From: Escherichia phage LF82-9
Reading direction: 5' to 3' (one strand)
Sequence record: PV660452
Length of the DNA: 64,000 bases
The position numbers and the translations under genes were made by a program. Below are positions 1 to 64,000 of this stretch, piece after piece. Under the pieces are notes generated by a model. That model did no database searches and was not told the origin of the DNA. It was given only the letters and a program-made list of their open reading frames with translations. Every line of letters begins with the position of its first letter. Position 1 is the first letter of the stretch.

Positions 1-498
1 AGAATACTTAGGACGAGTTAGACCAGAATCTTCAACTTTATTATAGCCATTGATAACAATTTTACCATCTTTATTTGTAATAGCAATTGTATCAATCTGA
101 AGACCACGTGAAACTCGAAGCAATTGTTGAAGGTCTTCAGCTTTAATTTCAGTAATCACAGAAGCCACTGGGAATTGAATTGGCTTATTAGGAAAAACAA
201 TGGTGCTCTTGTCGGCAGCAGGCCAATAAACTGTGGAACGTGTGTCCGCAATTTTAATATTGCCATCAGTGTGCATTGAAATTTCAGCATCGTCAGACAC
301 TAGACTCAAAATGCTTAAGAAGCTATTCAAATCATAAAGTGCTACGTCAAAATCAATTTCATCAGAGATATTTGCTTCCGCATAAGTGGTGCCATTAACT
401 GCACGAGTCATAATAAATTTACCTTGACTCAGCAGAATGCCGGAGTTAATAGAGGCAAAGTTTTTCAGAATAGCGATAGTATCTTTAGACAGTTTCAT
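1..498 (-). CDS. 45: Sliding clamp gp45, N-terminal portion; gene continues beyond window start
   Basis: Minus-strand translation from ATG at 498 reads MKLSKDTIAILKNFASINSG..., matching the T4 gp45 N-terminus from memory; SD AAGGAAA upstream. Confidence 0.85.
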   Translation of the reverse strand, partial: MKLSKDTIAILKNFASINSGILLSQGKFIMTRAVNGTTYAEANISDEIDFDVALYDLNSFLSILSLVSDDAEISMHTDGNIKIADTRSTVYWPAADKSTIVFPNKPIQFPVASVITEIKAEDLQQLLRVSRGLQIDTIAITNKDGKIVINGYNKVEDSGLTRPKYS

Positions 499-540
499 TT
501 TATTTCCTTTCAAGACAATTCAAAGTTTATAACAAATTTA

Positions 541-957
541 TTATGCAGCAACCATCTGCTTTTTAATAGCTTCAGGCAGTGATTCAATATATTCTGGAAT
601 TTTAGAAGCAACAATTTCGCCAGCTGCAATTAATTGTTCATCGGCATCAACGCAGTAGAAATCTTCCAGGCGCTCAGAACCATCTTTATCAAGAACGATT
701 TTTCCACCTGCTTCAATAGAATCTTTAAAGTGCTTACGCATCAGATGAATCCACATATCAGATACATCGTTATCAATAAAACCATAAATCATAAAACGAG
801 TTTCTTGTGGCAAAGATTGAAGCTTTTTAGCACTTGCGTCATCACAATGCAGGACCCATGCTTTACGAACACGATTATGGTTATGCGGGTTAGCGTCAGT
901 ACGGATAGAAGTAACTTTCAGATCAGCAGCAGTGAAACCTTTAGCAGTAGTAAACAT
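541..957 (-). CDS. Hypothetical 138 aa protein at the position of T4 rpbA (RNA polymerase-binding protein); identity not verified
   Basis: ORF track; ATG at 957 with upstream GAGAGAAA; sits between genes 46 and 45 as rpbA does in T4. Confidence 0.5.
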   Translation of the reverse strand: MFTTAKGFTAADLKVTSIRTDANPHNHNRVRKAWVLHCDDASAKKLQSLPQETRFMIYGFIDNDVSDMWIHLMRKHFKDSIEAGGKIVLDKDGSERLEDFYCVDADEQLIAAGEIVASKIPEYIESLPEAIKKQMVAA

Positions 958-969
958 ATTATTTCTCTC

Positions 970-1158
970 TTATTCGTAGAAGTCAGTAACTGTCCATGCG
1001 GAATTGCGATTAGACATTATTTTATTATACTCATCTTTAAAAGCAGATTTGAGCATTTGTTCAGTAACAATATGTTCTTCACCTGAAAACGTATTGGTCA
1101 AAACATATTTTTTAATTTCAGGGACAACAAGAAGATGTTGTCCGGTTGAATACTCCAT
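970..1158 (-). CDS. Hypothetical small protein (62 aa from second ATG)
   Basis: ORF track 970..1170; start moved to ATG at 1158, which has SD GGAG 6-7 nt upstream. Confidence 0.45.
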   Translation of the reverse strand: MEYSTGQHLLVVPEIKKYVLTNTFSGEEHIVTEQMLKSAFKDEYNKIMSNRNSAWTVTDFYE

Positions 1159-1212
1159 GTTGTTCTCCATTTAATTTGATGTGGTCATTATAACCACATC
1201 GTGTTAAAGCGT

Positions 1213-2901
1213 TTATGAAACAGTCATTACAGTAAATCGTCCAACTTTACTCATCTGAAGATGTTGTCCATAACGTTGAGGGTCATGGTCTCGATGAGAG
1301 ATAATGAACACGTTAGTATTTTGTAAACTTCCAAGAATGGTATCTATAGCCTTAACAGCTTCAGAATCTACAGCGCCGTCAAAAACCTCATCAAGAATCA
1401 ACGTGTTGATTTTAACACCAGAAACTTTTTCAGCAATATCTCGCCATGTAAACAACAATGCGATATCGATACGTGCCTTTTCACCTTGACTAAATGAAGC
1501 ATAACTAAAATCTTCACGACCACGTGATTTTATAGATTCATTGAATTCTTCGTCAATAGAAAACACATAATCAGCTTCCATGATTTTAAGGTAATGGTTA
1601 ATCTGCTTGTTGAACAGAGGCACATATTTTTTAATGATAGCACCTTTAATACCAGAATCTTTTAACATATCTGTTATAATACCACGATGGTATTTTTCAA
1701 GAACGTTATCCGATTTTGTTTTAATGATTTTATCAAGTTCTTTTTGAAGCAAAGCTATCTCATCGGCATGGTCGATAAATTCCGCCGAGGCTTGTTCTAT
1801 TGCAGCTTTAACTTTCTTAGCTTTATCAATAGTGGCAATCATTGCTTGTTTCTTGGTACGAATATCAGATGCAAGGTCCTGTTTAGTCTTAACATTAGCT
1901 CTATATTCGTCCACTAGGACACTCAGATTATCTCTGTGACAGGTAAGTTGCTCGAATGAGTGATTACATTCATGAAGCTTATCGGTAATCTTAGAGACAA
2001 TAGGATCACCCTGGTGCAACTGTGATGCACAAGTAGGACATGTGCCACCGTCATGATACATCTTAATAACTTTGTTGTATGAGTCGATTTTAGATTTAAT
2101 CAAGAATGCTTCTTGTCCTATCTTGTTGAATGCCTCAGTAGGGTCTTCATCAAGAACGATATTAAGTAGTCGCTCATTAGCTTCTTCGATTTCCGCTTTT
2201 AATGAACGAGCTTCTTTGGCTAGGTCGTCATACATATTCTGTAGACGCGCTACATTATCACCAGATAATTTCTTTTGACGTTCGATATTCTCGTTATAAA
2301 TCTTAATTTGTTGGATAACACCATCTTTCTTAGCATCGAGAACTTGTCCCTGGGAATTAAGTTCTCGAACTTGAGACTTATTGATTTTATCCATTTCAGC
2401 GAGTGTGCCGACTTCTAAAAGGTCTTCGACAAGTTTTCTACGAGCAGGGGTGCTAAGAGCCATGAAAGGGGTATACCCTGCCGTCCCAAGCACAACGATC
2501 TGTTTAAAAGACGCGTATGACATTCCGATGCTACGTTCAAATTCTTCTTGGAAGTCACGACTGCTGGCAGATTCATCGAGACGAACACCGTCAACGGAGA
2601 TTTCGAAAATATTGGGCTTTTGGCCTCGTTTAATGAAGTATTTTTTATCATCGAATTCCATCCAAAGCTCAACTAAGAGCTCTTTCTTGTTCGTGCTATT
2701 AATGATTTGTCCTTTCTTAACATCACGAAATGGTTTACCGAAAAGTCCGAAAGTAATGGCTTCTAACATCGTAGATTTACCACCGCCATTTTTACCAGTG
2801 ATTAATGTCTTTTGGACTTTATCTAATTGGATATCAATAGGATTCCCACCTACCGACATGATGTTTTGATAACGAACACGATTTAATTTAAATGATTTCA
2901 T
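1213..2901 (-). CDS. 46: Recombination endonuclease subunit gp46 (Rad50/SbcC-like ATPase)
   Basis: 562 aa; N-terminus MKSFKLNRVRYQNIMSVG and Walker A GKNGGGKST match T4 gp46; coiled-coil middle; C-terminal FIISH motif. Confidence 0.92.
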   Translation of the reverse strand: MKSFKLNRVRYQNIMSVGGNPIDIQLDKVQKTLITGKNGGGKSTMLEAITFGLFGKPFRDVKKGQIINSTNKKELLVELWMEFDDKKYFIKRGQKPNIFEISVDGVRLDESASSRDFQEEFERSIGMSYASFKQIVVLGTAGYTPFMALSTPARRKLVEDLLEVGTLAEMDKINKSQVRELNSQGQVLDAKKDGVIQQIKIYNENIERQKKLSGDNVARLQNMYDDLAKEARSLKAEIEEANERLLNIVLDEDPTEAFNKIGQEAFLIKSKIDSYNKVIKMYHDGGTCPTCASQLHQGDPIVSKITDKLHECNHSFEQLTCHRDNLSVLVDEYRANVKTKQDLASDIRTKKQAMIATIDKAKKVKAAIEQASAEFIDHADEIALLQKELDKIIKTKSDNVLEKYHRGIITDMLKDSGIKGAIIKKYVPLFNKQINHYLKIMEADYVFSIDEEFNESIKSRGREDFSYASFSQGEKARIDIALLFTWRDIAEKVSGVKINTLILDEVFDGAVDSEAVKAIDTILGSLQNTNVFIISHRDHDPQRYGQHLQMSKVGRFTVMTVS

Positions 2902-3152
2902 ATGTATTCTCTTCGAATGAAGTCCTCTACATATTTTAACATGTCATCCCTATCAGCAAAATATTCATCTAGTTCTGCATACATAACAACACCTGGTGCG
3001 TACTCACAGGTAACATACATTGTTCCAAAGAAACGAGGAGTTGATTCCTCGTAATTCTCAGTCCATTCAACGATACCAATATAACCGTCACCAATACTAA
3101 ATTCATGACGATGGATTTCATAATCAGTCTTCGTCATTATACGCATCCTCAA
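2898..3152 (-). CDS. Hypothetical acidic protein (84 aa), translationally coupled between 47 and 46
   Basis: ORF track; 4-nt overlaps with both neighbours. Confidence 0.5.
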   Translation of the reverse strand: MRMRIMTKTDYEIHRHEFSIGDGYIGIVEWTENYEESTPRFFGTMYVTCEYAPGVVMYAELDEYFADRDDMLKYVEDFIRREYI

Positions 3153-3381
3153 TACACGCTTCAGCCATTTTAAGAATAGAGCCAGGAGTATCGTTGTCCA
3201 TTATATTAAAGCTAAATTCAACAGCCCAGTCGGTGCAGACATGAACTGCTTTAACTTCATTGCCTTCAACACGTAATGGCTCAATCCAATACTTGATAGT
3301 GTTCTCGAATCCATCATCATCTTTAACGTCTATTTCAACTTCAAGCCCGAGCCCAGCATTGTTAAATTCATCTAAAGTCAT
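3124..3381 (-). CDS. Hypothetical acidic protein (85 aa) between 47 and 46
   Basis: ORF track; start overlaps the gp47 stop. Confidence 0.5.
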   Translation of the reverse strand: MTLDEFNNAGLGLEVEIDVKDDDGFENTIKYWIEPLRVEGNEVKAVHVCTDWAVEFSFNIMDNDTPGSILKMAEACIEDAYNDED

Positions 3382-4397
3382 TGTGTTGCCTCAATATAAA
3401 GTTCGTTGGAATATTTAACCAGCGCTTCTCTGTCTTCGTTTGAGATATCTGGAATCGCGTCAATATATTCTTTAATGATATCTTGAAGTGATTTAATCTC
3501 GATTTCCTGGTCGTCATCAGATTCAACACTGTTATCAACTTTAGAAACCATACGAAGAGAGTGAACTACTTTTTCAAGTTCAGATTCAAATTTAGTCAAC
3601 TCTGAATCAATTTCTGATACTATAACACGTACGGCTAGATTAGTATAATCAGAATAATTGATTTTGCCTTTAAATGGATAAGTGATTCGTCGATGCCATG
3701 TTGTTTCATTAGGAATAAATTCCATACGTTCAACATCAGTGTCAAATACCCAGAATCCGCGAGGGTCGTTCTCGTCACCTGCAGTAAGGGTCCATGGTGT
3801 CCCAATATATTTGACGTTAGCAGCTTCAGAGATTGTGTGGAAGTGGCCAGACCAGACTTGTTTATAGGTCTTTAAGAAATCAGGTTCAAGCCCATGAGAC
3901 TTCATTCCTTTATAGAAATAAAAGCCGTTCAGTTCCCAGTGGCCAACACAATACGCGGCAGAAGAAGTCTTGATGTGCTCTAAGATTTCACCTGTATTTT
4001 CTTCACACATCCATGGAACGATATCAATCAGACATCCGTCAAAATCTACAGTAGTTGGATGCTCGTAAATAGTAAAGTTTTCAAATTGAGTCAACAATTC
4101 AGAAACAGTGTTAGGTGTTATTGTATTCTTAAACGCCATGTCATGGTTTCCTATCGTGACATGAACGTGAATGCCTGCTTTAGAAATCATATCAACGATT
4201 TCACGATTGAATTCCATTGTACGATGTGTTATTGCTTTACGGACGTCAAACCAATCACCGTACTGAATCCAAGTTTTAATCCCGTGTTTCTTAGAGTATT
4301 CAATTGCTTGACGAATACCATCACGTTGAATATCTTGGACCCATGGGTCGTCTTGTTTGACTCCGATATGGAAGTCGCCTAAGTGCAAAATTTTCAT
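3378..4397 (-). CDS. 47: Recombination endonuclease subunit gp47 (Mre11/SbcD-like nuclease)
   Basis: 339 aa, same length as T4 gp47; phosphoesterase motifs GDFH, GDWFD, GNHD, GHWE, GHFH. Confidence 0.92.
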   Translation of the reverse strand: MKILHLGDFHIGVKQDDPWVQDIQRDGIRQAIEYSKKHGIKTWIQYGDWFDVRKAITHRTMEFNREIVDMISKAGIHVHVTIGNHDMAFKNTITPNTVSELLTQFENFTIYEHPTTVDFDGCLIDIVPWMCEENTGEILEHIKTSSAAYCVGHWELNGFYFYKGMKSHGLEPDFLKTYKQVWSGHFHTISEAANVKYIGTPWTLTAGDENDPRGFWVFDTDVERMEFIPNETTWHRRITYPFKGKINYSDYTNLAVRVIVSEIDSELTKFESELEKVVHSLRMVSKVDNSVESDDDQEIEIKSLQDIIKEYIDAIPDISNEDREALVKYSNELYIEATQ

Positions 4398-4443
4398 ATT
4401 ATTTCCTCATTAGTTAATTCATTCTATCATCCGTTTATAAAGC

Positions 4444-4467
4444 AAAAAAGGAACTCCGAAGAGTTCC
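4444..4467 (-). terminator. Intrinsic terminator hairpin (GGAACTC-ttcg-GAGTTCC) plus U-run on the minus-strand transcript
   Basis: Perfect 7-bp inverted repeat at 4450-4467 followed on the minus strand by TTTTTT (plus-strand AAAAAA 4444-4449). Confidence 0.6.
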
Positions 4468-4640
4468 TATCCACATAGTACACCGTACAGAGGCTCATTT
4501 GAACTTTTAAATCGAATGGGCTTGTACGTAATAGTTCCTTCGGCTTTAGCTTTATCATAAGACTCTTTAAAACGTCTCATTCTTTCTGCTTTGCCTTTAC
4601 GGATTTTATCGAAATTTTCAGAAGTCGGGATGTTCGTCAT
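4467..4640 (-). CDS. Hypothetical small basic protein (57 aa); below the ORF-track size cutoff
   Basis: Manual translation MTNIPTSENFDKIRKGKAERMRRFKESYDKAKAEG...; SD GAGGTG upstream; terminator directly after the stop. Confidence 0.45.
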   Translation of the reverse strand: MTNIPTSENFDKIRKGKAERMRRFKESYDKAKAEGTITYKPIRFKSSNEPLYGVLCG

Positions 4641-4679
4641 GCATAAGCACCTCTCAGAAAATGCCTAAATCGATTTCTC

Positions 4680-4901
4680 TCATCGTTTCCACCATTTCTT
4701 AACTTGAAATGAATCAACCCACACGAGTTGTTTTGGGTCTGCCTTTACAATAGGCGGACAAATTTCTGTAATAGAACCGTCGTGATATTCCTTTTCGGAA
4801 ATTTTAACACAAAGAGGACCTCCCAATTTAAGGGAGAACCCTGCGTTCAGCTTCAGACGTTTAAACTTTGTTTGAACTAGCGCCATTAATGATGTCCTCA
4901 A
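4680..4901 (-). CDS. Hypothetical protein (73 aa)
   Basis: ORF track only; start uncertain. Confidence 0.35.
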   Translation of the reverse strand: MRTSLMALVQTKFKRLKLNAGFSLKLGGPLCVKISEKEYHDGSITEICPPIVKADPKQLVWVDSFQVKKWWKR

Positions 4902-5184
4902 TAGCCTGACGAGTAGTAATCCACTGGATTTTAATTAACTTGTCATTGTATGGTTGTCGTAGAATATCCCGAGATTTCTTAATAGCATATTCGTAAGCTT
5001 CGAAGTTGTTTTGAATTGCTGCTTCTTGAGCATGTGCATAAAGACGGTTTAGTTCAAAACGATTCTTTTTAAGAATCTTTTCGGATTTTTTACGTGCTTC
5101 AGCTTCATTTTTCTTTTGGATTTCTTGTAGCATTTTAGCTACTGCATCTTCTGCTTCTTTATTTTCAATAATCTCGGTAGTCAT
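4861..5184 (-). CDS. Hypothetical protein (107 aa), K/E-rich helical
   Basis: ORF track; lies where alpha-glucosyltransferase sits in T4. Confidence 0.45.
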   Translation of the reverse strand: MTTEIIENKEAEDAVAKMLQEIQKKNEAEARKKSEKILKKNRFELNRLYAHAQEAAIQNNFEAYEYAIKKSRDILRQPYNDKLIKIQWITTRQAIEDIINGASSNKV

Positions 5185-5185
5185 A

Positions 5186-5401
5186 TTATCTCATTAAATT
5201 AAAATAAAAACGTCCATCCTCTTCAATACAGAACTCGTACTCAACTGGAGTCCCATTTATTGAAAATGACACGTCATGTGGGTTCAAAGGGTCGATGTCA
5301 AAATTAATTTTAAATTCACGACCCAACAGTTTTACCAAATAAGGGATTGCTTCGTCAAAAGGTTCTTCTAAGTAGTTAGAGATGTCAATTGTCATCCTCA
5401 T
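5186..5401 (-). CDS. Hypothetical protein (71 aa)
   Basis: ORF track 5186..5479 trimmed to the internal ATG (MRMTIDIS...) so it no longer overlaps gene 55. Confidence 0.4.
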
Positions 5402-5942
5402 ATAAAAAATCCAAACTAGGCGAATCGCTAACAACTTCCTTCTTTTCAGCCCCAGGAGCTTTATAAGCGGATTCTTCATAATGCGTCATTTTATCGTAGA
5501 TGTCTTGAATAAACGTTTCATCTACCAACGCTACCATATCATCGTCATGACTGTCGTAGACATTATGAACGAAGTAACTATATTTCTTTGCAACTTCCTT
5601 ACGTTCTTTTTTGATACGTTGGACAAAAGCATTAAAACAAGCTCGAGTTATGTATGCATGTGGGTTATTGTACTTAGTTTCGTCGAAATTATGAAGTCCC
5701 TTAATAGAGGCTTCAATCCCATCTGCAATCATCTCCTGCTTCCAAGACTGGGTATATCCTGAAAAGTTGAAACGTTTGGACAGGCCTTCGGCGATAAGCA
5801 TAATTGCTAAACCGATGGTATCATTCTGACGAATAATTTTGTTTGGGTCTTTATTATTTAAGAGCTCCTTTTTCCACTCGATTATAGCGGCGAGAAGCTC
5901 TTTATTATTCACATAGTTATTTTTAGGTTTTTGTTCAGTCAT
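5385..5942 (-). CDS. 55: Late-transcription sigma factor gp55
   Basis: 185 aa from ATG at 5942 (SD AGAGG); sequence ...[23 protein letters not shown]...[39 protein letters not shown] matches T4 gp55 from memory. Confidence 0.9.
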
Positions 5943-5963
5943 AAGTACCTCTTGGCTCAATTC

Positions 5964-5996
5964 ATAGGTCTATTATATCATAATATTTAGAGACCT
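5964..5996 (-). promoter_or_regulatory. Stem-loop-embedded TATAAT element upstream of gene 55 (promoter-stem-loop cassette; -35 weak)
   Basis: 8-bp inverted repeat ATAGGTCT/AGACCTAT enclosing minus-strand TATAAT. Confidence 0.35.
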
Positions 5997-6014
5997 ATCT
6001 TAAAGCACGAGATA

Positions 6015-6284
6015 CTATCGGAGCAAACAATAAGCCTGGAATACTTTTTCCATTAAACGTTTGAACTCATGGATATCGATATAAAGCTCGGTTAATCCAG
6101 CTCCATAAAGAAAATCTAAAAAGTTCTCATGTGTTTCGTTATAGTCGCCTTCGTTTAATTGAGATACATGAGTTTCCCAAAAACCGACACCTTTAACAAA
6201 TGGAAAATACGTAACTTTCATAAAGTTGTCGACGTAAAATTCGCCCAGCTTTTCTTCAGTTATACTGATTCGAGTTAATTTCAT
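6015..6284 (-). CDS. Hypothetical protein (89 aa)
   Basis: ORF track; coupled 4-nt overlap with the upstream gene. Confidence 0.45.
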   Translation of the reverse strand: MKLTRISITEEKLGEFYVDNFMKVTYFPFVKGVGFWETHVSQLNEGDYNETHENFLDFLYGAGLTELYIDIHEFKRLMEKVFQAYCLLR

Positions 6285-6508
6285 TCTAGTTCCTTTGCTG
6301 CAAATAAGGCAGCATCCAATGAATCAAATTGGTCAACGAAATCAATATTCAACGCATCGTCAACCGTAGCATATAACCACCATTGTTTGAATTCGTATTC
6401 TAGAATAAATCCAGGACCTTCAATCTGAGGAAGACCTAGGCTATTTGTACCAACTTCGTAACCAGCTAGACGCAGGTCATTAATCAAAGTTTCTGTTAAT
6501 ACGCTCAT
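6281..6508 (-). CDS. Hypothetical acidic protein (75 aa)
   Basis: ORF track. Confidence 0.45.
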   Translation of the reverse strand: MSVLTETLINDLRLAGYEVGTNSLGLPQIEGPGFILEYEFKQWWLYATVDDALNIDFVDQFDSLDAALFAAKELE

Positions 6509-6837
6509 TTTGCCGCCTTAACAATTTTCAGGTCAACGAATTTTTTCTTACGTTGATTTTTCATACGACGGATAGTCTTTTCAGAGATTTCATGTTTCTG
6601 ATAAGCTTTAGATTCAACACCAAATGCAGCAACGTCAAATTCAGAAAGAATATATTGTACTAGAATTTCACGAATAGAATTACGTCCAATTTTCTGGTCG
6701 TGTTTTTGCATGATTTCATAAAGACGGAATTCCCACGCGTCAAGAACTTGAGGAGTAACAATACCACCTTTTTCTAGAAGACTAACAACTTTATCGAAAG
6801 CGAAAGAGTTCACTACGTTTTTGATTTTAGTAGACAT
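6505..6837 (-). CDS. Hypothetical protein (110 aa from ATG MSTKIKN)
   Basis: ORF track 6505..6876 begins at a TTG; ATG at 6837 is preceded by GAGGAAAATAAT. Confidence 0.5.
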   Translation of the reverse strand: MSTKIKNVVNSFAFDKVVSLLEKGGIVTPQVLDAWEFRLYEIMQKHDQKIGRNSIREILVQYILSEFDVAAFGVESKAYQKHEISEKTIRRMKNQRKKKFVDLKIVKAAK

Positions 6838-6868
6838 ATTATTTTCCTCTGTTATTTTATTATCCAAC

Positions 6869-6905
6869 GAGAGCATTATACTCTGCTCTCAAGAGTTTGT
6901 GCGTT
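6869..6905 (-). promoter_or_regulatory. Promoter-stem-loop cassette (TATAAT inside 7-bp stem GAGAGCA/TGCTCTC); near-identical copy at 36955-36998
   Basis: Minus-strand TATAAT; 44-nt segment repeated with one mismatch 30 kb away. Confidence 0.45.
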
Positions 6906-7143
6906 ATTTCGTGATAAGATAATGTAAATAGTTTGCTTGACGAACACTGATATCAACACCCATATCAAAGATACCTTTATAGAACGGGTATTTGTTTTCA
7001 GTAGAATCTAGACTAAAAGCCTTTCCGCCACAACTAACGGTAATAGCATCAGTTAAAGTGTCATATACAAACTTAATAGTTGAGCCGTTCACTACAACTT
7101 CAAGACGTTTTTTCGATGTAATAATGTCTAATTCTTGTTCCAT
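6904..7143 (-). CDS. Hypothetical protein (79 aa)
   Basis: ORF track. Confidence 0.45.
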   Translation of the reverse strand: MEQELDIITSKKRLEVVVNGSTIKFVYDTLTDAITVSCGGKAFSLDSTENKYPFYKGIFDMGVDISVRQANYLHYLITK

Positions 7144-7198
7144 GATATTCTCCTCAAATTGGTAGGAAGAAGTGTTATCTTCCTACCATCATAAACTA

Positions 7199-7411
7199 TT
7201 AACCGAACTTTTTAGCGCCTTTCCAGCCTTCGTACATAATTGCGCAAGTCAATAGCACAGCATGTTGGCATTCTTTGTATTTGTAAATCCAGAACCAGCG
7301 TAAAAAGTCTTCATCCTCAACACCGTTGAGTTTCATATTGGCAAAGAATTCGGCACGTTCTTCACGAAGCTTTTGCGATAACATAGATTCAGGATTCATT
7401 TTGTATTCCAC
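7199..7411 (-). CDS. Hypothetical protein (70 aa)
   Basis: ORF track. Confidence 0.45.
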   Translation of the reverse strand: MEYKMNPESMLSQKLREERAEFFANMKLNGVEDEDFLRWFWIYKYKECQHAVLLTCAIMYEGWKGAKKFG

Positions 7412-7530
7412 GCCCCATTTTCATCGATGAACTTAATCCAGTCATTTACAGACCATTTAGTTGTATCACCCTTTGGATTAACATTTAAAGTATATAATCC
7501 TTGCTTAAAAAGCATTCGTTTGATATTCAT
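7396..7530 (-). CDS. Hypothetical small protein (44 aa)
   Basis: ORF track 7396..7623 trimmed to the internal ATG after the stop of the upstream gene. Confidence 0.25.
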   Translation of the reverse strand: MNIKRMLFKQGLYTLNVNPKGDTTKWSVNDWIKFIDENGAWNTK

Positions 7531-7537
7531 AATTTCC

Positions 7538-7831
7538 TCAACTGTAACGATAACATTCGTTAGCTTTACGTTTGGCTTCAGTATGAGAAGTATTATAATC
7601 ATACTCTTCTTTACTGTAAACATCTTTTTTCAACTTACGAACTTCTTTGCGGAGTTGTCGATTCATTTCATTCTTGACTTCAGAATCAACACCTTTCATA
7701 CGTTTCCATTTATCTGAGCGGAAGATGTTTTCAACCATGTCTTTGTGGCTAACACCGTCAGGAGCTTTACGCTTACCAAAATAGTCGTAATCGCGAACTT
7801 TCAAATCTTTACGACGATATGTTTTACCCAT
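7538..7831 (-). CDS. Hypothetical basic protein (97 aa)
   Basis: ATG at 7831 with SD GAGG; the ORF-track start at 7858 is non-ATG. Confidence 0.45.
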   Translation of the reverse strand: MGKTYRRKDLKVRDYDYFGKRKAPDGVSHKDMVENIFRSDKWKRMKGVDSEVKNEMNRQLRKEVRKLKKDVYSKEEYDYNTSHTEAKRKANECYRYS

Positions 7832-7838
7832 AAGTACC

Positions 7839-8087
7839 TCAGAGGTTGATTGATACAATGCGTTTGATAAAATTCACTTCACTTACTGAAAGGTCTTTAA
7901 GTCCGATTGATTCTAAACGCTGAGTAAGCGTCAACATCGGGATATAGTCCCAATGAGTTTTATTTGCTTGATAAGTACGGACGCCATTAGCAATTTCAAC
8001 ATGTAAATCGGAAATGGTAATGAATACCGGATGCTCGTCATTAACTTTAAGGGTTAGAACAACCTTCTTTGAATCTAAACTAATCAT
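7839..8087 (-). CDS. Hypothetical protein (82 aa)
   Basis: ORF track. Confidence 0.45.
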   Translation of the reverse strand: MISLDSKKVVLTLKVNDEHPVFITISDLHVEIANGVRTYQANKTHWDYIPMLTLTQRLESIGLKDLSVSEVNFIKRIVSINL

Positions 8088-8266
8088 GGCTTAATTTCCT
8101 TCGCAATTGAACAGAAGATACTACGGTCACAAAGCATTTCACCAATTTCTGGGTATTTGATTGAACGGTACCAAACATCCAGGCTTGAAACTCTGGTTAT
8201 CTGTACTGCATTACCGTTGACAGAATAGTACTGGTCAACCTTAATTTCTTTATCTTCAATTGTCAT
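8084..8266 (-). CDS. Hypothetical small protein (60 aa)
   Basis: ATG at 8266 with SD GAGGAAAA; ORF track gives a longer upstream extension. Confidence 0.4.
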   Translation of the reverse strand: MTIEDKEIKVDQYYSVNGNAVQITRVSSLDVWYRSIKYPEIGEMLCDRSIFCSIAKEIKP

Positions 8267-8294
8267 TTTGTTTTCCTCTATAGCAGATGGTTTA

Positions 8295-8323
8295 ATCTTA
8301 ACATATCTATCGAGGATGTAAAC
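8295..8323 (-). promoter_or_regulatory. Candidate early promoter (GTTTAC-N17-TAAGAT)
   Basis: Minus-strand GTTTAC -35 motif with a weak -10. Confidence 0.3.
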
Positions 8324-8416
8324 TGTTTTATGAAAATATTTTTGATTTGAGAGGGGCACAAGGAGATAGTGAAGTGAAGATTCCAATGGATTATATTAGA
8401 AATGAGATAAAGAAGA

Positions 8417-8431
8417 CCAGGCGGCACCTGG
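8417..8431 (-). terminator. Hairpin CCAGG-cggca-CCTGG directly after the redoxin gene stop, followed by a U-rich tract
   Basis: 5-bp perfect inverted repeat; minus-strand downstream sequence is U-rich. Confidence 0.4.
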
Positions 8432-8755
8432 TCAATCTTCTATGATATCAGAGTCGTATCCTAATGAAATCAAGGACTTTTTAAACTCTGCAATATTCTT
8501 TTGTTTCTTATCATTTAAAAATATGACAGGATAACGAATATTAAGTGAAGTGAATCCTGCACGTTTAGCAAGAGATACGATTAAAGGACGGTCATATTCA
8601 ATCTTACCATTATTAGTGAGGACTTTATAAAATGTATAAGGAGCATTGAGCTCCTTTAAAAGTTTTGTAACAGTATAACATCCTGGACAACGTCCAACTT
8701 CTTCAGGGATGCCATAAATTTCAATCTTGTTCTTTAAGTTCGAGTTTTGTTCCAC
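8432..8755 (-). CDS. Glutaredoxin/NrdH-like redoxin (107 aa, GTG start inferred)
   Basis: CPGC dithiol motif in a thioredoxin-fold-sized protein near nrdG/nrdD; GTG at 8755 with AAGGA upstream; ATG-only reading would overlap the upstream ORF. Confidence 0.5.
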   Translation of the reverse strand: MEQNSNLKNKIEIYGIPEEVGRCPGCYTVTKLLKELNAPYTFYKVLTNNGKIEYDRPLIVSLAKRAGFTSLNIRYPVIFLNDKKQKNIAEFKKSLISLGYDSDIIED

Positions 8756-9038
8756 GAGAAATAATTCCTTGGTAAGCCCAATAAGGAGGATTAACCGAAT
8801 CCTCACCCGAGTTTTCTTCAGGAAAATAAACCTGGATAACGAAGCCGGATTCATCAAATGTAAAATAAACTGTAGGCAGTTCACCTAACAATTCGGCACG
8901 AGCATTAATTTCTTCGAGGTCTTGTTCACGTCCAGCCCAAAAACTAGGATTTAGATTACATTCGTAAAAATAATAGTCATTACCGAACATATCAAACCCC
9001 TTCCAACTCTCTACCACGTACCGCTCAAAACTAATCAT
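8721..9038 (-). CDS. Hypothetical protein (105 aa)
   Basis: ORF track. Confidence 0.45.
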   Translation of the reverse strand: MISFERYVVESWKGFDMFGNDYYFYECNLNPSFWAGREQDLEEINARAELLGELPTVYFTFDESGFVIQVYFPEENSGEDSVNPPYWAYQGIISRGTKLELKEQD

Positions 9039-9040
9039 AA

Positions 9041-9256
9041 TTAAGCCTTTTTATCAAGAACAGAATTCAGTTTGTTAGTAATTTTATCCAGACGCTCATT
9101 GAACTCATTAGAAGATAAGCCCTTTTCTGGAGAAATTAAACTAATCACGAAAAATACACCAGTAAAAGGAATAAGAAAAATAGCTCCAACTGCCATAAAC
9201 AGAAAGAATGTTACAGTTGTAAGAAAATCAGCTAAACCTTTACGAAATTTATACAT
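9041..9256 (-). CDS. Hypothetical small membrane protein (71 aa)
   Basis: ORF track; central hydrophobic stretch FFLFMAVGAIFLIPFTGVFFVISLI. Confidence 0.5.
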   Translation of the reverse strand: MYKFRKGLADFLTTVTFFLFMAVGAIFLIPFTGVFFVISLISPEKGLSSNEFNERLDKITNKLNSVLDKKA

Positions 9257-9367
9257 ATTTACCCTTAATTAATTAACCAAGCGTTGATAAGCAAACCATA
9301 TTGCGAATAAAATTCTGGGCCAAAATGAAAAATCATATCATTTATAGTATCCATAATATAATTCAAT

Positions 9368-9838
9368 TTAATCATGTTTCCACACCCCATCGGTATTTGA
9401 CCAAAGTCGCTGATTATCTGATCCTCGCCACAGCTTTTTGGTCGGAAGATTTTTCTCATACTTCCCATCAATAATAACATCAACATATTTAAGCATTTTT
9501 AGTTGTTTAATATCTTCAAACTTATATCCTGTCCACAACCAAATGCTTTTATTGGGATAAAGATTTTTAATAGTTTGAACCACAGAGTGAATCACATCTC
9601 GGTTATCAGGATAGAGAGGGTCACCTCCGGTTATAGTCAATCCTTCTATATAATCATTATTCAAACATTCAATTAATTGTTCTAGTGTTTCACCAGTGAA
9701 TGGAATACCATTTCTAGCATTCCATGTTGATTTATTATAACACCCTTCGCATTTATGCAAACAACCTGTGACGAAAAGAACGACCCTACAACCAGGGCCA
9801 TTCACAAAATCGCAAGGATAAAATCTATCATAATTCAT
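9368..9838 (-). CDS. nrdG: Anaerobic ribonucleotide reductase activating protein NrdG (radical SAM)
   Basis: 156 aa; cysteine cluster CRVVLFVTGCLHKCEGC typical of glycyl-radical activases; adjacent to nrdD. Confidence 0.88.
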   Translation of the reverse strand: MNYDRFYPCDFVNGPGCRVVLFVTGCLHKCEGCYNKSTWNARNGIPFTGETLEQLIECLNNDYIEGLTITGGDPLYPDNRDVIHSVVQTIKNLYPNKSIWLWTGYKFEDIKQLKMLKYVDVIIDGKYEKNLPTKKLWRGSDNQRLWSNTDGVWKHD

Positions 9839-11652
9839 TGGTGTTTAACCCTATGCATGATTTCTTTATTTTTGCCGAGATTAAATCCACGTTCGTTCGG
9901 GTTCCCCAAATAACCGCACGTTCTTCTTATGGTGTTCATCTTTTTAGGATCAGTTTCTCCACAAACTGAACAAACAAATCCATTTTCAGTAGGAGTCATC
10001 TCATGGGTACTTCCACACGTAAAACATTTATCTACTGGCATGTTAACACCAAAATAATCTAAATGTTGTGCAGCATAATCCCACACGGCCTCAAGACCTT
10101 TTAAGTTATTTTTCATATCAGGAAGTTCAACATAAGAAATGTGACCACCTGTCGCAATGAAATGATATGGCGCTTCACGAGAAATCTTTTCAAACGGAGT
10201 AATATTTTCTTCTACTGAAACATGGAAACTATTAGTGTACCAGCCTTTATCAGTAACATCCTTTACACTTCCATATTTTTCTGTATCAAGTTTACAGAAG
10301 CGATAACAAAGGTTTTCAGCAGGAGTAGAATACAAGCTAAAAGCAAATCCGGTTCTTTCAGTCCACTGTTTAAGACGAGCATTCATTTTAGTTAAAATTT
10401 CTTGCCCAATATCACGACCGACAAGAATATTCAATTCGTGAATACCAATGTATCCTAAAGACACTGAACTTCTACCGTTTTTAAATAACTCAATTATGTC
10501 GTCATCAGGTTTAAGACGAACCCCGAATGCACCTTCTTGGTAAAGAATAGGAGCAACAGTCGCTTTAACACCCTTTAAAGAACTAATTCTACACATCAAG
10601 GCTTCAAAACACAGATCCATTCGTTCATTAAATAATTCGATAAATTTCTGTTCATTGAACTGTGTTCCAATATAAGAATCTAATGCGATACGAGGAAGAT
10701 TCAGTGTTACAACACCAAGATTATTACGTCCATCAAGAATTTCATTACCAGTCGAATCTTTCCATACGCTCAAGAAACTACGGCAGCCCATTGGAGAAAC
10801 TGGAACTGAAGAACCGGTAATAGCTTTATTATTCTTAACAGAAATAATGTCAGGATACATTCTTTTGCTTGCACATTCTAACGCAAGTTGTTTAATATCA
10901 TAGTTCGGATCATCTTTATAAAGATTAACACCTTCTTCAACAAACATAACAAGTTTAGGAAAAATAGGAGTTATTCCATCACGACCAAGACCTTTAATCC
11001 GATTTTTCAGAATTGCCTTCTGAATCATTCGTTCAGTCCAATCGGTTCCCGTACCAAATGTAATTGTTACAAAAGGCGTTTGTCCGTTTGAACTAAAGAG
11101 AGTATTTACTTCATATTCATAAGCTTGGAACGCATCGTATACGTCTTTTTCTGTTTTAGATTGGGCATAATTCAACGCATCAGCGATTTGCCATTTTTCT
11201 GCATCCTCAATATGTTTTGCATAGGTGCGTTTAACATAAGGAGAAAGAACTTTATCGACATTCGCAAATGTAGTTCCGCCATACTGATGTGAAGCAACTT
11301 GTGCAGTAATTTGTGCCATAATTGCAGTAGCAACACCAATCGATTTAGGCGTTTCAATTTGAGCATTGCCTAATTTAAATCCATTCTCAAGCATCCCCTT
11401 TAAATCGACTAAACAGCAATTAGTAAATGGAAGAGCAGGAGAATAATCAATATCATGCATATGAATGATTCCGCTTTCATGCGCATTCATAATAAAAGAC
11501 GGGACCATATTTTTGGCAATGTGCTTAGACACAATACCAGCCATAAGGTCCCGTTGAGTTGGAAAAACACGAGAATCTTTATTAGCATTCTCGTTCAAAA
11601 GATCTTTATTAGTTTTATAAATTAATCCTTCAATTTCTTTTTCAATTTTCAT
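9835..11652 (-). CDS. nrdD: Anaerobic ribonucleotide reductase NrdD (class III, glycyl radical), uninterrupted
   Basis: 605 aa continuous ORF; C-terminal glycyl-radical motif RRTCGYLG and zinc-ribbon cysteines CFTCGS...CSVCG. Confidence 0.92.
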   Translation of the reverse strand: MKIEKEIEGLIYKTNKDLLNENANKDSRVFPTQRDLMAGIVSKHIAKNMVPSFIMNAHESGIIHMHDIDYSPALPFTNCCLVDLKGMLENGFKLGNAQIETPKSIGVATAIMAQITAQVASHQYGGTTFANVDKVLSPYVKRTYAKHIEDAEKWQIADALNYAQSKTEKDVYDAFQAYEYEVNTLFSSNGQTPFVTITFGTGTDWTERMIQKAILKNRIKGLGRDGITPIFPKLVMFVEEGVNLYKDDPNYDIKQLALECASKRMYPDIISVKNNKAITGSSVPVSPMGCRSFLSVWKDSTGNEILDGRNNLGVVTLNLPRIALDSYIGTQFNEQKFIELFNERMDLCFEALMCRISSLKGVKATVAPILYQEGAFGVRLKPDDDIIELFKNGRSSVSLGYIGIHELNILVGRDIGQEILTKMNARLKQWTERTGFAFSLYSTPAENLCYRFCKLDTEKYGSVKDVTDKGWYTNSFHVSVEENITPFEKISREAPYHFIATGGHISYVELPDMKNNLKGLEAVWDYAAQHLDYFGVNMPVDKCFTCGSTHEMTPTENGFVCSVCGETDPKKMNTIRRTCGYLGNPNERGFNLGKNKEIMHRVKHQ

Positions 11653-12122
11653 TTTAAACTCTTTCTAAGCTGCTTTTTGAATGAAGCTATTAATTGTGTT
11701 TTAGTATCAGATTCATTATATTCAAATCCTCTTTGAAGCATCTCGGTCATCATTTCCTCTTTACCTAGTCTTGAGAACTCTTTAGTTTTGTCTGGAACAA
11801 AATTAGGATGGATATTATTATCAGAATAATCTTGTTTCAAATAAGCAAGAAGAGCTTCAAGCCATTCGAGGTAGTCGACATCACGTCCTTTAAGACCGGA
11901 ACGGTTGAACTTATGCTTCATTTGACCTTCTGCTGCGTTGCACAGATTACAGAGTAATCCACGAACTCTACCGGCTTTTGGCCCGTTTAATTCATGGTCG
12001 TGGTCAAGATGGTTACCTTGAACATCAGGGTCTAATTCACGGTGGCAAATAGGACACTTACCATTCTGTGCATCATAAAATTTTTGTTTTTCTTCTTTAT
12101 ATTTTGCGCCTGATAATAACAT
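11649..12122 (-). CDS. 49: Endonuclease VII (Holliday junction resolvase) gp49
   Basis: 157 aa; ...GKCPICHRELDPDVQGNHLDHDHELNGPKAGRVRGLLCNLCNAAEG... matches T4 EndoVII. Confidence 0.92.
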   Translation of the reverse strand: MLLSGAKYKEEKQKFYDAQNGKCPICHRELDPDVQGNHLDHDHELNGPKAGRVRGLLCNLCNAAEGQMKHKFNRSGLKGRDVDYLEWLEALLAYLKQDYSDNNIHPNFVPDKTKEFSRLGKEEMMTEMLQRGFEYNESDTKTQLIASFKKQLRKSLK

Positions 12123-12157
12123 GATAAACCCTTACCTTAAATAGATAAGGGTATTTA

Positions 12158-12583
12158 TTAACTTAAACGTCTTTCTAAATATTCAATGTATTCTGCGGCT
12201 GCTTGCATCAGGTTACCTTCATAGCCGTCGTTATTTTCTTGTCCAGCTAATTTAGCTAATGCATAAGAAATTCGTTCACCTTCGAATTCACCAAGTTTAC
12301 TACCTAGCACATCAGCAATATCAGCCGAATCAATTTCTTCGAGTTCATCTATTGAATGGGATTCCCAGAAGCACCAAAGAGAAGTATCACGGTCATAGAT
12401 GCAAAGTTTCTCACCTGTGTTCAACATCACTTCGATAATGCCATGGTCGCCATAACCATCTTCGGTAGTAGTACCAATTACCTTGAGGATTGTTCCTTTC
12501 TTTAATTCAGGAAACTTGACTTGTAGTTCTTCGTCTTCTTTAACAATCTTGAACCATTTACCGCGAGTTTCAGAAATATTCAT
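12158..12583 (-). CDS. Hypothetical protein (141 aa); positional candidate for pin (Lon protease inhibitor), not verified
   Basis: ORF track 12158..12721 trimmed to ATG MNISETRGKWF...; lies between 49 and nrdC as pin does in T4. Confidence 0.45.
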   Translation of the reverse strand: MNISETRGKWFKIVKEDEELQVKFPELKKGTILKVIGTTTEDGYGDHGIIEVMLNTGEKLCIYDRDTSLWCFWESHSIDELEEIDSADIADVLGSKLGEFEGERISYALAKLAGQENNDGYEGNLMQAAAEYIEYLERRLS

Positions 12584-12584
12584 A

Positions 12585-12755
12585 TCAATATTCTCTATAA
12601 AAGTTACGATGAGAACGTTTAGCTTTGCGAAGCTGACGTTTAGTAGGACGAACTGTAAATAGTTGTCCAGAGAAAAAATTCGAATCGGTTTTAATAAGCA
12701 AATACCAATCATGCTTGCCATTTTTTAATAAACGGTACAATAATTTAACTTGCAT
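12585..12755 (-). CDS. Hypothetical small basic protein (56 aa)
   Basis: ORF track 12585..12782 trimmed to ATG at 12755. Confidence 0.3.
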   Translation of the reverse strand: MQVKLLYRLLKNGKHDWYLLIKTDSNFFSGQLFTVRPTKRQLRKAKRSHRNFYREY

Positions 12756-12903
12756 AATAATCTCTTCCCATTTCCATATCAATTAATTCATTTATTGAAG
12801 GTTCATCATAACATGGTTCTTCGTCGTTGTAAACCGTTTCGACGTCTGGCTCGACAGTCTCCCATCGAGCAGAATACCACGGTTTAACCCCGGAGTTTAT
12901 TGA
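12745..12903 (-). CDS. Hypothetical small acidic protein (52 aa); below ORF-track cutoff
   Basis: Manual translation MKSSINSGVKPWYSARWETVEPDVETVYNDEEP... Confidence 0.3.
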   Translation of the reverse strand, partial: SINSGVKPWYSARWETVEPDVETVYNDEEPCYDEPSINELIDMEMGRDYYAS

Positions 12904-13219
12904 GCTCTTCATAATCAATCCAGGATTCTAGCCCTGACGGCAGGTCACATTCAATGTTCCACAGAAGCTCTTCAATGGCTTGCAGGCGATTATATTCTTC
13001 AACAGTAATAGTAACCATTGTTTCAGGCTTTTTAACCATCATGTCATTCATCAGAATGTACAGATCTTCACAAACAGCCGGGTCGTCCCATGTCCATATT
13101 TCAGCATCTCGAACCAATGAAGTCGGAATAGAATTTAAAACTTCAAGCTTAGTAGGAGCGTCAGGACCGAGAAGAGTTGCTACAAATTTATATGCTTTGG
13201 CGAAATCAATATCGTTCAT
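12884..13219 (-). CDS. Hypothetical acidic protein (111 aa)
   Basis: ORF track; start region duplicates the nrdC-end/next-gene junction sequence. Confidence 0.5.
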   Translation of the reverse strand: MNDIDFAKAYKFVATLLGPDAPTKLEVLNSIPTSLVRDAEIWTWDDPAVCEDLYILMNDMMVKKPETMVTITVEEYNRLQAIEELLWNIECDLPSGLESWIDYEELNKLRG

Positions 13220-13238
13220 TTAAAATATTCTCGCAGTT
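13216..13238. repeat. 23-bp direct repeat, copy 1 (TCATTTAAAATATTCTCGCAGTT)
   Basis: Exact match to 13530-13552; each copy spans a start codon and its leader. Confidence 0.8.
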
Positions 13239-13534
13239 TATTGTTCTACCCAGGCACAGGAAACTTCGAAATCAGGACCACCGTATTCCCAGTGATATTC
13301 ACCAACAGGAATCCAGTCACCGTGCTCGTTTTCTTCGTAGTCTTCAGGTTCAAGACCAACGAATCGCCATTGAACACCTATGATTCGATTACCCATTAAT
13401 ATACGAAATTCACCCCATGGATTATCGATAGCATATTGGATATCGTTCTTAGCACGAGAACACATTTCTTGATATAACAAAGCTTCTAATTCGCCCTGAT
13501 CATAAGGGCCCGGGAAAGTTAAATCAATACTCAT
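13238..13534 (-). CDS. Hypothetical protein (98 aa) bounded by 23-bp direct repeats
   Basis: ORF track; ATG overlaps the nrdC stop (ATGA); W/E/Y-rich. Confidence 0.5.
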   Translation of the reverse strand: MSIDLTFPGPYDQGELEALLYQEMCSRAKNDIQYAIDNPWGEFRILMGNRIIGVQWRFVGLEPEDYEENEHGDWIPVGEYHWEYGGPDFEVSCAWVEQ

Positions 13535-13552
13535 TTAAAATATTCTCGCAGT
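13530..13552. repeat. 23-bp direct repeat, copy 2 (overlaps the nrdC 3-prime end)
   Basis: Exact match to 13216-13238. Confidence 0.8.
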
Positions 13553-13794
13553 TGGTCAAATCCACCAATATGACTTCCATCAGGAGCAAATACTTGAGGC
13601 ATAGTCAATCCAACTTGTGATTCACGTCCTAGTTTATTCAGAAGCTCGTCAATTTTTTCTTCATCAAATACACCTTTCTCTGGCATAACATTAATGAATT
13701 CGAATGGCTGTTTCTTAACAGTCAGCAATCGTTTCGCATTATCACAATAAATGCATTTATGAATAGTAGAGTCATACCCGTACACTTTAAACAT
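13531..13794 (-). CDS. nrdC: Thioredoxin/glutaredoxin NrdC
   Basis: MFKVYGYDSTIHKCIYCDNAKRLL...MPQVFAPDGSHIGGFDQLREYFK matches T4 NrdC from memory; start set at the ATG giving 87 aa. Confidence 0.9.
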   Translation of the reverse strand: MFKVYGYDSTIHKCIYCDNAKRLLTVKKQPFEFINVMPEKGVFDEEKIDELLNKLGRESQVGLTMPQVFAPDGSHIGGFDQLREYFK

Positions 13795-14200
13795 TATTTT
13801 TCCTTTCATCGATTAAATATGCAATGCCAAATACAATACATGTAATAAAACCTGTGATACAGATAGAAACCAACAACACTGTACCAAAGAACCAAATCAA
13901 GTTATCTTTAGTAGTTTGTTTGATATCCATCTCACGAATTTCTATAGCTATCGTATCACCTTTATTCAGAAGCGTATAAAACGACGGTGATACACGCCTG
14001 TCAAAAACTCGTCCTTGCTCATCTTTATAGACTGCAATAAATTCTAATTTAGAATATTTTCCTGTAGATTGGCCTGAGATTAATTCCACTACCTCCACAG
14101 GAATTACTTTAGTTTCCATGTAAGTATTCTGACTGTTCCAAATGAATGGAATAACGGCAAAAACTAAAGCTGCGATAAAACAACGAAGGCTATATCTCAT
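13787..14200 (-). CDS. Hypothetical membrane protein (137 aa; N- and C-terminal hydrophobic segments)
   Basis: ORF track; hydrophobic stretches at both ends. Confidence 0.5.
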   Translation of the reverse strand: MRYSLRCFIAALVFAVIPFIWNSQNTYMETKVIPVEVVELISGQSTGKYSKLEFIAVYKDEQGRVFDRRVSPSFYTLLNKGDTIAIEIREMDIKQTTKDNLIWFFGTVLLVSICITGFITCIVFGIAYLIDERKNNV

Positions 14201-14505
14201 TATAATATTCTCTCAAATTTGTGGAAGCATTTACGGCATTTCAATTTCAAGTTATCAGTGGTCCAGTTAACCAGTTGGACTTGGATAGTTCCACATTCCG
14301 GGCATGGATGTTTTGCTGCTGATTTGGCAGCATTTTCACGTCGTTCAACCATTTTCATTATTTCGTTCCATGCTGGAGGAACGAACTCTTCTTCACCGTG
14401 GATTTTATCTCGCTGAACAAATTCAATCTTTGAACTATCGTCAATAAACTTAACCAAGCCATGATTAGTGCTCATATCAATATCCTCTAAAAGACGTAGT
14501 TTCAT
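14200..14505 (-). CDS. Hypothetical zinc-ribbon protein (101 aa)
   Basis: CPECG...CRKCFHKF four-cysteine motif at the C-terminus. Confidence 0.5.
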   Translation of the reverse strand: MKLRLLEDIDMSTNHGLVKFIDDSSKIEFVQRDKIHGEEEFVPPAWNEIMKMVERRENAAKSAAKHPCPECGTIQVQLVNWTTDNLKLKCRKCFHKFERIL

Positions 14506-15455
14506 TATAACACCTCAATGGCATTTCGTAAACCGTCCGCTTTCGCATTCAGAGCTTTTAACGATTTAGTCTGTTCTTTAATCTGGGCTTCGACTTCTTT
14601 CAGACGAGATTTGAGATATTCACGTTCTTCGCTCAAGTTGTCAACTTTTTCTACTTTAGGTTCTTTAATAGTCTTAAGTTTATACTCGTTAGGGTTCTTC
14701 AGCTTAATTCGGGTGCGAGAACTGTATAACATTGAACCGTTATCTTCGGATTCGTCGAACGTTTCAACAACATCCATAGTCTCTAACAATGTAATAAGTT
14801 TATAAGACAATGAACGAACGGTTTTGTTATGCTTATTAATTTCTTCAGCTTTCATGGTACCGAGATTACGTGAGTAGTAATAAGGAACCTGGATATCAAT
14901 TGATAATGATGCGTTACCATTACCGGTCGGTTTGAATACTGCAGTAACCCAATCTTTAACATGAACTTTATTTGTACGACCATCACCGCCCGTGAATAAT
15001 TTACGAGAATGTTTAAAAAGCATATTCACTTGGTTATTGAATTCACAAGCAAATTTATCAGCGAATTTAGTTTCAGGAATGGTAGATAACCAATCAGCCA
15101 AATGAGTCTTTTTAACATCATTAATAATAGTGAATTCAACCAAATCAGTTTTAGATGTCACAGATTTAATAAAGCTCGGTTTCATAAAGTTTTTAATGTT
15201 ATCGCGAGCTACAGTAGAAGATAATAAACGAGAACGTTTGAACCATTGAAGCAGTGTCCCTAATGAATGAGAATACGCATTCTGAGTATCTTTACAGATA
15301 TGATTTTCTTGACCTGTGTATGTACCAAAATCGCGAAGAATACCACTTACTACATCTCGGTGTGGAACATCAAATCCTAGTGCACCAACAGCGCGCTGGG
15401 CACGAACGTTAGCGATAAGACCGGCAAAGTATTCAATGTAATGTGAACGTGTCAT
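14505..15455 (-). CDS. Hypothetical protein with C-terminal coiled coil (316 aa); first of three similar-sized genes
   Basis: ORF track; C-terminal ~60 aa K/E/L heptad-like; own upstream promoter cassette. Confidence 0.6.
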   Translation of the reverse strand: MTRSHYIEYFAGLIANVRAQRAVGALGFDVPHRDVVSGILRDFGTYTGQENHICKDTQNAYSHSLGTLLQWFKRSRLLSSTVARDNIKNFMKPSFIKSVTSKTDLVEFTIINDVKKTHLADWLSTIPETKFADKFACEFNNQVNMLFKHSRKLFTGGDGRTNKVHVKDWVTAVFKPTGNGNASLSIDIQVPYYYSRNLGTMKAEEINKHNKTVRSLSYKLITLLETMDVVETFDESEDNGSMLYSSRTRIKLKNPNEYKLKTIKEPKVEKVDNLSEEREYLKSRLKEVEAQIKEQTKSLKALNAKADGLRNAIEVL

Positions 15456-15480
15456 AATATTTTCCTCTCGTTAAGATAGA

Positions 15481-15513
15481 TTTATTATACTCCAACCATC
15501 CTTGGTTGTAAAC
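15481..15513 (-). promoter_or_regulatory. Early-promoter cassette (TTTACA-N17-TATAAT with spacer hairpin); 30-bp exact repeat of 16501-16530
   Basis: Minus strand reads GTTTACAACCAAGGATGGTTGGAGTATAAT; CAACCA/TGGTTG inverted repeat. Confidence 0.6.
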
Positions 15514-15517
15514 CGTT

Positions 15518-16477
15518 TTATGATTTTAATGCATTCATTGCATTAAAAAGTTTAGAGTACTGCAACTGGAGATTCGTTACAACACTTTGAGCATCACGAA
15601 GCTTAGCTTGTGCTTTGTCAAGTTCAACGGACAGTTGGTCTGCAGTAGCCTTGATTTGGTTGTAATGATAATCTTCGGCCGGAAGAAGGTCATTAGAAAC
15701 ATTTAGTTTTACTGCCGACAGTTTGCACACATTTGGCAAACCTTTAAACATACCGGGTTGTGTCGGAGAATATGCGCTTAGAACCTCTGCATTACCGACT
15801 GGTGTTGCTGTAATATTGCCTTCAAACAATGCATTTTCCTTTTTAAGATTTTGATAGTATTCAGAGTCTTTGTGCCACCATGGCGCAGGAACCTTTTTAC
15901 CAATAGATACACGAGCCTGGATAGCGATATGGCCCTTATTCTTGATAGGGTCGATAATATTAAGCTCACGAGAATAAATTGCTTTAATTTGGTGAATATT
16001 ATCACCTAACACTTCCAACGCTTGGTGGAATACACGAGCAACGTTATCGTTCTTAGGTTTATATGTAAGAGTGAACTCGTTCTCACTGATAACCATGATT
16101 TCTAACTTATCGTAAGTATATTTCAAATGTTTCATGTTAATTGCTTGAGGACGAATACGAGAAGCAATGGCCATCAGATTGTTAAGGTTATTTCGGAACT
16201 GTTTAGCGAAATATTGTCCTTCACCGCCGATACAAAAATTACGAAGTTTCTGTTTGGCTAATAAACGGCTGAACTCACCATTTTTAATGAACTCTTTAAC
16301 GGGTGTGTTAGTAATGCATTCAAATTGAGTAAACATACGAGAATTAATCCCATAATATGAACAGATTTCCTCAATCTCTTCAGGAGTCTTTACAGGCATA
16401 CGGATAGGATTAGGTCCTGGAGTATATGCGTTCGAGGTAAATTCTTTGATAAGTTCTCTACGTGTAATAAAAGCCAT
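15518..16477 (-). CDS. Hypothetical protein with C-terminal coiled coil (319 aa); second of three
   Basis: ORF track; flanked by 30-bp direct repeats. Confidence 0.6.
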   Translation of the reverse strand: MAFITRRELIKEFTSNAYTPGPNPIRMPVKTPEEIEEICSYYGINSRMFTQFECITNTPVKEFIKNGEFSRLLAKQKLRNFCIGGEGQYFAKQFRNNLNNLMAIASRIRPQAINMKHLKYTYDKLEIMVISENEFTLTYKPKNDNVARVFHQALEVLGDNIHQIKAIYSRELNIIDPIKNKGHIAIQARVSIGKKVPAPWWHKDSEYYQNLKKENALFEGNITATPVGNAEVLSAYSPTQPGMFKGLPNVCKLSAVKLNVSNDLLPAEDYHYNQIKATADQLSVELDKAQAKLRDAQSVVTNLQLQYSKLFNAMNALKS

Positions 16478-16500
16478 TTTATATTCCTCATGTTGAAAAA

Positions 16501-16532
16501 TTTATTATACTCCAACCATCCTTGGTTGTACA
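16501..16532 (-). promoter_or_regulatory. Early-promoter cassette (TGTACA-N17-TATAAT); 30-bp exact repeat of 15481-15510
   Basis: Sequence identity with 15481-15510; sigma70-like spacing. Confidence 0.5.
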
Positions 16533-17528
16533 TCATTCCTTAAGAAGTTTTACTACTTGAATAAGATTAGCTCGTTCTGTTTTATTTTTACCGTTTAAGC
16601 CTGCTAATCGTGAGATTTCATCGTCAGTCTGTTGAATAGTTACATTAAGTTCGTTAATCAAAGCTTCAAAGTATTTGATTTGCTCAGCATGTTTTGATTC
16701 AAATTTCTGAACCGGAATAACGTCTTGGTTCAGTCCATCAATAAGGTCTTTAAGAGCATCTTCTTGGTTGATATCATATTCAACTTCCTTTATTTCTTCA
16801 ACGAGCTCGTCTTTATATCTAACGTCTTTTAGTCCTGGTGCTGGTCCTGAAATCTCTTCTTTAAGAGTACAAACATACCCAATACGGTATCCAATGCCGT
16901 CTCGCTTGATATCAACTTCGTCGATAAATCCACAATGTTTAAGTCCAGAGCCGATTATGTCAAAATATCCTTGACGACGTCCTTCAAACGTTACACGAAC
17001 TACTAAGACAGTTTTGCCACCGACCTTTTGAAGCTCACATTTATAAAAGTCCGTTGAACCTGAATAACGTGGATGAGTTTTAAAGTTCATCTGACGATCT
17101 AGGCCCATTTGTAAACGTGCTGTTACGGCCATAAAACGTGTTTGGTTCTCGTTAAGATGAGCAACAATCCATTTCAAAGGCATTTTACACTGTTCACGAC
17201 CGAACAAATCAGTACGTCCTAGATTACGCAGGATGTTGTTAGAGTTAATCATCGACAGAACGTTAAGTTTATTCAACGCGCTGAAGATTCCGTCAGCCAT
17301 TGATTTTCCATAACCTTTACACGCTTTAATAAGTGCTCGCGGCAGATTAGTATAGATTTCAGACGGCATATGAAAATCAAATTTACTAGTCAGTAATTGA
17401 TGAACTTGGATAGCAATTTGCTCATAATTAAGTGCTCTGCGATCGTTATGGTCTTTAAACCACACTTTAATCTGTGAAGCACATAAACCGTTAATTTCAT
17501 GTTTTACCGCATCAGATGTAATGCTCAT
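16533..17528 (-). CDS. Hypothetical protein with C-terminal coiled coil (331 aa); third of three
   Basis: ORF track; C-terminal heptad-like region. Confidence 0.6.
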   Translation of the reverse strand: MSITSDAVKHEINGLCASQIKVWFKDHNDRRALNYEQIAIQVHQLLTSKFDFHMPSEIYTNLPRALIKACKGYGKSMADGIFSALNKLNVLSMINSNNILRNLGRTDLFGREQCKMPLKWIVAHLNENQTRFMAVTARLQMGLDRQMNFKTHPRYSGSTDFYKCELQKVGGKTVLVVRVTFEGRRQGYFDIIGSGLKHCGFIDEVDIKRDGIGYRIGYVCTLKEEISGPAPGLKDVRYKDELVEEIKEVEYDINQEDALKDLIDGLNQDVIPVQKFESKHAEQIKYFEALINELNVTIQQTDDEISRLAGLNGKNKTERANLIQVVKLLKE

Positions 17529-17563
17529 AACTATTTCCTCAGATTGAATTGGAACTCAAAACC

Positions 17564-17590
17564 ATTATAACCCGTCCTTGGGTAAAGCGT
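17564..17590 (-). promoter_or_regulatory. Candidate middle-type promoter (MotA-box-like GCTTTA ~13 nt upstream of TATAAT)
   Basis: Minus strand AAACGCTTTACCCAAGGACGGGTTATAAT; spacing matches T4 middle promoters, box has one mismatch to TGCTT. Confidence 0.3.
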
Positions 17591-18118
17591 TTATGCGTGA
17601 ACCGTCTTTAAACGTTCTTCAAATTTCCGAAGAGTACTAATACGTTCTGCTTTCTGTTTTGTATAGTTTGCAATACGTTCTGAAGTGAGAGCGTATCGTT
17701 CGTTTACTGTTTCTTTCATGAAGTCAGGGATTTCACGAGAAGCTTTAATTTCATCAAACTTGTCGAGTACTGCCTGGTCTTCAGCGATTAAATTTTCGTA
17801 CATCTCGATATCTTTCTTGATAAACTCGATATCTTCCTGGGTTACTTTGGATAAACGAGACGCTTTATCCTTTTTGTACTGCTCGTTAGTTTCACGAGAC
17901 CAGAATAATGTACGTTTTTTGTTAGTGTTTTTGTAGACTTCCACAATTCCAACTGAATCGATGATAACAATCCAATTCCAGCGAGATTTGAAAATCTGAC
18001 CTCCGTCCACGGTAATCTCGTTATCATAAGCAACGTCATTAAAGAACTTGCTCTGTGCTTCAGATTTAAATTTACCGTCGTTATAATTTACCAGGTTGAA
18101 AATATCTTTAGCGTTCAT
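17591..18118 (-). CDS. Hypothetical protein (175 aa)
   Basis: ORF track; promoter cassette upstream. Confidence 0.5.
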   Translation of the reverse strand: MNAKDIFNLVNYNDGKFKSEAQSKFFNDVAYDNEITVDGGQIFKSRWNWIVIIDSVGIVEVYKNTNKKRTLFWSRETNEQYKKDKASRLSKVTQEDIEFIKKDIEMYENLIAEDQAVLDKFDEIKASREIPDFMKETVNERYALTSERIANYTKQKAERISTLRKFEERLKTVHA

Positions 18119-18145
18119 GTTTTACCTCCAGTAGTTGATAGGTCT

Positions 18146-18174
18146 ATAATAACACAACCATAGACCTTGTAAAC
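18146..18174 (-). promoter_or_regulatory. Early promoter with stem-loop (GTTTAC-N17-TATTAT; AGGTCTAT/ATAGACCT stem)
   Basis: Minus strand GTTTACAAGGTCTATGGTTGTGTTATTATAGACCTATCAAC. Confidence 0.6.
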
Positions 18175-18176
18175 AA

Positions 18177-18464
18177 CTAAAAGAAACTTTTTTCAGTATT
18201 TTTTCCACTGAACCAAACCGACTTCGGGGTTTTCTGTAACTTTTCAGATTTAAGTTTCTCTTCCTGTTCTTTCTTATATACACTCTTGTCGTACTGGAGC
18301 ATCTCTATGGCATTCTTTTGCAAACGATCTAAGGTAATTAAGGCTTTAGTTTTTCCTTTCAAGGAAGAGTCCTGGCGAACCTCCTCGCTATATTGCATTG
18401 TAGAACTAACCATACGATGAGCATAGAGTTCGACTGCGGCTTTAATTTTTTGCATAAAATCCAT
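18177..18464 (-). CDS. Hypothetical protein (95 aa), K/E-rich
   Basis: ATG at 18464 with SD AGAGGA. Confidence 0.5.
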   Translation of the reverse strand: MDFMQKIKAAVELYAHRMVSSTMQYSEEVRQDSSLKGKTKALITLDRLQKNAIEMLQYDKSVYKKEQEEKLKSEKLQKTPKSVWFSGKNTEKSFF

Positions 18465-18565
18465 AACATATCCTCTTTGATTTGTACATCATTATTTTTA
18501 AATATTTCTATGCCCTCAGTAGGTTCCTGGTGTCCTTCTTTGAGGTAAGCCATATGATTATTCAT
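18359..18565 (-). CDS. Questionable small ORF (68 aa) overlapping the previous gene
   Basis: ORF track only; 106-nt out-of-frame overlap and weak RBS. Confidence 0.2.
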   Translation of the reverse strand: MNNHMAYLKEGHQEPTEGIEIFKNNDVQIKEDMLWILCKKLKPQSNSMLIVWLVLQCNIARRFARTLP

Positions 18566-18602
18566 CTTTATGGCTTTTGTTACCTCAGGACTTCCTGTAA
18601 GC

Positions 18603-19583
18603 TTATTTCAGTAAAGTTACTTCAGAGATTTCCTCCCAACCATCTTTATCAGTTGAAATAAAATCTGCCACATAAAGAGCCGTACGTAATGATACATTGC
18701 GAAGACGAGACACGTTAGCCTTCATCCAGGACAATGCTTTGTACGTTTCAGCATTAGTCAAGCCACGTTTCTGCATCATGTCAGTAGATAATATTACATC
18801 TTCAACTCGAACCATAATCTCTTCATTAGAGTGTACTCCAAGGTCGAGATACACTGAACGAGATACTAAAGCTTGAAGGTGCGGAGCAAGTTTCGAACCG
18901 CGTTCTAACTCTTTATCGATATCAACGTTTGTAATGAAAACAATAGTACCTTCAAACTCAAATTCTTTATCGATACCCTTATCATCAAGATAAGATGATG
19001 CAGTGCTCCAGCAAACTTTGCGTTTATCATCAGTATCTAATGCTGCTTTAAGAAGGTTCAAGATATCTATATCCGAGAATACATCAACATCGTCGATTAA
19101 GAGAACGCTGTCTGCATCACGGTTGAGCCAAAGTTGTTCGTAAAGGCCAATACCAGAGATTTTACCATTAATGCTTTTGTATTTGATGAAACCATTATCA
19201 TTAGCATTATTAAGCGCTTTATCCAGAGAATACGTCTTACCAATACCAGCTGCACCTGAAATAATGAGTGAACGAATTTTGCCATCGATAATGCCATTCG
19301 TCATCATGTTCATTACTTTAAAGCGTTTGTTGATACGAGTTTTCATATCTTCAGTGCTTTCAACAACTGCAACTGGTGTCGTCTCAACTCCTTCCATTAC
19401 GATGTCTGATTTGAAGACCCATACTCCACGTTCAGAACCATCAATCATAACGAAAATTTTACCGTCACCTAAGTGGGAACATTCAGGATTAAGCTTTGCT
19501 GGGAACCATGTCTTTGTGGCAACATAAGAACCGGAGATTTCATTATTACGATAGATACCTTTTTTGATTTGAACGTTGAACAT
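18603..19583 (-). CDS. AAA+-type P-loop ATPase (326 aa) with a ~110 aa N-terminal domain
   Basis: Walker A GAAGIGKT, Walker B VLLIDDVD, sensor-1-like VFITN; ATG at 19583 with SD GGAG. Confidence 0.7.
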   Translation of the reverse strand: MFNVQIKKGIYRNNEISGSYVATKTWFPAKLNPECSHLGDGKIFVMIDGSERGVWVFKSDIVMEGVETTPVAVVESTEDMKTRINKRFKVMNMMTNGIIDGKIRSLIISGAAGIGKTYSLDKALNNANDNGFIKYKSINGKISGIGLYEQLWLNRDADSVLLIDDVDVFSDIDILNLLKAALDTDDKRKVCWSTASSYLDDKGIDKEFEFEGTIVFITNVDIDKELERGSKLAPHLQALVSRSVYLDLGVHSNEEIMVRVEDVILSTDMMQKRGLTNAETYKALSWMKANVSRLRNVSLRTALYVADFISTDKDGWEEISEVTLLK

Positions 19584-19622
19584 TTTATTCTCCAAATTTA
19601 CTCATTTCGTTTTGATAGGTCT

Positions 19623-19651
19623 ATAATAACATATCCTAAAAACATGTACAC
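19623..19651 (-). promoter_or_regulatory. Candidate early promoter (GTGTAC-N17-TATTAT)
   Basis: Sigma70-like spacing upstream of the ATPase gene; degenerate -35. Confidence 0.4.
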
Positions 19652-19679
19652 TACTTTTTAAAAATATTTTGACCCCCTA

Positions 19680-19697
19680 AAGGGCCCGAAGGCCCTT
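19680..19697 (-). terminator. Hairpin AAGGGCC-ttcg-GGCCCTT after the nucleotidyltransferase gene; U-run not immediately adjacent
   Basis: 7-bp perfect inverted repeat with TTCG loop just past the stop at 19699. Confidence 0.45.
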
Positions 19698-19698
19698 A

Positions 19699-20688
19699 TC
19701 ATTTATAGTATGAATTGTGGTTTTCTAAGTAGACTTGCTCAAGGAAGTCATCCCAGAAACTCATATCTACTTTTTGCTGCATACCATTCTTGGCAGCTTG
19801 TTCTGACGCATGTTCAACTTGGTCAACGATATCTTCTAGGAATTCTTGTACAGTTTTAAACGTATGTTTACCAAGCTTAACATCGAGAATAAATGGAGCA
19901 TCCTGAAGCGGGTAAACCAGGTCGCCGGTTTTGTAAATTTCTAAGAGCTGAAGTCCACCACGGCATGCGTGACTCAATGCTTTCCAATCAATGCCTTCAT
20001 TGGCTTCTGCCTTACGAGCACGTTCACCGTAGTTCTCTTCAAGTTTAACCAGGATGGCATTGAACTCTTTGTTAGTTAACGTATCTTGGAATTTACGGTC
20101 TAACAGACTATAGAATGTTTGCTTACCTGTTTTCTCGTTTTCAGTTTCAACCCATGAAGCAAATTCACCTATAGGCAAAACATTCTTCATATGTGATAAA
20201 CGAATTACTGCACCGTTATCAAAGTATTGTCCCCATTCATTAGAACGTTTAAGGGCTTGACGAAGAACAGCCAGCCGAGAACCCTTGACACCGTATTTAG
20301 AAGCTTGCTTACGGACATACCCTAAATAAGATTTCATGTTAGTGGTATAGAAACGAGACCTGTTATCTTGAATATACTTCCATACATCAGGCAAATCAGA
20401 TTTAACTACTAGACTTTGTGGAGTGTGAAGCATATCTAATGCGACGGTTTCACCATCCGCAGCTAGTTTAAAGAAATATTTGAGACTATATAACTCATGG
20501 TCTACGTCGTCTTTTGTGTTCTTAGAAGATGTGTTATTCGTGTTCTTGCTCATATGTTCTTTAACGTTACCGGTCAAGATATCACGAGCATGAGGGACAT
20601 AAATTTCTTTAAAATCGACGTCAGACTCAGGAGTAGACGTTCCATAAAGGTGGCTACCAAAGTAGCCTTTCATAATTGTTTTCATCAT
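19699..20688 (-). CDS. Pol-beta-superfamily nucleotidyltransferase-fold protein (329 aa)
   Basis: N-terminal motif YFGSHLYGTSTPESDVDF (GS-x10-DxD); ATG overlaps the upstream stop (ATGA). Confidence 0.65.
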   Translation of the reverse strand: MMKTIMKGYFGSHLYGTSTPESDVDFKEIYVPHARDILTGNVKEHMSKNTNNTSSKNTKDDVDHELYSLKYFFKLAADGETVALDMLHTPQSLVVKSDLPDVWKYIQDNRSRFYTTNMKSYLGYVRKQASKYGVKGSRLAVLRQALKRSNEWGQYFDNGAVIRLSHMKNVLPIGEFASWVETENEKTGKQTFYSLLDRKFQDTLTNKEFNAILVKLEENYGERARKAEANEGIDWKALSHACRGGLQLLEIYKTGDLVYPLQDAPFILDVKLGKHTFKTVQEFLEDIVDQVEHASEQAAKNGMQQKVDMSFWDDFLEQVYLENHNSYYK

Positions 20689-21158
20689 TTAGCCTTATAT
20701 TCAAGAGTAGGACAGACTTTTTCTTTATGAGCTTTAAGGTATTCACCTATTAATGATTTCTTACGTTCAATAGGCTCAAGTCCATTTTTAATTCGTTCTT
20801 GGTTTTGTGCAATGAGCTCAATTTCTTTATAATATTTTCTGTCGTTATATTTGTCTAACAACCAAGACGGACCAATTACCAACCCGGTAGCAATAAAAGC
20901 CATGACTGCTACAATTAAAATGCCTACACCAATTGAGGCTGGAACTAATGTCCATAGACTGCTAAAAACAAAGAATTTAGTTAAAATTTCCTGGCCAATG
21001 ATTGTGACTGCTGCTAAAATCGCAAATCCAATAATTGAAGCAGCCAATACCGGGATTAACGTTTTCCAAAAATAAGCACACAACGTTTTAGGACGATTCC
21101 ATGTACTATTGAATGCAGCATAAATTTTATAGTGCCAAGAGTTTTCATTGATAATCAT
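20685..21158 (-). CDS. Hypothetical integral membrane protein (157 aa)
   Basis: Multiple hydrophobic helices (IPVLAASIIGFAILAAVTIIG; LVPASIGVGILIVAVMAFIATGLVIG). Confidence 0.55.
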   Translation of the reverse strand: MIINENSWHYKIYAAFNSTWNRPKTLCAYFWKTLIPVLAASIIGFAILAAVTIIGQEILTKFFVFSSLWTLVPASIGVGILIVAVMAFIATGLVIGPSWLLDKYNDRKYYKEIELIAQNQERIKNGLEPIERKKSLIGEYLKAHKEKVCPTLEYKAK

Positions 21159-21167
21159 AATAATTCC

Positions 21168-21704
21168 TTATTTCAAAGTCGGGATAATAGAATCAAGATA
21201 AGCTTTAAGAGCAACTGCTTCGTCTTTGGTAAACGTAGTAATATGTGAACGTAAATCATCAATTTGACGAATAGTTACGACATCACCATCTTCATAAGAA
21301 TTCCGTACATCCAACGTCGTGGTATAGTTTAGAGCTACCGGATTAATAATAAAAGCACCACGTCCTTTACCCCATTGAAGTTTAGCCTTTTCGGGTGTTT
21401 CAGGTGTTTCAGAATTCAAGAATTCTTTAACCTTATCAACGAATGTTTTCCAATTATCAATAGAAAGACACATATCTTCAGTTTCGATATTAGCACCACG
21501 TTCCCCACGATAAAAACGAACTTGTAGCTCATTGCCAATACTAGTTACGCTATTAAATCCTGAAGGAGCATAAGATAAAATCTCTTCCAATTCCATAGGA
21601 AGAATAGTAATACTATCATCTTCTTGAGTGAAAAGATAGGTATTACCGAGTTTTTCGATAGTCAAGTCACCGAACATTTCAGTTGTTTCAATTACAGTTT
21701 TCAT
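21168..21704 (-). CDS. Hypothetical protein (178 aa)
   Basis: ORF track 21168..21716 trimmed to the ATG at 21704. Confidence 0.5.
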   Translation of the reverse strand: MKTVIETTEMFGDLTIEKLGNTYLFTQEDDSITILPMELEEILSYAPSGFNSVTSIGNELQVRFYRGERGANIETEDMCLSIDNWKTFVDKVKEFLNSETPETPEKAKLQWGKGRGAFIINPVALNYTTTLDVRNSYEDGDVVTIRQIDDLRSHITTFTKDEAVALKAYLDSIIPTLK

Positions 21705-21705
21705 A

Positions 21706-21885
21706 TTATTCACCAATTAAAGTTTCAACAAAATTCACCAAATCATTCTGACGAGCATCAACTTGCTTTTCATAGAAGTCTCCGCTATCATTTACTGCGT
21801 GATAAGCTACATCATTTAAATCAGTATCGGCTTCACGCAAGTCATGGATAAGGTCCATCAATTTATTAGCTTGTTCACGGGTCAT
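21706..21885 (-). CDS. Hypothetical small protein (59 aa); below ORF-track cutoff
   Basis: Manual translation MTREQANKLMDLIHDLREADTDLNDVAYHAV... Confidence 0.4.
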   Translation of the reverse strand: MTREQANKLMDLIHDLREADTDLNDVAYHAVNDSGDFYEKQVDARQNDLVNFVETLIGE

Positions 21886-22021
21886 TTTACCATACTCGTT
21901 TCAATAAGATTCACTATGCCGTTTACCATGTTATAAGTAAACATCGGATAATTGTATTGTACTACAACATAAGCGATAAGCAAAAGTTTCATTTTGTTCT
22001 CCGTTCGTTTTGGTAGGACTA

Positions 22022-22050
22022 CTATAACATAGTCCTACCAAGATGTAAAC
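22022..22050 (-). promoter_or_regulatory. Early-promoter cassette with stem (GTTTAC; GGTAGGACTA/TAGTCCTACC)
   Basis: Minus-strand GTTTAC and 10-bp inverted repeat flanking the -10 region. Confidence 0.45.
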
Positions 22051-22283
22051 TACCGATTGTGTTTTAAATGTTGATAAAGTTCTTCAACTTGTTTAGGGTC
22101 CAAAACAATTAGGTCATTTTCTTGGCGAAGATAAAGCCATCCCTTATCCCCAGGACCATTTTTACAAAACATCGCCACCATATCATCATCTTCAGCGCTT
22201 TCAGGTAAAAGTTCAAGCACACCGTCTTCAGATTTTCCAGTATAATCGTAAAGCATAATATCCTCACATAATCTCGTTAACAT
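22050..22283 (-). CDS. Hypothetical acidic protein (77 aa)
   Basis: ORF track. Confidence 0.45.
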   Translation of the reverse strand: MLTRLCEDIMLYDYTGKSEDGVLELLPESAEDDDMVAMFCKNGPGDKGWLYLRQENDLIVLDPKQVEELYQHLKHNR

Positions 22284-22443
22284 ACATTTGCAATTCGGTG
22301 TGAGCGTCGGCCATCTTTTTCATAGCTCTGTTAATGTCGATGTCTCCATCTTCGCAACCATGAGCATTTTCCCAATCAGATACCGCATTAGCGTACTCTT
22401 CAATCAAAAACATCAACTTAGAAATCTTTTCTTTACGTGTCAT
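22264..22443 (-). CDS. Hypothetical protein (59 aa from ATG MTRKEKISK)
   Basis: ATG at 22443 with SD GAGGAGAA; ORF-track start lies inside the promoter. Confidence 0.45.
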   Translation of the reverse strand: MTRKEKISKLMFLIEEYANAVSDWENAHGCEDGDIDINRAMKKMADAHTELQMYVNEIM

Positions 22444-22470
22444 AACGTTCTCCTCTAGTAAGTAAGGTCT

Positions 22471-22499
22471 ACTATAACACAACCTGAGGAGAAGTAAAC
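22471..22499 (-). promoter_or_regulatory. Early promoter (GTTTAC-N17-TATAGT) with CTCCTC/GAGGAG stem pairing RBS to spacer
   Basis: Minus strand GTTTACTTCTCCTCAGGTTGTGTTATAGTAGACCT. Confidence 0.55.
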
Positions 22500-22515
22500 T
22501 GCTAAATGCAAAAAA

Positions 22516-22537
22516 GCCCCAACCTTTCGGAAGGGGC
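22516..22537 (-). terminator. Intrinsic terminator (GCCCC...GGGGC stem plus U6); member of a 4-copy family
   Basis: Plus-strand AAAAAGCCCCAACCTTTCGGAAGGGGCTTT. Confidence 0.7.
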
Positions 22538-22542
22538 TTTGA

Positions 22543-23100
22543 TTAGTTTTTGTAATATCGTAAAGGGTTGATATGGAATGAAAGCATTGCGCGTGGAATA
22601 GGACGTCTCAAAAGACTCTTAAGTTTCCAACCACAGTAAACACGCAGATAAAATGTAATACCACCAACCTTAAGATAAGGTATAGCAGCGAATAATCCCC
22701 ATGCAGACTCGTTCCAAACTAAAAGATATCCATGATGTGCTGGGTCAGGAGATCCTGATTTAGTTTCGGCGTTGCCTTTATAGTGCCATTTTGATGAAGC
22801 TTCGCGACCTAAAACATGATACGAAAAATTATATGCTTTGTTGCGCCATAACCAAGCTACGCGTTGAGCATATTTACCTATAACAGGAATTTTACGTATT
22901 TTAGACCAACGTTCAACATGGCCACGGTCACCATCGATAGGATTATCGTAAGTCATCATCCAGTCAAAGCCATAAGGTAGTTTACCGGTTTTTTCACTAT
23001 GGAATGGAACTACAAATGGTGCTAGAATAATTGCTAAAATCGCTGCGATCCAATCTATAGGAACAAGAACAACCCAACTTACATATTTTAAAAATTTCAT
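22543..23100 (-). CDS. Hypothetical membrane protein (185 aa) downstream of rI; late-promoter driven
   Basis: N-terminal transmembrane segment WVVLVPIDWIAAILAIILAPFVV; TATAAATA upstream. Confidence 0.55.
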   Translation of the reverse strand: MKFLKYVSWVVLVPIDWIAAILAIILAPFVVPFHSEKTGKLPYGFDWMMTYDNPIDGDRGHVERWSKIRKIPVIGKYAQRVAWLWRNKAYNFSYHVLGREASSKWHYKGNAETKSGSPDPAHHGYLLVWNESAWGLFAAIPYLKVGGITFYLRVYCGWKLKSLLRRPIPRAMLSFHINPLRYYKN

Positions 23101-23124
23101 ATATCCTCTCTTAGTTTACAAGGA

Positions 23125-23132
23125 TATTTATA
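23125..23132 (-). promoter_or_regulatory. T4-type late promoter TATAAATA
   Basis: Exact consensus on the minus strand ~25 nt upstream of the start at 23100. Confidence 0.5.
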
Positions 23133-23135
23133 CAA

Positions 23136-23160
23136 AAAGCCCCAACCTTTCGGAAGGGGC
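23136..23160 (-). terminator. Intrinsic terminator (same GCCCC/GGGGC family)
   Basis: AAAAAGCCCCAACCTTTCGGAAGGGGC; U-run on the minus-strand RNA. Confidence 0.7.
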
Positions 23161-23167
23161 TAGTAAA

Positions 23168-23470
23168 TTAGATAGATGTAGGCTCTAATTTTATTTTCAT
23201 GAACTCGGCAAATTGTCTGGCGGTTTTTATGCCTTGTTCATGACATTCAAATGCATCATCACAGGGGCTATTTTTGTAATGCTTTGCCATATACTTATAG
23301 AATTTTTCAGAGTTCTCGACATTTTGAATTTCAAACAAAGTATATACGTTTTTAATCCCTGATTCCATAAAGTTATCAAAGTATGGGTCAATATGTGCAG
23401 TACCAACGATAGGAGTTGTTGCTGCAAAAAACCCCAGCATCGCCATGACAGCTATCGCTCTTAAGGCCAT
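23168..23470 (-). CDS. rI: Lysis-inhibition regulator rI (antiholin)
   Basis: 100 aa; MALRAIAVMAMLGFFAA...DPYFDNFMESGIKNVYTLFE...KNSPCDDAFEC matches T4 RI. Confidence 0.85.
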   Translation of the reverse strand: MALRAIAVMAMLGFFAATTPIVGTAHIDPYFDNFMESGIKNVYTLFEIQNVENSEKFYKYMAKHYKNSPCDDAFECHEQGIKTARQFAEFMKIKLEPTSI

Positions 23471-23482
23471 ATAGGCCTCCTG

Positions 23483-23695
23483 TTAATTTTGGCCAGTATT
23501 TATTTTTCGCCTTTGGACGGCCTTAACATCTGTGAGGTATTTTTCCAGCTTGCGCTTGCGTGTATAATCAGCTTTAGAACCAGTTTGACGGATATCCTCG
23601 TTTAAATGAGAAATAGAATGTCCTAATTCTCTTCGGATTTCATCCAATTGGGTTACAGTAAGATTACGAAGTTGTCTTTCGTTTAATTGCTGCAT
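23483..23695 (-). CDS. Hypothetical protein (70 aa)
   Basis: ORF track. Confidence 0.45.
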
Positions 23696-23722
23696 ATATA
23701 CCTCTTGGTTAGATATTAGTAT

Positions 23723-24304
23723 TTATAACAACCCTGTCAAATCATTCCAATGCTTCCGGCATAATGACACATATCTATCGGTATCACCAATTTCAATTTG
23801 ACTGCCATCTGTAATTGGAAGTCCGTCTTCCGTGACTCTAGCTACCATTGTGGCCTTTTTACCACAATGACAGACACCTTTAAGTTCAACAAGCTTATCG
23901 GCAATAGCCATTAATGCTTGAGAACCTTCAAATAGATTACCTTTAAAATCTGTTCGTAGTCCATATGCCATTACCGGCACATTGTATACGTCAACAATAC
24001 GACTAAGTTGATACACCTTTTCAGTAGTTAAGAACTGAGCTTCGTCAACAAATACGCAGTGAATATCCTTTTGTGCTGCAGCCCATTTATAGAATTCAAA
24101 GATATCCATGTCTTTTGTAATTATATTGGCATCCTGACGAATACCAATACGAGAGACTATTTCACCTTTTGAATTACGAGTATCAATAGCCGGTTTAAGA
24201 ACTAATACACCCATGCCACGTTCTTTATAGTTATGTGCGGCAGTAAGTAATGAAGCAGACTTACCAGCGTTCATAGCGGCATAGGTAAAAATTAAACTAG
24301 CCAT
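23723..24304 (-). CDS. tk: Thymidine kinase
   Basis: 193 aa; P-loop AAMNAGKS, VFVDEAQF, zinc-ribbon cysteines CHCG...CRKH; same length as T4 Tk. Confidence 0.92.
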   Translation of the reverse strand: MASLIFTYAAMNAGKSASLLTAAHNYKERGMGVLVLKPAIDTRNSKGEIVSRIGIRQDANIITKDMDIFEFYKWAAAQKDIHCVFVDEAQFLTTEKVYQLSRIVDVYNVPVMAYGLRTDFKGNLFEGSQALMAIADKLVELKGVCHCGKKATMVARVTEDGLPITDGSQIEIGDTDRYVSLCRKHWNDLTGLL

Positions 24305-24494
24305 AAGAGTCCTTAGTTAAATTTTCTAAATATGTTTCTAAATCATTTTCAGCTTTATTGATAGATTTTACTAATTCGTAGTATGTTTCGGCATCTCCAT
24401 ATTCAGAAGATATTTCAAAAGACAAATCCTTTTCTAAACTAATAATTTCACCAACTAAAAATAATATTTCGTTCTTTTGTTCGCGAGTAATCAT
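24297..24494 (-). CDS. Hypothetical small acidic protein (65 aa)
   Basis: ORF track; coupled overlap. Confidence 0.45.
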   Translation of the reverse strand: MITREQKNEILFLVGEIISLEKDLSFEISSEYGDAETYYELVKSINKAENDLETYLENLTKDSYG

Positions 24495-24682
24495 AATGAA
24501 TTTATATAATCAATAAGTTCTTGCTCTTTATCGTCAAAATCTTTACACAGTTCTTCGTATTCGTCAGTATTAAAAGGACCGCATTCATTACAAACTTTTT
24601 CCAATTCGCTATTTTTATCCATAACTTCGTGGATAAGAGAAAAGAGTTTGTCTTTTTGTTCTTTACTTAAACTCATAACCAT
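24491..24682 (-). CDS. Hypothetical small acidic protein (63 aa)
   Basis: ORF track. Confidence 0.45.
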   Translation of the reverse strand: MVMSLSKEQKDKLFSLIHEVMDKNSELEKVCNECGPFNTDEYEELCKDFDDKEQELIDYINSL

Positions 24683-24900
24683 GTCACCTTTAAACAGTAT
24701 TCTTCTACATGCTGTTTACGACCTTTCTTATCAATAAAGGTATATTCAACGAATGTTCCAATGTAGTCTTTATCGACATCATGTGGACTATTAATTGGAC
24801 ATTTAGTACGACAAATGCGTTCCCATTGACGAATAATTACTGCTTTATTTTTAGGATCAAACGGATGTGGGTAATGCACATTCATAATAATGGTTCCCAA
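24673..24900 (-). CDS. Hypothetical protein (75 aa)
   Basis: ORF track. Confidence 0.45.
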   Translation of the reverse strand: MGTIIMNVHYPHPFDPKNKAVIIRQWERICRTKCPINSPHDVDKDYIGTFVEYTFIDKKGRKQHVEEYCLKVTWL

Positions 24901-25379
24901 TCAACAATCACAATTTCTAGTTTAGTGGAATATGTATCAAGAATTTCTTCAATGATATCCCAGTTTCCACCACCTATACCTGCACCAATTCTTGGCATGT
25001 AAATCACAGGCTTTGCTATCTTATTCTTTCCGAATTTATTTAATTCTATTATACAATTCATTAAAGCAGAGTACTCAAAATTAGGTCCGGGCTCAAACTG
25101 TGTATAAAGATTAAAGCAATAAGCTTTATGGGTCTTAAAATATTTTTCATAAACCGAATAGGAACCGAGTTTAGACTCGTCTCCGAATTCGGTTTGAAGT
25201 TTATCGGCTTCTAAAATTTTTGGATAAGCCTTTGCTAATTGTCCTGCTACACCAGCGCCCATTGTATGAAAACAATTGCACCCATGAGCAATATTATTAC
25301 CTTTAGAAAACAGGGCGACAATATCGCCCTTGATATAGTTTTTAATCACTTGCTGCAAGTCCTCTAGTATAAGAGTCAA
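24882..25379 (-). CDS. Macro-domain protein (ADP-ribose binding/processing), 165 aa
   Basis: Macro signature motifs HGCNCFHTMGAGVAGQ and PRIGAGIGGG. Confidence 0.65.
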   Translation of the reverse strand: MTLILEDLQQVIKNYIKGDIVALFSKGNNIAHGCNCFHTMGAGVAGQLAKAYPKILEADKLQTEFGDESKLGSYSVYEKYFKTHKAYCFNLYTQFEPGPNFEYSALMNCIIELNKFGKNKIAKPVIYMPRIGAGIGGGNWDIIEEILDTYSTKLEIVIVDWEPLL

Positions 25380-25689
25380 CTAGACGGTCCACCATAGAAT
25401 TGCATGCTGCCTTATCTTTAGGTTCCGCCACCGAGCATTCTAATATTTGCCATTTTTTATAGTATCTTTTAATTAAGGTAGACGCCTTGAACCTACTAGA
25501 CGCCCCATCTTTTTCTCCGTCTTTATATGCATATAACAATTTTTGTGAAAAATCTACTTTACACTCTTGACTTTTACCACAATAATCAGACGCCGTTCTG
25601 TTTGTATACTCCGTTACATCAGTATATGTAGTATTAGCAAGAGCGTTAAATGAAACCAAGCCAACTATTAAAGCCAACATTTTGGTCAT
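25342..25689 (-). CDS. Hypothetical secreted protein (115 aa) at the T4 vs position
   Basis: N-terminal signal-peptide-like MTKMLALIVGLVSFNALA; four cysteines. Confidence 0.5.
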   Translation of the reverse strand: MTKMLALIVGLVSFNALANTTYTDVTEYTNRTASDYCGKSQECKVDFSQKLLYAYKDGEKDGASSRFKASTLIKRYYKKWQILECSVAEPKDKAACNSMVDRLVDSYTRGLAASD

Positions 25690-26228
25690 TCTTTTATTTC
25701 CAGTAGTTTATTTGATTTAAGGTAATTAGCCTTTTCTAGGACTTCAGAAGCATATTTACTTCCAGCACTTGTCTTCCATCCAGCATTATATGAGGATATG
25801 GCTTTCCTTATATCCCCGTTATGTATATTTAACCAATAAGAAAATTCGATATAAGCCCATCTTGCTGAATTAGACCGCTTAGATAGCATTTTCTTAATTT
25901 GGGCATCAGTCATATTATAACCAAGCTGGTTAATTCTTGCCCTCATTGTTGGTAGATAATTTTGGAACATTCCATACGCATGGTGACCTTTCTTATCTTT
26001 AAGATTAATACCGGCAGATGATTCCTGCCATAGTATTGCGGCCATTATGTATCCAAGTCCTTTCTTATGCATATTTTCATGCGTTTTAAATTTTCCATCC
26101 TTAGAAAACTGTTCCCCAAACTGATAAGCATAATTCAAGTTATCGAGTTGGACATTACTAAAAGTATGCTCGGAGCTATGTGCTGATAACGAAAGAGCAA
26201 ATAGACCAGCGAGTAGTGCTTTTCTCAT
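25686..26228 (-). CDS. Secreted lytic-transglycosylase-like protein (SLT-domain motifs), 180 aa
   Basis: Signal peptide MRKALLAGLFALSLSAHS; motifs WQESSAG, GMFQ, SYNAG resemble family-1 lytic transglycosylases. Confidence 0.5.
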   Translation of the reverse strand: MRKALLAGLFALSLSAHSSEHTFSNVQLDNLNYAYQFGEQFSKDGKFKTHENMHKKGLGYIMAAILWQESSAGINLKDKKGHHAYGMFQNYLPTMRARINQLGYNMTDAQIKKMLSKRSNSARWAYIEFSYWLNIHNGDIRKAISSYNAGWKTSAGSKYASEVLEKANYLKSNKLLEIKE

Positions 26229-26236
26229 GTTTACCT

Positions 26237-26695
26237 CTAGATTTTAATCACTGCTTTAGAAGCTTTTCCTGGTAGTCGTTTACTGTTAATAATAGCCATT
26301 CTGCATTGAAGAGTCTTCATTTTGAATGCTGGATTTTCGCGACAAACTGTAAGTCCTAACCAAAGATTTCCATCAGTTATTTCTAAACGGCCTGGGCGAT
26401 ATTCGACACCTTCGACAAAATCTTCATCAACATCTGGACGTGCCGGCATTGATAAAAATTCTGCAACTTCTTTAGCATGATTTTTTACTTTATGAAATAA
26501 TTCAAAAACGTAATTCTCATCTATTTCTCTCTGGATGGCACGATCTAAGAGATGTTGAGAATACTTGATATGAAAGCCTGGTAGTCCAAGAGACTTTGCA
26601 GCATCTTTTATACCGGCATTTATTTTGCGGAACTCCGTTTCAAAGATTCGACGGAGTTTATTACGGCGGATAAAAACTTCCGAATTGATAGTCAT
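26237..26695 (-). CDS. regB: RegB sequence-specific endoribonuclease
   Basis: MTINSEVFIRRNKLRR...HLLDRAIQREIDENYVFELFHK...GRLEITDGNLWLG...QCRMAIINSKRLPGKASKAVIK matches T4 RegB; 152 aa. Confidence 0.9.
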   Translation of the reverse strand: MTINSEVFIRRNKLRRIFETEFRKINAGIKDAAKSLGLPGFHIKYSQHLLDRAIQREIDENYVFELFHKVKNHAKEVAEFLSMPARPDVDEDFVEGVEYRPGRLEITDGNLWLGLTVCRENPAFKMKTLQCRMAIINSKRLPGKASKAVIKI

Positions 26696-26723
26696 TTTGA
26701 TTTCTCCTCTAGTTGACAAGTCT

Positions 26724-26752
26724 ATAGTAACACAACTAGAGGAGAAGTAAAC
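26724..26752 (-). promoter_or_regulatory. Early promoter (GTTTAC-N17-TACTAT) inside a 13-bp stem that pairs the regB RBS with the spacer
   Basis: Inverted repeat TCTCCTCTAGTTG / CAACTAGAGGAGA flanking the -10. Confidence 0.6.
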
Positions 26753-27051
26753 TACTCTTTGAAAGGAATTAACTTTTTAACTGCTTTAGATACTTCGTCA
26801 CGAACCTGATGGAAGTTCTTGAGCTGTTCAAGGCGTTGTTCGTAATACGCAATCTCATCTTCTTCAAGACAATCGTCAGCGTCTTCTTTCAGATATGCCT
26901 TGTACTCATTAAAGAGGGCCCATAGGCGGTTCTCAAAGTCATCAAGGCTTTGAATTTTCTTGTGCTTCGGAACAAGGCCAAAAGGATTGCTTTCAGTTAT
27001 GCGTCTAGATGCTTCATAATGAGTTCCAAAGCCTGATAGGATTTGAGCCAT
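26752..27051 (-). CDS. Hypothetical protein (99 aa)
   Basis: ORF track. Confidence 0.5.
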
Positions 27052-27317
27052 TAGTATTTTTCCTCAGGTCGAAATACTGCACGACAGGCCCACATGCTGG
27101 CTTCTTTTAGATGTTGCTTAGCATACTTAAGAGCCTGTACTGCATCCATATCTTCTTTGGTTTGTTGCTCTGTTTCATTTTCTTTCAAGATATATGCTTC
27201 TTCAATCAGAGCATCAAACAACAATCCAAGACGGACTTCTGCATCTTTAATAGCGTTCACTTTACCGATTTTATCGTCGGTATGCGGCTTGTAGCCTTTG
27301 ATGTCTTCAATCGACAT
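27051..27317 (-). CDS. Hypothetical protein (88 aa) at the T4 vs.4 position; possible Acb2-type cyclic-nucleotide sponge, not verified
   Basis: ATG at 27317 with SD GAGGAA; synteny only (regB, vs.3, vs.4 ... glycyl-radical ORF). Confidence 0.4.
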
Positions 27318-27531
27318 AAGGAATTTCCTCATCGGTGACAAGGTCATATTCGACCAATTGGATAGGCTCGTTAATACCATATCCACGTACAGTGATATCG
27401 GTTGTCGGATATTTTCCAGTAATATCACCCATTCTAAATGCTTCAGTGAATGATTGCTCACCTGAGCAACTAAACCAGGCGGCAAAACATTTTAAAACAT
27501 CTTCAGACCCTTCTATAATCAATTTAGCCAT
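27307..27531 (-). CDS. Hypothetical protein (74 aa)
   Basis: ORF track. Confidence 0.45.
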   Translation of the reverse strand: MAKLIIEGSEDVLKCFAAWFSCSGEQSFTEAFRMGDITGKYPTTDITVRGYGINEPIQLVEYDLVTDEEIPYVD

Positions 27532-27893
27532 TATAGACTCTCAGTAAAGGTACGAGCGATAACGTCGCGCTGCTGTTCCGGAGTCAGAGAGTTAAAGCGA
27601 ACTGCATAACCGGATACACGAATGGTCAGCTGAGGATATTTTTCCGGATGCTTAACTGCATCTTCCAGAGTTTCACGACGCAGAACGTTAACGTTCAGGT
27701 GTTGACCACCTTCAATTTTAACTTTAGGTTGATGTTCAATTTCAATTTCACGGGCATGTAAACCGTAGAAAATTTCCGGGTCTACAATAGCGTCTTCTTT
27801 AAAAGTCTTAGAGACGATAATCCGGGCTTGAGTACCATCTTCAAAATAAATAGTGCCTTTATGTACACCTTCAAGAATTTGATATGCTTTCAT
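27531..27893 (-). CDS. Autonomous glycyl-radical cofactor (GrcA/YfiD-like; T4 Y06I-type)
   Basis: C-terminal ~65 aa ...[60 protein letters not shown] carry the RVSGY glycyl-radical motif and match E. coli YfiD/PflB C-termini from memory; N-terminal half unrelated. Confidence 0.8.
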
Positions 27894-27899
27894 ATAACC

Positions 27900-28208
27900 T
27901 CAATTAGAAAATAAATTTATCCAAGTTTTTTCTTTAATCAAAAATGGGTCGGAATTAAACGCCATTAAACTTTGAGTGATTAATCCCTTAAACGGCCCAT
28001 CAATAAATTCCATTTTGAAATGCGGAATACTAGTCATCAACCGTGCATTAGGAGCAGTACAAAGAACCTGCTGCCCCGCGAAAGGACCTTTAGTCAAACT
28101 GTATCGTTTAGGTTTAAAATGGTAAATCTCATAATTTTCTACAAGAGCCCTTTTATTGCATACTGGGCTGTTATAACAATATTCAAAAACTTCAATAGTG
28201 GTCATCAT
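27900..28208 (-). CDS. Hypothetical protein (102 aa)
   Basis: ORF track. Confidence 0.45.
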   Translation of the reverse strand: MMTTIEVFEYCYNSPVCNKRALVENYEIYHFKPKRYSLTKGPFAGQQVLCTAPNARLMTSIPHFKMEFIDGPFKGLITQSLMAFNSDPFLIKEKTWINLFSN

Positions 28209-28745
28209 TGCATTCCAATCACAAAAAATTGAGGACGAGCATTACCGCCGATGCAATATTTGCTTTTGCAACAGTGTTGGACTGTTTTAATATGGACATT
28301 GTAAATCTTATCCATATCAGGAGCTTTAATAGGCTCGTCAATTATGTACAGAATACGAGAAAGCGTTAATCCACGGAATTTAGAACCTTCATTGCCAATA
28401 AAACTACGGACAGAATCGGTAAATAAACGGAATCGAATATCATCGCTAGAATAACGAGAAAATTCTTTTTTTAATGTTGCCAGCAGAAATTTTAGCATAG
28501 GCTGAAGTATTAGAAAGAACAATAACTGTTCCACCATCATACAGCCAATTAGCAGCAAAGTTAGTCACAGCAATTGATTTACCTGATTGTCGGCCGCCGT
28601 CTAAACGAAGTGTACAGTACTGCTTGAGTACGTCTTCAAACGGTGGGATATAACCGTTCTTACAAATTTCTTCTACTCTAGCATCAGAATGGTGTGTAAA
28701 AGCATTCATCAGGGATAGATAAGGTCCAGTTAAAAATGTTCTCAT
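28205..28745 (-). pseudogene. P-loop NTPase gene split by a frameshift at an A7 run (Walker A and Walker B in different frames)
   Basis: Frame 1 (28446..28745) ends ...GGRQSGKSIAV...GNIKKRIFSLF*; frame 2 continues ...EFSRYSSDD...ILYIIDEP...; switch at the T7/A7 homopolymer 28476-28482. Confidence 0.5.
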
Positions 28746-28826
28746 TTAGTTTCTCTTTTAGGTTGGGCCATTCCGTGGCGCATGAATTGTCCATTTCTGT
28801 ATTTACCCCTCTAAGTAATTATGAAT

Positions 28827-28856
28827 ATACTATCACAATTCTAGGAGAAAGTAAAC
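28827..28856 (-). promoter_or_regulatory. Early promoter (GTTTAC-N18-TAGTAT)
   Basis: Minus strand GTTTACTTTCTCCTAGAATTGTGATAGTAT. Confidence 0.5.
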
Positions 28857-28858
28857 TG

Positions 28859-29161
28859 TTATTTACCTTTAATTACTTTAGCTGCTTCGATAGCCGCTTG
28901 CTGAAGGTCATCCATAGACATACCGAATTTAGAAGCAAAGTTATCAATTTTCTTTTCGACAGCATTCAAAGGCTTGGCCTGTTTACCTTCATTAGCGCCA
29001 GGAAGAGCGAGAATACGCTCTTTGTCAATATAAAGGCTTACAAGTTTCTTACGGTCTTTATCGGACAAATCATGAAATGAATGGGCCTTTTTATTTATAG
29101 CGGCTTCTAATTTACCTGCACTCACTCGCGCTTCAGTAATAAATTCTTGATATGTTTTCAT
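28859..29161 (-). CDS. Internal-protein-like (IPII/IPIII-type) with N-terminal capsid-targeting leader, 100 aa
   Basis: N-terminus MKTYQEFITEARVSAGKLEAA resembles the T4 internal-protein leader cleaved by the prohead protease. Confidence 0.65.
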   Translation of the reverse strand: MKTYQEFITEARVSAGKLEAAINKKAHSFHDLSDKDRKKLVSLYIDKERILALPGANEGKQAKPLNAVEKKIDNFASKFGMSMDDLQQAAIEAAKVIKGK

Positions 29162-29192
29162 TTTTTGTTTCCTTGTTTGTTTTGATAGAGTA

Positions 29193-29222
29193 ATTATACC
29201 ATATTAATACTTAAGCGTAAAC
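29193..29222 (-). promoter_or_regulatory. Early promoter (GTTTAC-N18-TATAAT)
   Basis: Minus strand GTTTACGCTTAAGTATTAATATGGTATAATTACTCTATCAAAAC. Confidence 0.6.
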
Positions 29223-29225
29223 AAT

Positions 29226-29486
29226 TTAAGCTTTACCGCCAGAAATAATTCCGAAGTTGTTAAAATCGTATCCAATATCGTCAACATCTACTTTAGGATT
29301 TACTACAACATAAGCAATTTCACTACGTTTTGCATAGGTGTTGATTTCTTTACCATCGCCACCTAAGAAAGAATACCCATTACGTTTTAATGAGCCAAAG
29401 TCTTCGGCATCACCAATGAAAGCTTTAACTTTAAATTTAGGACCTTTGGCATCTGCTTCAATGATAAATTCTTGATACATTTTCAT
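29226..29486 (-). CDS. Internal-protein-like with capsid-targeting leader (MKMYQEFIIEA), 86 aa
   Basis: Leader similarity to T4 internal proteins; body unrelated. Confidence 0.55.
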   Translation of the reverse strand: MKMYQEFIIEADAKGPKFKVKAFIGDAEDFGSLKRNGYSFLGGDGKEINTYAKRSEIAYVVVNPKVDVDDIGYDFNNFGIISGGKA

Positions 29487-29492
29487 TTTTCC

Positions 29493-29906
29493 TTAGTAAA
29501 TTGATTTACCATAGTATTTGTACCAAGTAGGACGTTGAGCAATTTTTTCATCTAAGCGTGCTTGACTTATCGCAACGGACGCTTCGGACGGGACATAATT
29601 ATTACGAAATTCGGCAGGGATGTCGGAAATATCCTGGACTGTCGTGTCCTTGATTTTGAAACCACGTTTCAAGCATTCAGCGATTAGCTCGATTTGTCGT
29701 AAACGTAAAAATTCAAGTTTGTCGTAAAAGAATGTTACGTGACCTGTGCCTAAGATAAATGTTGGAGAGATTTTAAAATCCTTTACACGTTTACCGTTTT
29801 GGACATGTTTACGGACTGCACTAAATACGCGTGGTAATTCACGATACTCAGCCATAAGATGTTGATCGGTCAGTTCAGAAACAAGTGTTAAATTGATACG
29901 AGTCAT
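29493..29906 (-). CDS. denV: Endonuclease V (pyrimidine-dimer DNA glycosylase) DenV
   Basis: [28 protein letters not shown]...[22 protein letters not shown] matches T4 DenV; 137 aa from ATG at 29906. Confidence 0.92.
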
Positions 29907-29933
29907 AATTTCCTCCAAGTAGTTGATGAATGT

Positions 29934-29963
29934 ATAGTATCAAAACCCTTGGAGGAAGTAAAC
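29934..29963 (-). promoter_or_regulatory. Early promoter (GTTTAC-N18-TACTAT) with CCTCCAAG/CTTGGAGG stem
   Basis: Inverted repeat pairs the denV RBS region with the promoter spacer. Confidence 0.6.
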
Positions 29964-29964
29964 A

Positions 29965-30246
29965 CTATTTTTCTGAAGCGCCTGAAATATATTTTTCAAG
30001 ACGTTGTTTCATCAGCGAGCCGTTCTTAGCGATTTCTTCCGGTTTATCGCACATACGTAACAAGGCTTCAAGCTTAGCGATATCGCTGGTACGTTCAAAT
30101 TTGCGAGTATCTATCTTACTAGCAAGTTCAGAAATACGTGCTAATAGACTTTCGGCTTCAACCAAAGCTGCACCTAGCTTAGTTGCAAATGTGTCAGTAG
30201 CTTCGTTAAGAATAGATTCTGATAAAAATTCACTATATGTTTTCAT
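29965..30246 (-). CDS. Internal-protein-like with capsid-targeting leader ([11 protein letters not shown]), 93 aa
   Basis: ATG at 30246 overlaps the lysozyme stop (ATGA); leader similarity. Confidence 0.55.
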
Positions 30247-30731
30247 ATATACGCTTTCCAAGTTCCTGTTTTAAATGTTGAGATTACGCGTTTCGCGCGA
30301 TTAGGTGTCTGACGATACCATTTAGATTGGGCGAGATTTACTGCCGCTTCATCCCAACGTTTCTGTTGAAGCATACGAAGAGAATTAGTAAAACCAGCAA
30401 CGCCTGCTACACCCATTTGGAAGACCATATTGACCAATGCACACCGACGAACTGCATCTAAAGAATCATATACCGGTTTAAGTTTAGCATTACCCAAGAT
30501 TCCGCGAACGGCTTTATCGACGTCTTCATTAAATAGCTTTTCAGCCTCATCAAGGGTAATTGTACCGTTGCATTTACGACCGATCATTCTGTCAAGTTCA
30601 GCTTTAGCTACGGCTAAAGACGGGTTCTTTGTTACCAAGTGGCCTATGCCAATCGTCCAAAAGCCTTCAGTGTCTTTGTATAAAGTCAGTCTAAGACCTT
30701 CGTCATTACGAAGCATTTCAAATATATTCAT
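30243..30731 (-). CDS. e: Lysozyme (endolysin) e
   Basis: [32 protein letters not shown]...[22 protein letters not shown] matches T4 lysozyme; SD GGGAGG. Confidence 0.93.
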
Positions 30732-30763
30732 AATACCTCCCACGTTTATAGGAGGTATTTATT
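30732..30763 (-). promoter_or_regulatory. RBS-sequestering hairpin of the lysozyme gene with an embedded late-promoter-like TATAAACG
   Basis: 9-bp inverted repeat AATACCTCC/GGAGGTATT covers the e Shine-Dalgarno; TATAAACG lies in the loop. Confidence 0.55.
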
Positions 30764-30765
30764 AC

Positions 30766-31224
30766 TTATAGGATGGTAGTGAGCACCTTATATAATGATT
30801 TGCCCATTACATATTCCCATTGAGAAGGTTTAATTAAAGCGAATGCATCAAATTCAGGAATCTGTCGTCCGTCCTGGAATGTATGATATGAATTACAAAC
30901 ACTGTTTCTGAATTGCTCGTGCTCTACAGGGATGGTATATAGGAACAGATGAATATTCTTATTGTCTGAGTAATGATGTTCACCTAGGTCTTTCAGGAAG
31001 GCAGGGTCATATTGTGTAAACCCAGTTTCTTCTTCGCATTCACGAATAGCGGCTTCGATAGGAGATTCGCCAGGTTCGACACGGCCTTTAGGAATATCCC
31101 ACCGATGAGCTAATGCACCTTTAGGACGAGAACCAGTTACACGACCCATGAATAATTCTTTATCTTTTGTCATGAAGATAATACCGGCTGATAGTTCTTT
31201 CACTTTATTTTTCTTACTCATCAT
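30766..31224 (-). CDS. Nudix hydrolase (T4 e.1/NudE-like)
   Basis: Nudix box GRVEPGESPIEAAIRECEEETG. Confidence 0.8.
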   Translation of the reverse strand: MMSKKNKVKELSAGIIFMTKDKELFMGRVTGSRPKGALAHRWDIPKGRVEPGESPIEAAIRECEEETGFTQYDPAFLKDLGEHHYSDNKNIHLFLYTIPVEHEQFRNSVCNSYHTFQDGRQIPEFDAFALIKPSQWEYVMGKSLYKVLTTIL

Positions 31225-31465
31225 CTCGGTCCCATGATTTGGCCATTAATTCGGACATAAATTCTTCAATACGCGTTTCTTTAGATGGACTTTCACTATT
31301 AGAGACCGCAAGTTTGTAATCTGCAATAGGACTGAACAAATCAAGGTCCGTATTAAGGTCGTCTTTGATTTTTTCTTCTGACACATCTTTATCATATGTG
31401 TACAGATAACTATCACATGATTCTGATTTAATGTAAATTGCTATACTCATCTCAAATTCCTGCAT
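31214..31465 (-). CDS. Hypothetical acidic protein (83 aa or shorter)
   Basis: ORF track; internal ATG MSIAIY has the better RBS. Confidence 0.45.
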   Translation of the reverse strand: MQEFEMSIAIYIKSESCDSYLYTYDKDVSEEKIKDDLNTDLDLFSPIADYKLAVSNSESPSKETRIEEFMSELMAKSWDRDDE

Positions 31466-31830
31466 TCGGTAATAAAACGTTCAACTTCGTTATTCTTGGC
31501 CTTTATCTTGTCTTTACGTTCCTGTAAACTACTTTTAACAAGATTAATAATGATGCCTATAGTACCTCCACCAATTATACCACCAATTATACTTACGATA
31601 GTAGATGCCAATAAGATAGCGATAATATCTGGTATGGCAAAGGCACTTACTTTAGTACTAAAAAACCATACCGACGGTACAAATATAATCCATCCTGTTA
31701 TCCATTGGCACTTATTGAAAAACTTTTCAAGATCAGCTTGAGTTGTTCGTATTACTTCATCGATAGGTTGATATCCATTAATGTATCTGTTCACGATAAT
31801 ACCTTCGTTGCCATCGTCTATATTAACCAA
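31447..31830 (-). CDS. Hypothetical membrane protein (127 aa) ending in the FITECR junction motif
   Basis: Two hydrophobic helices; C-terminus ...ERFITECRNLR. Confidence 0.5.
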   Translation of the reverse strand: MVNIDDGNEGIIVNRYINGYQPIDEVIRTTQADLEKFFNKCQWITGWIIFVPSVWFFSTKVSAFAIPDIIAILLASTIVSIIGGIIGGGTIGIIINLVKSSLQERKDKIKAKNNEVERFITECRNLR

Positions 31831-31846
31831 TATGTTTTGTTAATCA

Positions 31847-32533
31847 TTACCAGCCTTCCATAGGGAATTCCAGATAAACTTGGGCATTGACGCGAATTTC
31901 ATTGGTAATCTTTTTAACTCGGTCTGTATTACGAGATACACGTCCGAACCAACGCCATCCATTACTAATTGCACGAGAACCAGTGTGCCATGTTTGCCAA
32001 TCAAACTGAAGAAGAGTACGGTCTGGAGCTTCCCATTTCTCTAGTTCACCTTTTTCAATTTTTTCGAGGACTTCTTTGTGCCATTGGCGATAGATAAGTT
32101 CGCCATCAGGAATCTGACTGAACTCTGCAGTTCCTGTTGCAAAATGAGTAGGACACACGTCAGCGTTAACAAGACCAAGAATATGTTCAGACAAATAGCG
32201 AGGATTGTCATAGTCAGGTTGTCCTGCAGTAATAAAATGTTGACCAACCGGAATATCCGGGCGTGGTACATCATCATGGTGATAACCTGGGATAGCAGGG
32301 TACCAACCAGGCATCAGCATGTGGACTCGTGAATCAAATACAACCTGGTCGGTGTTCCAATCATCCGGCAAGTTCATGATGAAGCTGCGAGTAATAGGAC
32401 CGCCGTTATTATAAGCAAATTCTAAACTACAGTTGAAGAACATAGGCTCGTTCTTGATTTTATCATTAGAAATACCGCCGGCAAAACCACCTACTGCACG
32501 AGCTTGACTATTAAACACTTTAGAACTATTCAT
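31847..32533 (-). CDS. Hypothetical protein (228 aa), H/W-rich
   Basis: ORF track; SD GAGGAAAATAAT upstream. Confidence 0.55.
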   Translation of the reverse strand: MNSSKVFNSQARAVGGFAGGISNDKIKNEPMFFNCSLEFAYNNGGPITRSFIMNLPDDWNTDQVVFDSRVHMLMPGWYPAIPGYHHDDVPRPDIPVGQHFITAGQPDYDNPRYLSEHILGLVNADVCPTHFATGTAEFSQIPDGELIYRQWHKEVLEKIEKGELEKWEAPDRTLLQFDWQTWHTGSRAISNGWRWFGRVSRNTDRVKKITNEIRVNAQVYLEFPMEGW

Positions 32534-32534
32534 A

Positions 32535-32840
32535 TTATTTTCCTCGACATTCTTTAATGAAATTTTCTAGATTGGTAGATTCAATAGCTTTTTTACGAGC
32601 TTCTGCATGTTCTTCTTCAGACAATTTACATTTATAATTAACCCAGACGTTATGGTCAAAACTAGTCGTGGCATATAATAACAAAGCCCCGACGAATAAT
32701 AAAAATGGCGATAAGAATACAAAACCAGGAACACCATCCATATCGTAAGCCTTTTGTAATACTGCAACAGAAAGAGCTGCGTAAAAAAGTGATACAAATA
32801 TTGTTAAAAGACCAATTCGGTTGGTTTCTGTTAATTTCAT
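32535..32840 (-). CDS. Hypothetical membrane protein (101 aa) ending in ENFIKECRGK
   Basis: Two hydrophobic helices; shared C-terminal motif. Confidence 0.5.
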   Translation of the reverse strand: MKLTETNRIGLLTIFVSLFYAALSVAVLQKAYDMDGVPGFVFLSPFLLFVGALLLYATTSFDHNVWVNYKCKLSEEEHAEARKKAIESTNLENFIKECRGK

Positions 32841-32868
32841 AATATTCTCCTCATGTTTTAATAGGACT

Positions 32869-32898
32869 ACTATAACATAGTCCTATAATTGTGTAAAC
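32869..32898 (-). promoter_or_regulatory. Early-promoter cassette (GTTTAC; ATAGGACTA/TAGTCCTAT stem)
   Basis: Minus strand GTTTACACAATTATAGGACTATGTTATAGTAGTCCTATT. Confidence 0.5.
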
Positions 32899-32910
32899 AG
32901 TTTTGTGAAA

Positions 32911-33867
32911 TTATTTGAAAGGTTTTACCATATGAAAGTTTTGTTTGAAACGCTTGACGTAATCGTCGTGTCCTAAGCTTTGGTACATACTTACTACTTT
33001 GCTATAATTTTCCCAAGCGAACTCACGGAACCATCCTGATGTGATTGATGTACAGACCTTTTCAAGGGCCATCATAAAACTATCACGTGGATGGATTTCA
33101 AAGTTATTAGGAATCTGAGAACGTTCTAACGCTAGTACACATGATTCTTCGTATACGCCGGCCAATTTGACCATTTCTGGTAATGATTCGAACTTCTCGC
33201 GTGAGGTCATGACTTCAGAACCATCTTTCATATAAAATGTATACGCTGGACGGTCCGTTAGTGCAATGGCTTCGTGAATAGTATCATGGTCATACGTATA
33301 GATGTCATCTTTAAAGAATGCGCTTTTAGAAGTGTCAAGAACTGGGTGAGCATAGTTCAAGGTTTCTTTCTGGCGTTTCAGCATAATTTCATTAAGTTCA
33401 TCGTTCAGTGTAACACCTTTACCACGAAGATACTGAATATGGTTCATAGTCTTTAAAAAGAATGGATTATTTTTCTTGAAACGATGGGACATCTTAATTG
33501 CAAGGCACATCTCAGGAGTTGCCCAGTAAAACCCGTTCAAACGGTCTTTAGTCAAATTTTTCTTGGCGTATTTTAAAAGGTCATAAGAAGACGTGAAATC
33601 TTCAGGAGTGAGTTCACCGACTAATTCACGGACATTAGTGATTGCCGGAACAATATATGCTTCAAAATGAGTTTCGCGCCCATTATGGAAGCATTTGAAA
33701 ACTTGGACATCAGGGTTATCTTGGTGAACATATACACCCATCATTTGATTTTTGAATGCATTCCAAGAACCTTGGTCCGCAATAAAGTCCCAATCACTAT
33801 TTTTAATAGCGCTAGAATCAATAAGACCGTGATAGTGAAGTGCACGAGAACCAATAACTAACATCAT
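32911..33867 (-). CDS. Hypothetical protein (318 aa) with nucleotidyltransferase-like N-terminal motif
   Basis: N-terminus MMLVIGSRALHYHGLIDSSAIKNSDWDFIAD (GS ... SDWDF); spacing longer than canonical, assignment tentative. Confidence 0.5.
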   Translation of the reverse strand: MMLVIGSRALHYHGLIDSSAIKNSDWDFIADQGSWNAFKNQMMGVYVHQDNPDVQVFKCFHNGRETHFEAYIVPAITNVRELVGELTPEDFTSSYDLLKYAKKNLTKDRLNGFYWATPEMCLAIKMSHRFKKNNPFFLKTMNHIQYLRGKGVTLNDELNEIMLKRQKETLNYAHPVLDTSKSAFFKDDIYTYDHDTIHEAIALTDRPAYTFYMKDGSEVMTSREKFESLPEMVKLAGVYEESCVLALERSQIPNNFEIHPRDSFMMALEKVCTSITSGWFREFAWENYSKVVSMYQSLGHDDYVKRFKQNFHMVKPFK

Positions 33868-33895
33868 AATATTTTCCTCGGATTAATTCATTAAC

Positions 33896-34147
33896 TTAAA
33901 TTTCACGACATGCGATATTATATTCATCCCAGAGGTCATCATGTGAAGCCTCTACCAATGGAACGATTGTACCGTTTATGTCTTCATTATAAGGGCAAAT
34001 TGTACAGTGCGCATCTTCGAATCGGATGCCTTTGTGTTCAGATTTTTTATAACGCATATCGAATATCTTTGCAAACTTTTCACGAGTAATGGTTTTACCA
34101 ACCACTTTGGTTCCGATACTTTCGTAATAAATCATTGTGGACTCCAT
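33896..34147 (-). CDS. Hypothetical protein (83 aa)
   Basis: ORF track. Confidence 0.45.
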   Translation of the reverse strand: MESTMIYYESIGTKVVGKTITREKFAKIFDMRYKKSEHKGIRFEDAHCTICPYNEDINGTIVPLVEASHDDLWDEYNIACREI

Positions 34148-34163
34148 TTGTTTTGATAGGACT

Positions 34164-34193
34164 ACTATAACATAGCCCTATCTTGTTGTAAAC
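34164..34193 (-). promoter_or_regulatory. Early-promoter cassette (GTTTAC; ATAGGACTA / TAGCCCTAT stem)
   Basis: Near-duplicate of the cassette at 32869-32898. Confidence 0.5.
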
Positions 34194-34197
34194 TGTT

Positions 34198-34395
34198 TTA
34201 GCAAGAATAACTAGATGATACCCAGCCTTGAACAGTGATACTATTGTGGGATAATGAGATCGCGTCCTGGAGATTCAGACCTGCGTTATCTTCAATCCAT
34301 AATGTAACTTCTTCGCGTTCTTCTGTTGCAATTTGGAACAGGTTTTCCAGAGCAGCTACTGCCGTACGTACAGCACAATCTAATTCACGAGACAT
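34198..34395 (-). CDS. Hypothetical protein (65 aa)
   Basis: ORF track. Confidence 0.4.
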   Translation of the reverse strand: MSRELDCAVRTAVAALENLFQIATEEREEVTLWIEDNAGLNLQDAISLSHNSITVQGWVSSSYSC

Positions 34396-34404
34396 ATGAT
34401 TTCC

Positions 34405-34677
34405 TTAGCATTCCATAGAAGATGCAACCCAACCACCTGATTCGAGGCTGGTGTAATATGAGTGTTGGTTGACAGTGGCCCAATTCGGATTGCCTTGTTC
34501 GGTATAATGCTCAAGTTCTTTTTTCAAGAATCCAGGAGAATAATACGTTCCACCCATACCATAAGCTGGATACAAGTCGAATGTTGTGTTTTGTTTATCA
34601 GCAATTTCTTTGGCAGCCTCAATAGCTGCATAGATTTTTGCTACAGCTTCAGCCAGTTCGGTTTGTTCTTTAGACAT
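34405..34677 (-). CDS. Hypothetical protein (90 aa); paralog of the next gene (shared C-terminus GGWVASSMEC)
   Basis: Both start MSK..., share YYSPG/YYPKG and end WVASS-x-x-C. Confidence 0.5.
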   Translation of the reverse strand: MSKEQTELAEAVAKIYAAIEAAKEIADKQNTTFDLYPAYGMGGTYYSPGFLKKELEHYTEQGNPNWATVNQHSYYTSLESGGWVASSMEC

Positions 34678-34686
34678 AATGATTCC

Positions 34687-34992
34687 TTAGCACAACGCAG
34701 AAGACGAAACCCAAGCACCTTCAGTAATAACGTAACCATTACCTTCACGCTTAACATCGCCACCATTATTTTCAATTTCATCTTTCATCCACTGGGATAC
34801 GATTTCACCCTTAGGATAATAAGTACGACCGCTACCATAATCACCTACAGAAAACGATACAGCGTATTGGTCTGCAATCTTTGTAGCTTCTTCTTCGATA
34901 CGTTCAGCTTGATTCAGAAGTTTATAAATTGCATCTGAAGCGGATTTGGCATCATTAAACTCTGGTACTTTAATTTCAATAATCTTACTCAT
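34687..34992 (-). CDS. Hypothetical protein (101 aa); paralog of the previous gene (C-terminus GAWVASSALC)
   Basis: Shared N- and C-terminal motifs with 34405..34677. Confidence 0.5.
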   Translation of the reverse strand: MSKIIEIKVPEFNDAKSASDAIYKLLNQAERIEEEATKIADQYAVSFSVGDYGSGRTYYPKGEIVSQWMKDEIENNGGDVKREGNGYVITEGAWVSSSALC

Positions 34993-35348
34993 TTTCTACA
35001 TTCCTTAATAAAGTTTTCTATTGTTTCATTTTCACGTCTAGCTAGGAGTTCATTATAACTAATCATTTGAGAAGCGTAAACCTTTTTATTTTTCTTGTTA
35101 TGGTTTATAAAATCGTAGTAAAAATAGACTACAGTACAAAATGATGCGATGGATGCAAAGGCTTGAGTATATCGTAAGTCCTGCCATTGGTCTGTGAATC
35201 CACCGGTGTTCCCTATAAATCCTAACACAACTCCGTCAATAAGAAATCCAACTAATCCAAAGGCAAATCCCATGCCAATACTCATAATAAAAATTAGAAT
35301 GTTCTCACCGAGAGAAGGCCGTACGGTTAAGAGTTGAGGCTTTTGCAT
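34989..35348 (-). CDS. Hypothetical membrane protein (119 aa) ending in ENFIKECRK
   Basis: Two hydrophobic helices; shared C-terminal motif. Confidence 0.5.
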   Translation of the reverse strand: MQKPQLLTVRPSLGENILIFIMSIGMGFAFGLVGFLIDGVVLGFIGNTGGFTDQWQDLRYTQAFASIASFCTVVYFYYDFINHNKKNKKVYASQMISYNELLARRENETIENFIKECRK

Positions 35349-35722
35349 CTTATTTCCTTAACGAATTCCATAGCTTCTTCATATTCATACTTTTTAACAG
35401 CTTCAACATACTGAGCTTGGGCTTTTGCGCACTGAACTTTCCACTCGCGAACTCGAGCTCTGTGATGACGGCCTTGGTGCCAATATCCTGCCCAATTAAT
35501 AGGCATTAATAAAAACGGTACAATAAGTGGTGCGACGAACATTAATGAAAACGCTGCATCAGACGTTATAACTTTATTGGAATCTAAAATAGCTCCTATA
35601 ATCATAAAGATTAAAAATGCTAAAGCTAAAATAGGGCCAAATAGTACTTCGTTTGGGATTAATTTACGTTTGTATTCGTATGCCCAGGGCTTAATTGGCA
35701 TGTACAGGGTTGGCTTTGACAT
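35327..35722 (-). CDS. Hypothetical membrane protein (131 aa) ending in MEFVKEIRC...
   Basis: ORF track 35327..35752 trimmed to ATG at 35722; hydrophobic helices. Confidence 0.45.
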   Translation of the reverse strand: MSKPTLYMPIKPWAYEYKRKLIPNEVLFGPILALAFLIFMIIGAILDSNKVITSDAAFSLMFVAPLIVPFLLMPINWAGYWHQGRHHRARVREWKVQCAKAQAQYVEAVKKYEYEEAMEFVKEIRCKSLNS

Positions 35723-36308
35723 ATTCTCTACATTCCATAATAAATTGCTCAAGGATTAAATTGTTAGTGAAATTAGGACTAACAACCATAGTTTCATAAA
35801 GCGCATCAATAGCACTTAAAGCATCAACTCTTTTAAGCAAAGGCTTGCCTTCATACATAGTTTCAGAATCGATGATTAACGTAAAGTAATATTTTTTATT
35901 ATCGACTAGAACTTCTGTATCGATATAAAACATATTAGACCTCAGAAGCTTATCTCTAAAACCATAATAATCTTCTGAACGTTCGCTGATATATTCCCAT
36001 TCAGTGTTTAAACAACAAACAGACCATGTAGGAGCAACGAAATCAGTGAATCTAATATCATGGTCTGCAACTAGTTTAGCAATAGCTCCGATATCATGAA
36101 TCATAATACCTGGGGCTAATAAAGATTTTCGGCGATTTGCGTATTCAGTTGTCTCATAAGAAGCTGACCAGTACCATTTACGTCCAGTTGCAACATATCG
36201 TAATGAATCAACTAAAGACGTAGGTGGATTTACCTTATCTCGGAACTCTTCGAACATTGAGTCAATATCATTATTTTGGTTTCGCATGTTAACTCCTTTA
36301 TTATCCAA
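35691..36308 (-). CDS. Hypothetical protein (205 aa) ending in EQFIMECREY...
   Basis: ORF track. Confidence 0.55.
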   Translation of the reverse strand: MDNKGVNMRNQNNDIDSMFEEFRDKVNPPTSLVDSLRYVATGRKWYWSASYETTEYANRRKSLLAPGIMIHDIGAIAKLVADHDIRFTDFVAPTWSVCCLNTEWEYISERSEDYYGFRDKLLRSNMFYIDTEVLVDNKKYYFTLIIDSETMYEGKPLLKRVDALSAIDALYETMVVSPNFTNNLILEQFIMECREYVKANPVHAN

Positions 36309-36336
36309 AAGGAGGACCGGAGTCCTCCGTATTATT

Positions 36337-36930
36337 TTATTTCAAAGAGTTAATATATTCTTGTACATCAGCAGAAGTGGTTTCGACACCGGCTGGAGTA
36401 CCATTGAACGTTTCAACACGAGTCAGAGTGTCTTCGATATCAACCTTAGTCAGTGCAGCGATTTCAATTACATCATCGGCCGTAGAGATACCAAGGGCAT
36501 TGGCTGCTCGAGTTTCACGAATGTATTCGAGTTTGATTGCCAGGTTCTGACGAGCATCGTCAAGTTCAACCACCTTACGAGCAATTTCAATTCGCATAGC
36601 GGCATACCCGTCAGCTTTTGTATTAAGTTGTTCGGCAGTTCGACGATACAGAAGACCAAGCTTAGCATGCATGGTAACATCTTGTCCTTCAGCCAGGAGC
36701 TTACGAATTTCACGTTCCTTAGAAGCGGCTTGCTTGTTCTTTTCATTAACAAGTTCGCGAATACGTTTTTCTTCATTAATAGATTTAACAGAAGCCGTTT
36801 TTAGTTCTTTGATCTGGGTAATCAACTTATCTGCAGCTGCGTTATACTGTTCTTCGACAGTCAGATTTTTAGCCATAGCAGTACCCAGTTTAGTGCGGAT
36901 AAATTCAACAAGTTTCTTCAGTGTGTTCAT
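36337..36930 (-). CDS. PspA/IM30-like all-helical coiled-coil protein (197 aa); assignment tentative
   Basis: Length and continuous heptad-rich composition resemble the PspA/Vipp1 family; ATG at 36930 with SD AAAGGTAA. Confidence 0.4.
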
Positions 36931-36971
36931 ATTATTACCTTTCAATTGGTGGTTTATTATCCAATGAGAGC

Positions 36972-37000
36972 ATTATACTCTGCTCTCAAGAGTTTGTAAA
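36972..37000 (-). promoter_or_regulatory. Early promoter (TTTACA-N17-TATAAT inside GAGAGCA/TGCTCTC stem); near-identical to 6869-6905
   Basis: Minus strand TTTACAAACTCTTGAGAGCAGAGTATAATGCTCTC. Confidence 0.55.
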
Positions 37001-37228
37001 TTATTTTTTAATCAAATTGACATAAAACTTGGCGTCTTCGGGGTGCATGCCTTCGCAGTATTCTTCAACCATGAAATTCTTAACAGCTTCATAAGGACCA
37101 CTCAGATTAAGCTCAGTTGTCCAAAACTTGGAATCTTGGACTGAATCGATACGAACTTCAGGATGACGATTGCGAATAACTTCTTCGGTGTATTCATAAT
37201 CAACGACATCAATACTAACTTTAGCCAT
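37001..37228 (-). CDS. Hypothetical protein (75 aa)
   Basis: ORF track. Confidence 0.45.
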   Translation of the reverse strand: MAKVSIDVVDYEYTEEVIRNRHPEVRIDSVQDSKFWTTELNLSGPYEAVKNFMVEEYCEGMHPEDAKFYVNLIKK

Positions 37229-37258
37229 TTTGTTTCTCCTCTTGATTTGATGTGATTA

Positions 37259-37287
37259 CTATAACATAAACGTACTTAGATGTAAAT
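37259..37287 (-). promoter_or_regulatory. Early promoter (TTTACA-N17-TATAGT)
   Basis: Minus strand TTTACATCTAAGTACGTTTATGTTATAGT. Confidence 0.5.
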
Positions 37288-37441
37288 TATTTCAACGTCA
37301 CCTTTAGCGGCTTTATAACCTTCAGCCCAAGATACAACAGAGTTTTTATCTGAGGATTCAAATTCAGGCATTGGACTTTCACCAATATTCACACAGTATG
37401 TTTCTTCATTTTCATCGAACCAAATAATTAAAGTAGTCATT
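37277..37441 (-). CDS. Hypothetical small protein (54 aa); below ORF-track cutoff
   Basis: Manual translation MTTLIIWFDENEETYCVNIGESPMPEFESSDKNSVVSW... Confidence 0.35.
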
Positions 37442-37470
37442 TTGTTTACTCCTTTGTAGTTGATAAGTCT

Positions 37471-37499
37471 ATAGTATCACCATCCTTGGTGCTTGTACA
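37471..37499 (-). promoter_or_regulatory. Early promoter (TGTACA-N17-TACTAT)
   Basis: Minus strand TGTACAAGCACCAAGGATGGTGATACTATAGACTTATC. Confidence 0.45.
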
Positions 37500-37502
37500 C
37501 AA

Positions 37503-37766
37503 TTATTTCATATTATTGAAATATTCTTCTGCGATTTCGTCGTTATCATGGTAAACTTTAGAAGACAGTTTAACATAACCTTCTGCCGTGAACATGTTAA
37601 TCACAACCTTTACAGTATACCACTGACCGTCTTCATTACCCATTACTGCGTAAGTTTCAAACATCGGATGATCAGGACCAATAACTTTAATATCATTCAC
37701 TGTACGACCGAAATCTTCTGAAACACATTTCATAAAGAAGTTGAACAGTTCGCCGTAATTATCCAT
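37503..37766 (-). CDS. Hypothetical protein (87 aa)
   Basis: ATG at 37766 with SD GGAG. Confidence 0.45.
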   Translation of the reverse strand: MDNYGELFNFFMKCVSEDFGRTVNDIKVIGPDHPMFETYAVMGNEDGQWYTVKVVINMFTAEGYVKLSSKVYHDNDEIAEEYFNNMK

Positions 37767-37809
37767 TTCATTCTCCAAATTGTTTTCTGTATCAGTAGTT
37801 GATAGTTGT

Positions 37810-37839
37810 ATAGTACCATGGAAGAACAGGGATGTAAAC
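37810..37839 (-). promoter_or_regulatory. Early promoter (GTTTAC-N18-TACTAT)
   Basis: Minus strand GTTTACATCCCTGTTCTTCCATGGTACTATACAACTATC. Confidence 0.5.
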
Positions 37840-37975
37840 AGTTTTGTGAAAAAATTTTTTAAAAAGTTTTAGGGAATTCTAGGGTCAGGAGGGACAATTA
37901 AAAGGTAGGATAATATATTATAAAGGGTATAAACTAAATGATGCCCAGAGAGGCCCGGAAAGGCCTAGATACCAA

Positions 37976-38000
37976 AAAGCCCCAACCTTTCGGCTGGGGC
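37976..38000 (-). terminator. Intrinsic terminator (GCCCC/GGGGC family) after the internal-protein gene
   Basis: AAAAGCCCCAACCTTTCGGCTGGGGC; U-run on the minus-strand RNA. Confidence 0.7.
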
Positions 38001-38008
38001 TAAGAATG

Positions 38009-38482
38009 TTATATGATTTGTTTAGCAGACCAAATGCGGTCTTTAATAATTTTTTGGATGTCTTCAACATATTCAAGAGAGTGAACATGTGGGTTATCTT
38101 TGAAACTATAAGCACGAGCTAGCTTTTGGCCTTCAGTTTTGATTATCAAAAGTTCTTTAAGAATTGCTTCATACCTAGAGATAATTCCTTTAGCAATATT
38201 TTTTTCTTGTGCTGCTTTAGGGTCAGCCTTAGGAGCAGGTTTACCTGAAGCCTTTGCAAAAGCAGCTCCAGTAGCAACTAAACTTTTCCAAGCCATACTA
38301 ACTGCATTCCCTGTAAATCCTTCGGCTTTCATATCACGAGCAAATTGGAATCGTGATTCATCGGAAGCATCTTTATAGGAATATTTACCCGCGGCAATGG
38401 CAGCTTTTGCAACAGCTTGAATTTCAGTGCTAGATGCTTCATTTAACACCGCTTCATTTAAAAATTGAGCATATGATTTCAT
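38009..38482 (-). CDS. Internal-protein-like with capsid-targeting leader (MKSYAQFLNEA), 157 aa; late-promoter driven
   Basis: Leader similarity; A/K-rich body; TATAAATA upstream. Confidence 0.6.
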   Translation of the reverse strand: MKSYAQFLNEAVLNEASSTEIQAVAKAAIAAGKYSYKDASDESRFQFARDMKAEGFTGNAVSMAWKSLVATGAAFAKASGKPAPKADPKAAQEKNIAKGIISRYEAILKELLIIKTEGQKLARAYSFKDNPHVHSLEYVEDIQKIIKDRIWSAKQII

Positions 38483-38518
38483 CTTATTTCCTGTTTTAAT
38501 TCGTGGTTTTAATATACT

Positions 38519-38526
38519 TATTTATA
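38519..38526 (-). promoter_or_regulatory. T4-type late promoter TATAAATA
   Basis: Exact consensus on the minus strand ~37 nt upstream of the ATG at 38482. Confidence 0.5.
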
Positions 38527-38529
38527 CTA

Positions 38530-38556
38530 AAAAGCCCCAACCTTTCGGTCGGGGCT
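38530..38556 (-). terminator. Intrinsic terminator (GCCCC/GGGGC family)
   Basis: AAAAAGCCCCAACCTTTCGGTCGGGGC; U-run on the minus-strand RNA. Confidence 0.7.
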
Positions 38557-38560
38557 AAGC

Positions 38561-38760
38561 CTTGCGGCAACCTTGTCGGGGTTCCACCTGCTAAGGCAAG
38601 TGTTTGTACGAAACGCCGGGATTCGAACCCGGTTATTAAGCAGTTGACGCTACTCAATATTTTTAAAAGGCCATATCTCGACCATATCCGAACGTTCCGT
38701 CAAAAACGCTACTCGGCTTACGGCAAAGATATTTCCTCGAATCGATAATTCGGTGCGCCG
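38561..38760 (-). ncRNA. Candidate small stable RNA / tRNA-like remnant (T4 species-1/2 RNA region analogue)
   Basis: No plausible ORF; canonical tRNA T-arm CCGGGTTCGAATCCCGG at 38616-38632 (minus) without a full cloverleaf; ends at a terminator. Confidence 0.3.
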
Positions 38761-38843
38761 TTTCTGCTGTGATGTAAGAGGGCATCAATAAACGCAAAGA
38801 TTATTAACGCAATTCCTTACTCAGGGAACATCAGTCCGACGAC

Positions 38844-39398
38844 TTACCGGTAGCGACCCGGTTTCTCATTTGGTATTTCAAATTGTGTAGATTTAGTATC
38901 TAATTTTTTAACTATGGAACTTATGTCATGAAAGAAAAACCATTCACCATTTATATGGTCCTGATTATAAATGCTGTGCATATATTTTTCAAGTTCTACT
39001 GCATCCTGGGAATATCTAAATGATACTATTTTAAAACTTTTAAACGGTGAAAATGTATTTGCTGTTATAACTCTAACATCAGGTTCTATACTTCTTCCTA
39101 TTTTATAATAATTAGGATTTGTAGTATCTACCATTATGTATACGAAAGCCTGTCGATAGCTTTTTTCTATATCAAATTCATCTTTAAATTTCAAAAGATT
39201 TAGGGCGGCAGTCCTACAAAATACTTTCCATTTTGACAAGCGTTTGGCTTCAGTCATAGAAAAGAATTTTTTCTTATCTGTTATTTTAAGAAAAGCAACA
39301 TTTTCAATTAGTTCTTGTGTTATTTCAAAATTACCATGGTATATTAATCCAGCTTTTATAGCCAAATTAATTTGGTCCCAGTCTACATCACTTCTCAT
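38844..39398 (-). CDS. T5orf172/GIY-YIG-like domain protein (184 aa) adjacent to the tRNA cluster; possible seg-type endonuclease relative
   Basis: Motif FVYIMVDTTNPNYYKIGRS resembles the GIY...YIG/T5orf172 core, but in the middle of the protein. Confidence 0.4.
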   Translation of the reverse strand: MRSDVDWDQINLAIKAGLIYHGNFEITQELIENVAFLKITDKKKFFSMTEAKRLSKWKVFCRTAALNLLKFKDEFDIEKSYRQAFVYIMVDTTNPNYYKIGRSIEPDVRVITANTFSPFKSFKIVSFRYSQDAVELEKYMHSIYNQDHINGEWFFFHDISSIVKKLDTKSTQFEIPNEKPGRYR

Positions 39399-39419
39399 AA
39401 TATTATTCTCTCAATAATT

Positions 39420-39496
39420 TGGTCAGGGTGAAAGGATTCTAACCTTTAACCTGCGGTTTAGAGGACCGCTACTCTATACAATTGAGTTACACCCCG
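39420..39496 (-). tRNA. tRNA-Arg (anticodon UCU)
   Basis: Manual cloverleaf: anticodon stem GCGGT/ACCGC, loop CCUCUAA, T-arm AAAGG-TTAGAAT-CCTTT, encoded CCA. Confidence 0.7.
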
Positions 39497-39622
39497 TAAT
39501 TAGTTCACAGCAATACCTACTCCAACAATCAAGATGTCTTCACACGAAATTAAGAGAAGTGTGATCAGTTCAACCCCTATAATCGCGTCAAGTAGATATT
39601 AATGTGACAGTTGTCACAAGTT

Positions 39623-39697
39623 TGGCGGACATGCATGGATTCGAACCATGGACCAATTGATTAACAGTCAACTGCTCTACCACTGAGCTACACATCC
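39623..39697 (-). tRNA. tRNA-Asn (anticodon GUU)
   Basis: Manual fold: D-arm GCTCAGTGGTAGAGC, anticodon loop CUGUUAA, T-arm CATGG-TTCGAAT-CCATG, encoded CCA. Confidence 0.65.
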
Positions 39698-39701
39698 AAA
39701 T

Positions 39702-39788
39702 TGGTGGGGAGTGGTGGAGTCGAACCACCCGAGTCGCAATGACAATGAATTTACAGTCCACACCGCTACCTCTACGGGATAACTCCCC
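39702..39788 (-). tRNA. tRNA-Tyr (anticodon GUA), long variable arm
   Basis: 87 nt; acceptor GGGGAGT/ACTCCCC, anticodon loop CUGUAAA, T-arm GGTGG-TTCGACT-CCACC. Confidence 0.55.
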
Positions 39789-39794
39789 TTAATT

Positions 39795-39869
39795 TGGTGG
39801 CCCTGGGTGGAATTGAACCACCATCTGGCGATTATGAGTCGCTTGCTTGAACCTTCCAGCTACAGGGCC
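39795..39869 (-). tRNA. tRNA with CAU anticodon (Met or lysidine-modified Ile)
   Basis: Acceptor GGCCCTG/CAGGGCC, anticodon loop CUCAUAA, T-arm GGTGG-TTCAATT-CCACC, CCA encoded. Confidence 0.65.
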
Positions 39870-39870
39870 T

Positions 39871-39946
39871 TGGTGCTGATTAACGGAATCGAACCGCCGA
39901 CCTTCTCATTACAAGTGAGTTGCTCTACCTACTGAGCTAAATCAGC
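39871..39946 (-). tRNA. tRNA-Thr (anticodon UGU)
   Basis: GCTGATTTAGCTCAGTAGGTAGAGC...CUUGUAA...GGCGG-TTCGATT-CCGTT; matches T4 tRNA-Thr architecture. Confidence 0.8.
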
Positions 39947-39951
39947 AAAAC

Positions 39952-40041
39952 TGGCGGAGGCGATAGGATTTGAACCTATGAGTCGCCGGAGCGACTGCCG
40001 GTTTTCAAGACCGGTGCATTAAACCACTCTGCCACGCCTCC
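39952..40041 (-). tRNA. tRNA-Ser (anticodon UGA), long variable arm
   Basis: GGAGGCGTGGCAGAGTGGTTTAATGCACCGGTCTTGAAAACCGG... matches T4 tRNA-Ser. Confidence 0.85.
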
Positions 40042-40043
40042 AG

Positions 40044-40117
40044 TCTCCATACAAGGATTTGAACCTTGGACCTCCTGATCCCAAATCAGGCGCTCTACCA
40101 AACTGAGCTACACGGAG
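40044..40117 (-). tRNA. tRNA-Pro (anticodon UGG); 3-prime CCA not encoded
   Basis: Anticodon stem-loop CCTGA-TTTGGGA-TCAGG; T-arm CAAGG-TTCAAAT-CCTTG. Confidence 0.75.
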
Positions 40118-40127
40118 TAAATTAAAT

Positions 40128-40201
<74 letters not shown>

Positions 40202-40206
40202 AAATT

Positions 40207-40293
40207 TGGTGCGAGAAGTGGGACTCGAACCCACAAGGAAATCATTCCGCAGCATTTTAAGTGCTGTGCCTTTACCAATTTGACCATTCTCGC
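40207..40293 (-). tRNA. tRNA-Leu (anticodon UAA)
   Basis: GCGAGAATGGTCAAATTGGTAAAGGCACAGCACTTAAAATGCTGCGG...GGGTTCGAGTCCCACTTCTCGCACCA matches T4 tRNA-Leu. Confidence 0.88.
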
Positions 40294-40294
40294 G

Positions 40295-40367
40295 CTGGGA
40301 ATAAAGGACTCGAACCTTTGCATCCTGGAATCAAAATCCAGTGCCTTACCAACTTGGCTAATTCCCA
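40295..40367 (-). tRNA. tRNA-Gln (anticodon UUG); CCA not fully encoded
   Basis: TGGGAATTAGCCAAGTTGGTAAGGC...CTGGA-TTTTGAT-TCCAG...GGTTCGAGTCC resembles T4 tRNA-Gln. Confidence 0.8.
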
Positions 40368-40453
40368 ATTATTAACAAAGGCTCTCAAACAAGAACCCTT
40401 GATGATAGAGGGTATTAATCAGTGCGGTATAAGTTAATAATAACAAATAATTC

Positions 40454-40969
40454 TTAAAGCAAATTAAACATCTTAACGGTCGGCAAAACAATTTCTTCTT
40501 CTATATAAGAGTATTTAACACTCTCAACTACACGCAAAAAATCATAATCATAATACTCAGAAGCATTACCTAAAATATTAATAAGTCCTTCAAGCACTTT
40601 ATTACCATTCACAAAGAATAAGTCAAATACACGTTCTTCATCTTCTTCAGATTTATTACCAAGGTCAACTTCTATATCAAAGACCTTTTTAATGAATTCT
40701 GGATAAAGTTGGTCTGAGAACAGTCCTTCAACCAAGTATTCATAGATAAAAAGCGATTGCTCACTGAACGAAGCATTACCACAATAGTGATCAACTTTTG
40801 TGCTAGAATGACGGCTTTTAAACTTCTTTAAAAGATATTGGAATTGTAAGATTTCATGCTCTTCTACACCAAACAATGTTTTGGTTTTATAGTTGTCACC
40901 GTCATTTTCCCATGTAGTTACATCAATCACATAACCCTGCGGAATTGTAGTACCTAAACAAATATTCAT
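40454..40969 (-). CDS. Hypothetical acidic protein (171 aa)
   Basis: ORF track. Confidence 0.5.
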   Translation of the reverse strand: MNICLGTTIPQGYVIDVTTWENDGDNYKTKTLFGVEEHEILQFQYLLKKFKSRHSSTKVDHYCGNASFSEQSLFIYEYLVEGLFSDQLYPEFIKKVFDIEVDLGNKSEEDEERVFDLFFVNGNKVLEGLINILGNASEYYDYDFLRVVESVKYSYIEEEIVLPTVKMFNLL

Positions 40970-41259
40970 TTGCTCACCATATTAATGTAAGTATATTCAA
41001 TACATTCAAGACCCAAAGGATTCTTGAAAATATCATATTCAAGAGGACCTTTTTCCGTTTCAATAAAGAAATCAAAATTTACTGTATTAAATTTACGGTC
41101 TTCCTTCACTAATTTAACTTGAGAAGATGAACGGTCAACATAAACCTTTTCAACTTCAAAACACGTTAAAACGCCATAATCATCAATCAAGGCTTTAGCT
41201 GCTTCTTGATCATATTTATATCCATTTTCAATGGATGATACTTTTGCATAAAGAATCAT
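40966..41259 (-). CDS. Hypothetical protein (97 aa)
   Basis: ORF track; coupled overlap. Confidence 0.45.
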   Translation of the reverse strand: MILYAKVSSIENGYKYDQEAAKALIDDYGVLTCFEVEKVYVDRSSSQVKLVKEDRKFNTVNFDFFIETEKGPLEYDIFKNPLGLECIEYTYINMVSK

Positions 41260-41261
41260 TG

Positions 41262-41672
41262 TCAGCCTCTATCAACGATAGCATGAGTATGGGCATTTAC
41301 GATTTGCCACCAGTCGAAACGATTGGAACCATAATCTGGTTTATTTTCATTTTCTTTAATGATATCACGCAGCTTATCTTCTGTTTCAGCATACGCAATT
41401 AAATCATCATATCCACCGCAAGGATAATAATTATCACCTGCGAATAAAAGAAAATTTACCTTAGATGGATTTACGTAATAATGGTCTTTAGGATATTTAG
41501 TTCCTCTCCAATCAGTTACTTCAACATAACGGTAAGAAAATCCATTTTTACTTTCAATCCAACTCCACGCTTCAAAAGGAGTATTAAAAACTTTATCAGG
41601 TATTAAATTACCTTCAAAATGAGAAGGATTTGCATAATCCCCAGCATAAACATAATATTCGTTAATACTCAT
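41262..41672 (-). CDS. Hypothetical protein (136 aa), Y/W-rich
   Basis: ORF track. Confidence 0.5.
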   Translation of the reverse strand: MSINEYYVYAGDYANPSHFEGNLIPDKVFNTPFEAWSWIESKNGFSYRYVEVTDWRGTKYPKDHYYVNPSKVNFLLFAGDNYYPCGGYDDLIAYAETEDKLRDIIKENENKPDYGSNRFDWWQIVNAHTHAIVDRG

Positions 41673-41858
41673 TTATTCACCTTTAGAAATTTTATCCATA
41701 ACGATAGTGATTAAACCAATTAAAAATGCTACTACAAGTGAAAAAACATTTTCTGCTGTAGTTAATAATCCGCATATAAATCCAACAAACATTGAAAAAC
41801 TAAAAGCAGAAGCAGAAATTGCAATAGCAACATTTCGAATTAATTCACAGCGTTTCAT
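41673..41858 (-). CDS. Hypothetical small membrane protein (61 aa)
   Basis: Two hydrophobic helices. Confidence 0.45.
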   Translation of the reverse strand: MKRCELIRNVAIAISASAFSFSMFVGFICGLLTTAENVFSLVVAFLIGLITIVMDKISKGE

Positions 41859-41886
41859 TTTATTCTCCTCAGTAGTTGATAGGGTA

Positions 41887-41916
41887 ATAGTATCACAACT
41901 AAAACCCTATGTAAAC
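41887..41916 (-). promoter_or_regulatory. Early promoter (GTTTAC-N18-TACTAT) with TAGGGT/ACCCTA stem
   Basis: Minus strand GTTTACATAGGGTTTTAGTTGTGATACTATTACCCTATCAAC. Confidence 0.55.
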
Positions 41917-41934
41917 AACTTTGTGAAAAATTTA

Positions 41935-42222
41935 TTACAAAAGATTTTTAGCAATAATTTTAAGCTGAGCTACTGAAATATGCTTGGCTTTAAACAAAGC
42001 AGTTTCTTCAGCAGGGGAGATAACGATTGTAGCACCATCTTTCTTAGCGGACCATCCATCACCAAGGTAAACAGTACCTTTGACTTCTTCTCCATCAACC
42101 AGGCTAATCATCGGTTTACCTTCACGTCCTTTGTTTGCTTTAATAACTTCGGAAGTAAGGGTCGCTTCGGTCAGAGTAGAAACGTTAGCATCAGGTGATA
42201 TAAATTCTTTATAGGTTTTCAT
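41935..42222 (-). CDS. Internal-protein-like (IPI-position) with capsid-targeting leader (MKTYKEFISP), 95 aa
   Basis: Leader similarity; sits just upstream of 57B as ipI does in T4. Confidence 0.6.
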   Translation of the reverse strand: MKTYKEFISPDANVSTLTEATLTSEVIKANKGREGKPMISLVDGEEVKGTVYLGDGWSAKKDGATIVISPAEETALFKAKHISVAQLKIIAKNLL

Positions 42223-42256
42223 TTTATTTCCTTGAGGTTGTTTATTTTATAGGATG

Positions 42257-42286
42257 ATAGTAACACACCATCATCCTTATGTAAAC
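42257..42286 (-). promoter_or_regulatory. Early promoter (GTTTAC-N18-TACTAT) with AGGATGATG/CATCATCCT stem
   Basis: Minus strand GTTTACATAAGGATGATGGTGTGTTACTATCATCCTAT. Confidence 0.6.
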
Positions 42287-42299
42287 TGTTTTGTGAAAA

Positions 42300-42985
<686 letters not shown>

Positions 42986-42989
42986 TTTA

Positions 42990-43724
42990 TTACCTTAAGA
43001 TTTTTTCAATTTTAGAATAAAGCTCTTCTAACGAGCCGTCGTTTGTAATAACTAAGTCGCCTTCTTCAATAGGCAACCCAGCTTCTGTAATATGTTTATC
43101 AGTGGATTCCGTACCAGAGCGAACCACATGAATAACTGTAGCACCCATCGCTCTAGCGGTTTCCATTTCATGGACTTGTCGTGTATCGGTCACAACGTAG
43201 TAATCGAAATCACTTCCAATATAATCCATATAGTTTAATGCAAAAAGCTTAACCCAATACATACGGTCAAATAAATTAACGACAACATCCGTACCGAGGG
43301 CTTGCATAAGACGGCGGATCGACCATGTGTCGTTGATATTATTTATAGCTTCACGCAGGGCTTCATATGGTTTAATATCTAGATATGAATATCCACCTTC
43401 TAACGATGATAATACTTTAACATTATTAATTGGTAAATATTGACTTTGCAAATAAATTAGCGCTTCTTCCAATAATTCAATAACATCCAACTTATTGAGA
43501 TTTAATGGTGTTTCACGGTCGTATCCAATGCCTTCAAAGTATTCGTATTTCAACTCTGTGAATACATCAGGATTTTCAGCATGTCTACGTCCCCAGGCTA
43601 TTGCTAGAGCGTCTTTAATTGGATATGCTAATTGGTATTTTACGGATTTAAAGTTTGAATTGATGTAATCAGCAGTAGTGTCTTTACCACTACGTTTGAT
43701 GCCACTTAAAAAGATTAGCTCCAT
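42990..43724 (-). CDS. 1: Deoxynucleoside monophosphate kinase gp1
   Basis: 244 aa; MELIFLSGIKRSGKDTTADYI...RMYWVKLFALNYMDYIGSDFDYYVVTDTRQVHEMETARAMGATVIHVVR matches T4 gp1. Confidence 0.92.
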   Translation of the reverse strand: MELIFLSGIKRSGKDTTADYINSNFKSVKYQLAYPIKDALAIAWGRRHAENPDVFTELKYEYFEGIGYDRETPLNLNKLDVIELLEEALIYLQSQYLPINNVKVLSSLEGGYSYLDIKPYEALREAINNINDTWSIRRLMQALGTDVVVNLFDRMYWVKLFALNYMDYIGSDFDYYVVTDTRQVHEMETARAMGATVIHVVRSGTESTDKHITEAGLPIEEGDLVITNDGSLEELYSKIEKILR

Positions 43725-43777
43725 AGGTTTTCCTCATATAATTTATAAGTGATTATAACATACGGAGCTAGAAGCGA

Positions 43778-44362
43778 TTAACGCAAGGAAGGGTGTCTAG
43801 AAATGGATTTAGATTCGGCTGCTTGACGAGGCTGTTGAGATACAATGACTTCGCCGTCTTTTTCTATCGTCATATACGCGTAGTGAATAGTTGCTACGCA
43901 CGTAACGGCAGGATCAGAATCTTCAGTGTAACTAAATTCAATTTCGCTCAAATCAGAAATCCATGGTTTATAGAAATTTGCCGTCAAAACGACTTCAGTC
44001 TTATTGTTGTTTAAAATGTGCAAAGTAACAAACTCAGGACCATCGGCATGGGCTGTATTATGACCGGTTATATAGTTATTAGTGCTGAGCATCCATTTAT
44101 ACATGTTCATCCAGGACGTCATGTCTTCATCAACTATAAATCGTACAATAAAAGGGTCATATTCAAATGTAGTGCCTGCGCGCATTGCACGTCCTAACCC
44201 CATTGTGCCTGTCACAGTTTCAACAACAGGAATTCTCACACCTGGCAATGGTGCCGTTTGGGCATTGAGCACAAAACCTGAAGTTCGTGTACTATCTGGG
44301 ATATCCACAACAAAGTTTGTTATATTTGTTTGGTTAAAAATCTGTCTCGTTGGACGAGTCAT
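43778..44362 (-). CDS. 3: Tail completion / tail-tube terminator protein gp3
   Basis: Position between genes 1 and 2; start placed at ATG 44362 (ORF-track start is GTG); N-terminal extent uncertain. Confidence 0.7.
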   Translation of the reverse strand: MTRPTRQIFNQTNITNFVVDIPDSTRTSGFVLNAQTAPLPGVRIPVVETVTGTMGLGRAMRAGTTFEYDPFIVRFIVDEDMTSWMNMYKWMLSTNNYITGHNTAHADGPEFVTLHILNNNKTEVVLTANFYKPWISDLSEIEFSYTEDSDPAVTCVATIHYAYMTIEKDGEVIVSQQPRQAAESKSISRHPSLR

Positions 44363-44464
44363 AAGCACCTCAAAAACGCTTTAATAAAAATACAGTATAA
44401 TGGTTTTAGGTCTCTTCCATTAATCCGGTTCAACAGAATATCAGAAGAACGGAAGAGAATAGAA

Positions 44465-45286
44465 TTAAGATTTCCAAACAGTATTCGCAGAGAAACGTTT
44501 TCCTTTTGACATAAATTGCTGAGTAGGTAACATGATTATGTTAGCCCAGTCTTTAGGAGCGATTTCTGTTATTGTTCCTCTAATGTGGCCTGGCAGGTAT
44601 GCTTTAATCATTTTGTCAGCACCTTGAAATCCTTTCACCTTGCTCCAGTCTATCTTCAACTTTGTGTTATTAGTAATAGTAGTTGTGCTAGCATATTGCT
44701 TCAGCAATTCTTCAAGAAACTGTTGACGTGCTTTAGGTGGGATATAGTGCAAGTTTAACCCGTACATCAAATTATGTTTACCTAATCCTAAATAAATAAT
44801 CAAAGGATATCGGTCCCAGTATGGCAGAGTATCTTTATGTTTAGCATCATACACGTAAGTATAAATTTTGCCTGGTGTAGGCTTGACTACTTTGTGACCT
44901 TTTACACTTTTCTTAATTGTTTCAACAAACCACTTAGATGATTTGTTGTTTACTGCTGCGCCTTCATTTCTAATCTTTTCTCGTATTGAACTGCGAAACG
45001 AGTTTATCATCAGAAGTTGTCGTTCTTGCTTATTGAGTTTATTTTTAGGTTTGGATTCAAGCGTTTCAATTTTCTGTGCAGTCTTAATAGATGATGCATA
45101 TCTAGACATTGCAGATGTAAACGACGAGTATTTTATTCCTTTTGATTCTGCAAATGCTTTTGCAGTGATTCCTTTCTCTTTAGCTTTCTTGTATTCTAAT
45201 CCTATCTCAATCCATTTTCTTTCATTCATAGACTGAGCAATCTTAGGGGCTTGTACGCCTTCAGATATAATTTGGAATATGCTCAT
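44465..45286 (-). CDS. 2: DNA-end protector protein gp2
   Basis: 273 aa (T4 gp2 is 274 aa); basic; synteny 3-2-4. Confidence 0.8.
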
Positions 45287-45288
45287 AA

Positions 45289-45738
45289 TTACCCCTTGTA
45301 TCCGAGTTTCCTAAGTCCGTCTTCGGTTAGAACTCGAAATTTTATATTTCTCTTTTCTGCGACAGCAGAAGCAGCTTTCCATTTGTCGCAGTTCACAGAC
45401 CAGGTGTATATTTCATTCATATAACGTTTCTTTGCTGCGGTCGTAAGATTTGCAGGCTTAATAGGTGGTTGAGTTTCTTTCTTTGGTTTTATTTCTACAA
45501 AGAACTCTTGACCTGATGCATCTTTCATCCATATGTCCATATAGTATCGACGTTTCTTACCTTCAGCATTACAAAAATATGGAATTACGGCTGTTTCACT
45601 ACCCCATGCAATAATTTCCGGATTTTTATCCAACCATTCGAAAAAGAATTTTTCCCAGTTTGAACGATACGTTATTTTGGTATGGTCTCCACGGTATTTT
45701 TTTAAATTTTTTGGGACCCATTTACCAGAGTAGGCCAT
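45289..45738 (-). CDS. 4: Head completion protein gp4
   Basis: 149 aa; synteny; late promoter TATAAATA 27 nt upstream. Confidence 0.8.
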
Positions 45739-45749
45739 GTTGTCCTCCT

Positions 45750-45757
45750 TATAAATA
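45750..45757 (+). promoter_or_regulatory. T4-type late promoter TATAAATA for gene 53 and downstream baseplate genes
   Basis: Exact consensus in the divergent intergenic region. Confidence 0.5.
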
Positions 45758-45764
45758 GTATTAT

Positions 45765-45772
45765 TATTTATA
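45765..45772 (-). promoter_or_regulatory. T4-type late promoter TATAAATA (minus strand) for gene 4
   Basis: Exact consensus on the minus strand. Confidence 0.5.
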
Positions 45773-45799
45773 CCAATTTAATATTGGAAGGAGACTATT

Positions 45800-46375
45800 T
45801 TGTTATTTACATTCTTCGACCCAATAGGATATAGTGCTAAAACAGTTGATAAGAATGCACCTACTATTCCTATGACAGACATATTTCGTAACTATAAAGA
45901 GTACTTTAAACGTGTTGCTGCCAATTATAGATTACGTTCTTATTACATTAAAGGCTCTCCACGTCCTGAAGAACTAGCAAACATAATTTATGGCAACCCT
46001 CAATTATACTGGGTCCTTTTGATGTGTAATGATAACTATGATCCGTATTATGGTTGGATTACATCTCAGGAAGCAGCGTATCAAGCGTCTATTCAGAAAT
46101 ATGCAAATGCTGGCGGAGACCAAATTCTTTACCATATTAACGAGAATCGTGAGAAATTTTACAATTTAGTTTCATACCCAGACGAGCCTTTAGTGTGGTA
46201 TGATAAAGGTGATGAAGCTCGTAAGTATCCGCAATATAAAGGACCTTTAGCTGCAGTAGATACTTATGAAGCGGCAATATTAGATAATGAAAAACTTCGT
46301 AAAATAAAAATTGTTGCAAAAGAAGATATAAACTCGTTTATTACTGATTTGATTCGTGAGATGGAGATTGCATAA
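45800..46375 (+). CDS. 53: Baseplate wedge protein gp53 (apparent TTG start)
   Basis: MLFTFFDPIGYSAKTVDKNAPTIPMTDIFRNYKEYFKR... matches T4 gp53; first codon TTG with SD AAGGAG 7 nt upstream; no in-frame ATG. Confidence 0.88.
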   Translation: MLFTFFDPIGYSAKTVDKNAPTIPMTDIFRNYKEYFKRVAANYRLRSYYIKGSPRPEELANIIYGNPQLYWVLLMCNDNYDPYYGWITSQEAAYQASIQKYANAGGDQILYHINENREKFYNLVSYPDEPLVWYDKGDEARKYPQYKGPLAAVDTYEAAILDNEKLRKIKIVAKEDINSFITDLIREMEIA

Positions 46376-48108
46376 TGGAAATGATTAGCAGTAGCCTTAA
46401 TTGGTTCGTGGGTGTTGTTGAGGACAGAATGGACCCATTAAAACAAGGGCGAGTTCGAGTTCGAGTCGTTGGTCTTCATCCAGCACAGAGAGCACAAGGT
46501 GATGTACAAGGTATTCCTACAGAAAAACTTCCGTGGATGACTGTTATTCAACCTATTACGTCTGCATCAATTTCAGGTATTGGTGGTTCTGTTACAGGTC
46601 CTGTTGAAGGAACTCGAGTATATGGTCATTTCTTAGACAAATGGAAAACAAACGGGATTGTACTTGGTACATACGGCGGAATCGTACGTGAAAAGCCTAA
46701 TAGACTTGAAGGTTTTTCAGACCCGACTGGCCAATATCCGCGACGTTTAGGTAATGATACGAACGTATTAAACCAAGGTGGTGAAGCTGGTTATTATTCA
46801 AACTCTAACGTAATTCAAGATAACAACTTGGATTATGGTATAAACCCAGATGATACAGATTTGGCAAATATTCCAGAAGATGATGACCCTAATTTTACAA
46901 TAACAGAAATGTTACGTCGTGACGAAGGACTTCGTGATAAAGTGTATTGGGACCATCTAGGGTATCCTACAGTAGGTATTGGACACCTTATCGTAATGGA
47001 AAAGACCCGAGATATGTCTCGAATTAATAAATTGTTATCTGACCAAGTAGGGCGTGAAGTAACAGGAAATCCAGGGACTATTACATTAGAAGAAGCAACA
47101 GCGTTATTTGAGAAAGACCTTGCTAAGATGCAGAAAGATATTCGTTCTAATTCTAAAGTAGGTCCTGTTTATGCCAAAATGAATAGGTCTCGCCAAATGG
47201 CATTAGAAAACATGTGCTTCCAAATGGGTGTTGGCGGTGTAGCAAAATTCAATACTATGCTTAAAGCAATGGCCGCAGGCGATTGGAAAACTGCATACAA
47301 ATCTGGGCGTGATTCGTTATGGTTCCAACAGACTAAAGGACGTGCTTCACGCGTAACAACAATTATTTTAACTGGTAACATGGAATCATACGGTGTTCCT
47401 GTTAAAACACCACCTTCGCCTGGTGTTGGTGCCGATTTAGTTACTAGAAATACAGATCCAGAAGATCCGGCTAGTCCTCCTGTTCCATTAGATTCACGTA
47501 TCCTTTTTAAAGAACCGGAATCAAGTTATCGTGGTGAATACCCGTATGTTCATGCTATGGAAACAGAAAGCGGACATATCCAAGAGTTTGACGACACTCC
47601 AGGTAATGAACGTTATCGCTTAGTTCATCCGACAGGGTCATATGAGGAAGTTTCTCCATCCGGTCGTCGTACTCGTAAAACTGTAGAAGACCTTTTTGAC
47701 ATCACTAATGGCGATGGGAACTTCTTGATTTCTGGTGATAAACTTGTTAACGTTGGTGCTAATGAAATATATTATAACATGGCAGACCGCCTCCATCAAA
47801 TAGATGGCAGCGACACAATCTTTATTCGTGGTAACCAAACTAAAACTGTTGAAGGCGATGGAACTCTTTACGTTAAGGGCAATATCAAAATAGTTGTTGA
47901 CGGAAATGCAGATATTCTTGTTAAAGGTGATGCTAAGACTCAAGTTGAAGGGAATCATGACTATACTGTCAATGGTAATGTTAAATGGACTGTCAATGGT
48001 AATGTTGATATGACTGTTGCTGGCAATTGGTCTGAGACAATGACTACAATGAGCTCAATAGCTTCAGGACAATATACTGTTGACGGATCTCGTATTGATA
48101 TTGGGTAA
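46375..48108 (+). CDS. 5: Baseplate hub / tail-associated lysozyme gp5 (cell-puncturing device)
   Basis: 577 aa; MEMISSSLNWFVGVVEDRMDPLKQGRVRVRVVGLHP... plus lysozyme domain (RRDEGLRDKVYWD..GYPTVGIGHL) and C-terminal beta-helix VxGxxxxx repeats. Confidence 0.95.
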   Translation: MEMISSSLNWFVGVVEDRMDPLKQGRVRVRVVGLHPAQRAQGDVQGIPTEKLPWMTVIQPITSASISGIGGSVTGPVEGTRVYGHFLDKWKTNGIVLGTYGGIVREKPNRLEGFSDPTGQYPRRLGNDTNVLNQGGEAGYYSNSNVIQDNNLDYGINPDDTDLANIPEDDDPNFTITEMLRRDEGLRDKVYWDHLGYPTVGIGHLIVMEKTRDMSRINKLLSDQVGREVTGNPGTITLEEATALFEKDLAKMQKDIRSNSKVGPVYAKMNRSRQMALENMCFQMGVGGVAKFNTMLKAMAAGDWKTAYKSGRDSLWFQQTKGRASRVTTIILTGNMESYGVPVKTPPSPGVGADLVTRNTDPEDPASPPVPLDSRILFKEPESSYRGEYPYVHAMETESGHIQEFDDTPGNERYRLVHPTGSYEEVSPSGRRTRKTVEDLFDITNGDGNFLISGDKLVNVGANEIYYNMADRLHQIDGSDTIFIRGNQTKTVEGDGTLYVKGNIKIVVDGNADILVKGDAKTQVEGNHDYTVNGNVKWTVNGNVDMTVAGNWSETMTTMSSIASGQYTVDGSRIDIG

Positions 48109-48111
48109 TAT

Positions 48112-48627
48112 ATGGCACAAATACTTCCTTTAAATACCGACTTAGGAGAAGACATGGAAGTGGCGTCTATTGACGTCCTTTTTACTCCTCAGCTAGAAAC
48201 GTCCGAAACTTTAGTGTCAATAAATATAACAGATTATGAACCGACACAAGGCATTACGGTAGATGGTAATCGTTTATATGGAACATATGAAAGTGTGTTT
48301 AGCTTTTCTTCGGATGCATTGAAATATCGATTAAATGATGATTTTAAAACTGCATCTTCATGGGATGATTTACCGAAAGATGAATCCGCACAGTTATATT
48401 TGTGGAGAGCTCCTCAGAATCTTCGTAAAGTGTTTAGTTATACGGTTGAAATGATTTATAACTACCAAGAAGAAAGTTCATCAGGCGGCACAAGAAGTGA
48501 CTCTGGTGCAGAACCTCCACCGGCTCCAGTACAAAAAACTCTTACTAAGGTTTATACAAAAACTATAGTAGGAAATTGGAGCAAATGGGCACAACAATTA
48601 CGAAACTATGTTTATATGAGGCCATAA
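48112..48627 (+). CDS. 5.1: gp5.1-like hypothetical protein
   Basis: 171 aa ORF immediately after gene 5; synteny. Confidence 0.7.
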
Positions 48628-48629
48628 AA

Positions 48630-48923
48630 ATGTCTGGCTTAAGTTACGACCAGTGCGTTACAACAGGTCATGAAGCATGGCCTCCTACGGTAATTAACGC
48701 TTCTCAATCTAAAGTATTCACCGGTGGTATTCCTGTTCTTGTAGCAGGAGACCAAATAACACCTCATACAGAAATTAAAAAACCATACGAGACTCATGGT
48801 GGTGTTACTGAACCTCGTACATCTAAAGTATATGTCACCGGTAAAAAGGCCGTTCAAATGGCTGACCCAATTTCATGCGGGGATACTGTTTCTCAGGCCT
48901 CGTCAAAAGTCTTTATCAAATAG
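48630..48923 (+). CDS. 5.4: gp5.4 PAAR-repeat spike-tip protein
   Basis: 97 aa from ATG at 48630 (same length as T4 gp5.4); ORF-track start extends upstream in frame. Confidence 0.8.
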
Positions 48924-48931
48924 GAATTAAA

Positions 48932-50902
48932 ATGGCAAACACTCCTGTAAATTATCAATTAACCCGAACAGCGAATGCTATTCCCGAGATTTTTATCGGG
49001 GGCACATTTGCCGAAATCAAACAAAACATTATCGAATGGCTCAATGGACAGAACGAATTTCTTGATTATGATTTTGAAGGTTCGCGTTTAAACGTATTGT
49101 GCGACCTTTTAGCATATAATACTCTTTATATCCAACAGTTCAGTAATAGTGCGGTGTATGAAAGCTTTATGCGCACTGCAAACTTGCGTAGCTCTGTTGT
49201 ACAAGCGGCTCAAGATAACGGATACCTGCCTGCATCTAAATCGGCAGCACAAACAGAAATTATGCTCACATGTACGGATGCGTTAAATAGAAACTATATC
49301 ACTATTCCGCGTGGTACTCGTTTCCTGGCGTATGCTAAAGGTACTTCTGTTAACCCGTATAACTTTGTTTCCACCGAAGACGTCATTGTAGTTAAAGACA
49401 AAAATAATCAATATTTCCCACGTCTTAGGTTAGCTCAGGGACGTATTGTTCGTACTGAATTAACATTTGATAAATTAAAACCTATCATTATTCGTGATAA
49501 GAACATTGACCGTAATTTGGTTAAATTGTATGTTGACGGAGCAGAATGGATTAACTGGACTCGCAAATCGATGGTTCATGCTGGTTCTACTTCAACCATT
49601 TATTATATGCGAGAAACTGTTGACGGGAACACTGAATTTTATTTTGGTGAAGGTGAAATCTCTATTAACACATCAGAAGGTGCTTTAACATCTAACTACG
49701 TTGGCGGCCTTAAACCTGTCCAGGGTTCTAAAATCGTAATTGAATATATTTCTACTAATGGTGCTGAAGCAAATGGTGCAGTAGGATTCTCTTATGCTGA
49801 TACATTAGCTAATATCACAGTTATTGGAATTAATGAAAACCCAAGTAATAACCCTGACTTCGTTGGTGCGGATGGCGGTGGCGACCCTGAAGATATTGAA
49901 CGTATCCGTGAATTAGGTACAATTAAACGCGAAACTCAACAACGATGTGTGACTGCGACAGATTACGACACATTCGTCTCTGAACGATTTGGTTCTATTA
50001 TTCAAGCGGTTCAGACATTTACGGATTCATCTAAGCCTGGGTACGCATTTATTGCTGCTAAACCTAAGTCTGGGTTATATTTGACTTCCGTCCAACGAGA
50101 CGATATTAAAAATTATCTTAATGAGTATAACTTAGGGACGATAACTCCTGTTGTTATTTCTCCTGATTATTTGTTTATTAAAATGAATATTCGCGTTACG
50201 TATGCATTGAACAAATTACAGGAATCTGAACAATGGTTAGAAGGCCAAATTATTAATAAAATCGACCGGTATTATATTGAAGACGTGGAAATTTTTAACT
50301 CGTCATTCGCAAAATCTAAAATGCTAACGTATGTCGATGACGCAGATATTTCTATCATTGGTTCGTCTGCGACTATTCAAATGGTTCGCGAGGTACAGAA
50401 CTTCTACAAAACACCTGAAACAGGTATTAAATACAATAACCAGATTAAAGATAGAACATTAGAATCTAACGTGTTTTCATTTGATAGTTTACGCGTTGAC
50501 CCTGAAACGGAAGCTACTATTAAATACGACGTTCGCATTGTAGGTTCAGATAGAAATGACCGTGGCATTGGACAAGTTATCATTGGCCCGTTTGCAGATG
50601 GCGACGTTATAGAAAATGCTTATATTCAACCATATACTGGTGACGATTTTAATAAACTTCATGTTACGGACGGAAGAAACAAATATTACTCTATAGGTGA
50701 AGTAAATTATCCTGCTGATTCAATTTATTGGAATATAGCTAAAATTGATTTAACTTCTGATAGGTTTGAAGTTCAAACTATTGAACTCTATTCAGACCCA
50801 GCTGATGATGTTATCTTTACTAAAGACGGGTCATTAATTGTATTTGAAAATGACTTACGTCCGCAATATTTAACCATAGATTTGGAGCCTATTTCACAAT
50901 GA
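48932..50902 (+). CDS. 6: Baseplate wedge protein gp6
   Basis: MANTPVNYQLTRTANAIPEIFIGGTFAEIKQNIIEWLNGQ... matches T4 gp6; 656 aa. Confidence 0.93.
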   Translation: MANTPVNYQLTRTANAIPEIFIGGTFAEIKQNIIEWLNGQNEFLDYDFEGSRLNVLCDLLAYNTLYIQQFSNSAVYESFMRTANLRSSVVQAAQDNGYLPASKSAAQTEIMLTCTDALNRNYITIPRGTRFLAYAKGTSVNPYNFVSTEDVIVVKDKNNQYFPRLRLAQGRIVRTELTFDKLKPIIIRDKNIDRNLVKLYVDGAEWINWTRKSMVHAGSTSTIYYMRETVDGNTEFYFGEGEISINTSEGALTSNYVGGLKPVQGSKIVIEYISTNGAEANGAVGFSYADTLANITVIGINENPSNNPDFVGADGGGDPEDIERIRELGTIKRETQQRCVTATDYDTFVSERFGSIIQAVQTFTDSSKPGYAFIAAKPKSGLYLTSVQRDDIKNYLNEYNLGTITPVVISPDYLFIKMNIRVTYALNKLQESEQWLEGQIINKIDRYYIEDVEIFNSSFAKSKMLTYVDDADISIIGSSATIQMVREVQNFYKTPETGIKYNNQIKDRTLESNVFSFDSLRVDPETEATIKYDVRIVGSDRNDRGIGQVIIGPFADGDVIENAYIQPYTGDDFNKLHVTDGRNKYYSIGEVNYPADSIYWNIAKIDLTSDRFEVQTIELYSDPADDVIFTKDGSLIVFENDLRPQYLTIDLEPISQ

Positions 50903-53900
50903 CAGTAAAAGCGCCAGCAGTCACGAGTCTCAGATTATCTAAATTGTCCGCAAACCAAGTTCAAATTCGCTGGGATGAGGTTGGCGCTAATTTCTACTAT
51001 TTTGTGGAAATAGCTGAGACCAAAACAGCTAACGGGGAAGCAATTCCCCGTAATAGCTATAGATGGACTAATTTAGGATATACCGCTGATAACAATTTCT
51101 TTGAGTCTGGTTTAAATTCATTAACAACATATATGATGCGTGTGGCTACAGCAGCGGAGGGATTTGAGCAGTCTGATTGGAGATACACCGAAGAGTTTGA
51201 AACATTTGAAATAAACGCTTACACATTCCAACATATGATTGAAATGCAATTAGCTAACGAGTTTATTTCTGAAAAATTTACAAAAAATAATACAAACTAC
51301 GTTGATTTTAATAATGACACGATCATGGCAGCACTGATGAGCGAGTCGTTCCAATTTAGTCCTGCATACACCGATGTGTCATCGATTAGAAATTTTATAA
51401 TTGGTGAAAATCAGTATCATGAAATCCAGGGGCATATCCAGGATGTATGTAAAGATATAAATCGAGTATATCTAATGGAATCTGAAGGAATTCTTTACCT
51501 TTTTGAAAGATTCCAACCTATTGTAAAAGTGTCTAATGATAAAGGCCAAACATGGAAAGCGGTTAAATTGCTTAATGACCGTGTAGGATATCCACTTTCA
51601 CGAACCGTATATTACCAATCAGAATATACGACGTATTTGCTCGGCTATGATAAGATTTTTTACGGGCGTAAATCATCCGATATTCGTTGGTCTGCTGATG
51701 ATGTTCGTTTCAGTTCACAAGACGTAACATTTGCTAAAATCGGGGACCAATTAAATTTAGGTTTTGATGTAGAGATTTTCGGTACATACGCGTCATTGCC
51801 AGGAAACGTATCACGTATTGCAGAAGCTATTACTTGTAATGATGACTATGTTTATATTGCGGCCAGAGATAAAGTTCGCTTCGTTAAAACCAGTAACGCT
51901 CCTATTGATTCAGATCCATTATCTCCGACCTATTCCGAACGGTTGTTTGAACCTGAGATGTTTACAATAACAGGCAACCCTAAAGCAGTTTGTTATAAAA
52001 TGGATTCTGTTGGTGGAAGAATATTCGCTCTTATTATTGGTGAAGTCGAAAACGTTAATGACGACCCAAGAACAAAGCCTATTTTGGATTCTGTTGATAA
52101 AGGTGTATACGTTTTAGACCATGACGCTGGAACATTTAAAAGGATATTTGGTAATACTGAAGAAGAACGCCGTCGTATAGAACCGGCTTTCACCAATATG
52201 TCTACTGACGGTGTTGAGCTTTATATCTCTTCTAGTAATTTTAAATTTTTAGAATCTGATATTGTTGACGACCCGGAAACGCAATCTAAGTATGGACTTT
52301 TAGGAGCGGTTAAGTATGAATATCCTAGAGAATGGCTCGCAGATAAACATTACCATATGATGATTTTCGCATCAAACGAAGAAAGTAATTGGGAAACTTT
52401 TTCACCAACTCCTATGCAGTATTATGCAGAACCTTTCTTTAGTTATTCTAGAAAATCAGGCACACGTTCTTGGATTAATAACTCTGATAGAGCGGTAGTG
52501 ATTTATTCTGATTTGCTTTACACAAAGGTAGTGGAAAGCTACCCTAGCACTTCACCTGATCGTAAAGTTCACGAATACTGGAATGATGGCGATTGTAAGA
52601 TTGTTATGCCGAATATAGAATTCACTGGATTTAAAAAATACGCGTCTGGTATGTTGTTTTATAAATCATCAGGTGAAATAATTTCATATTATGATTTTAG
52701 TTATCGTGTTAGAGATAACGTTTCTATAATTTGGAAGCCCACTAACGTATTTTTGACCGCCTCATTACAAAACCAAGAAAAAGAAACTTCTTGGGTTCCT
52801 GTTGAAGAGACAGGTCTAGCTGACCCGGATTTACGCCCATTACTCACTACAATGATGCCAGAGTCTTATCTGTTGGATAATACAAACTTTGAAGCATTTT
52901 GTGAAGCGTATATTCAATATCTTTCTGATGGATATGGGACTCATTATAATAACTTATTGAATTTGATTAAAAATAAATACCCGCGAGAAGAACACGCATG
53001 GGAATATCTTTGGTCTGAAATTTATAAACGGAACATTTATTTGAATGCTGAGAAACGTGATTTAGTTTCTAGGTTCTTTGAGTCCAGAAGTTATGATTTT
53101 TATTCTACTAAAGGAACTGAAGCATCGTATAAGTTTTTGTTTAAAGTTCTTTATAACGAAGACGTTGAAGTAGAAATCGAGTCATCTGCTGGAACAGAGT
53201 ATGATATCATAATTCAATCTGATTCTATAAGTGAAGATTTGGTTGGACAAACTATATACACCGCTACAGGTAGATGTAATGTTACATATTTAGAAAGAAG
53301 CTATTCTAAAGGTAAATTACAATGGACTGTGACTATTCATAACCTTTTAGGTAGGCTTTTAGTCGGTCAAGAAGTAAAAGCCGAAAGACTAGCAGATTTT
53401 GAAGGTGAAATAGTTCGCGGTATTAAAGGTAAAGAACTTGCCCAAAACACTATCGATTATTTTAATCGTGGTAGAGCTTATTACGTCATGAAAATAAAGT
53501 CAAATCTTCCATCCTCTCGTTGGAAATCTGACGTACTACGTTTTGTACATCCGGTAGGATTTGGATTTATTGCAATAACCTTATTAACAATGTTTATTAA
53601 TACAGGATTAACGCTTAAACATGTTGAAACTATTATTAATAAATATAAAAATTATAAGTGGGATTCCGGACTGCCTACGGAATATGCAGACCGCGTCGCT
53701 CGTTTAGACCCTCAAGGTAATGTAGAATTCAATCCTGTTACAGGTGAAGTAATTTATGATGCTGGTCCTTATGCCGGTATCGAATACCCTTTACCTGCAA
53801 ATTATAATGAAGAAAATGATAACTCTATTTTCCAAGGACAATTACCGTCCGAACGACGCAAGCCGATGAGCCCATTATTTGATGCATCAGGTACAACGTT

Positions 53901-53997
53901 CTCTAGATTTAGAGAGCTTGTTAATGAAAGATTGTTAGATAACGTGGGAAATCCTAGAGACCCGATTAATCCACCACAGGTTAAATTAGATGAATGA
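50899..53997 (+). CDS. 7: Baseplate wedge initiator gp7
   Basis: 1032 aa, identical in length to T4 gp7; synteny 6-7-8. Confidence 0.93.
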   Translation: MTVKAPAVTSLRLSKLSANQVQIRWDEVGANFYYFVEIAETKTANGEAIPRNSYRWTNLGYTADNNFFESGLNSLTTYMMRVATAAEGFEQSDWRYTEEFETFEINAYTFQHMIEMQLANEFISEKFTKNNTNYVDFNNDTIMAALMSESFQFSPAYTDVSSIRNFIIGENQYHEIQGHIQDVCKDINRVYLMESEGILYLFERFQPIVKVSNDKGQTWKAVKLLNDRVGYPLSRTVYYQSEYTTYLLGYDKIFYGRKSSDIRWSADDVRFSSQDVTFAKIGDQLNLGFDVEIFGTYASLPGNVSRIAEAITCNDDYVYIAARDKVRFVKTSNAPIDSDPLSPTYSERLFEPEMFTITGNPKAVCYKMDSVGGRIFALIIGEVENVNDDPRTKPILDSVDKGVYVLDHDAGTFKRIFGNTEEERRRIEPAFTNMSTDGVELYISSSNFKFLESDIVDDPETQSKYGLLGAVKYEYPREWLADKHYHMMIFASNEESNWETFSPTPMQYYAEPFFSYSRKSGTRSWINNSDRAVVIYSDLLYTKVVESYPSTSPDRKVHEYWNDGDCKIVMPNIEFTGFKKYASGMLFYKSSGEIISYYDFSYRVRDNVSIIWKPTNVFLTASLQNQEKETSWVPVEETGLADPDLRPLLTTMMPESYLLDNTNFEAFCEAYIQYLSDGYGTHYNNLLNLIKNKYPREEHAWEYLWSEIYKRNIYLNAEKRDLVSRFFESRSYDFYSTKGTEASYKFLFKVLYNEDVEVEIESSAGTEYDIIIQSDSISEDLVGQTIYTATGRCNVTYLERSYSKGKLQWTVTIHNLLGRLLVGQEVKAERLADFEGEIVRGIKGKELAQNTIDYFNRGRAYYVMKIKSNLPSSRWKSDVLRFVHPVGFGFIAITLLTMFINTGLTLKHVETIINKYKNYKWDSGLPTEYADRVARLDPQGNVEFNPVTGEVIYDAGPYAGIEYPLPANYNEENDNSIFQGQLPSERRKPMSPLFDASGTTFSRFRELVNERLLDNVGNPRDPINPPQVKLDE

Positions 53998-54994
53998 TTC
54001 AAGTGTTGTCTATCGTGCGATAGTTACTTCAAAATTTAGAACTGAAAAAATGTTGAATTTCTACAATTCAATAGGTGATGGTGATAATAAAAACACCATC
54101 TTTATAACGTTTGGTCGGTCTGAACCATGGGCTGCTAATGAAAATGAGGTGGGCTTCGCCCCACCGTATCCAACAGACTCGGTTTTAGGTGTAACAGATA
54201 TGTGGACTAACATGATGGGTTTAGTTAAAGTTATCCCATCTATGTTAGACTCGGTTATTCCTAGACGTGACTGGGGAGATATTCGTTATCCGGACCCTTA
54301 TACATTCAAAATAAATGATATAGTCGTATGTAATACAGCCCCATATAATGCCACTGAAGTCGGAGCTGGATGGTTAGTATACCGTTGCGTAGATGTTCCT
54401 GATGTTGGGATATGTTCTATTGAGTCTCTCGACAACAAAGAAGAATGTCTTAAATTAGGCGGTAAATGGACTCCATCTGTTAGGTCTTTAACCCCTCCTG
54501 AAGGCCGTGGAGATGCTGAAGGGATTATCGAAGTTGGTGATGGATATATATGGGAGTATCTTTATGAGATTCCACCTGATGTGTCTATAAACCGATGTAC
54601 TAATGAATATATAGTCGTTCCATGGCCGGAAGAAGTTAAAGAAGACCCTGCTCGTTGGGGATATGAAAACAATCTAACCTGGCAACAAGATGATTTTGGC
54701 CTTGTGTATAGAGTTAAAGCAAACATAATTCGTTTTAAAGCCTATTTAGACTCAGTTTATTTCCCTAATGCAGCACTGCCTGGTAATAAAGGATTTAGAC
54801 AAATTTCTATTATCACAAACCCGTTGGAAGCTAAACTCCGTCCTAATGACCCTAATATAAAAGCTGAAAAGGATTATTATGACCCCAGAGATTTACAGCG
54901 TCATTCCGGTGAAATGATTTATATGGAAAACCGTCCACCTATTATTATGGCAATGGACCAAACCGAAGAGATCAATATTTTGTTTATGTTCTAA
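53990..54994 (+). CDS. 8: Baseplate wedge protein gp8
   Basis: 334 aa, same length as T4 gp8; synteny. Confidence 0.92.
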   Translation: MNDSSVVYRAIVTSKFRTEKMLNFYNSIGDGDNKNTIFITFGRSEPWAANENEVGFAPPYPTDSVLGVTDMWTNMMGLVKVIPSMLDSVIPRRDWGDIRYPDPYTFKINDIVVCNTAPYNATEVGAGWLVYRCVDVPDVGICSIESLDNKEECLKLGGKWTPSVRSLTPPEGRGDAEGIIEVGDGYIWEYLYEIPPDVSINRCTNEYIVVPWPEEVKEDPARWGYENNLTWQQDDFGLVYRVKANIIRFKAYLDSVYFPNAALPGNKGFRQISIITNPLEAKLRPNDPNIKAEKDYYDPRDLQRHSGEMIYMENRPPIIMAMDQTEEINILFMF

Positions 54995-54997
54995 TTT

Positions 54998-55016
54998 AGG
55001 GAGACTTCGGTCTCCC
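54998..55016 (+). terminator. Hairpin GGGAGAC-ttcg-GTCTCCC followed by UUUCGU, after gene 8
   Basis: Perfect 7-bp stem with UUCG tetraloop just past the gp8 stop. Confidence 0.6.
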
Positions 55017-55023
55017 TTTCGTG

Positions 55024-55031
55024 TATAAATA
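55024..55031 (+). promoter_or_regulatory. T4-type late promoter TATAAATA for gene 9
   Basis: Exact consensus 26 nt upstream of the gene 9 ATG. Confidence 0.55.
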
Positions 55032-55056
55032 GTATAAACTATTAAGGATTAGCCAC

Positions 55057-55920
55057 ATGTATATTCAAACTCCAAAACAATTGATTGACGTTGGCGAAAT
55101 TGGTAACGCTTCTACAGGCGATATCCTTTTTGACGGCGGTGTTAAAATAAACAATGATATAAATGCTATTTACAATGCGTTTGGCGACCAACGAAAAATG
55201 GCAACTGCTAATGGGACAGGACCAAATGGACAAATAATCCATGCTACTGGATACTACCAAAAAGGAGGTCCTACTGATTATTTCACCCCTGTTCCAGTAG
55301 GAAGTAGACACGACATAGATGCTTCCACCGGTGGTGTTATTGTTACTGTTGCTAGAGGTGAACTCGGTGATTCCGTGGAATTTATAAATTCAAACGGGTC
55401 AATTTCGGTAAACAACCCATTAAGTATCCAAGCATTAGATTCTATTAAAGGTGTTGCAGGTAATTTAGTTATAACCACACCTTATACTAAAGTTACTCTT
55501 CGTTGTATTTCTTCTGGTACAGGCGGCTCAATATGGGATTATTCTACAGAAAGTATGTTTAGTCATACCGAAATTCCTGTAGACGGGACATGGAATATTA
55601 TTTCAGACTATGTCAATATTCCTCTATTTTATAAAACTGAATATAATGCTGCTAAACTTTTGGTTACATGCCAATCTGCCAACGGCAGAAAAATTAAATC
55701 ATGCGAAATAAATATTCTAATAGATACAATTAATTCAAGAGTTATTTCAACCGAATACGCAGTGATGCGCGTTGGTAATGATAACGAAGAAGATGAAATT
55801 GCGAATATTAGTTTTTCGATAATTAACAATTTTGCCACTATGACAGTTTCTTCACATATAAATGGTCTTCGAGTGGCAGCTAAAGTTATTTCAACTCAGA
55901 AAATTAGGGTCGCTCAATAA
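55057..55920 (+). CDS. 9: Baseplate protein gp9 (long-tail-fibre socket)
   Basis: 287 aa; MYIQTPKQLIDVGEIGNASTGDILFDGGVKINNDINAIYNAFGDQRKMA... matches T4 gp9. Confidence 0.93.
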   Translation: MYIQTPKQLIDVGEIGNASTGDILFDGGVKINNDINAIYNAFGDQRKMATANGTGPNGQIIHATGYYQKGGPTDYFTPVPVGSRHDIDASTGGVIVTVARGELGDSVEFINSNGSISVNNPLSIQALDSIKGVAGNLVITTPYTKVTLRCISSGTGGSIWDYSTESMFSHTEIPVDGTWNIISDYVNIPLFYKTEYNAAKLLVTCQSANGRKIKSCEINILIDTINSRVISTEYAVMRVGNDNEEDEIANISFSIINNFATMTVSSHINGLRVAAKVISTQKIRVAQ

Positions 55921-57734
55921 TGAAACAAAATATTAAAATTGGGAACGTCGTTGATGACGGACAAGGCGATTACCTTCGTCGTGGTGGTGCAAAAATTAAT
56001 GAAAACTTTGATGAGTTGTATTATGAATTAGGCGATGGCGAAGTTCCATATTCCGCTGGTGCCTGGAAAACATACCATTCTTCAGATGGACTTAATTTAG
56101 CTGTTGAATGGGGTAAATCATACGCAATTGATACTTCAACAGGGCGTGTTTCTATAAATTTACCTAAAGGAACAGTGGAAGATTATAATAAAGTAATTAG
56201 AGCCCGTGATGTATTCGCCACGTGGAATATTAACCCTGTAACATTAATTGCTGCCAGCGGTGATACTATTAAAGGTTCTTCCAGCCCAGTAGAAATCAAT
56301 GTGCAGTTTTCAGACTTAGAATTAGTTTACTGTTCTCCTGGGCGCTGGGAATACGTTAAAAATAAACAAATAGACAAAATTACTAGTTCTGATATTAGTA
56401 GTGTAGCTCGTAAAGAATTTTTAGTCGAAGTTCAAGGTCAAACTGATTTTCTTGATGTATTTGGGTCTGTTTCTTATAATGTGAATAATATCCGTGTAAA
56501 ACATCGTGGTAACGAATTATACTACGGTGATGCGTTCAGTGACAATAGCGACTTTGGTTCTCCAGGAGCTAATCCCGGAGAAATCGTTGCATTAGATGGT
56601 AAAAACATCCGTTTAAGACAACCATGTAATATTGGCGACACCGTACAAATTGAAACCTTTTTGGATGGGATTACACAATTACGCAGTTCTTATTCTCGCC
56701 GCCAAATACGTATTTTAGATTCAAAATTAACAACCCGTCCTTCCTTAGAAGGAAGTGTATATGTCGCTGATTTGTCAACTTTGAAATCTATTCCTTTTTC
56801 CGCATTTGGAGTTAATCCTTCAGAACCGGTCAATACCAATTCTTTAGAAGTTCGTTTTAACGGTATTCTTCAAGAATTAGCTGGTACTGTTGGTTTACCT
56901 ATGTTCAGATGTGAAGGAGCTGACGCAGAAACTTCTACTGAGTGTTCAGCTTTAGGTGGGACTTGGGTTACATCTAACACAGATTATTCTATTGAATATG
57001 ATGATAACGATGCAACTATCGCACGTGCTTTAGTCTTTGACCGTAAGTTTGAAGACCAAGACATTATTGATATTACATGGTTTAATAACGATTTAGGCAC
57101 TTTATTAAGTATCGATGACATTTTAGATACAACTGATGAAAGGTATGTCGCACAAGGTGCAACCGTAAATGTGACAGGCGATGTGGCTTTGACCGATTTC
57201 AATAATATCGGATGGCCTAATGTAGAACCTGTTCCGACATATAGCAGGGAATTCTCGTCTATTGCAAATATTTTTAACACTATTTACCCTGTCGGTACTA
57301 TTTACGAAAATGCGGTGAACCCTAATAACCCAGCCACATATTTAGGATTTGGCTCTTGGAAATTATGGGGACAAGGAAAAGTATTAGTTGGATGGAATGA
57401 CGATATTAGCGATCCTAATTTTGCATTAAATAATAACGACCTTGATTCTAGCGGGAATCCTACACATACCGCCGGTGGAACAGTCGGAACAACGTCTAAC
57501 ACACTAACTAATTCTGATTTACCTCCTACTCAAACTGACGAGAAAGTTCTTATTTCCGATGAGAACGGTACAATTATTATTGGTGGTTGTCAATACGACC
57601 CTGATGCAGAAGGTCCTATATACACCAAATACCGTGAAGGCCACGCCACAACGAATAGTACACACATACCGCCTCAAGCTGTAAATAATATTCAACCGTC
57701 AATTACCGTATACCGTTGGGTAAGGATTGCATAA
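55920..57734 (+). CDS. 10: Baseplate wedge / short-tail-fibre attachment protein gp10
   Basis: 604 aa (T4 gp10 602 aa); synteny 9-10-11. Confidence 0.92.
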
Positions 57735-58393
57735 TGACCATACTTAGTACTAAAGCGGGAGTAATATCCCGCGAAGCAGATTTTTTAGGATTTAGAAAAA
57801 ATCCTACTCAAATTGATATTTTAAACAACCAAGGCGTAGGTTCTGTAACTATTTCTCAATTGGCAAAAGGATTCTATGATGATAACGTAGAATCTGCAAT
57901 AAACGATGTTCATAATATTGCTAGAGCAGATGTAGGAACAGTTACAATTAACACCTCAGGTGTATCTCCTGAAGGAACTTCACAGGTAGATTATTGGTCC
58001 TTTAGTGGAAGTGTAACTGACCCTAGTTTGCCCGATGGAAGCCCTGTTATTGTAAAAGTTTATGGACTTCCTGTTAATGCTACTGTAGGTATGACCGCCG
58101 ACGAATTTGTTGTACAATTACGTACTACTCTCCGGAATGCGATTTCCGACCAATTGGCTATTGCAGAGTATAAAGATGACCCCACTGTTGGGACTAAATT
58201 ACAAATAACATATTTAGATAACCAAAGACACGTACTCCCAACGTATTCCTCTTATGGTATCACGGTTTCTCAAGAAATAGTGTCTCAGGCTAAGTCCGGG
58301 TACGGCACTTGGAATTTACTAGGTGCGCAAACCATTACTCTTGACAACCATATTTCACCTACAACCTTTTATTATTTTGTGAGAACCGCATGA
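57734..58393 (+). CDS. 11: Baseplate wedge protein gp11
   Basis: 219 aa from ATG at 57734 (same length as T4 gp11); ...[42 protein letters not shown]... matches; ORF-track start is TTG. Confidence 0.92.
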
Positions 58394-59940
58394 GTAATAA
58401 TACATATCAACACGTTTCGAACGAATCTGTATATGTTGAATTTGACCCGGTAGGGTCAAATTTTGATAGTTCAATAACCAATGTCCAGGCAGCCTTAGCC
58501 TCAATTAGCGCGTATGGTGTTAAAGGTGTTCCGGACGCAAGTGAAGCAGAAAAAGGTGTAATTCAATTAGCGACAGAACAAGAAGTTCTTGATGGATTTA
58601 ATAGTACTAAAGCCGTTACACCCGCCACATTAAATGCAAGACTTCAGTATCCGAACGCGTCAGAAACACAATACGGTGTAACTAAATATGCAACACAAGA
58701 GGAAGCCATTGCCGGCACTTTAGACACTGTTTCTATTACTCCGCTTAAATTAGACAAAACTATTGATAACACGTTCTCTACTCGTTATTCCACCGAAACA
58801 ACTAATGGTGTTATTAAAATTGCAACTCAAACCGCTGCACTTGCCGGGTCTGATGATACCACGGCAATGACACCGCTTAAAACTCAGCAATTAGCAATAA
58901 AATTAATTTCTCAAATAGCTCCTAATAACGACCCGGCTTCAGAATCTATTACCGGTGTTGTGCGTTTAGCTACGGTGGCTCAAACACGTCAAGGAACTCT
59001 TCGCGAAGGATATGCAATTTCCCCATACACCTTTATGAATTCTGTTGCAACACAAGAATATAAAGGTGTTATACGTCTAGGAACACAAGCGGAAATTAAT
59101 AGTAATTTAGGAGATGTTGCTGTAACAGGTGAAACGCTAAATGGTAGAGGAGCTACCGGTTCTATGCGTGGAGTCGTAAAATTAACGACGCAGGCCGGTG
59201 TTGCACCCGAAGGCGATAGCTCTGGAGCATTAGCATGGAACGCAGATGTAATTAATACACGCGGTGGGCAAACTATTAATGGTTCTTTAAATTTAGACCA
59301 TCTAACAGCAAATGGAATTTGGTCACGTGGCGGAATGTGGAAAAACGGTGACCAGCCGGTTGCAACAGAGCGATATGCATCTGAACGTGTTCCTGTTGGA
59401 ACAATTCAAATGTTCGCAGGTGATAGCGCTCCTCCAGGTTGGGTTTTATGTCATGGCGGGACCGTTTCTGGGAACCAATTTCCAGACTATCGAAATGTGG
59501 TTGGAACGAGATTTGGCGGTGATTGGAATAATCCTGGAATTCCAGACATGCGCGGTCTTTTTGTTAGAGGAGCTGGTACAGGCAGCCATATTTTAAATAA
59601 TCGCGGTCAAGATGGCTATGGAAAGGATAGATTAGGTGTAGGATGTGACGGTATGCATGTTGGTGGTGTCCAAGCACAGCAAATGTCATATCATAAACAC
59701 GCTGGTGGATGGGGCGAATATCAACGTCATGAGGCACCATTCGGAGCATCCGTATATCAAGGTTATTTGGGTACTAGAAAATACGCTGATTGGGATAACG
59801 CGTCATATTTCACAAATGACGGCTTCGAATTAGGTGGTCACCGCGACGCAACAGGCACTCTTAACCGTGAAGGACTTATCGGATATGAGACTCGTCCATG
59901 GAATATATCTTTAAATTATATTATTAAAGTCCATTACTAA
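58390..59940 (+). CDS. 12: Short tail fibre protein gp12
   Basis: 516 aa; repetitive GV(I/V)(K/R)L(A/G)T(Q/V) units and C-terminal receptor-binding domain; synteny 11-12-wac. Confidence 0.9.
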
Positions 59941-59949
59941 GGGTAAAAA

Positions 59950-61392
59950 ATGATCGAATTAAAAAGTCTACCATACGTTGATGGCCCTCCTGATGTGGGT
60001 CAAAAACGCTTAAACTGGATTAAAAATTCAGAAGAAATAACTGGCGCTGATACGTTATACGGTTCTGAAGGAGTAATGAACCGTCCAATAACAGAAGTTC
60101 AACGAAATGTAGAAACAATTAACGATAACGTTAAGACTATCGCAGAATCTTTAGATACCGCTAATGCTGATATTGTCACAATTAAAAGTATCTTGGATGT
60201 TTCTGGTGATGTAGATGCTTTAGCACAAATTGGACATAACACTGATGATATTGAAGTATTAAAACACACTGTAAATTCACACGGTGTTGATATTTTAAAC
60301 ACTGAAGAAAAACTAGATGATACTATTGCTAATATCGGAGTAGTTAATCCAGAAACAGATTCGGTGTATCGTACGGTGCGTAACGACCTTCTTTGGATTA
60401 AAACCGAATTAGGGCAATATACTGGACAAGATATTAATGGTGTCCCAACCGAAGGTAATGAAAGCACCGGTATGAAACGACGTATTATTACTAACAGTTC
60501 AGTGTTGGTTGACCAAGGCGTTCGTTTAACCGAGTTAGAAAATAAATTTGCCGATTCTGATGTTGGGGCTCTGACAACCGAAGTTGAAAACCTCCGTCAA
60601 GAAATAGGTCCTAGACCATCGTTAACAGTACCGGTTTACACTCGTTTATCCGGTATTGATTCATCCATTTCTATCCAAACTAGAGATATTGCGGCATTAA
60701 AAGATTTTGTTGGATATCCTAATTCAACCGCTATTAAAACTCAAGTCGAGGCCAATCGTCTTTCTATATCAACAATAAATTCAGACATTAACTCGCCTGG
60801 CGGTATTAAACCACGTTTGACAACGTTAGAAACTACTATAGGCTCTCCAGATTTACCAACTACTCTTCAGGGTAAGATCAAATTAAATACCGATTCCATT
60901 TCAGGTATTAACACAGTTTTAGGTGTTGATTCTTCTAGTGGTTTACGTTTTAACGTAGAATGGCTTAATCAGGTGGTTGGCGTTGATTCAAACGGTGGAC
61001 AACCTGAACCGGCCGATTCACTTTTATATAGGACTCGTATTCTTGAAACTGGTGTTACCGACCTAGGCAATAACATTCAAAACGTTCAAACTGAATTGGG
61101 AACTAATTCGTCTGGTATTAAAGGACAAGTAACTAGTTTAAATAAACTTATAAGCGGCACCAACCCAAACGGTCAAACCATAGAAGAACGTGGTATATTG
61201 CCAACAGTTAAAAACCACGACACGACAATTACGGATTTAACTACGCGTGTTACCACTTTAGAAACAGACCTTGCTGCAGCAGAAGCAGAAATTCAAGCCC
61301 TTAAAGAGGCTGGATATATCGAAGATGCTCCTTCAGACGGTAAATTCTATGTTCGTAAAGATGGTGCTTGGGTTGAACTTCCTACAGCTTAA
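59950..61392 (+). CDS. wac: Fibritin (whisker antigen control) with C-terminal foldon
   Basis: 480 aa coiled-coil protein ending GYIEDAPSDGKFYVRKDGAWVELPTA, a foldon-like beta-hairpin motif. Confidence 0.9.
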   Translation: MIELKSLPYVDGPPDVGQKRLNWIKNSEEITGADTLYGSEGVMNRPITEVQRNVETINDNVKTIAESLDTANADIVTIKSILDVSGDVDALAQIGHNTDDIEVLKHTVNSHGVDILNTEEKLDDTIANIGVVNPETDSVYRTVRNDLLWIKTELGQYTGQDINGVPTEGNESTGMKRRIITNSSVLVDQGVRLTELENKFADSDVGALTTEVENLRQEIGPRPSLTVPVYTRLSGIDSSISIQTRDIAALKDFVGYPNSTAIKTQVEANRLSISTINSDINSPGGIKPRLTTLETTIGSPDLPTTLQGKIKLNTDSISGINTVLGVDSSSGLRFNVEWLNQVVGVDSNGGQPEPADSLLYRTRILETGVTDLGNNIQNVQTELGTNSSGIKGQVTSLNKLISGTNPNGQTIEERGILPTVKNHDTTITDLTTRVTTLETDLAAAEAEIQALKEAGYIEDAPSDGKFYVRKDGAWVELPTA

Positions 61393-61398
61393 TGAAAA

Positions 61399-61412
61399 GG
61401 GCCTTCGGGCCC
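61399..61412 (+). terminator. Hairpin GGGCC-ttcg-GGCCC after wac (no strong U-run; may be an RNA stability element)
   Basis: Perfect 5-bp GC stem with UUCG loop between wac and gene 13. Confidence 0.4.
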
Positions 61413-61424
61413 TAAAGGATTTAT

Positions 61425-62351
61425 ATGTCAGGTTATAATGCACAAAACCCTAAAGAATTAAAGGATGTAATATTACGTCGTTTAGGCGCTCCTATTGTAA
61501 ATGTTGAATTAACTACAGACCAAATTTATGATTGTATTTCACGAGCGTTAGAACTTTACGGCGAATACCATTTTGACGGGTTGAATAAAGGTTTCCATGT
61601 ATTTTTTGTTGATGACGAAGAAAAATACCGTCATGGCGTATTTGATATGCGTGGTTCTAATGTATTTGCTGTAACAAGAATTATAAGAACAAACGTTGGC
61701 TCTATTACTTCAATGGATGGTAACGCAACTTATCCATGGTTCACCGATTTCCTTTTAGGAATGGCTGGTGTTTCAGGTGGTATGGGCAGTAATTGTGGTA
61801 AATTCTACGGCCCGAACGCTTTTGGCGCTGACCTCGGATATTATTCTCAATTAGTATCTTATATGGGTATGCTTCAAGATATGATTGCTCCTCTTCCGGA
61901 TTTTTGGTTTAACTCTGCAAACGAGCAATTAAAAGTAATGGGTAACTTTAGACAGAAAGATGTCATTATCGTTGAATCGTATGTTCGCTCTTATATCGAG
62001 ACCCATAAGATGGTAGGAAATACAGTAGGGTACGGTCAGGACGGTCCTCGTGATTCATGGTCTATTTCTGAACGTTATGATAATCCAGACCATAATTTGG
62101 TAGGACGTCGAGTTGGTGAAGATCCTGCAACTAAACAAGGCGCATATAACAACCGCTGGGTTAAAGATTATGCAACTGCATTAGCTAAAGAGCTTAACGG
62201 ACAAATTCTTGCTAAACATCAAGGTATGATGTTACCAGGCGGTGTCACTGTTGATGGTGTTCGATTAATTGAAGAAGCCCGTTTAGAGAAAGAAGCTTTA
62301 CGAGAAGAGTTATATTTACTAGACCCTCCTGCAGGTATTTTGGTAGGTTAA
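61425..62351 (+). CDS. 13: Neck protein gp13
   Basis: 308 aa (T4 309 aa); synteny wac-13-14. Confidence 0.9.
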
Positions 62352-62352
62352 T

Positions 62353-63117
62353 ATGGCAACTTATGATAAAAATCTTTTCGCCAAACTAGAAAATCGTGGT
62401 GGGTATTCTAAGACAAATGAGACTGAAATCCTCAATCCATTTGTCAATTTTAATAACTACGAGAATAGTCAGACATTAGCTGATGTTCTAGTGGCAGAAA
62501 GCATACAAATGCGCGGTATTGAATGTTTTTATGTTCCACGTGAATATGTTGCTGTGGATCTTATCTTTGGTGAGGACCTTAAAAATAAATTTACTAAAGC
62601 ATGGAAATTTGCTGCGTATCTGAACTCTTTTGAAGGTTATGAAGGAGCGAAATCGTTCTTCAGCAACTTCGGAATGCAAGTTCAAGATGAAGTTACATTA
62701 TCTATTAACCCGGGTCTTTTCAAACACCAGGTCAACAATCAGGAGCCTAAGGAAGGTGATTTAATATACTTCCCAATGGACAACAGTTTGTTTGAGATTA
62801 ACTGGGTTGAACCATATGACCCGTTCTATCAAGTAGGTAAAAATGCGATTCGTAAAATTACTGCAGGCAAGTTTATTTACTCTGGCGAAGAAATCAATCC
62901 GGTGCTTCAGAAAAATGAAGGTATCAATATACCTGAATTTAGTGACTTGGAACTTAACCCTGTTAGAAATCTTGACGGTATCCATGACATTAATATCGAT
63001 GAATATTCTGAAGTTGAGCAAATCAATTCAGAGGCAAGTGAATACGTTGAACCATATGTAGTAGTTAACAACCGTGGTAGACAAAATTCACCATTTGACG
63101 ATGGGTTTATGAATTAA
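62353..63117 (+). CDS. 14: Neck protein gp14
   Basis: 254 aa (T4 256 aa); synteny. Confidence 0.9.
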
Positions 63118-63138
63118 TAAATAGATAAGATAAAGCAA

Positions 63139-63156
63139 ACACCGGTCGAAAGGCCG
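63139..63156 (+). promoter_or_regulatory. Stable hairpin CCGGTC-gaaa-GGCCGG upstream of gene 15
   Basis: 6-bp stem with GAAA tetraloop between genes 14 and 15. Confidence 0.35.
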
Positions 63157-63169
63157 GTTAGGAGAAATG

Positions 63170-63991
63170 ATGTTTGGTTATTTTTACAACTCGTCGTTCA
63201 GGCGATATATCACAATGATGGGCGATTTGTTTTCAAATATCCAAGTTAACCGTCAATTGACTACAGGCAATAAATTAATTAGAGTTCCTATTACGTATGC
63301 ATCTAAAGAGCACTTTATGATGAAACTTAATAAATGGACCTCTATAAACTCACAAGAAGATGTGGCTAAAGTCGAAACTATTCTACCACGTATAAATCTC
63401 CAAATGGTAGATTTCGTTTATAACCCGACTTTTAAAACGAATATATTGAATAACTCTCTTTTGAGTAAATCGACTAAGGATATTGTAGACCAATACAACC
63501 CATCACCAATTAAAATGATTTTTGAACTGAGCATCTTTACTCGTTACGAAGATGATATGTTCCAAATCGTTGAGCAAATTATTCCATATTTTCAGCCGCA
63601 TTTTAATACGACTATGATTGAGCAATATGGGCAGGATATTCCATTTGAAAGGGATATTAAAGTCGTATGGATGGCAGCAGCAATGGATGAACAAATAGAC
63701 GGTGATAATTTATCCCGTCGACGTTTAGAGTGGTCATTAACATTTGAAGTAAATGGATGGATGTATCCTCCGGTAGGCGCAGCTGAAGGCCTTATTAAAA
63801 CGACTTATCTTGATTTTCATGCTAATGAACGAGACCTTCAAACAGCCGCCAGCGTTTTTGAATCAGTTGATACAGAAATTAAACCGAGAGACGTTGAAGC
63901 ACAAGATTGGAATGGTGAAGTTGAACAAACTTATACTCATGATATTCCAATCCCGACTCCACCAACCCCTCCTGGTCCTAGAAAACAATAA
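63170..63991 (+). CDS. 15: Tail sheath stabiliser / tail terminator gp15
   Basis: MFGYFYNSSFRRYITMMGDLFSNIQVNRQL...VPITYASKEHFMMKLNKWTSINSQEDVAKVETILPRINL matches T4 gp15; start at the second ATG. Confidence 0.92.
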   Translation: MFGYFYNSSFRRYITMMGDLFSNIQVNRQLTTGNKLIRVPITYASKEHFMMKLNKWTSINSQEDVAKVETILPRINLQMVDFVYNPTFKTNILNNSLLSKSTKDIVDQYNPSPIKMIFELSIFTRYEDDMFQIVEQIIPYFQPHFNTTMIEQYGQDIPFERDIKVVWMAAAMDEQIDGDNLSRRRLEWSLTFEVNGWMYPPVGAAEGLIKTTYLDFHANERDLQTAASVFESVDTEIKPRDVEAQDWNGEVEQTYTHDIPIPTPPTPPGPRKQ

Positions 63992-64000
63992 GAGGTAAAT

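Follow-up and report, generated by a model that had tools for sequence, protein, structure and literature searches.

A 23-bp repeat around an optional gp49.3-like gene in an RB69-like phage: probable scar of an old unequal crossover

How can a phage gain a small gene within a run of translationally coupled genes, without the next gene in the run being orphaned? The question is raised by a locus in the window (the whole 64-kb stretch of DNA that was analysed), in which the 3′ end of nrdC is followed by a gene for a protein of 98 amino acids, and this gene is followed by an exact second copy of the nrdC end, from which a gene for a protein of 111 amino acids starts (Table 1). The repeated sequence is 23 bp long and is called J here; the copy at the end of nrdC is J1 and the copy in front of the 111-aa gene is J2. 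The window is from an RB69-like (Mosigvirus) T-even phage. Over this region it matches Escherichia phage LF82-1 at 100% identity and other Mosigvirus phages at 89–98%, and its similarity to T4, which is about 83%, is restricted to nrdC. An initial annotation, made from the letters of the window, had taken the 98-aa gene to be inserted by recombination within the junction, carrying a copy of the junction with it.

Table 1. Coordinates, in the window, of the features at the nrdC junction and its second copy
Feature	Position	Strand	Description
nrdC (glutaredoxin/thioredoxin, 87 aa from MFKVYGYD)	13531..13794	-	Pfam Glutaredoxin E 7.8e-7; PHROG 22
J1	13531..13553	-	AACTGCGAGAATATTTTAAATGA; codes for the NrdC end, (Q)LREYFK*, and contains the overlapping start codon of the 98-aa gene
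Optional gene, 98-aa acidic protein (pI 4.05)	13238..13534	-	member of the T4 gp49.3 / Phage_T4_Y04L family
Present/absent unit	13239..13553	-	315 bp: one junction copy and the gene body
Joint	13238..13239	.	...GTAGAACAATA joined to AACTGCGAG; end of the gp49.3-type gene meets position -20 of the nrdC 3′ end
J2	13216..13238	-	repeats J1 exactly; non-coding; provides the start codon of the 111-aa gene
111-aa downstream gene, allele A	12884..13219	-	PHROG 11244; C-terminal 56 aa = PHROG 3402

The coding sequence of nrdC has 264 nucleotides, is labelled NrdC in the annotation of relatives and has 83% nucleotide identity to T4 nrdC. It ends with the codons CAA CTG CGA GAA TAT TTT AAA TGA (QLREYFK*), the last 20 nucleotides of which lie in J1, and its stop codon overlaps the start codon of the 98-aa ORF as ATGA. 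The end of T4 nrdC encodes the same peptide as J1, with three synonymous differences. In the window, the 23-mer (AACTGCGAGAATATTTTAAATGA on the minus strand, TCATTTAAAATATTCTCGCAGTT on the plus strand) is present in exactly two copies, with a spacing of 315 bp; no third copy was found in the 64 kb at up to three mismatches, and two matches occurred in 0 of 100 dinucleotide shuffles. A repeat search of the window also returned this pair with the same spacing (family D12). The bases that flank the two copies are unlike on both sides (C/A on one side, G/A on the other), hence 23 bp is the complete length of the exact repeat. The exact direct repeat at a gene junction that the initial annotation had described is thus borne out by the counts, and its assignment of the parts to the nrdC end, the start of the 98-aa ORF and the start of the next ORF, all on the minus strand, is correct; the upstream copy, which it had placed at 13530-13552, lies one base higher, at 13531-13553. 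The first base of J2 is the last base of the TAA stop codon of the 98-aa gene. The ATG of the downstream gene (ORF-A or ORF-B, depending on the allele) lies 18 nt past this TAA, in the same frame and immediately after a second TAA. At the joint, 1–2 nt (A/AA) are common to the two sequences that were joined, and the 315-bp unit can equally be written as 13216-13530.

The profile search that had been proposed for the 98-aa protein led to PHROG 4203, the family of T4 gp49.3 (E 1.1e-46, residues 2-98). PF26871 (Phage_T4_Y04L) is precomputed for the 96%-identical cluster of the protein and for its homologues; in the domain search, for which a local Pfam copy lacking this model was used, no nuclease, transposase or other Pfam domain was found in the 98-aa protein. 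By these matches, the protein is assigned to the gp49.3 / Phage_T4_Y04L family (PF26871, PHROG 4203), in which the motif WGE...VQW...VGLE...WEY.GPDFEV is conserved. It is a clear homologue of T4 gp49.3 (UniProt Y04L) and occupies the same interval, directly after nrdC, but is just 42% identical to it (tblastn, residues 5-98, E 1e-17). A HMMER search for homologues returned 7 representative clusters only, one of which, a 1109-aa repeat protein, was dismissed as a compositional match to an acidic EPEDY stretch; the family is small and limited to T4-like phages. The AF2 model of the protein has a pLDDT of 93.8, and structure comparison of this model gave no convincing structural neighbour. As modelled, the product is a folded, acidic accessory protein.

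Whether the gene is optional can be read from related phages. An IMG/VR scan for J gave 4 contigs only, so the survey was done on GenBank phage records, of which about 129 are related. The 98-aa gene, at 90% amino acid identity or more, is present in 56 of them, in a single copy in each, always in the one genomic interval and nowhere else. All 56 gene-carrying (filled) records have J2 with the same joint: 54 align through J2, the SF record was read directly, and the RefSeq duplicate of SF completes the count. Fourteen filled loci were read base by base, and all 14 have the joint ...GTAGAACAATA followed by A(A/C)CTGCGAG. The relatives AV113, ESCO47, AV109, FL31, JS09, mar005P1 and RB69 have a single junction and are without the 98-aa gene. 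In such empty genomes nrdC overlaps the next gene, and the sequence past J is the sequence that lies past J2 in filled genomes. BLAST alignments are in one piece for empty genomes and in two pieces spanning exactly +315 bp for filled ones, and the difference between the two states is exactly 315 bp, i.e., one J and the gene body. The comparison of nrdC-downstream regions that had been suggested as a check thus yields close relatives with one junction, no 98-aa gene, and nrdC fused to the next gene. The 98-aa ORF is far from universal in the relatives, in about half of which neither the gene nor a second J is present.

Filled and empty states occur with different versions of the downstream gene. 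Allele A is found in 13 filled records, 11 of which are LF82 isolates, and in 21 empty records. Allele-B junction sequences are present in 95 records: 43 of these are filled (the 56 filled records minus the 13 with allele A), and about 51, including RB69, are empty (95 minus 43 and minus EP32a, which is described below). All four combinations of gene presence or absence with allele A or B therefore exist, and the flanks of the filled records (56) and of the empty ones (about 72, A and B together) are 93–100% identical. There is also a third type of empty locus, in LNA2 and three IMG/VR contigs, in which nrdC and J are followed by a DUF7205 ORF. No tandemly amplified 98-aa gene was found in the databases, 67 records corresponding to 67 places. 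Across relatives, the interval from nrdC to gene 49 has at least five gene orders. With an optional gene between conserved flanks, breakpoints at a repeat of which the empty site holds one copy, and variable small genes, the locus is to be classed, on sequence comparison, as a recombination-generated indel polymorphism in the T-even accessory (hyperplastic) region.

Two observations on the surroundings may be added. In the IMG/VR contigs L006, L007 and L008, nrdC ends in an exact copy of the 23-mer J, and the 640 bp upstream are only about 62% identical to Mosigvirus; thus, the 3′ end of nrdC is conserved across otherwise unlike upstream contexts. The position after gene 49, about 1.5 kb from the junction, holds another optional element: a homing-endonuclease gene stands there in some empty-allele phages, being annotated directly after gene 49 in AV113 (L001 3434-3884) and AV109 (L020 2790-3263), and nrdD stands there in other relatives.

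The downstream gene is itself composite. In most relatives the place of allele A is taken by allele B, of 118 aa. The two alleles are about 40% identical over their first 60 nt and 100% identical over their last 117 nt, a pattern by which the 111-aa gene is judged to be a mosaic or fusion. Its C-terminal 56-aa module (PHROG 3402) is widely conserved; it is also a gene of its own in many T-even phages, and it stands alone in this way in LNA2, T2, RB18, Klebsiella phages and metagenomic contigs (free-standing genes at L005 2085-2255, L030 2815-2988 and L032 1395-1568). PHROG 3402 is labelled 'antitoxin from a toxin-antitoxin system', and the module has a weak match to the Pfam family of the T7 gp5.9 RecBCD inhibitor. 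In RB69 (AY303349, L027 1603-1960), allele B is split into RB69ORF092c and RB69ORF091c by a frameshift near ACTATTTTTGAAG; the gene may truly have become a pseudogene, or the early sequencing of this type genome may have been in error. The 111-aa protein has no similarity to T4 gp49.2 (E 2.0). Further downstream are genes for a gp49.1-like protein, PinA and endonuclease VII.

The two ORFs behind the two copies of J had been said to begin alike (MSIDL and MNDIDF), and this part of the initial annotation does not hold up. Common to the two ORF starts is only a 9-mer, TATTGATTT, offset by 3 nt. A match of this level is marginal: it was reached in 97 of 5000 shuffles and by 6 of the 108 scored ORF starts of the window, one of the six being the 98-aa ORF against itself. 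Beyond this 9-mer nothing of the repeat runs on into the ORF starts, and paralogy of the 98-aa and 111-aa proteins was rejected (E = 0.21). T4 gp49.3 begins MIEL, and KDF is found in allele B of the downstream gene. Each of the two motifs thus belongs to the family of its own protein, and the likeness is probably a coincidence.

The direction of the change can be approached through outgroups. Seven outgroups with a gp49.3 gene (T4, SP18, Merlin, a Klebsiella Jiaodavirus and three metagenomic contigs, the proteins of the contigs having 62–67% amino acid identity) have the 23-mer of their own nrdC end once only and have no J2; in these, the stop codon of 49.3 overlaps the start of the gene that follows, as ATGA or TAATG. 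This implies that J2 arose once, in the Mosigvirus lineage. In the metagenomic contigs L031 and L032, nrdC is followed by 49.3 and then by a 57-aa gene of the PHROG 3402 type, the order that would be needed in one parent of a crossover; in contig L030 a 57-aa ORF lies between nrdC and 49.3. The arrangement expected of a donor, with the 98-aa gene but without J2, was found in the outgroups and not within Mosigvirus.

Which of the two copies is the original, and how old the other is, can be seen from their variation. Among relatives, J1 has just one variant, which is synonymous (CTG>CTA). J2 has the variants ACC..., ...AAAATT..., ...CTAG... and ...ATGT, and its changes A2>C and T12>A would be non-synonymous (Q>H and Y>N) if read in the nrdC frame. 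The T12>A form is present in 23 of the 56 filled records, and in phage moha the GAG of the putative Shine-Dalgarno sequence in J2 has been lost. As J1 is coding sequence of nrdC, conserved as far as T4 with synonymous differences only, J2 is the derived copy. In 12 filled loci, the number of segregating sites is 32/241 in nrdC (without J1), 1/23 in J1, 48/292 in the body of the 98-aa gene and 4/23 in J2, the last two being indistinguishable (Fisher p = 1.0). J2 drifts at the rate of the gene body and so looks like a relic rather than a conserved element. The alleles of the 98-aa gene differ by up to 11%, which, together with the drift of J2, makes the duplication old within the genus.

Probably, then, the repeat is a scar left long ago by a single unequal (illegitimate) crossover, in which two versions of this locus recombined. 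We infer the crossover mechanism, its direction (by parsimony) and its consequence for translation from the sequences that have been compared. The parents would have been co-infecting Mosigvirus-like phages: one with a T4-like order, i.e., nrdC, a gp49.3-type gene and the next gene, and one with an RB69-like order, i.e., nrdC and ORF-A/B, in which the stop codon of nrdC overlaps the start of ORF-A/B (ATGA). Because J2 with ORF-A/B is collinear with the nrdC end with ORF-A/B, this other parent must have been a genome of the empty type. The breakpoints would have lain at the stop codon of the gp49.3-type gene in the first parent and, in the second parent, 20 nt before the nrdC stop. The product would have been nrdC-J1-98-aa gene-J2-ORF-A/B, in which ORF-A/B has, as part of J2, the spacer and the start codon that it had originally. 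Since J2 would have brought this start region with it, the added gene would not have severed the downstream gene from its translation start. Afterwards, filled and empty alleles would have coexisted and been reshuffled by homologous recombination through nrdC, J and the conserved 3′ part of ORF-A/B, and the 98-aa gene would have disappeared again on at least one occasion. Between the window and TH12, the ORF-A flanks are 100% identical but the 98-aa genes only 91%; this and the mosaic of alleles A and B indicate that recombination continued on both sides of the cassette. Of the earlier claim that the 98-aa gene was inserted by recombination together with a copy of the junction, the tie between gene gain and junction duplication is retained. 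The gene is, nevertheless, no newcomer, as genes of the gp49.3 family lie between nrdC and gene 49 in T4, SP18, Merlin and others; and the event was old and happened once, today's pattern also reflecting subsequent recombination and one deletion or more (that in EP32a).

An alternative is that the filled state is ancestral in Mosigvirus and that all empty alleles are products of homologous deletion between J1 and J2, in which case there was no insertion. A J1 x J2 crossover would yield exactly the empty alleles that are seen, genes of the gp49.3 family are old in the nrdC-to-49 interval of several genera, T4 is known to delete between short repeats (PMC9391042), and loss of the gene is demonstrated by EP32a. 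This reading is nonetheless unlikely, as the collinearity described above requires a template with nrdC next to ORF-A/B that predates J2, none of the outgroups has J2, and empty alleles come with three downstream cassettes, of which ORF-C never lies behind J2. Nor was there any empty genome with a chimeric J1/J2 derived from a drifted J2, all 23 matches being the J2 of filled genomes; this absence says little, since a chimeric J would alter a conserved tyrosine of NrdC. EP32a itself (OR544954, L026 1589-1635) has the arrangement nrdC-J1-G-J2-ORF-B, with nothing else between the two copies, and could in principle be a precursor instead of a remnant. A 24-bp tandem duplication of the junction would then have come first, by replication slippage, and the gene body would have been inserted later. 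However, EP32a is the sole record of its type, its flanks are 98.8% identical to those of its nearest relative, the filled APCEc01, and relative to APCEc01 exactly 291 bp (97 codons) are deleted in frame, the ends of the deletion having no bases in common. Its J2 has the derived A>C change that is found in filled genomes, its lone G is the first base past J1 in filled alleles, and a second, perfectly placed insertion would also be required. A tandem precursor is thus very improbable. The deletion leaves an ORF of 7 codons (MRPARIF*), with its TAA abutting the ATG of ORF-B, and EP32a is thus direct evidence that a filled allele may lose the 98-aa gene.

Two further explanations take the repeat to be something other than the scar of a crossover. 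J could be a functional element, i.e., a translation-initiation or coupling signal or the site of a translational repressor, the two copies of which are kept alike by selection. It does contain a GAG...ATGA start region, and kindred start regions of the form GAG(A/G)ATATTGATATGA are present at two other gene starts of the window (family D14). The identity, however, extends 9 nt upstream of the GAG into plain nrdC codons, J2 is no more conserved than its surroundings and varies as fast as the gene body, one phage has lost the GAG, J is missing behind the 49.3 genes of the outgroups, and it does not recur at unrelated junctions or as a third copy in the 64-kb window. RNA folding at the junctions was no better than in shuffles (z +0.9, +0.9 and +0.3). 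Selection for such an element is a most improbable cause of the identity. The remaining explanation, by which the 98-aa gene moves by itself as a cassette (transposon-like, associated with a homing endonuclease, or a moron) and the repeat is a target-site duplication, would account for an optional gene flanked by direct repeats, but is scarcely credible in view of what the insert holds. Its 292 bp encode the 98-aa protein only, with no nuclease or transposase domain, no inverted repeats or transposon ends were found around the gene, and one of the 'repeats' is the coding end of a host gene. A transposable element with target-site duplication was rejected on these grounds, in the absence of any Pfam domain and with the gene always at the same locus, and insertion driven by a homing endonuclease was rejected because the optional segment is without a nuclease domain. 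A moron would have its own promoter and terminator, whereas this gene is one member of a coupled polycistronic series: on the coding strand, none of the promoter-like sites, whose overall number is that expected from shuffles, overlaps J, and there is no terminator-like site at J. SegB is known to cut near the nrdC-49 locus in T6 (PMC13096335), and by analogy such cutting could promote recombination here.

An unequal crossover of the kind proposed matters mainly for what it did to the genes around it. The locus is a clean natural example of a T-even phage gaining a gene within a translationally coupled run without orphaning the next gene: because the crossover would have duplicated the last 20 nt of the upstream gene and the start codon, the downstream gene would have kept its own start region. 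The one shared joint also provides a dated marker for tracing recombination among the Mosigvirus phages that are candidates for therapy. The gp49.3-family gene is optional and probably conditionally useful. Its neighbourhood is one in which counter-defence genes have recently been found: Gp49.2 of T6 inhibits the OLD defence, which the neighbouring Gp49.3 of T6 does not (PMC13096335), NrdC.5 of T4 counters Dsr1 (PMC9391042), and PinA acts against Lon. From the company that its gene keeps, a role of the 98-aa protein in host takeover or counter-defence may be guessed. Perhaps, although this is quite unlikely, the arrangement J-gene-J acts as an 'accordion', in which the repeats serve rapid deletion and amplification of the 98-aa gene, the protein being a dosage-sensitive counter-defence factor that faces fluctuating defences. 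If so, translation of the downstream gene would be secured by the duplicated start region whatever the state of the locus, the 98-aa protein would be comparable to TifA in T4 or Gp49.2 in T6, and fluctuating host defences would maintain the polymorphism.

Other repeats are present elsewhere in the window. Between 15475 and 42306 there are dispersed repeat families of 28–59 nt (D1, D3, D5-D8, D4) that resemble early promoters of the T4 type (GTTTAC...TATAGT, minus strand), and GC-rich hairpins, AAAAGCCCC...GGGGC, also recur there; together, hairpins and promoter-like repeats look like PeSL-like cassettes of a neighbouring accessory region. Five small genes on the minus strand have a common start region (reverse complement AAAAATGAAAACATATCAAGAATTTAT...) that gives MKTYQEF..., at 29130-29165, 29455-29490, 30215-30250, 38451-38486 and 42191-42226; two of them are merely 325 bp apart, and these repeated gene starts could be substrates for recombination. 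Closer to the junction, GAG(A/G)ATATTGATATGA lies at 12580-12600 (pin) and at 14472-14492 (an internal or alternative start of a 101-aa nrdC.2-like ORF), and its likeness to the GAGAATATTTTAAATGA of J suggests a common style of start region. The listed 187-aa ORF of pin probably begins at Met47 (MNISETRGKW).

How does this locus compare with known systems? In lambdoid phages, mosaicism has been described by the model of Susskind and Botstein, in which conserved junction sequences lie between modules. The likeness is that J, too, is a conserved sequence at a gene border where alternative alleles exchange, with A, B and C diverging right after J. The conservation of J is, however, explained by its being the end of the conserved nrdC, and there is no sign of an evolved recombination linker. 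In the hyperplastic regions of T4-type phages, the comparable elements are the PeSL (PMC2839356, 2010; Comeau et al. 2014, PMC4122927). In both cases, short repeats at gene borders of the accessory region accompany the gain, loss or replacement of small ORFs between close relatives. J is nevertheless not a PeSL cassette, since it has neither a sigma-70-like early promoter nor a terminator or stable stem-loop within it; a coding end was duplicated here on a single occasion, whereas PeSL form a dispersed family.

The closest counterpart is recombination at short homologies within the T-even group itself. Short-homology or illegitimate recombination in these phages is reportedly a theme of the work on T4 rII and Hp17. 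Amplifications and deletions at short homologies have been documented in T-even phages (Srikant et al. 2022, PMC9391042), and in T6 the segment from gp49.1 to nrdC.1, which is this very locus, was amplified under pressure from the OLD defence (PMC13096335). The phage group and the neighbourhood of the locus are the same, and in both cases the unit is gene-sized and bounded by a short direct repeat; the founding joint here has, likewise, only 1–2 nt in common, and from the repeat that it left behind more deletions or amplifications are to be expected. The published cases are laboratory events at homologies of 2–10 bp, whereas here a 23-bp duplication is part of a long-lived natural polymorphism, a coding end with its coupled start site has been duplicated, and no amplified form was found in the 56 records. 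Recombination of this kind, illegitimate or at short homologies, is well known from the accessory region of T-even phages, and the locus reveals no new mechanism.

Follow-up and report, generated by a model that had tools for sequence, protein, structure and literature searches.

Tandem nrdC.3, nrdC.5 and nrdC.6 genes behind promoter-hairpin cassettes in an RB69-like coliphage: a candidate anti-defense array

RESULTS

The window analyzed here is a stretch of 64,000 nucleotides from Escherichia phage LF82-9 (sequence record PV660452). Its DNA is 100% identical to that of Escherichia phage LF82-1 and relatives, all members of Mosigvirus, the genus of RB69-like T-even phages. Three consecutive minus-strand genes, A, B and C, are found at exactly the coordinates and lengths (316, 319 and 331 aa) given by the initial annotation (Table 1). 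The three correspond to genes annotated in the RB69 record as nrdC.3, nrdC.5 and nrdC.6; they are already named and catalogued genes of an RB69-like coliphage. Gene A matches phrog_1435 (E 1e-101) and is 91.5% identical to RB69 nrdC.3, while gene C matches phrog_2257 (E 5e-127) and is 97.9% identical to RB69 nrdC.6 and about 33% identical to T4-type nrdC.6, the family being narrow (6 clusters at 50% identity among 1.84 billion proteins). Many GenBank records call all these genes "thioredoxin", which is an annotation artifact.

Table 1. Genes and promoter-hairpin cassettes of the array (window positions)
Feature	Position	Strand	Length	Basis	Remarks
Gene A, nrdC.3 homolog	14505-15455	minus	316 aa	ORF	
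Gene B, RB69-type nrdC.5	15518-16477	minus	319 aa	ORF; full-length Pfam DUF7235	
Gene C, nrdC.6 homolog	16533-17528	minus	331 aa	ORF	
Cassette 1 (PeSL-like), before nrdC.3	15476-15518	minus		repeat, promoter scan, hairpin	
Cassette 1, -35 TTTACA	15512-15507	minus			
Cassette 1, hairpin CAACCA-AGGA-TGGTTG	15508-15493	minus			followed by GGAG
Cassette 1, -10 TATAAT	15489-15484	minus			expected start ~15477
Cassette 2, before nrdC.5	16496-16538	minus		repeat, promoter scan, hairpin	
Cassette 2, -35 TGTACA	16532-16527	minus			abuts nrdC.6 stop codon (16533-16535)
Cassette 2, hairpin	16528-16513	minus			
Cassette 2, -10 TATAAT	16509-16504	minus			expected start ~16497
Cassette 3, middle type (PmSL-like), before nrdC.6	17556-17594	minus		sequence; T4 orthology	
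Cassette 3, MotA-like box AAACGCTTTA	17592-17583	minus			overlaps nrdC.8 stop codon
Cassette 3, hairpin ACCC-AAGGAC-GGGT	17583-17570	minus			
Cassette 3, -10 TATAAT	17569-17564	minus			expected start ~17557

An exact direct repeat precedes genes A and B. It had been described as 30 bp long; the repeat is real, but it measures 31 nt (15480-15510 and 16500-16530), and the coordinates first proposed lie inside it. The 31-nt sequence has two matches in the window versus 0 expected from 100 shuffles, and with 88% identity the similarity reaches 43 nt. No sigma70-like sites in the region score better than those of the two copies, TTTACA-N17-TATAAT (11/12) and TGTACA-N17-TATAAT (10/12). Since the total number of promoter-like matches in the region is not above that of shuffled sequences, the scan alone is no proof, and the support for the sigma70-like promoters, already proposed in the initial annotation, comes from conservation and from the literature. 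The RNA hairpin of cassette 1 has a predicted energy of -6.9 kcal/mol, within an overall range of -4.9 to -6.9 kcal/mol; because the hairpins are weak and lack a U-tract, a role as terminators is doubtful. Across 13 cassette variants from phages, the hairpin stem covaries: 88.5% of cells are paired versus 63% in shuffles, compensatory changes occur in four of the six pairs, and the covariation score is 0.585 versus at most 0.156 in slid controls. As the promoter hexamers are fixed while the stem covaries, selection acts on more than RNA polymerase recognition.

These elements resemble the PeSL and PmSL cassettes described in T4-like phages (Arbiol 2010, PMC2839356; Comeau 2014, PMC4122927). 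A PeSL combines a short stem-loop with an early promoter that is sigma70-like and of the T4/PST type (TTTACW-N17-TAYWAT); a Shine-Dalgarno sequence and then a start codon come next. Copies of the cassette stand between accessory genes of a hyperplastic region and coincide with indel breakpoints; a version with a MotA box (PmSL) also exists. The nrdC.3 site fits the promoter pattern, the nrdC.5 site does so with one deviation in the -35 hexamer, and GAGG-type Shine-Dalgarno sequences precede the ATGs. However, whereas the stem-loops of described PeSLs lie just upstream of the promoter, ahead of the -35 hexamer, those of the window sit in the spacer between -35 and -10 and overlap the -35 hexamer by its final two bases. 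They further differ by an invariant AGGA loop with a CA/TG closing core and by a weak hairpin without a terminator-like U-run after it. By the place of the stem-loop, these cassettes are therefore a positional variant of PeSLs.

The promoter before gene C, earlier called possibly MotA-type, indeed fits the MotA box rule, (a/t)(a/t)(a/t)TGCTTtA at 12 +/- 1 bp from a TAtaaT -10 hexamer: it reads AAACGCTTTA-N13-TATAAT (17564-17592), with one mismatch to the box (T to C) and an intact central GCTT. In T4, PnrdC.7 is a mapped MotA-dependent middle promoter with a start at 53325 (Truncaite et al. 2003, as listed in Hinton 2010, PMC2988021), a site 7 nt after the -10 hexamer of the T4 cassette. Cassette 3 shares with it the CGCTTTA box, the hairpin and the TATAAT hexamer, with a spacer of 13 nt versus 12, and by this comparison is the ortholog of PnrdC.7 and a predicted MotA-type middle promoter. 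The T4 promoter drives nrdC.7 and then nrdC.6 and nrdC.5, whereas in the window nrdC.7 has shifted to a position beside nrdC (13787-14200), so that cassette 3 would drive nrdC.6 directly. Likewise, T4 nrdC.5 directly follows nrdC.6 with no cassette between them, whereas nrdC.5 of the window has its own early promoter cassette. T4 omics data class the mRNAs of all four genes (nrdC.3-6) as early, and the proteins of nrdC.3, nrdC.4 and nrdC.6 as early and that of nrdC.5 as middle. Hence, of the proposal that each gene has a separate early promoter, pre-replicative expression is supported by the early T4 mRNAs and the MotA-type third promoter, but one of the three promoters is of the middle class.

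The three proteins share the order of their secondary-structure elements, two motifs and a C-terminal heptad helix. Gene A encodes a helical N-terminal part, a small alpha/beta unit, a variable linker and the heptad helix; gene C encodes a helical N-terminal part, a beta-beta-alpha-beta-beta unit, a variable linker (~220-252) and C-terminal helices. The heptad score, a crude, home-made measure, peaks at the C terminus of all three proteins, above the 95th percentile of shuffles, with spans of 267-319 in B, 278-310 in C and ~270-316 in A (narrowed by us from the computed 203-316). AlphaFold predicts a single C-terminal helix (266-318) for B and interrupted helices (253-294, 302-311 and 316-330) for C, whose tail is broken by a Gly/Asn stretch. 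All three proteins thus carry the predicted coiled-coil tail, but it is ~45-55 aa long instead of the ~60 aa first proposed, and that of C is interrupted. In the two AlphaFold models, the secondary-structure elements follow each other in a similar order; the confidence of the models is low (pLDDT 40.8 in B and 48.1 in C), too poor for a common fold to be shown, and Foldseek searches with them gave TM scores of at most 0.26, that is, meaningless matches.

Gene B matches the Pfam family DUF7235 (PF23882) with 399.2 bits (E 1.8e-119) over profile positions 1-307 of 307, far above the curated cutoff of 30 bits, as does T4 NrdC.5 (UniProt P39256) over its full length (420.6 bits, E 5e-126); genes A and C have no match to this profile. 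By BLASTP, gene B and T4 NrdC.5 are 25.6% identical over 308 aa (E 1e-10). They have in common the position in the array, the architecture, the C-terminal helix and the conserved motifs, whereas gene B lacks ~40 residues that are inserted specifically in T4 and carries an N-terminal extension of its own. A PDB search found no solved structure for T4 NrdC.5. T4 nrdC.5 overcomes Dsr1, a SIR2-type NAD+-depleting defense (Srikant et al., eLife 2022, PMC9391042): with it, cells carrying dsr1 of ECOR17 become infectable again. By this family assignment, gene B belongs, as a diverged member, to the family of an anti-Dsr1 protein, and the "anti-defense arsenal" suggested in the initial annotation is supported for the family of the middle gene. 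At only ~26% identity, the target specificity of gene B may differ from that of T4 NrdC.5.

DISCUSSION

Taken as a whole, the nrdC.3/5/6 locus is probably a paralogous early anti-defense array, whose promoter-hairpin cassettes act as crossover points. The three proteins would most likely be stoichiometric inhibitors of host immune proteins, in which the globular part binds the target and the C-terminal helix oligomerizes the inhibitor. Their common plan would consist of a helical N-terminal region bearing both conserved motifs, then a small beta-beta-alpha-beta-beta unit, a linker that is hypervariable and probably disordered, and the C-terminal heptad helix, with an L-x-N-A-x-x-x-L-K-like tail shared at its end. 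We infer anti-defense roles for nrdC.3 and nrdC.6 as well, which would have diverged toward other host targets. Each gene stands behind a compact promoter-plus-hairpin cassette, two of the sigma70-type early class, identical over 31 bp, and the third of the MotA-type middle class, and this arrangement would allow each gene to be transcribed separately, in the early or the middle phase.

An unlikely reading, but the most serious of the alternatives, is that these are real early proteins with another dispensable role in host takeover or housekeeping (nucleoid, membrane or metabolism), and that only T4-type NrdC.5 touches defense. The literature searched holds no experimental data for nrdC.3, nrdC.4 and nrdC.6, leaving three of the four paralog families without a phenotype there; no match was found in PADLOC, the PDB or informative Pfam families; and the region also carries the metabolic genes nrdC, nrdD and tk. 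However, the sole tested member is an anti-defense protein, and the genes are dispensable on laboratory hosts, a T4 nrdC.1-6 deletion being viable. Judged by their identity to T4 (56% for nrdC.3, 26% for nrdC.5 and 29% for nrdC.6, versus 77-90% for the flanking gp49, nrdC, nrdC.8, nrdC.10 and nrdC.11), the three genes diverge much faster than their neighbors. Their presence also varies between close relatives, and other inhibitors, namely, pin (a Lon inhibitor) and gp49.2 (anti-OLD), are found in the region. Together, these features fit accessory counter-defense genes.

The anti-defense reading is also reminiscent of the T4 dmd-tifA-adfA anti-toxin island, of DSAD1, which acts against DSR2, and of T6 gp49.2, which acts against OLD. 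These, too, are accessory early proteins of small to medium size; they are clustered, dispensable and variable between relatives, and each inhibits a single host immune protein. They have no sequence relationship to nrdC.3/5/6, and the nrdC array consists of tandem probable paralogs, not of unrelated genes.

The distant paralogy proposed earlier finds support in profile-profile comparison and not in pairwise BLAST, which detected no similarity among the three proteins. By hhalign, nrdC.3 matches the T4 nrdC.4 family with a probability of 97.6-97.9%, and nrdC.4 matches nrdC.5 with 84.7%, or 86.9% once the coiled coil is removed. The link to nrdC.6 is the weakest and partly depends on the coiled-coil region. 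It is quite improbable, in our view, that nrdC.6 is no paralog of nrdC.3/4/5 and that its likeness in size, position and C-terminal coiled coil is convergent or compositional. Such convergence would agree with its hhalign probability of less than 2% against the individual family profiles, with the drop to 19-50% against the merged nrdC.3/4/5 profile without the coiled coil, and with the separation of the families in PHROGs and Pfam. Nevertheless, nrdC.6 matches the merged profile with 82.6-90.2% over 212-246 colinear columns, and without the coiled coil its N-domain still scores 30.6-36.0, far above the column-permuted null (12.7 +/- 2.5, maximum 21, n=100) and the reversed control (14.4). Motif 1 (LS..N...ILRN) and motif 2 (N.NQ...[LM]A..ARL..G) are in register between the merged profile and nrdC.6, which also shares the H..QIK that opens the coiled coil and a C terminus of the LLK type, and the order of secondary-structure elements and the synteny are identical. 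As to the short motifs first quoted as shared, NLMAIASRIRPQ of B and RFMAVTARLQMG of C are truly equivalent; for A, residues 9-22 had been quoted, which is the wrong place, the equivalent stretch being residues 137-158, CEFNNQVNMLFKHSRKLFTGGD. Between the families of the nrdC.3/4/5/6 paralog superfamily that we propose, these comparisons thus yield significant profile-profile similarity, colinear over most of the length and far above column-permuted nulls. On sequence grounds, nrdC.3/4/5/6 are probably one T-even-restricted family of paralogous, ~300-aa pre-replicative proteins.

Because the cassettes are repeated, homologous recombination may also cross over within them, inserting or deleting single genes and letting the arsenal vary between related phages. 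Array content indeed differs between phages, also across genera: T4 has nrdC.3, nrdC.4, nrdC.5 and nrdC.6; RB69 has nrdC.3, nrdC.5 and nrdC.6; VR7, JS98 and P8 have nrdC.4, nrdC.5 and nrdC.6; and ESCO47 has nrdC.3 and nrdC.6. The nrdC.5 gene was found in 133 phage records and is missing from 21 relatives. In ESCO47, the end of nrdC.6 is joined to the start of nrdC.3 inside the repeat, the left flank being that of cassette 2 and the right flank that of cassette 1; the same contiguous nrdC.6/nrdC.3 junction occurs in 20 further records, the ESCO47 junction being the one that was aligned. As with described PeSLs, the cassettes are thus repeated in a hyperplastic region and coincide with an indel breakpoint. 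In LYE-01, nrdC.4 was lost via a crossover between its first codons and the homologous ones of nrdC.3. That the 31-bp repeat represents no more than a strong, conserved promoter occurring twice and kept for expression, its link to gene gain and loss being incidental, would suit the strong conservation of T4 early promoters beyond the hexamers and of the cassette sequence across genera, but is improbable given the switch of flanks within the repeat and its 21 records, a stem that covaries around fixed hexamers, and the PeSL-mediated deletion that the PeSL literature (PMC2839356, PMC4122927) gives as experimentally demonstrated in RB49/phi1.

More speculatively, and with rather little probability, the anti-defense array could be one instance of a modular inhibitor scaffold, nrdC.3/4/5/6, which T-even phages would diversify against a whole class of host immune sensors, with the AGGA-loop cassettes providing a dedicated, integron-like exchange of these inhibitors between co-infecting phages. 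For example, the paralogs could target the capsid-protein-binding sensor that Avs7-type proteins share with Dsr1, or each could have its own SIR2/STAND effector as target.

The observation is real and largely known: since the genes are named and catalogued and elements of the repeat's kind (PeSL) have been described before, there is little new in the locus itself. Those who use these phages in therapy should disregard the "thioredoxin" label on these genes. The array offers a clean case, found in nature, of one gene being gained or lost where a promoter cassette is repeated, and by adding data from another T-even genus it lends support to the shuffling model of PeSLs (21 records without nrdC.5, with one aligned junction in the 31-bp repeat). 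If nrdC.3/4/5/6 are truly one family, they would offer three ready candidates for new counter-defense proteins, as well as a natural series of variants, such as RB69-type and T4-type NrdC.5 with their ~26% identity, for mapping the parts that determine target specificity.

Identity and annotation of the nrdC.3-nrdC.6 array

The initial annotation described three consecutive open reading frames (ORFs) on the minus strand, and their coordinates and lengths match exactly (see the table). The RB69 reference record names the equivalent genes nrdC.3, nrdC.5, and nrdC.6. They are flanked by nrdC.2 and nrdC.8, in an accessory region with endonuclease VII (gp49) and pin at one end and nrdC.11 at the other. 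Escherichia phage LF82-1 and its siblings match the 3.7-kb stretch at 100% identity, and many Mosigvirus (RB69-like T-even) phages match it at 97 to 99%. T4 carries nrdC.3, nrdC.4, nrdC.5, and nrdC.6 at the equivalent position (308, 333, 340, and 275 aa, respectively). The T4 reference NrdC.6 has a divergent C terminus; a second T4 record and further T4-type phages encode a 295-aa protein that aligns through its C-terminal helix. tblastn breaks the T4 reference gene into two pieces, which suggests that the reference sequence or strain carries a frameshift.

PHROGs and Pfam place the three window proteins in separate families, and Pfam searches with them returned, beyond DUF7235, sub-threshold coiled-coil noise only. 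In many GenBank records all these genes are called "thioredoxin," a label covering the whole nrdC.1-nrdC.11 block in phage ATK47 and many other records. No thioredoxin match was found in Pfam for nrdC.3-6-type genes, and the label is name contamination from the adjoining nrdC gene. The 11-nt "StbAB binding site" annotated inside ATK47 nrdC.6 is without support and, like the thioredoxin block, looks like an annotation artifact.

Coordinates of features in the window and in two comparison records
Feature	Coordinates	Strand	Description
nrdC.3	14505-15455	minus	316-aa ORF; phrog_1435 / PF26897
nrdC.5	15518-16477	minus	319-aa ORF; phrog_2351 / PF23882 (DUF7235)
nrdC.6	16533-17528	minus	331-aa ORF; phrog_2257 / PF26899
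Exact direct repeat, cassette 1	15480-15510		31 nt, upstream of nrdC.3
Exact direct repeat, cassette 2	16500-16530		31 nt, upstream of nrdC.5
GGAG, cassette 1	15490-15493	minus	between hairpin and -10
GGAG, cassette 2	16510-16513	minus	between hairpin and -10
Interval between pin and nrdC	12158-13534		
ORF in gp49.2 area	12884-13219		111 aa
Exact 23-nt direct repeat	13216-13238, 13531-13553		copies 315 nt apart
49.3-like ORF	13238-13534		flanked by the 23-nt repeat
nrdC.7 homolog	13787-14200		predicted membrane protein; 42% identical to T4 nrdC.7
nrdC.8	17591-18118		175 aa; 83% identical to T4
59-nt repeated cassette	18135-18193, 19612-19670		upstream of nrdC.8 and nrdC.10; 73% identity
54-aa ORF	37276-37440		
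Fourth AGGA-loop cassette	37463-37502	minus	TGTACA, CACCA-AGGA-TGGTG, TACTAT; upstream of the 54-aa ORF
T4 reference nrdC.6 (AF158101.6)	5567-6394		275 aa
LYE-01 nrdC.3 position	6881-6975		nrdC.4 cassette and first codons, then nrdC.3

Relatedness and architecture of the encoded proteins

Distant paralogy among the three proteins had been proposed from short shared motifs. Pairwise BLASTP detected no similarity among them, but profile-profile comparison with hhalign links the families, with nrdC.6 the weakest member once the coiled coil is removed. One alignment per family was used, and the arrays compared were those of T4, RB69, JS98-type phages, VR7, P8, LYE-01, ESCO47, and several metagenomic T-even contigs; a MAFFT alignment of three families together misaligned motif 1 (below) and was left out as a search profile. 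The nrdC.3 and nrdC.4 profiles matched at 97.6% probability (E 3e-12), and nrdC.4 matched nrdC.5 over its whole length (84.7%, E 6.6e-6, 257 columns). The merged nrdC.3/4/5 profile matched nrdC.6 at 82.6 to 90.2% (E 1e-5 to 1.5e-6) over 212 to 246 colinear columns.

Because coiled coils can inflate such scores, the comparisons were repeated without the C-terminal helices. The nrdC.3-nrdC.4 match then stood at 97.9% and nrdC.4-nrdC.5 at 86.9%, the latter with a score of 46.8 against 13.3 ± 2.1 (maximum, 19.7) in column-permuted controls. The match of the merged profile to nrdC.6 fell to a probability of 19 to 50%; its score of 30.6 to 36.0 is well over those of 100 permuted controls (12.7 ± 2.5; maximum, 21.0) and of the reversed control (14.4).

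Two motifs lie in register across all families: motif 1 (WFKRSRLLSSTVARDNIKNF in NrdC.3, FIKNGEFSRLLAKQKLRNF in NrdC.5, and ALNKLNVLSMINSNNILRNL in NrdC.6) and motif 2 (CEFNNQVNMLFKHSRKLFTGGD, QFRNNLNNLMAIASRIRP, and HLNENQTRFMAVTARLQMGLD, respectively). The NrdC.5 and NrdC.6 stretches of the originally proposed shared motif correspond to motif 2, and residues 9 to 22 of NrdC.3, included in that proposal, are not equivalent to them. In NrdC.5 and NrdC.6 the C-terminal helix also begins with a common H-x-x-Q-I-K, and a tail of similar form, L-x-x-A/V-x-x-L-K, closes all families. From these profile data, we consider with good confidence that nrdC.3, nrdC.4, and nrdC.5 are paralogs, and nrdC.6 is probably a further one. 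Evidence at the profile level that would unite the four families as one paralogous group is new here.

The predicted C-terminal coiled-coil tails are supported: a simple heptad score peaks there in all three proteins, above shuffled controls. The helix is unbroken in NrdC.5 (residues 266 to 318) and interrupted by a Gly/Asn stretch in NrdC.6. A heptad-scoring helix also ends the NrdC.8 protein (residues 146 to 175). The AlphaFold2 models of NrdC.5 (pLDDT 40.8; 18 sequences with identities of 84% or more) and NrdC.6 (pLDDT 48.1; 5 sequences) come from shallow alignments and are too low in confidence for fold assignment. Their predicted order of secondary structure is identical: several N-terminal helices, a long helix bearing motif 2, two or three strands followed by a helix and two more strands, a long unstructured linker, and the C-terminal helix. 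The linker is the most variable part between close homologs. Foldseek comparison of the low-confidence NrdC.6 model with BFVD gave sequence-driven matches to NrdC.6 relatives only (TM ≤0.26), which do not lend themselves to structural interpretation. The PDB, queried by sequence and by profile with the three proteins and T4 NrdC.5, returned nothing relevant.

Promoter cassettes

The promoter-hairpin units upstream of nrdC.3 and nrdC.5 (cassettes 1 and 2) contain the exact direct repeat, for which 0 occurrences are expected by chance. In each copy, a -35 element, either TTTACA or TGTACA, is followed by a hairpin of 6 bp whose loop is AGGA (CAACCA-AGGA-TGGTTG), then by GGAG and by a TATAAT that fits the -10 consensus perfectly and is spaced 17 nt from the -35 element; a Shine-Dalgarno sequence and the ATG come last. 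An equivalent design with differing stems lies upstream of nrdC.3 or nrdC.4 in T4, JS98, VR7, LYE-01, and ESCO47. Among 13 cassette variants, 88.5% of stem cells are paired versus 63% in shuffles, four of the six stem pairs show compensatory changes, and slid controls collapse, which argues that the hairpin is selected as a structure. A terminator role is doubtful, since the cassette hairpins fold weakly (-4.9 to -6.9 kcal/mol) and have no U-run after them, and no site resembling a terminator was called there. GGAG likewise occurs in the T4 nrdC.3, JS98, VR7, and ESCO47 cassettes; because it is the target of the RegB endoribonuclease, read-through transcripts may be cut there.

These cassettes are of the kind described as early promoter stem-loops (PeSLs), whose T4/PST consensus is TTTACW-N17-TAYWAT (Arbiol et al. 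2010, PMC2839356; Comeau et al. 2014, PMC4122927). Whereas the described PeSLs have the stem-loop upstream of the -35 element, that of the window cassettes lies within the promoter spacer, and this covarying AGGA-loop hairpin within the spacer is new here. A fourth AGGA-loop cassette was the only copy detected outside the nrdC array with a pattern that demanded the core CAAGGA[TC]G and, after it, a hexamer resembling a -10 element. The different, 59-nt repeated cassette has a GTTTAC -35 element and a longer hairpin (AGGTCTAT...ATAGACCT) enclosing the -10 element.

Cassette 3, upstream of nrdC.6, reads AAACGCTTTA-N13-TATAAT around a hairpin of like design. The suspicion that this promoter is of the MotA type is right: it conforms to the MotA box rule, (a/t)(a/t)(a/t)TGCTTtA at 12 ± 1 bp from the -10 element, and it is the sequence ortholog of the cassette that precedes nrdC.7 in T4, where the mapped PnrdC.7 middle-promoter start (53325) falls exactly 7 nt past the -10 element. 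T4 nrdC.7 lies between nrdC.8 and nrdC.6, while its homolog adjoins nrdC in the window phage and RB69; therefore, the promoter that drives nrdC.7 in T4 would drive nrdC.6 in the window phage.

Gene gain and loss

The arrays differ in gene content from genus to genus: nrdC.3,.4,.5, and.6 in T4;.3,.5, and.6 in the RB69 type;.4,.5, and.6 in VR7, JS98, and P8; and.3 and.6 in the ESCO47 type. In ESCO47 (Mosigvirus), nrdC.3 comes directly after nrdC.6, and the flanks correspond to window cassette 2 on the left and cassette 1 on the right, with the switch within the common repeat. A junction-spanning query found this contiguous arrangement in 21 records; RB69-type nrdC.5 is present in 133. This presence/absence polymorphism of nrdC.5, with its junction within the repeat in the aligned ESCO47 variant, is new here.

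LYE-01 (Tequatrovirus) is without nrdC.4 and carries at the nrdC.3 position the T4 nrdC.4 promoter cassette and first codons (ATGACTCGTAA), followed by nrdC.3. The gene is a natural nrdC.4/nrdC.3 chimera with nrdC.4 deleted. The junction falls in the homologous first codons of both genes, which provides independent evidence that they are related. Elsewhere in the window, the 23-nt direct repeat reads AACTGCGAGAATATTTTAAATGA on the minus strand, i.e., the last nrdC codons and an overlapping ATG; with the 49.3-like ORF, it looks like another single-gene insertion/deletion unit.

Divergence and proposed counter-defense role

The window proteins are 56% (NrdC.3), 26% (NrdC.5), and 29% (NrdC.6) identical to T4, versus 77 to 90% for the flanking genes, and the nrdC.3-6 families are limited to enterobacterial T-even genera. 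Word-indexed homolog searches with the three proteins found close relatives only, HMMER, run exhaustively from the nrdC.6 profile, yielded no more than 6 clusters and so added no diversity, and IMG/VR yielded 8 loci only. In T4 omics data, the mRNAs of nrdC.3 to nrdC.6 are all early, as are the NrdC.3, NrdC.4, and NrdC.6 proteins, NrdC.5 being middle; T4 with an nrdC.1-6 deletion is viable. T4 nrdC.8 is reported to be down-regulated in DRT1-expressing cells. T6 gp49.2, encoded nearby, inhibits the OLD defense; no T4/T6 gp49.2 homolog was detected between pin and nrdC in the window, where an unrelated ORF fills the area. PADLOC found nothing meaningful.

Direct anti-defense evidence is confined to T4 NrdC.5: expressed alone, nrdC.5 restored infection of dsr1-carrying cells (Srikant et al., eLife 2022, PMC9391042). 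Major capsid proteins are reportedly recognized by the Dsr1 sensor. Window and T4 NrdC.5 are both full-length DUF7235 proteins (E 1.8e-119 and 5e-126, respectively), with 25.6% identity across 308 residues. The initial observation is real, and its reading of the array as a host-takeover or anti-defense arsenal is broadly right; however, the genes were already catalogued, one family has a published counter-defense member, and the repeat belongs to a known class of element. Early expression, dispensability, divergence, and restricted range fit fast-evolving counter-defense genes. We propose that the three proteins could act as stoichiometric inhibitors, in which the globular part would bind a host immune protein and the C-terminal helix would oligomerize the inhibitor; NrdC.5 would target Dsr1-like proteins, and NrdC.3 and NrdC.6 may hit other targets.

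Follow-up and report, generated by a model that had tools for sequence, protein, structure and literature searches.

In Escherichia phage LF82-9, a T4-like myovirus of the genus Mosigvirus (RB69/JS09 group), the gene nrdC.5 lies between two identical copies of a predicted early promoter with a stem-loop in its spacer. We propose that these copies form a repeat pair of the promoter-early stem-loop (PeSL) type, and that exchange between them removes one copy together with nrdC.5. On this reading, which we regard as very probable, genomes of the genus that are without the gene have lost it from an ancestral presence, and the loss persists as a polymorphism. The analysis started from one stretch of 64,000 nucleotides of the LF82-9 record PV660452, called the window below, and was extended to related phage genomes.

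The repeats are located in a run of small, nonessential early genes (nrdC to nrdC.11) whose gene content differs among Mosigvirus, phage moha, RB69 and the T4-like phages. The genes of this part are all on the minus strand and are transcribed in the order nrdC.8, nrdC.6, nrdC.5, nrdC.3, nrdC.2, nrdC.7 and nrdC (RB69 nomenclature). Over positions 14300-17700 of the window, Escherichia phage LF82-1 and its siblings show 100% identity, and many other Mosigviruses show 95-98%. In many GenBank records all of these genes carry the label 'thioredoxin', which is a spill-over from nrdC itself. The features of the locus are listed in Table 1.

Table 1. Features of the nrdC.5 locus, in order of transcription (window coordinates).
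Feature	Position	Strand	Basis or remark
nrdC.8	17591-18118	-	
Related element at the nrdC.8/nrdC.6 junction: hairpin ACCCAAGGACGGGT and TATAAT behind a MotA-box-like GCTTTA	17564-17590	-	
nrdC.6 homologue, 331 aa, PHROG 2257	16533-17528	-	5' flank, kept in the deletion
Predicted sigma-70 promoter of the upstream copy, TGTACA-17-TATAAT	16504-16532	-	consensus match, 10/12
Hairpin of the upstream copy	16513-16528	-	begins 4 nt past the nrdC.6 stop codon (16533-16535)
Upstream repeat copy, nrdC.6/nrdC.5 junction	16500-16530	-	direct sequence match
Shine-Dalgarno sequence GAGGAA of nrdC.5, 3' of the upstream repeat copy	16484-16489	-	read directly
nrdC.5 (RB69 nomenclature), cassette gene, 319 aa, Pfam DUF7235, PHROG 2351	15518-16477	-	
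1020-bp unit: one repeat copy, nrdC.5 and leader	15511-16530	.	register arbitrary within the repeat
Predicted sigma-70 promoter of the downstream copy, TTTACA-17-TATAAT	15484-15512	-	consensus match, 11/12
Hairpin of the downstream copy, CAACCAAGGATGGTTG	15493-15508	-	folding
Downstream repeat copy, nrdC.5/nrdC.3 junction	15480-15510	-	direct sequence match
Shine-Dalgarno sequence GAGAGGA of nrdC.3, 3' of the downstream repeat copy	15463-15469	-	read directly
nrdC.3 homologue, 316 aa, PHROG 1435	14505-15455	-	3' flank, kept in the deletion

The original prediction described perfect direct repeats of 30 bp that bracket a single gene, and both parts of this description were borne out. The sequence TTTATTATACTCCAACCATCCTTGGTTGTA has exactly two matches in the window, at 15481-15510 and 16501-16530 and thus 1020 bases apart, where the window search expected none by chance even with three mismatches allowed. 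The true length of the repeat is 31 nt, as the identity continues on the low-coordinate side to an A at 15480 and 16500. The only long open reading frame between the copies is that at 15518-16477 on the minus strand, which encodes 319 amino acids. Because the local genes are all on the minus strand, the repeat must be read as the reverse complement, and its coding-strand sequence is TACAACCAAGGATGGTTGGAGTATAATAAAT. Read in this direction, both copies are intergenic and lie between the stop codon of the 5' gene and the Shine-Dalgarno sequence and start codon of the next gene. The order read directly at the upstream copy is the nrdC.6 stop codon, 2 nt, the repeat, GAGGAA and ATG; that at the downstream copy is the nrdC.5 stop codon, 7 nt, the repeat, GAGAGGA and ATG. 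The sequences on the 5' side of the downstream copy (AAAATCATAAAACGG) and of the upstream copy (CTTCTTAAGGAATGA) are both A/T-rich, yet each of them overlaps the 3' end of a coding sequence and the genome itself is AT-rich. In Rfam, the repeat matched no family, and the sole hit was a SAM_alpha match at chance level inside the nrdC.5 gene (E = 0.76).

Each copy had also been described as a promoter with an internal hairpin, a description that fits the consensus match and the predicted fold. The two copies are the top two minus-strand matches to the sigma-70 consensus within 13400-19800; the total number of promoter-like sites in this AT-rich region was not above the shuffled expectation. Both predicted promoters fit the T4/PST PeSL consensus TTTACW-N17-TAYWAT of Comeau 2014 (PMC4122927). 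Judged by consensus match, the copies would act as early promoters. The spacer holds the hairpin CAACCA-AGGA-TGGTTG, with a 6-bp stem and a 4-nt AGGA loop (-6.9 kcal/mol, z = -2.6). It is unlikely that this weak hairpin works as a strong terminator, because there is no adjacent U-run and the terminator scan did not call it; it does not resemble a canonical intrinsic terminator. Its position 5' of the predicted start site means that only transcripts that come in from upstream would contain the hairpin.

Related loci were drawn from the GenBank phage collection; IMG/VR gave no more than four loci with the nrdC.3 protein and four with the 27-mer core described below. Genomes without the 1020-bp unit were looked for among the relatives and were found. 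In phages FL31 and JM10, positions 14300-17700 of the window aligned in 2381 bases as against 3401, a difference of exactly 1020. Their junction aligns to the left and right flanks of the window on either side of a single repeat copy, and in the coding direction it consists of the nrdC.6 stop codon, this copy and the nrdC.3 leader. A 291-bp query that spans this junction matched end to end in 21 of 155 Mosigvirus records (about one in seven), with the breakpoints at the repeats. The idea of recombination between the repeats would have been in difficulty if the copies never lay at indel breakpoints in related phages; they coincide with an exact 1020-bp deletion.

The junction was read directly in 12 genomes (FL31, JM10, G2469, AV115, AV109, p000v, G2285, PTE-Eco05, AV110, F2, JM17 and ESCO47). 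These phages come from Denmark, Germany, China, France and elsewhere and from at least six independent studies, and their flanking SNPs differ. All 12 junctions consist of the nrdC.6 stop codon, ATGATG, the 27-nt core TACAACCAAGGATGGTTGGAGTATAAT and the nrdC.3 leader with no other scar; the core of ESCO47 has two substitutions. Every one of them is a hybrid that matches the upstream copy on its 5' side and the downstream copy on its 3' side, and the crossover therefore falls within the 27-nt core. The cassette protein was found in 132 places in 132 records, once in each, and in 131 records at least 80% of the 3.4-kb locus query was covered in one place. Tandem duplication of the 1020-bp unit was seen in none of the 132 gene-bearing records. 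Thus, of the predicted gain or loss of the cassette by recombination between the repeats, loss is upheld by the 21 deletion alleles, and duplication of the unit is not.

The direction of the change can be read from the outgroups. T4-like loci carry nrdC.6, nrdC.5, nrdC.4 and nrdC.3 in this order, and their NrdC.5 is 26% identical to the cassette protein over 81% of its length (E = 2e-11). Because these outgroups have a DUF7235 homologue in the same slot, the cassette-less state is, as judged from synteny, a deletion, and nrdC.5 at this position predates the split of Mosigvirus and Tequatrovirus. In trees of nrdC.6 and nrdC.3 built by neighbour-joining, genomes with and without the cassette are intermingled. 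For example, the distance is 0.4% between G2469 and TP6 for nrdC.6 and 0.3% between AV110 and moha for nrdC.3, and F2 clusters with TH58 and phi25-307 in the trees of both flanks. The cassette-less genomes also carry four different alleles adjoining the core (CTTT, GAAT, GAAC and CATT). Because of this interleaving and the several alleles, the pattern points to either repeated loss or a single loss that was spread by flank recombination or ectopic conversion. Between nrdC.6 and nrdC.5, at the upstream PeSL, phage moha carries one additional open reading frame, which encodes a 66-aa membrane protein; behind this frame, the final ~25 nt of nrdC.5 and the PeSL are present in a further copy. This insertion marks a second shuffling event at the nrdC.6/nrdC.5 site.

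For the majority of genomes, the exact repeat spans 27 nt and runs from TACAACC to TATAAT. There, TATAAT is followed by AAAT at the upstream copy and by GAAT or CTTT at the downstream copy; the repeat of the window reaches 31 nt because AAAT follows TATAAT in both copies. This pair would be explained by a single G-to-A change or by a very short tract of conversion. Spacing of the copies across the genus ranges from 990 to 1023 bp and is set by small indels in nrdC.5. At the downstream junction, the pairwise diversity is 0.011 in the core against 0.05-0.06 in the flanks, which is about five times lower; the upstream junction is conserved throughout. The core is rarely altered: T-to-C changes in the stem and G-to-A changes at its base were seen in ATK47, SF and one IMG/VR contig. 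Three natural variants weaken the hairpin stem without compensation. Nothing indicated that the two copies evolve in concert. Since the core variants affect one copy at a time, the identity of the copies looks like that of a conserved functional element rather than the result of homogenisation, a tentative reading in view of the low variation.

Hairpins of the same family are present at other sites. The window has four occurrences of the motif CCAAGGAYGG where 0.08 would be expected, namely in the two repeat copies, at 17572-17581 and at 37480-37489. The site at 17572-17581 belongs to the element of the nrdC.8/nrdC.6 junction, which lies outside the exact repeat and whose equivalent in phage SA79RD is annotated as a T4 middle promoter. 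In T4-like phages, the nrdC.5/nrdC.4 and nrdC.4/nrdC.3 junctions have the same loop on other stems (CCACA-AGGA-TGTGG and AGCCA-AGGA-TGGCT, respectively). The AGGA loop is invariant across this family, in the four window sites and the two T4-like junctions. In a small set of eight related elements, registered by hand on the invariant loop and picked since the motif was visible, 87.5% of the cells were paired, as against 68% after shuffling and at most 44% when the partners were slid. Changes on both sides were seen in four of the six stem pairs. This covariation favours a selected hairpin, short of proof.

The element is also found about 41 kb away, between dexA and the next gene (the dexA/dexA.1 junction), in LF82-3, and at this junction it is present in at least 133 records. 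LF82-3 is a near-identical sibling of the phage from which the window derives. The dexA-junction copy has 30 nt exactly in common with the downstream repeat copy of the window, and about 50 nt in common with the 'CTTT' allele of the nrdC.3 leader of TH58, NHEP11, SF and RB69. The sharing of about 50 nt between dexA and the nrdC.3 leader suggests that distant copies of the element have exchanged sequence.

Elements of this kind have been described in other T4-like phages. A PeSL combines a sigma-70-like early promoter with a stem-loop that mostly lies between or overlaps the -35 and -10 boxes; PeSLs are found between the open reading frames of hyperplastic regions, where they flank frames that differ in close relatives (Arbiol 2010, PMC2839356). 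A pair of PeSLs can excise the intervening frame as a mini-circle; circular products were detected in RB49, and for RB49 and phi1 the loss of sequence between two flanking PeSLs was reported and tested (Arbiol 2010, PMC2839356). The idea was later widened to T4 and PST, with the consensus given above, and to middle-promoter variants (Comeau 2014, PMC4122927). By their organisation, the nrdC.5 repeats are PeSL-type elements, and the mechanism is one already known as PeSL-mediated modular shuffling. They share with PeSLs the succession of stop codon, early promoter, stem-loop in the spacer, Shine-Dalgarno sequence and start codon, and they too lie in a hyperplastic region of nonessential early frames. 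Here also, two copies flank one frame, and relatives differ by that frame with one hybrid copy remaining; ORF192 of RB49, compared with phi1, is a parallel case to the presence or absence of nrdC.5.

There are also differences. The stem is short here, contains A/T and has no U-run, whereas that of RB49 and phi1 is a strong G/C-rich terminator. The identity of the copies is compact and exact over 27-31 nt, in contrast to a diffuse similarity over ~100 bp, and the polymorphism is seen at the scale of a population, with 21 records without the unit and 132 with it. nrdC and RB69 are absent from both PeSL papers (PMC2839356, PMC4122927), and a literature search for PeSL together with Mosigvirus gave no matches. 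What is new here is the genus Mosigvirus and the nrdC.5 locus, which lie outside the scope of both papers.

A second comparison is offered by experimental evolution of T4, which deletes and amplifies sequence between homologies of 2-10 bp, typically 6-10 bp (Srikant 2022, PMC9391042). In those experiments, as at our locus, accessory genes including nrdC.5 were lost between short direct repeats; in T4 the host range was altered through the loss of a counter-defence gene. However, the laboratory deletions were 0.7-6 kb long, unique to each clone and placed at microhomologies (PMC9391042), whereas here the repeat is a regulatory element of 27-31 nt and the same precise deletion is seen in many natural isolates.

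The protein encoded by the cassette matches DUF7235 (PF23882) with 399.2 bits against a cut-off of 30, over residues 15-318 of 319; the T4-like NrdC.5 scores 417.8 bits, both proteins reach E = 1e-119 or better with DUF7235, and both match PHROG 2351. The profile search returned only Mosigvirus and T4-like clades, plus one outlying protein that carries PF26897. There was no hit to a nuclease, transposase or integrase for the protein of the 1020-bp unit. An AlphaFold2 model built on a 28-sequence alignment had a pLDDT of 40.8, with only the long C-terminal helix (266-318) confident.

The T4 homologue has been linked to a host defence. A T4 clone with a deletion that removes nrdC.5 no longer infected E. 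coli ECOR17, deletion of dsr1 from ECOR17 restored infection by that clone, and expression of T4 nrdC.5 restored infection of MG1655 carrying dsr1 (Srikant 2022, PMC9391042). Dsr1 is a SIR2-type defence. The cassette protein resembles T4 NrdC.5 in its full-length match to DUF7235 and in its syntenic slot downstream of nrdC.6; the anti-Dsr1 action, however, is known for the T4 gene alone, and the Mosigvirus protein is 26% identical to it. An anti-Dsr1 role of the Mosigvirus gene would rest on this distant homologue, and the transfer is uncertain. As a dispensable accessory gene, nrdC.5 is plausibly kept or lost depending on the hosts encountered.

The exchange itself could be replication slippage, in which copy-choice misalignment, with the hairpin possibly stalling the fork, would take the place of recombinase exchange and would release no circular product. 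Short direct repeats mark the ends of the classical T4 rII deletions, and for T4 to recombine efficiently roughly 50 bp of homology are required, which exceeds the 27-31 nt present here; both points speak for slippage. So do the palindromic core inside each repeat copy and the deletions and amplifications of T4 at homologies of only 2-10 bp (PMC9391042). Both routes are expected to leave the same junction, and the sequence does not distinguish them; circular products were seen for comparable PeSL pairs of RB49 (Arbiol 2010, PMC2839356). We consider slippage a possible route, although the less likely one. The repeats could also be relics of a one-gene unit of about 1 kb that was duplicated in tandem long ago, with selection keeping the regulatory parts alike. 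The products of nrdC.3, nrdC.5 and nrdC.6 are indeed 316-331 aa long, each with a C-terminal coiled coil and each gene preceded by the same hairpin family, the units measure 1013, 1020 and 1058 bp with related junction elements, and T4 nrdC.4 and nrdC.3 are distant paralogues (BLASTP E = 6e-7; hhalign probability 85%; same PHROG). However, NrdC.5 showed no BLASTP or profile-profile similarity to NrdC.3/4 or NrdC.6 (hhalign probabilities <5%), so that paralogy of the three neighbours of ~320 aa was rejected for nrdC.5, and only nrdC.3 and T4 nrdC.4 are related. The same PeSL is moreover present at the unrelated dexA/dexA.1 junction, and a duplication accounts for the origin of the repeats but not for the deletion polymorphism. 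Such a history seems improbable to us.

The reverse direction was also considered, in which Mosigvirus at first had no cassette and acquired nrdC.5 by Campbell-type integration from a PeSL mini-circle or another phage, creating the repeats. The PeSL model is explicitly reversible, insertion of this type at a PeSL automatically yields flanking direct repeats, and the 66-aa frame of moha at the upstream PeSL shows that insertions occur there. Nevertheless, in T4-like outgroups the slot between nrdC.6 and nrdC.3/4 already contains a DUF7235 homologue, and 132 of about 153 records carry nrdC.5, including the most divergent ones sampled. Gain as the source of the polymorphism is thus very improbable, while regain by ordinary flank recombination during co-infection is possible in individual lineages. 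Assemblers can be confused by repeats, and T4-like genomes carry homing endonuclease genes; the pattern might on these grounds be ascribed to assembly collapse at the repeat, or to a transposon or homing element with target-site duplications. A repeat of 27-31 nt cannot, however, make an assembler lose 1 kb of unique sequence, and the 12 junctions come from independent studies with differing flanking SNPs. Nor does the content of the unit suit a mobile element, as it encodes a single DUF7235 protein without a nuclease, transposase or integrase match; the repeat is a predicted promoter that recurs at further junctions, and its 27-31 nt exceed the length of a target-site duplication. With independent junctions and only a DUF7235 gene inside, an artefact or a mobile element is hardly credible and is excluded for practical purposes.

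We therefore return to loss by exchange within a PeSL pair. In the intact locus, the two copies would give nrdC.5 and nrdC.3 separate promoters. The hairpin would fall in the 3' tail of read-through transcripts, where it is probably an attenuator or a stabiliser. Since the copies have identical sequences in the same orientation and are separated by only 1020 bp, exchange between them, whether by homologous recombination or by replication slippage, would remove exactly one copy and nrdC.5. The hybrid promoter left before nrdC.3 would take its -35 box from the upstream copy and its leader from the downstream copy, and it would be expected to work. The deletion has occurred in nature, and the presence/absence polymorphism persists in the genus. 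The sequences themselves show the repeat, the match to the promoter consensus, the covariation of the hairpin, the exact deletion alleles and the ancestral presence of the gene, whereas the activity of promoter and hairpin, the molecular route of the deletion, any circular intermediate and the anti-Dsr1 function of the distant homologue are inferred.

A more far-reaching version is that the PeSL pair is a selected 'quick-release' mount. In this case nrdC.5 would be shed continually as a 1-kb circle with its own promoter, packaged, and re-inserted at any PeSL copy, including that at dexA/dexA.1 or one in a co-infecting phage, and the AGGA-loop hairpin would perhaps be a start site for a structure-specific nuclease such as endonuclease VII. 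We hold this to be unlikely; if it were true, the anti-Dsr1 gene would be a population-level accessory module that is shared horizontally.

The PeSL model has rested mainly on a few phage pairs, and to these the nrdC.5 locus adds a natural case at population scale, with base-exact junctions. If the Mosigvirus protein shares the role of its T4 homologue, the polymorphism would represent a host-dependent trade-off on a counter-defence gene. The locus would then connect host-range variation with a specific mode of recombination, a point of interest when coliphages are selected for therapy. Loss of nrdC.5 between its flanking predicted promoters is a particularly clean example of PeSL-mediated shuffling, and it may be relevant to the host range of these phages.

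A third copy of the promoter-early stem-loop (PeSL) lies at the dexA/dexA.1 junction, at a distance of ~41 kb, and was located in LF82-3, a near-identical sibling genome; this junction was found in at least 133 records. TH58, NHEP11, SF and RB69 carry a 'CTTT' allele of the nrdC.3 leader, and ~50 nt of this allele are identical in the third copy. This identity suggests that distant PeSL copies have undergone ectopic exchange. Two further members of the AGGA-loop hairpin family are present in the window. At the nrdC.8/nrdC.6 junction, a MotA-box-like GCTTTA takes the place of the -35 hexamer. The element resembles the 'PmSL' middle-promoter variant, and phage SA79RD has a T4 middle promoter annotated at its counterpart. 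The other lies upstream of a gene starting at ~37440.

Predicted promoter and hairpin elements in the window and in LF82-3
Element	Position	Strand	Sequence
Third PeSL copy, dexA/dexA.1 junction	1035-1075 of LF82-3 locus L033 (outside the window)		GTTTACAACCAAGGATGGTTGGAGTATAAT then CTTTCTATCTTAAC
nrdC.8/nrdC.6 junction element, same hairpin family	17564-17590	minus	ACCCAAGGACGGGT + TATAAT
Fourth hairpin-family member	37471-37499	minus	TGTACA-N17-TACTAT, spacer with CACCA-AGGA-TGGTG
Repeated intergenic promoter-plus-hairpin elements, other families	21989-22062, 32837-32910, 34132-34205, 37226-37288, 42245-42298
Further repeated intergenic promoter-plus-hairpin elements	18129-18193, 19606-19670, 22465-22511, 26707-26771
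G/C-rich hairpin with T-run, four copies	22495-22538, 23118-23161, 37958-38001, 38513-38556	minus	AGCCCC...GGGGCTTTTT
Direct repeat pair, 78 nt, 81% identity, 30 kb apart	6843-6920 and 36940-37017

The nrdC.x block itself varies among relatives. In phage moha, an additional ORF encoding a predicted membrane protein of 66 aa has been inserted between nrdC.6 and nrdC.5 (2299-2600 of the moha locus, L018), followed by a second copy of the final ~25 nt of nrdC.5 together with the PeSL; nrdC.6 of moha is only 86% identical to that of the window. The RB69 nrdC.5 (2771-3673 of locus L027) is shorter, at 300 aa, and departs from the other copies past residue ~245; its C-terminus is probably frameshifted or rearranged in this reference strain. 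T4 nrdC.4 and nrdC.3 (2409-3440 and 3495-4424 of the T4-like locus L007) lie in tandem and are distantly paralogous (25% identity, E = 6e-7, both PHROG 1435); in Mosigviruses the pair is represented by a single gene. T4-type NrdC.5 occurs in 496 records of the phage collection, against only 362 for T4-type NrdC.3, and in Tequatrovirus too, therefore, the block is plastic. In many GenBank genomes of Mosigvirus and Tequatrovirus, all of the nrdC.x genes (13531-19595 in the window) are labelled 'thioredoxin', which is annotation spill-over from nrdC. The annotation of ATK47 places an 11-nt 'possible StbAB binding site' within nrdC.6 (5568-5578 of its locus, L001).

Repeated elements are not confined to the AGGA-loop hairpin family. 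The four-copy G/C-rich hairpin looks like a repeated intrinsic terminator, and the 78-nt repeat pair includes a hairpin (GAGAGCATTATACTCTGCTCTC) surrounding a -10-like box. Among the other promoter-plus-hairpin families, one example has GGTAGGACTA...TAGTCCTACC flanking the -10 box on both sides. Because several elements of these other families are spaced 1.3-3.7 kb apart, they may constitute further PeSL pairs, able to bracket deletable genes.
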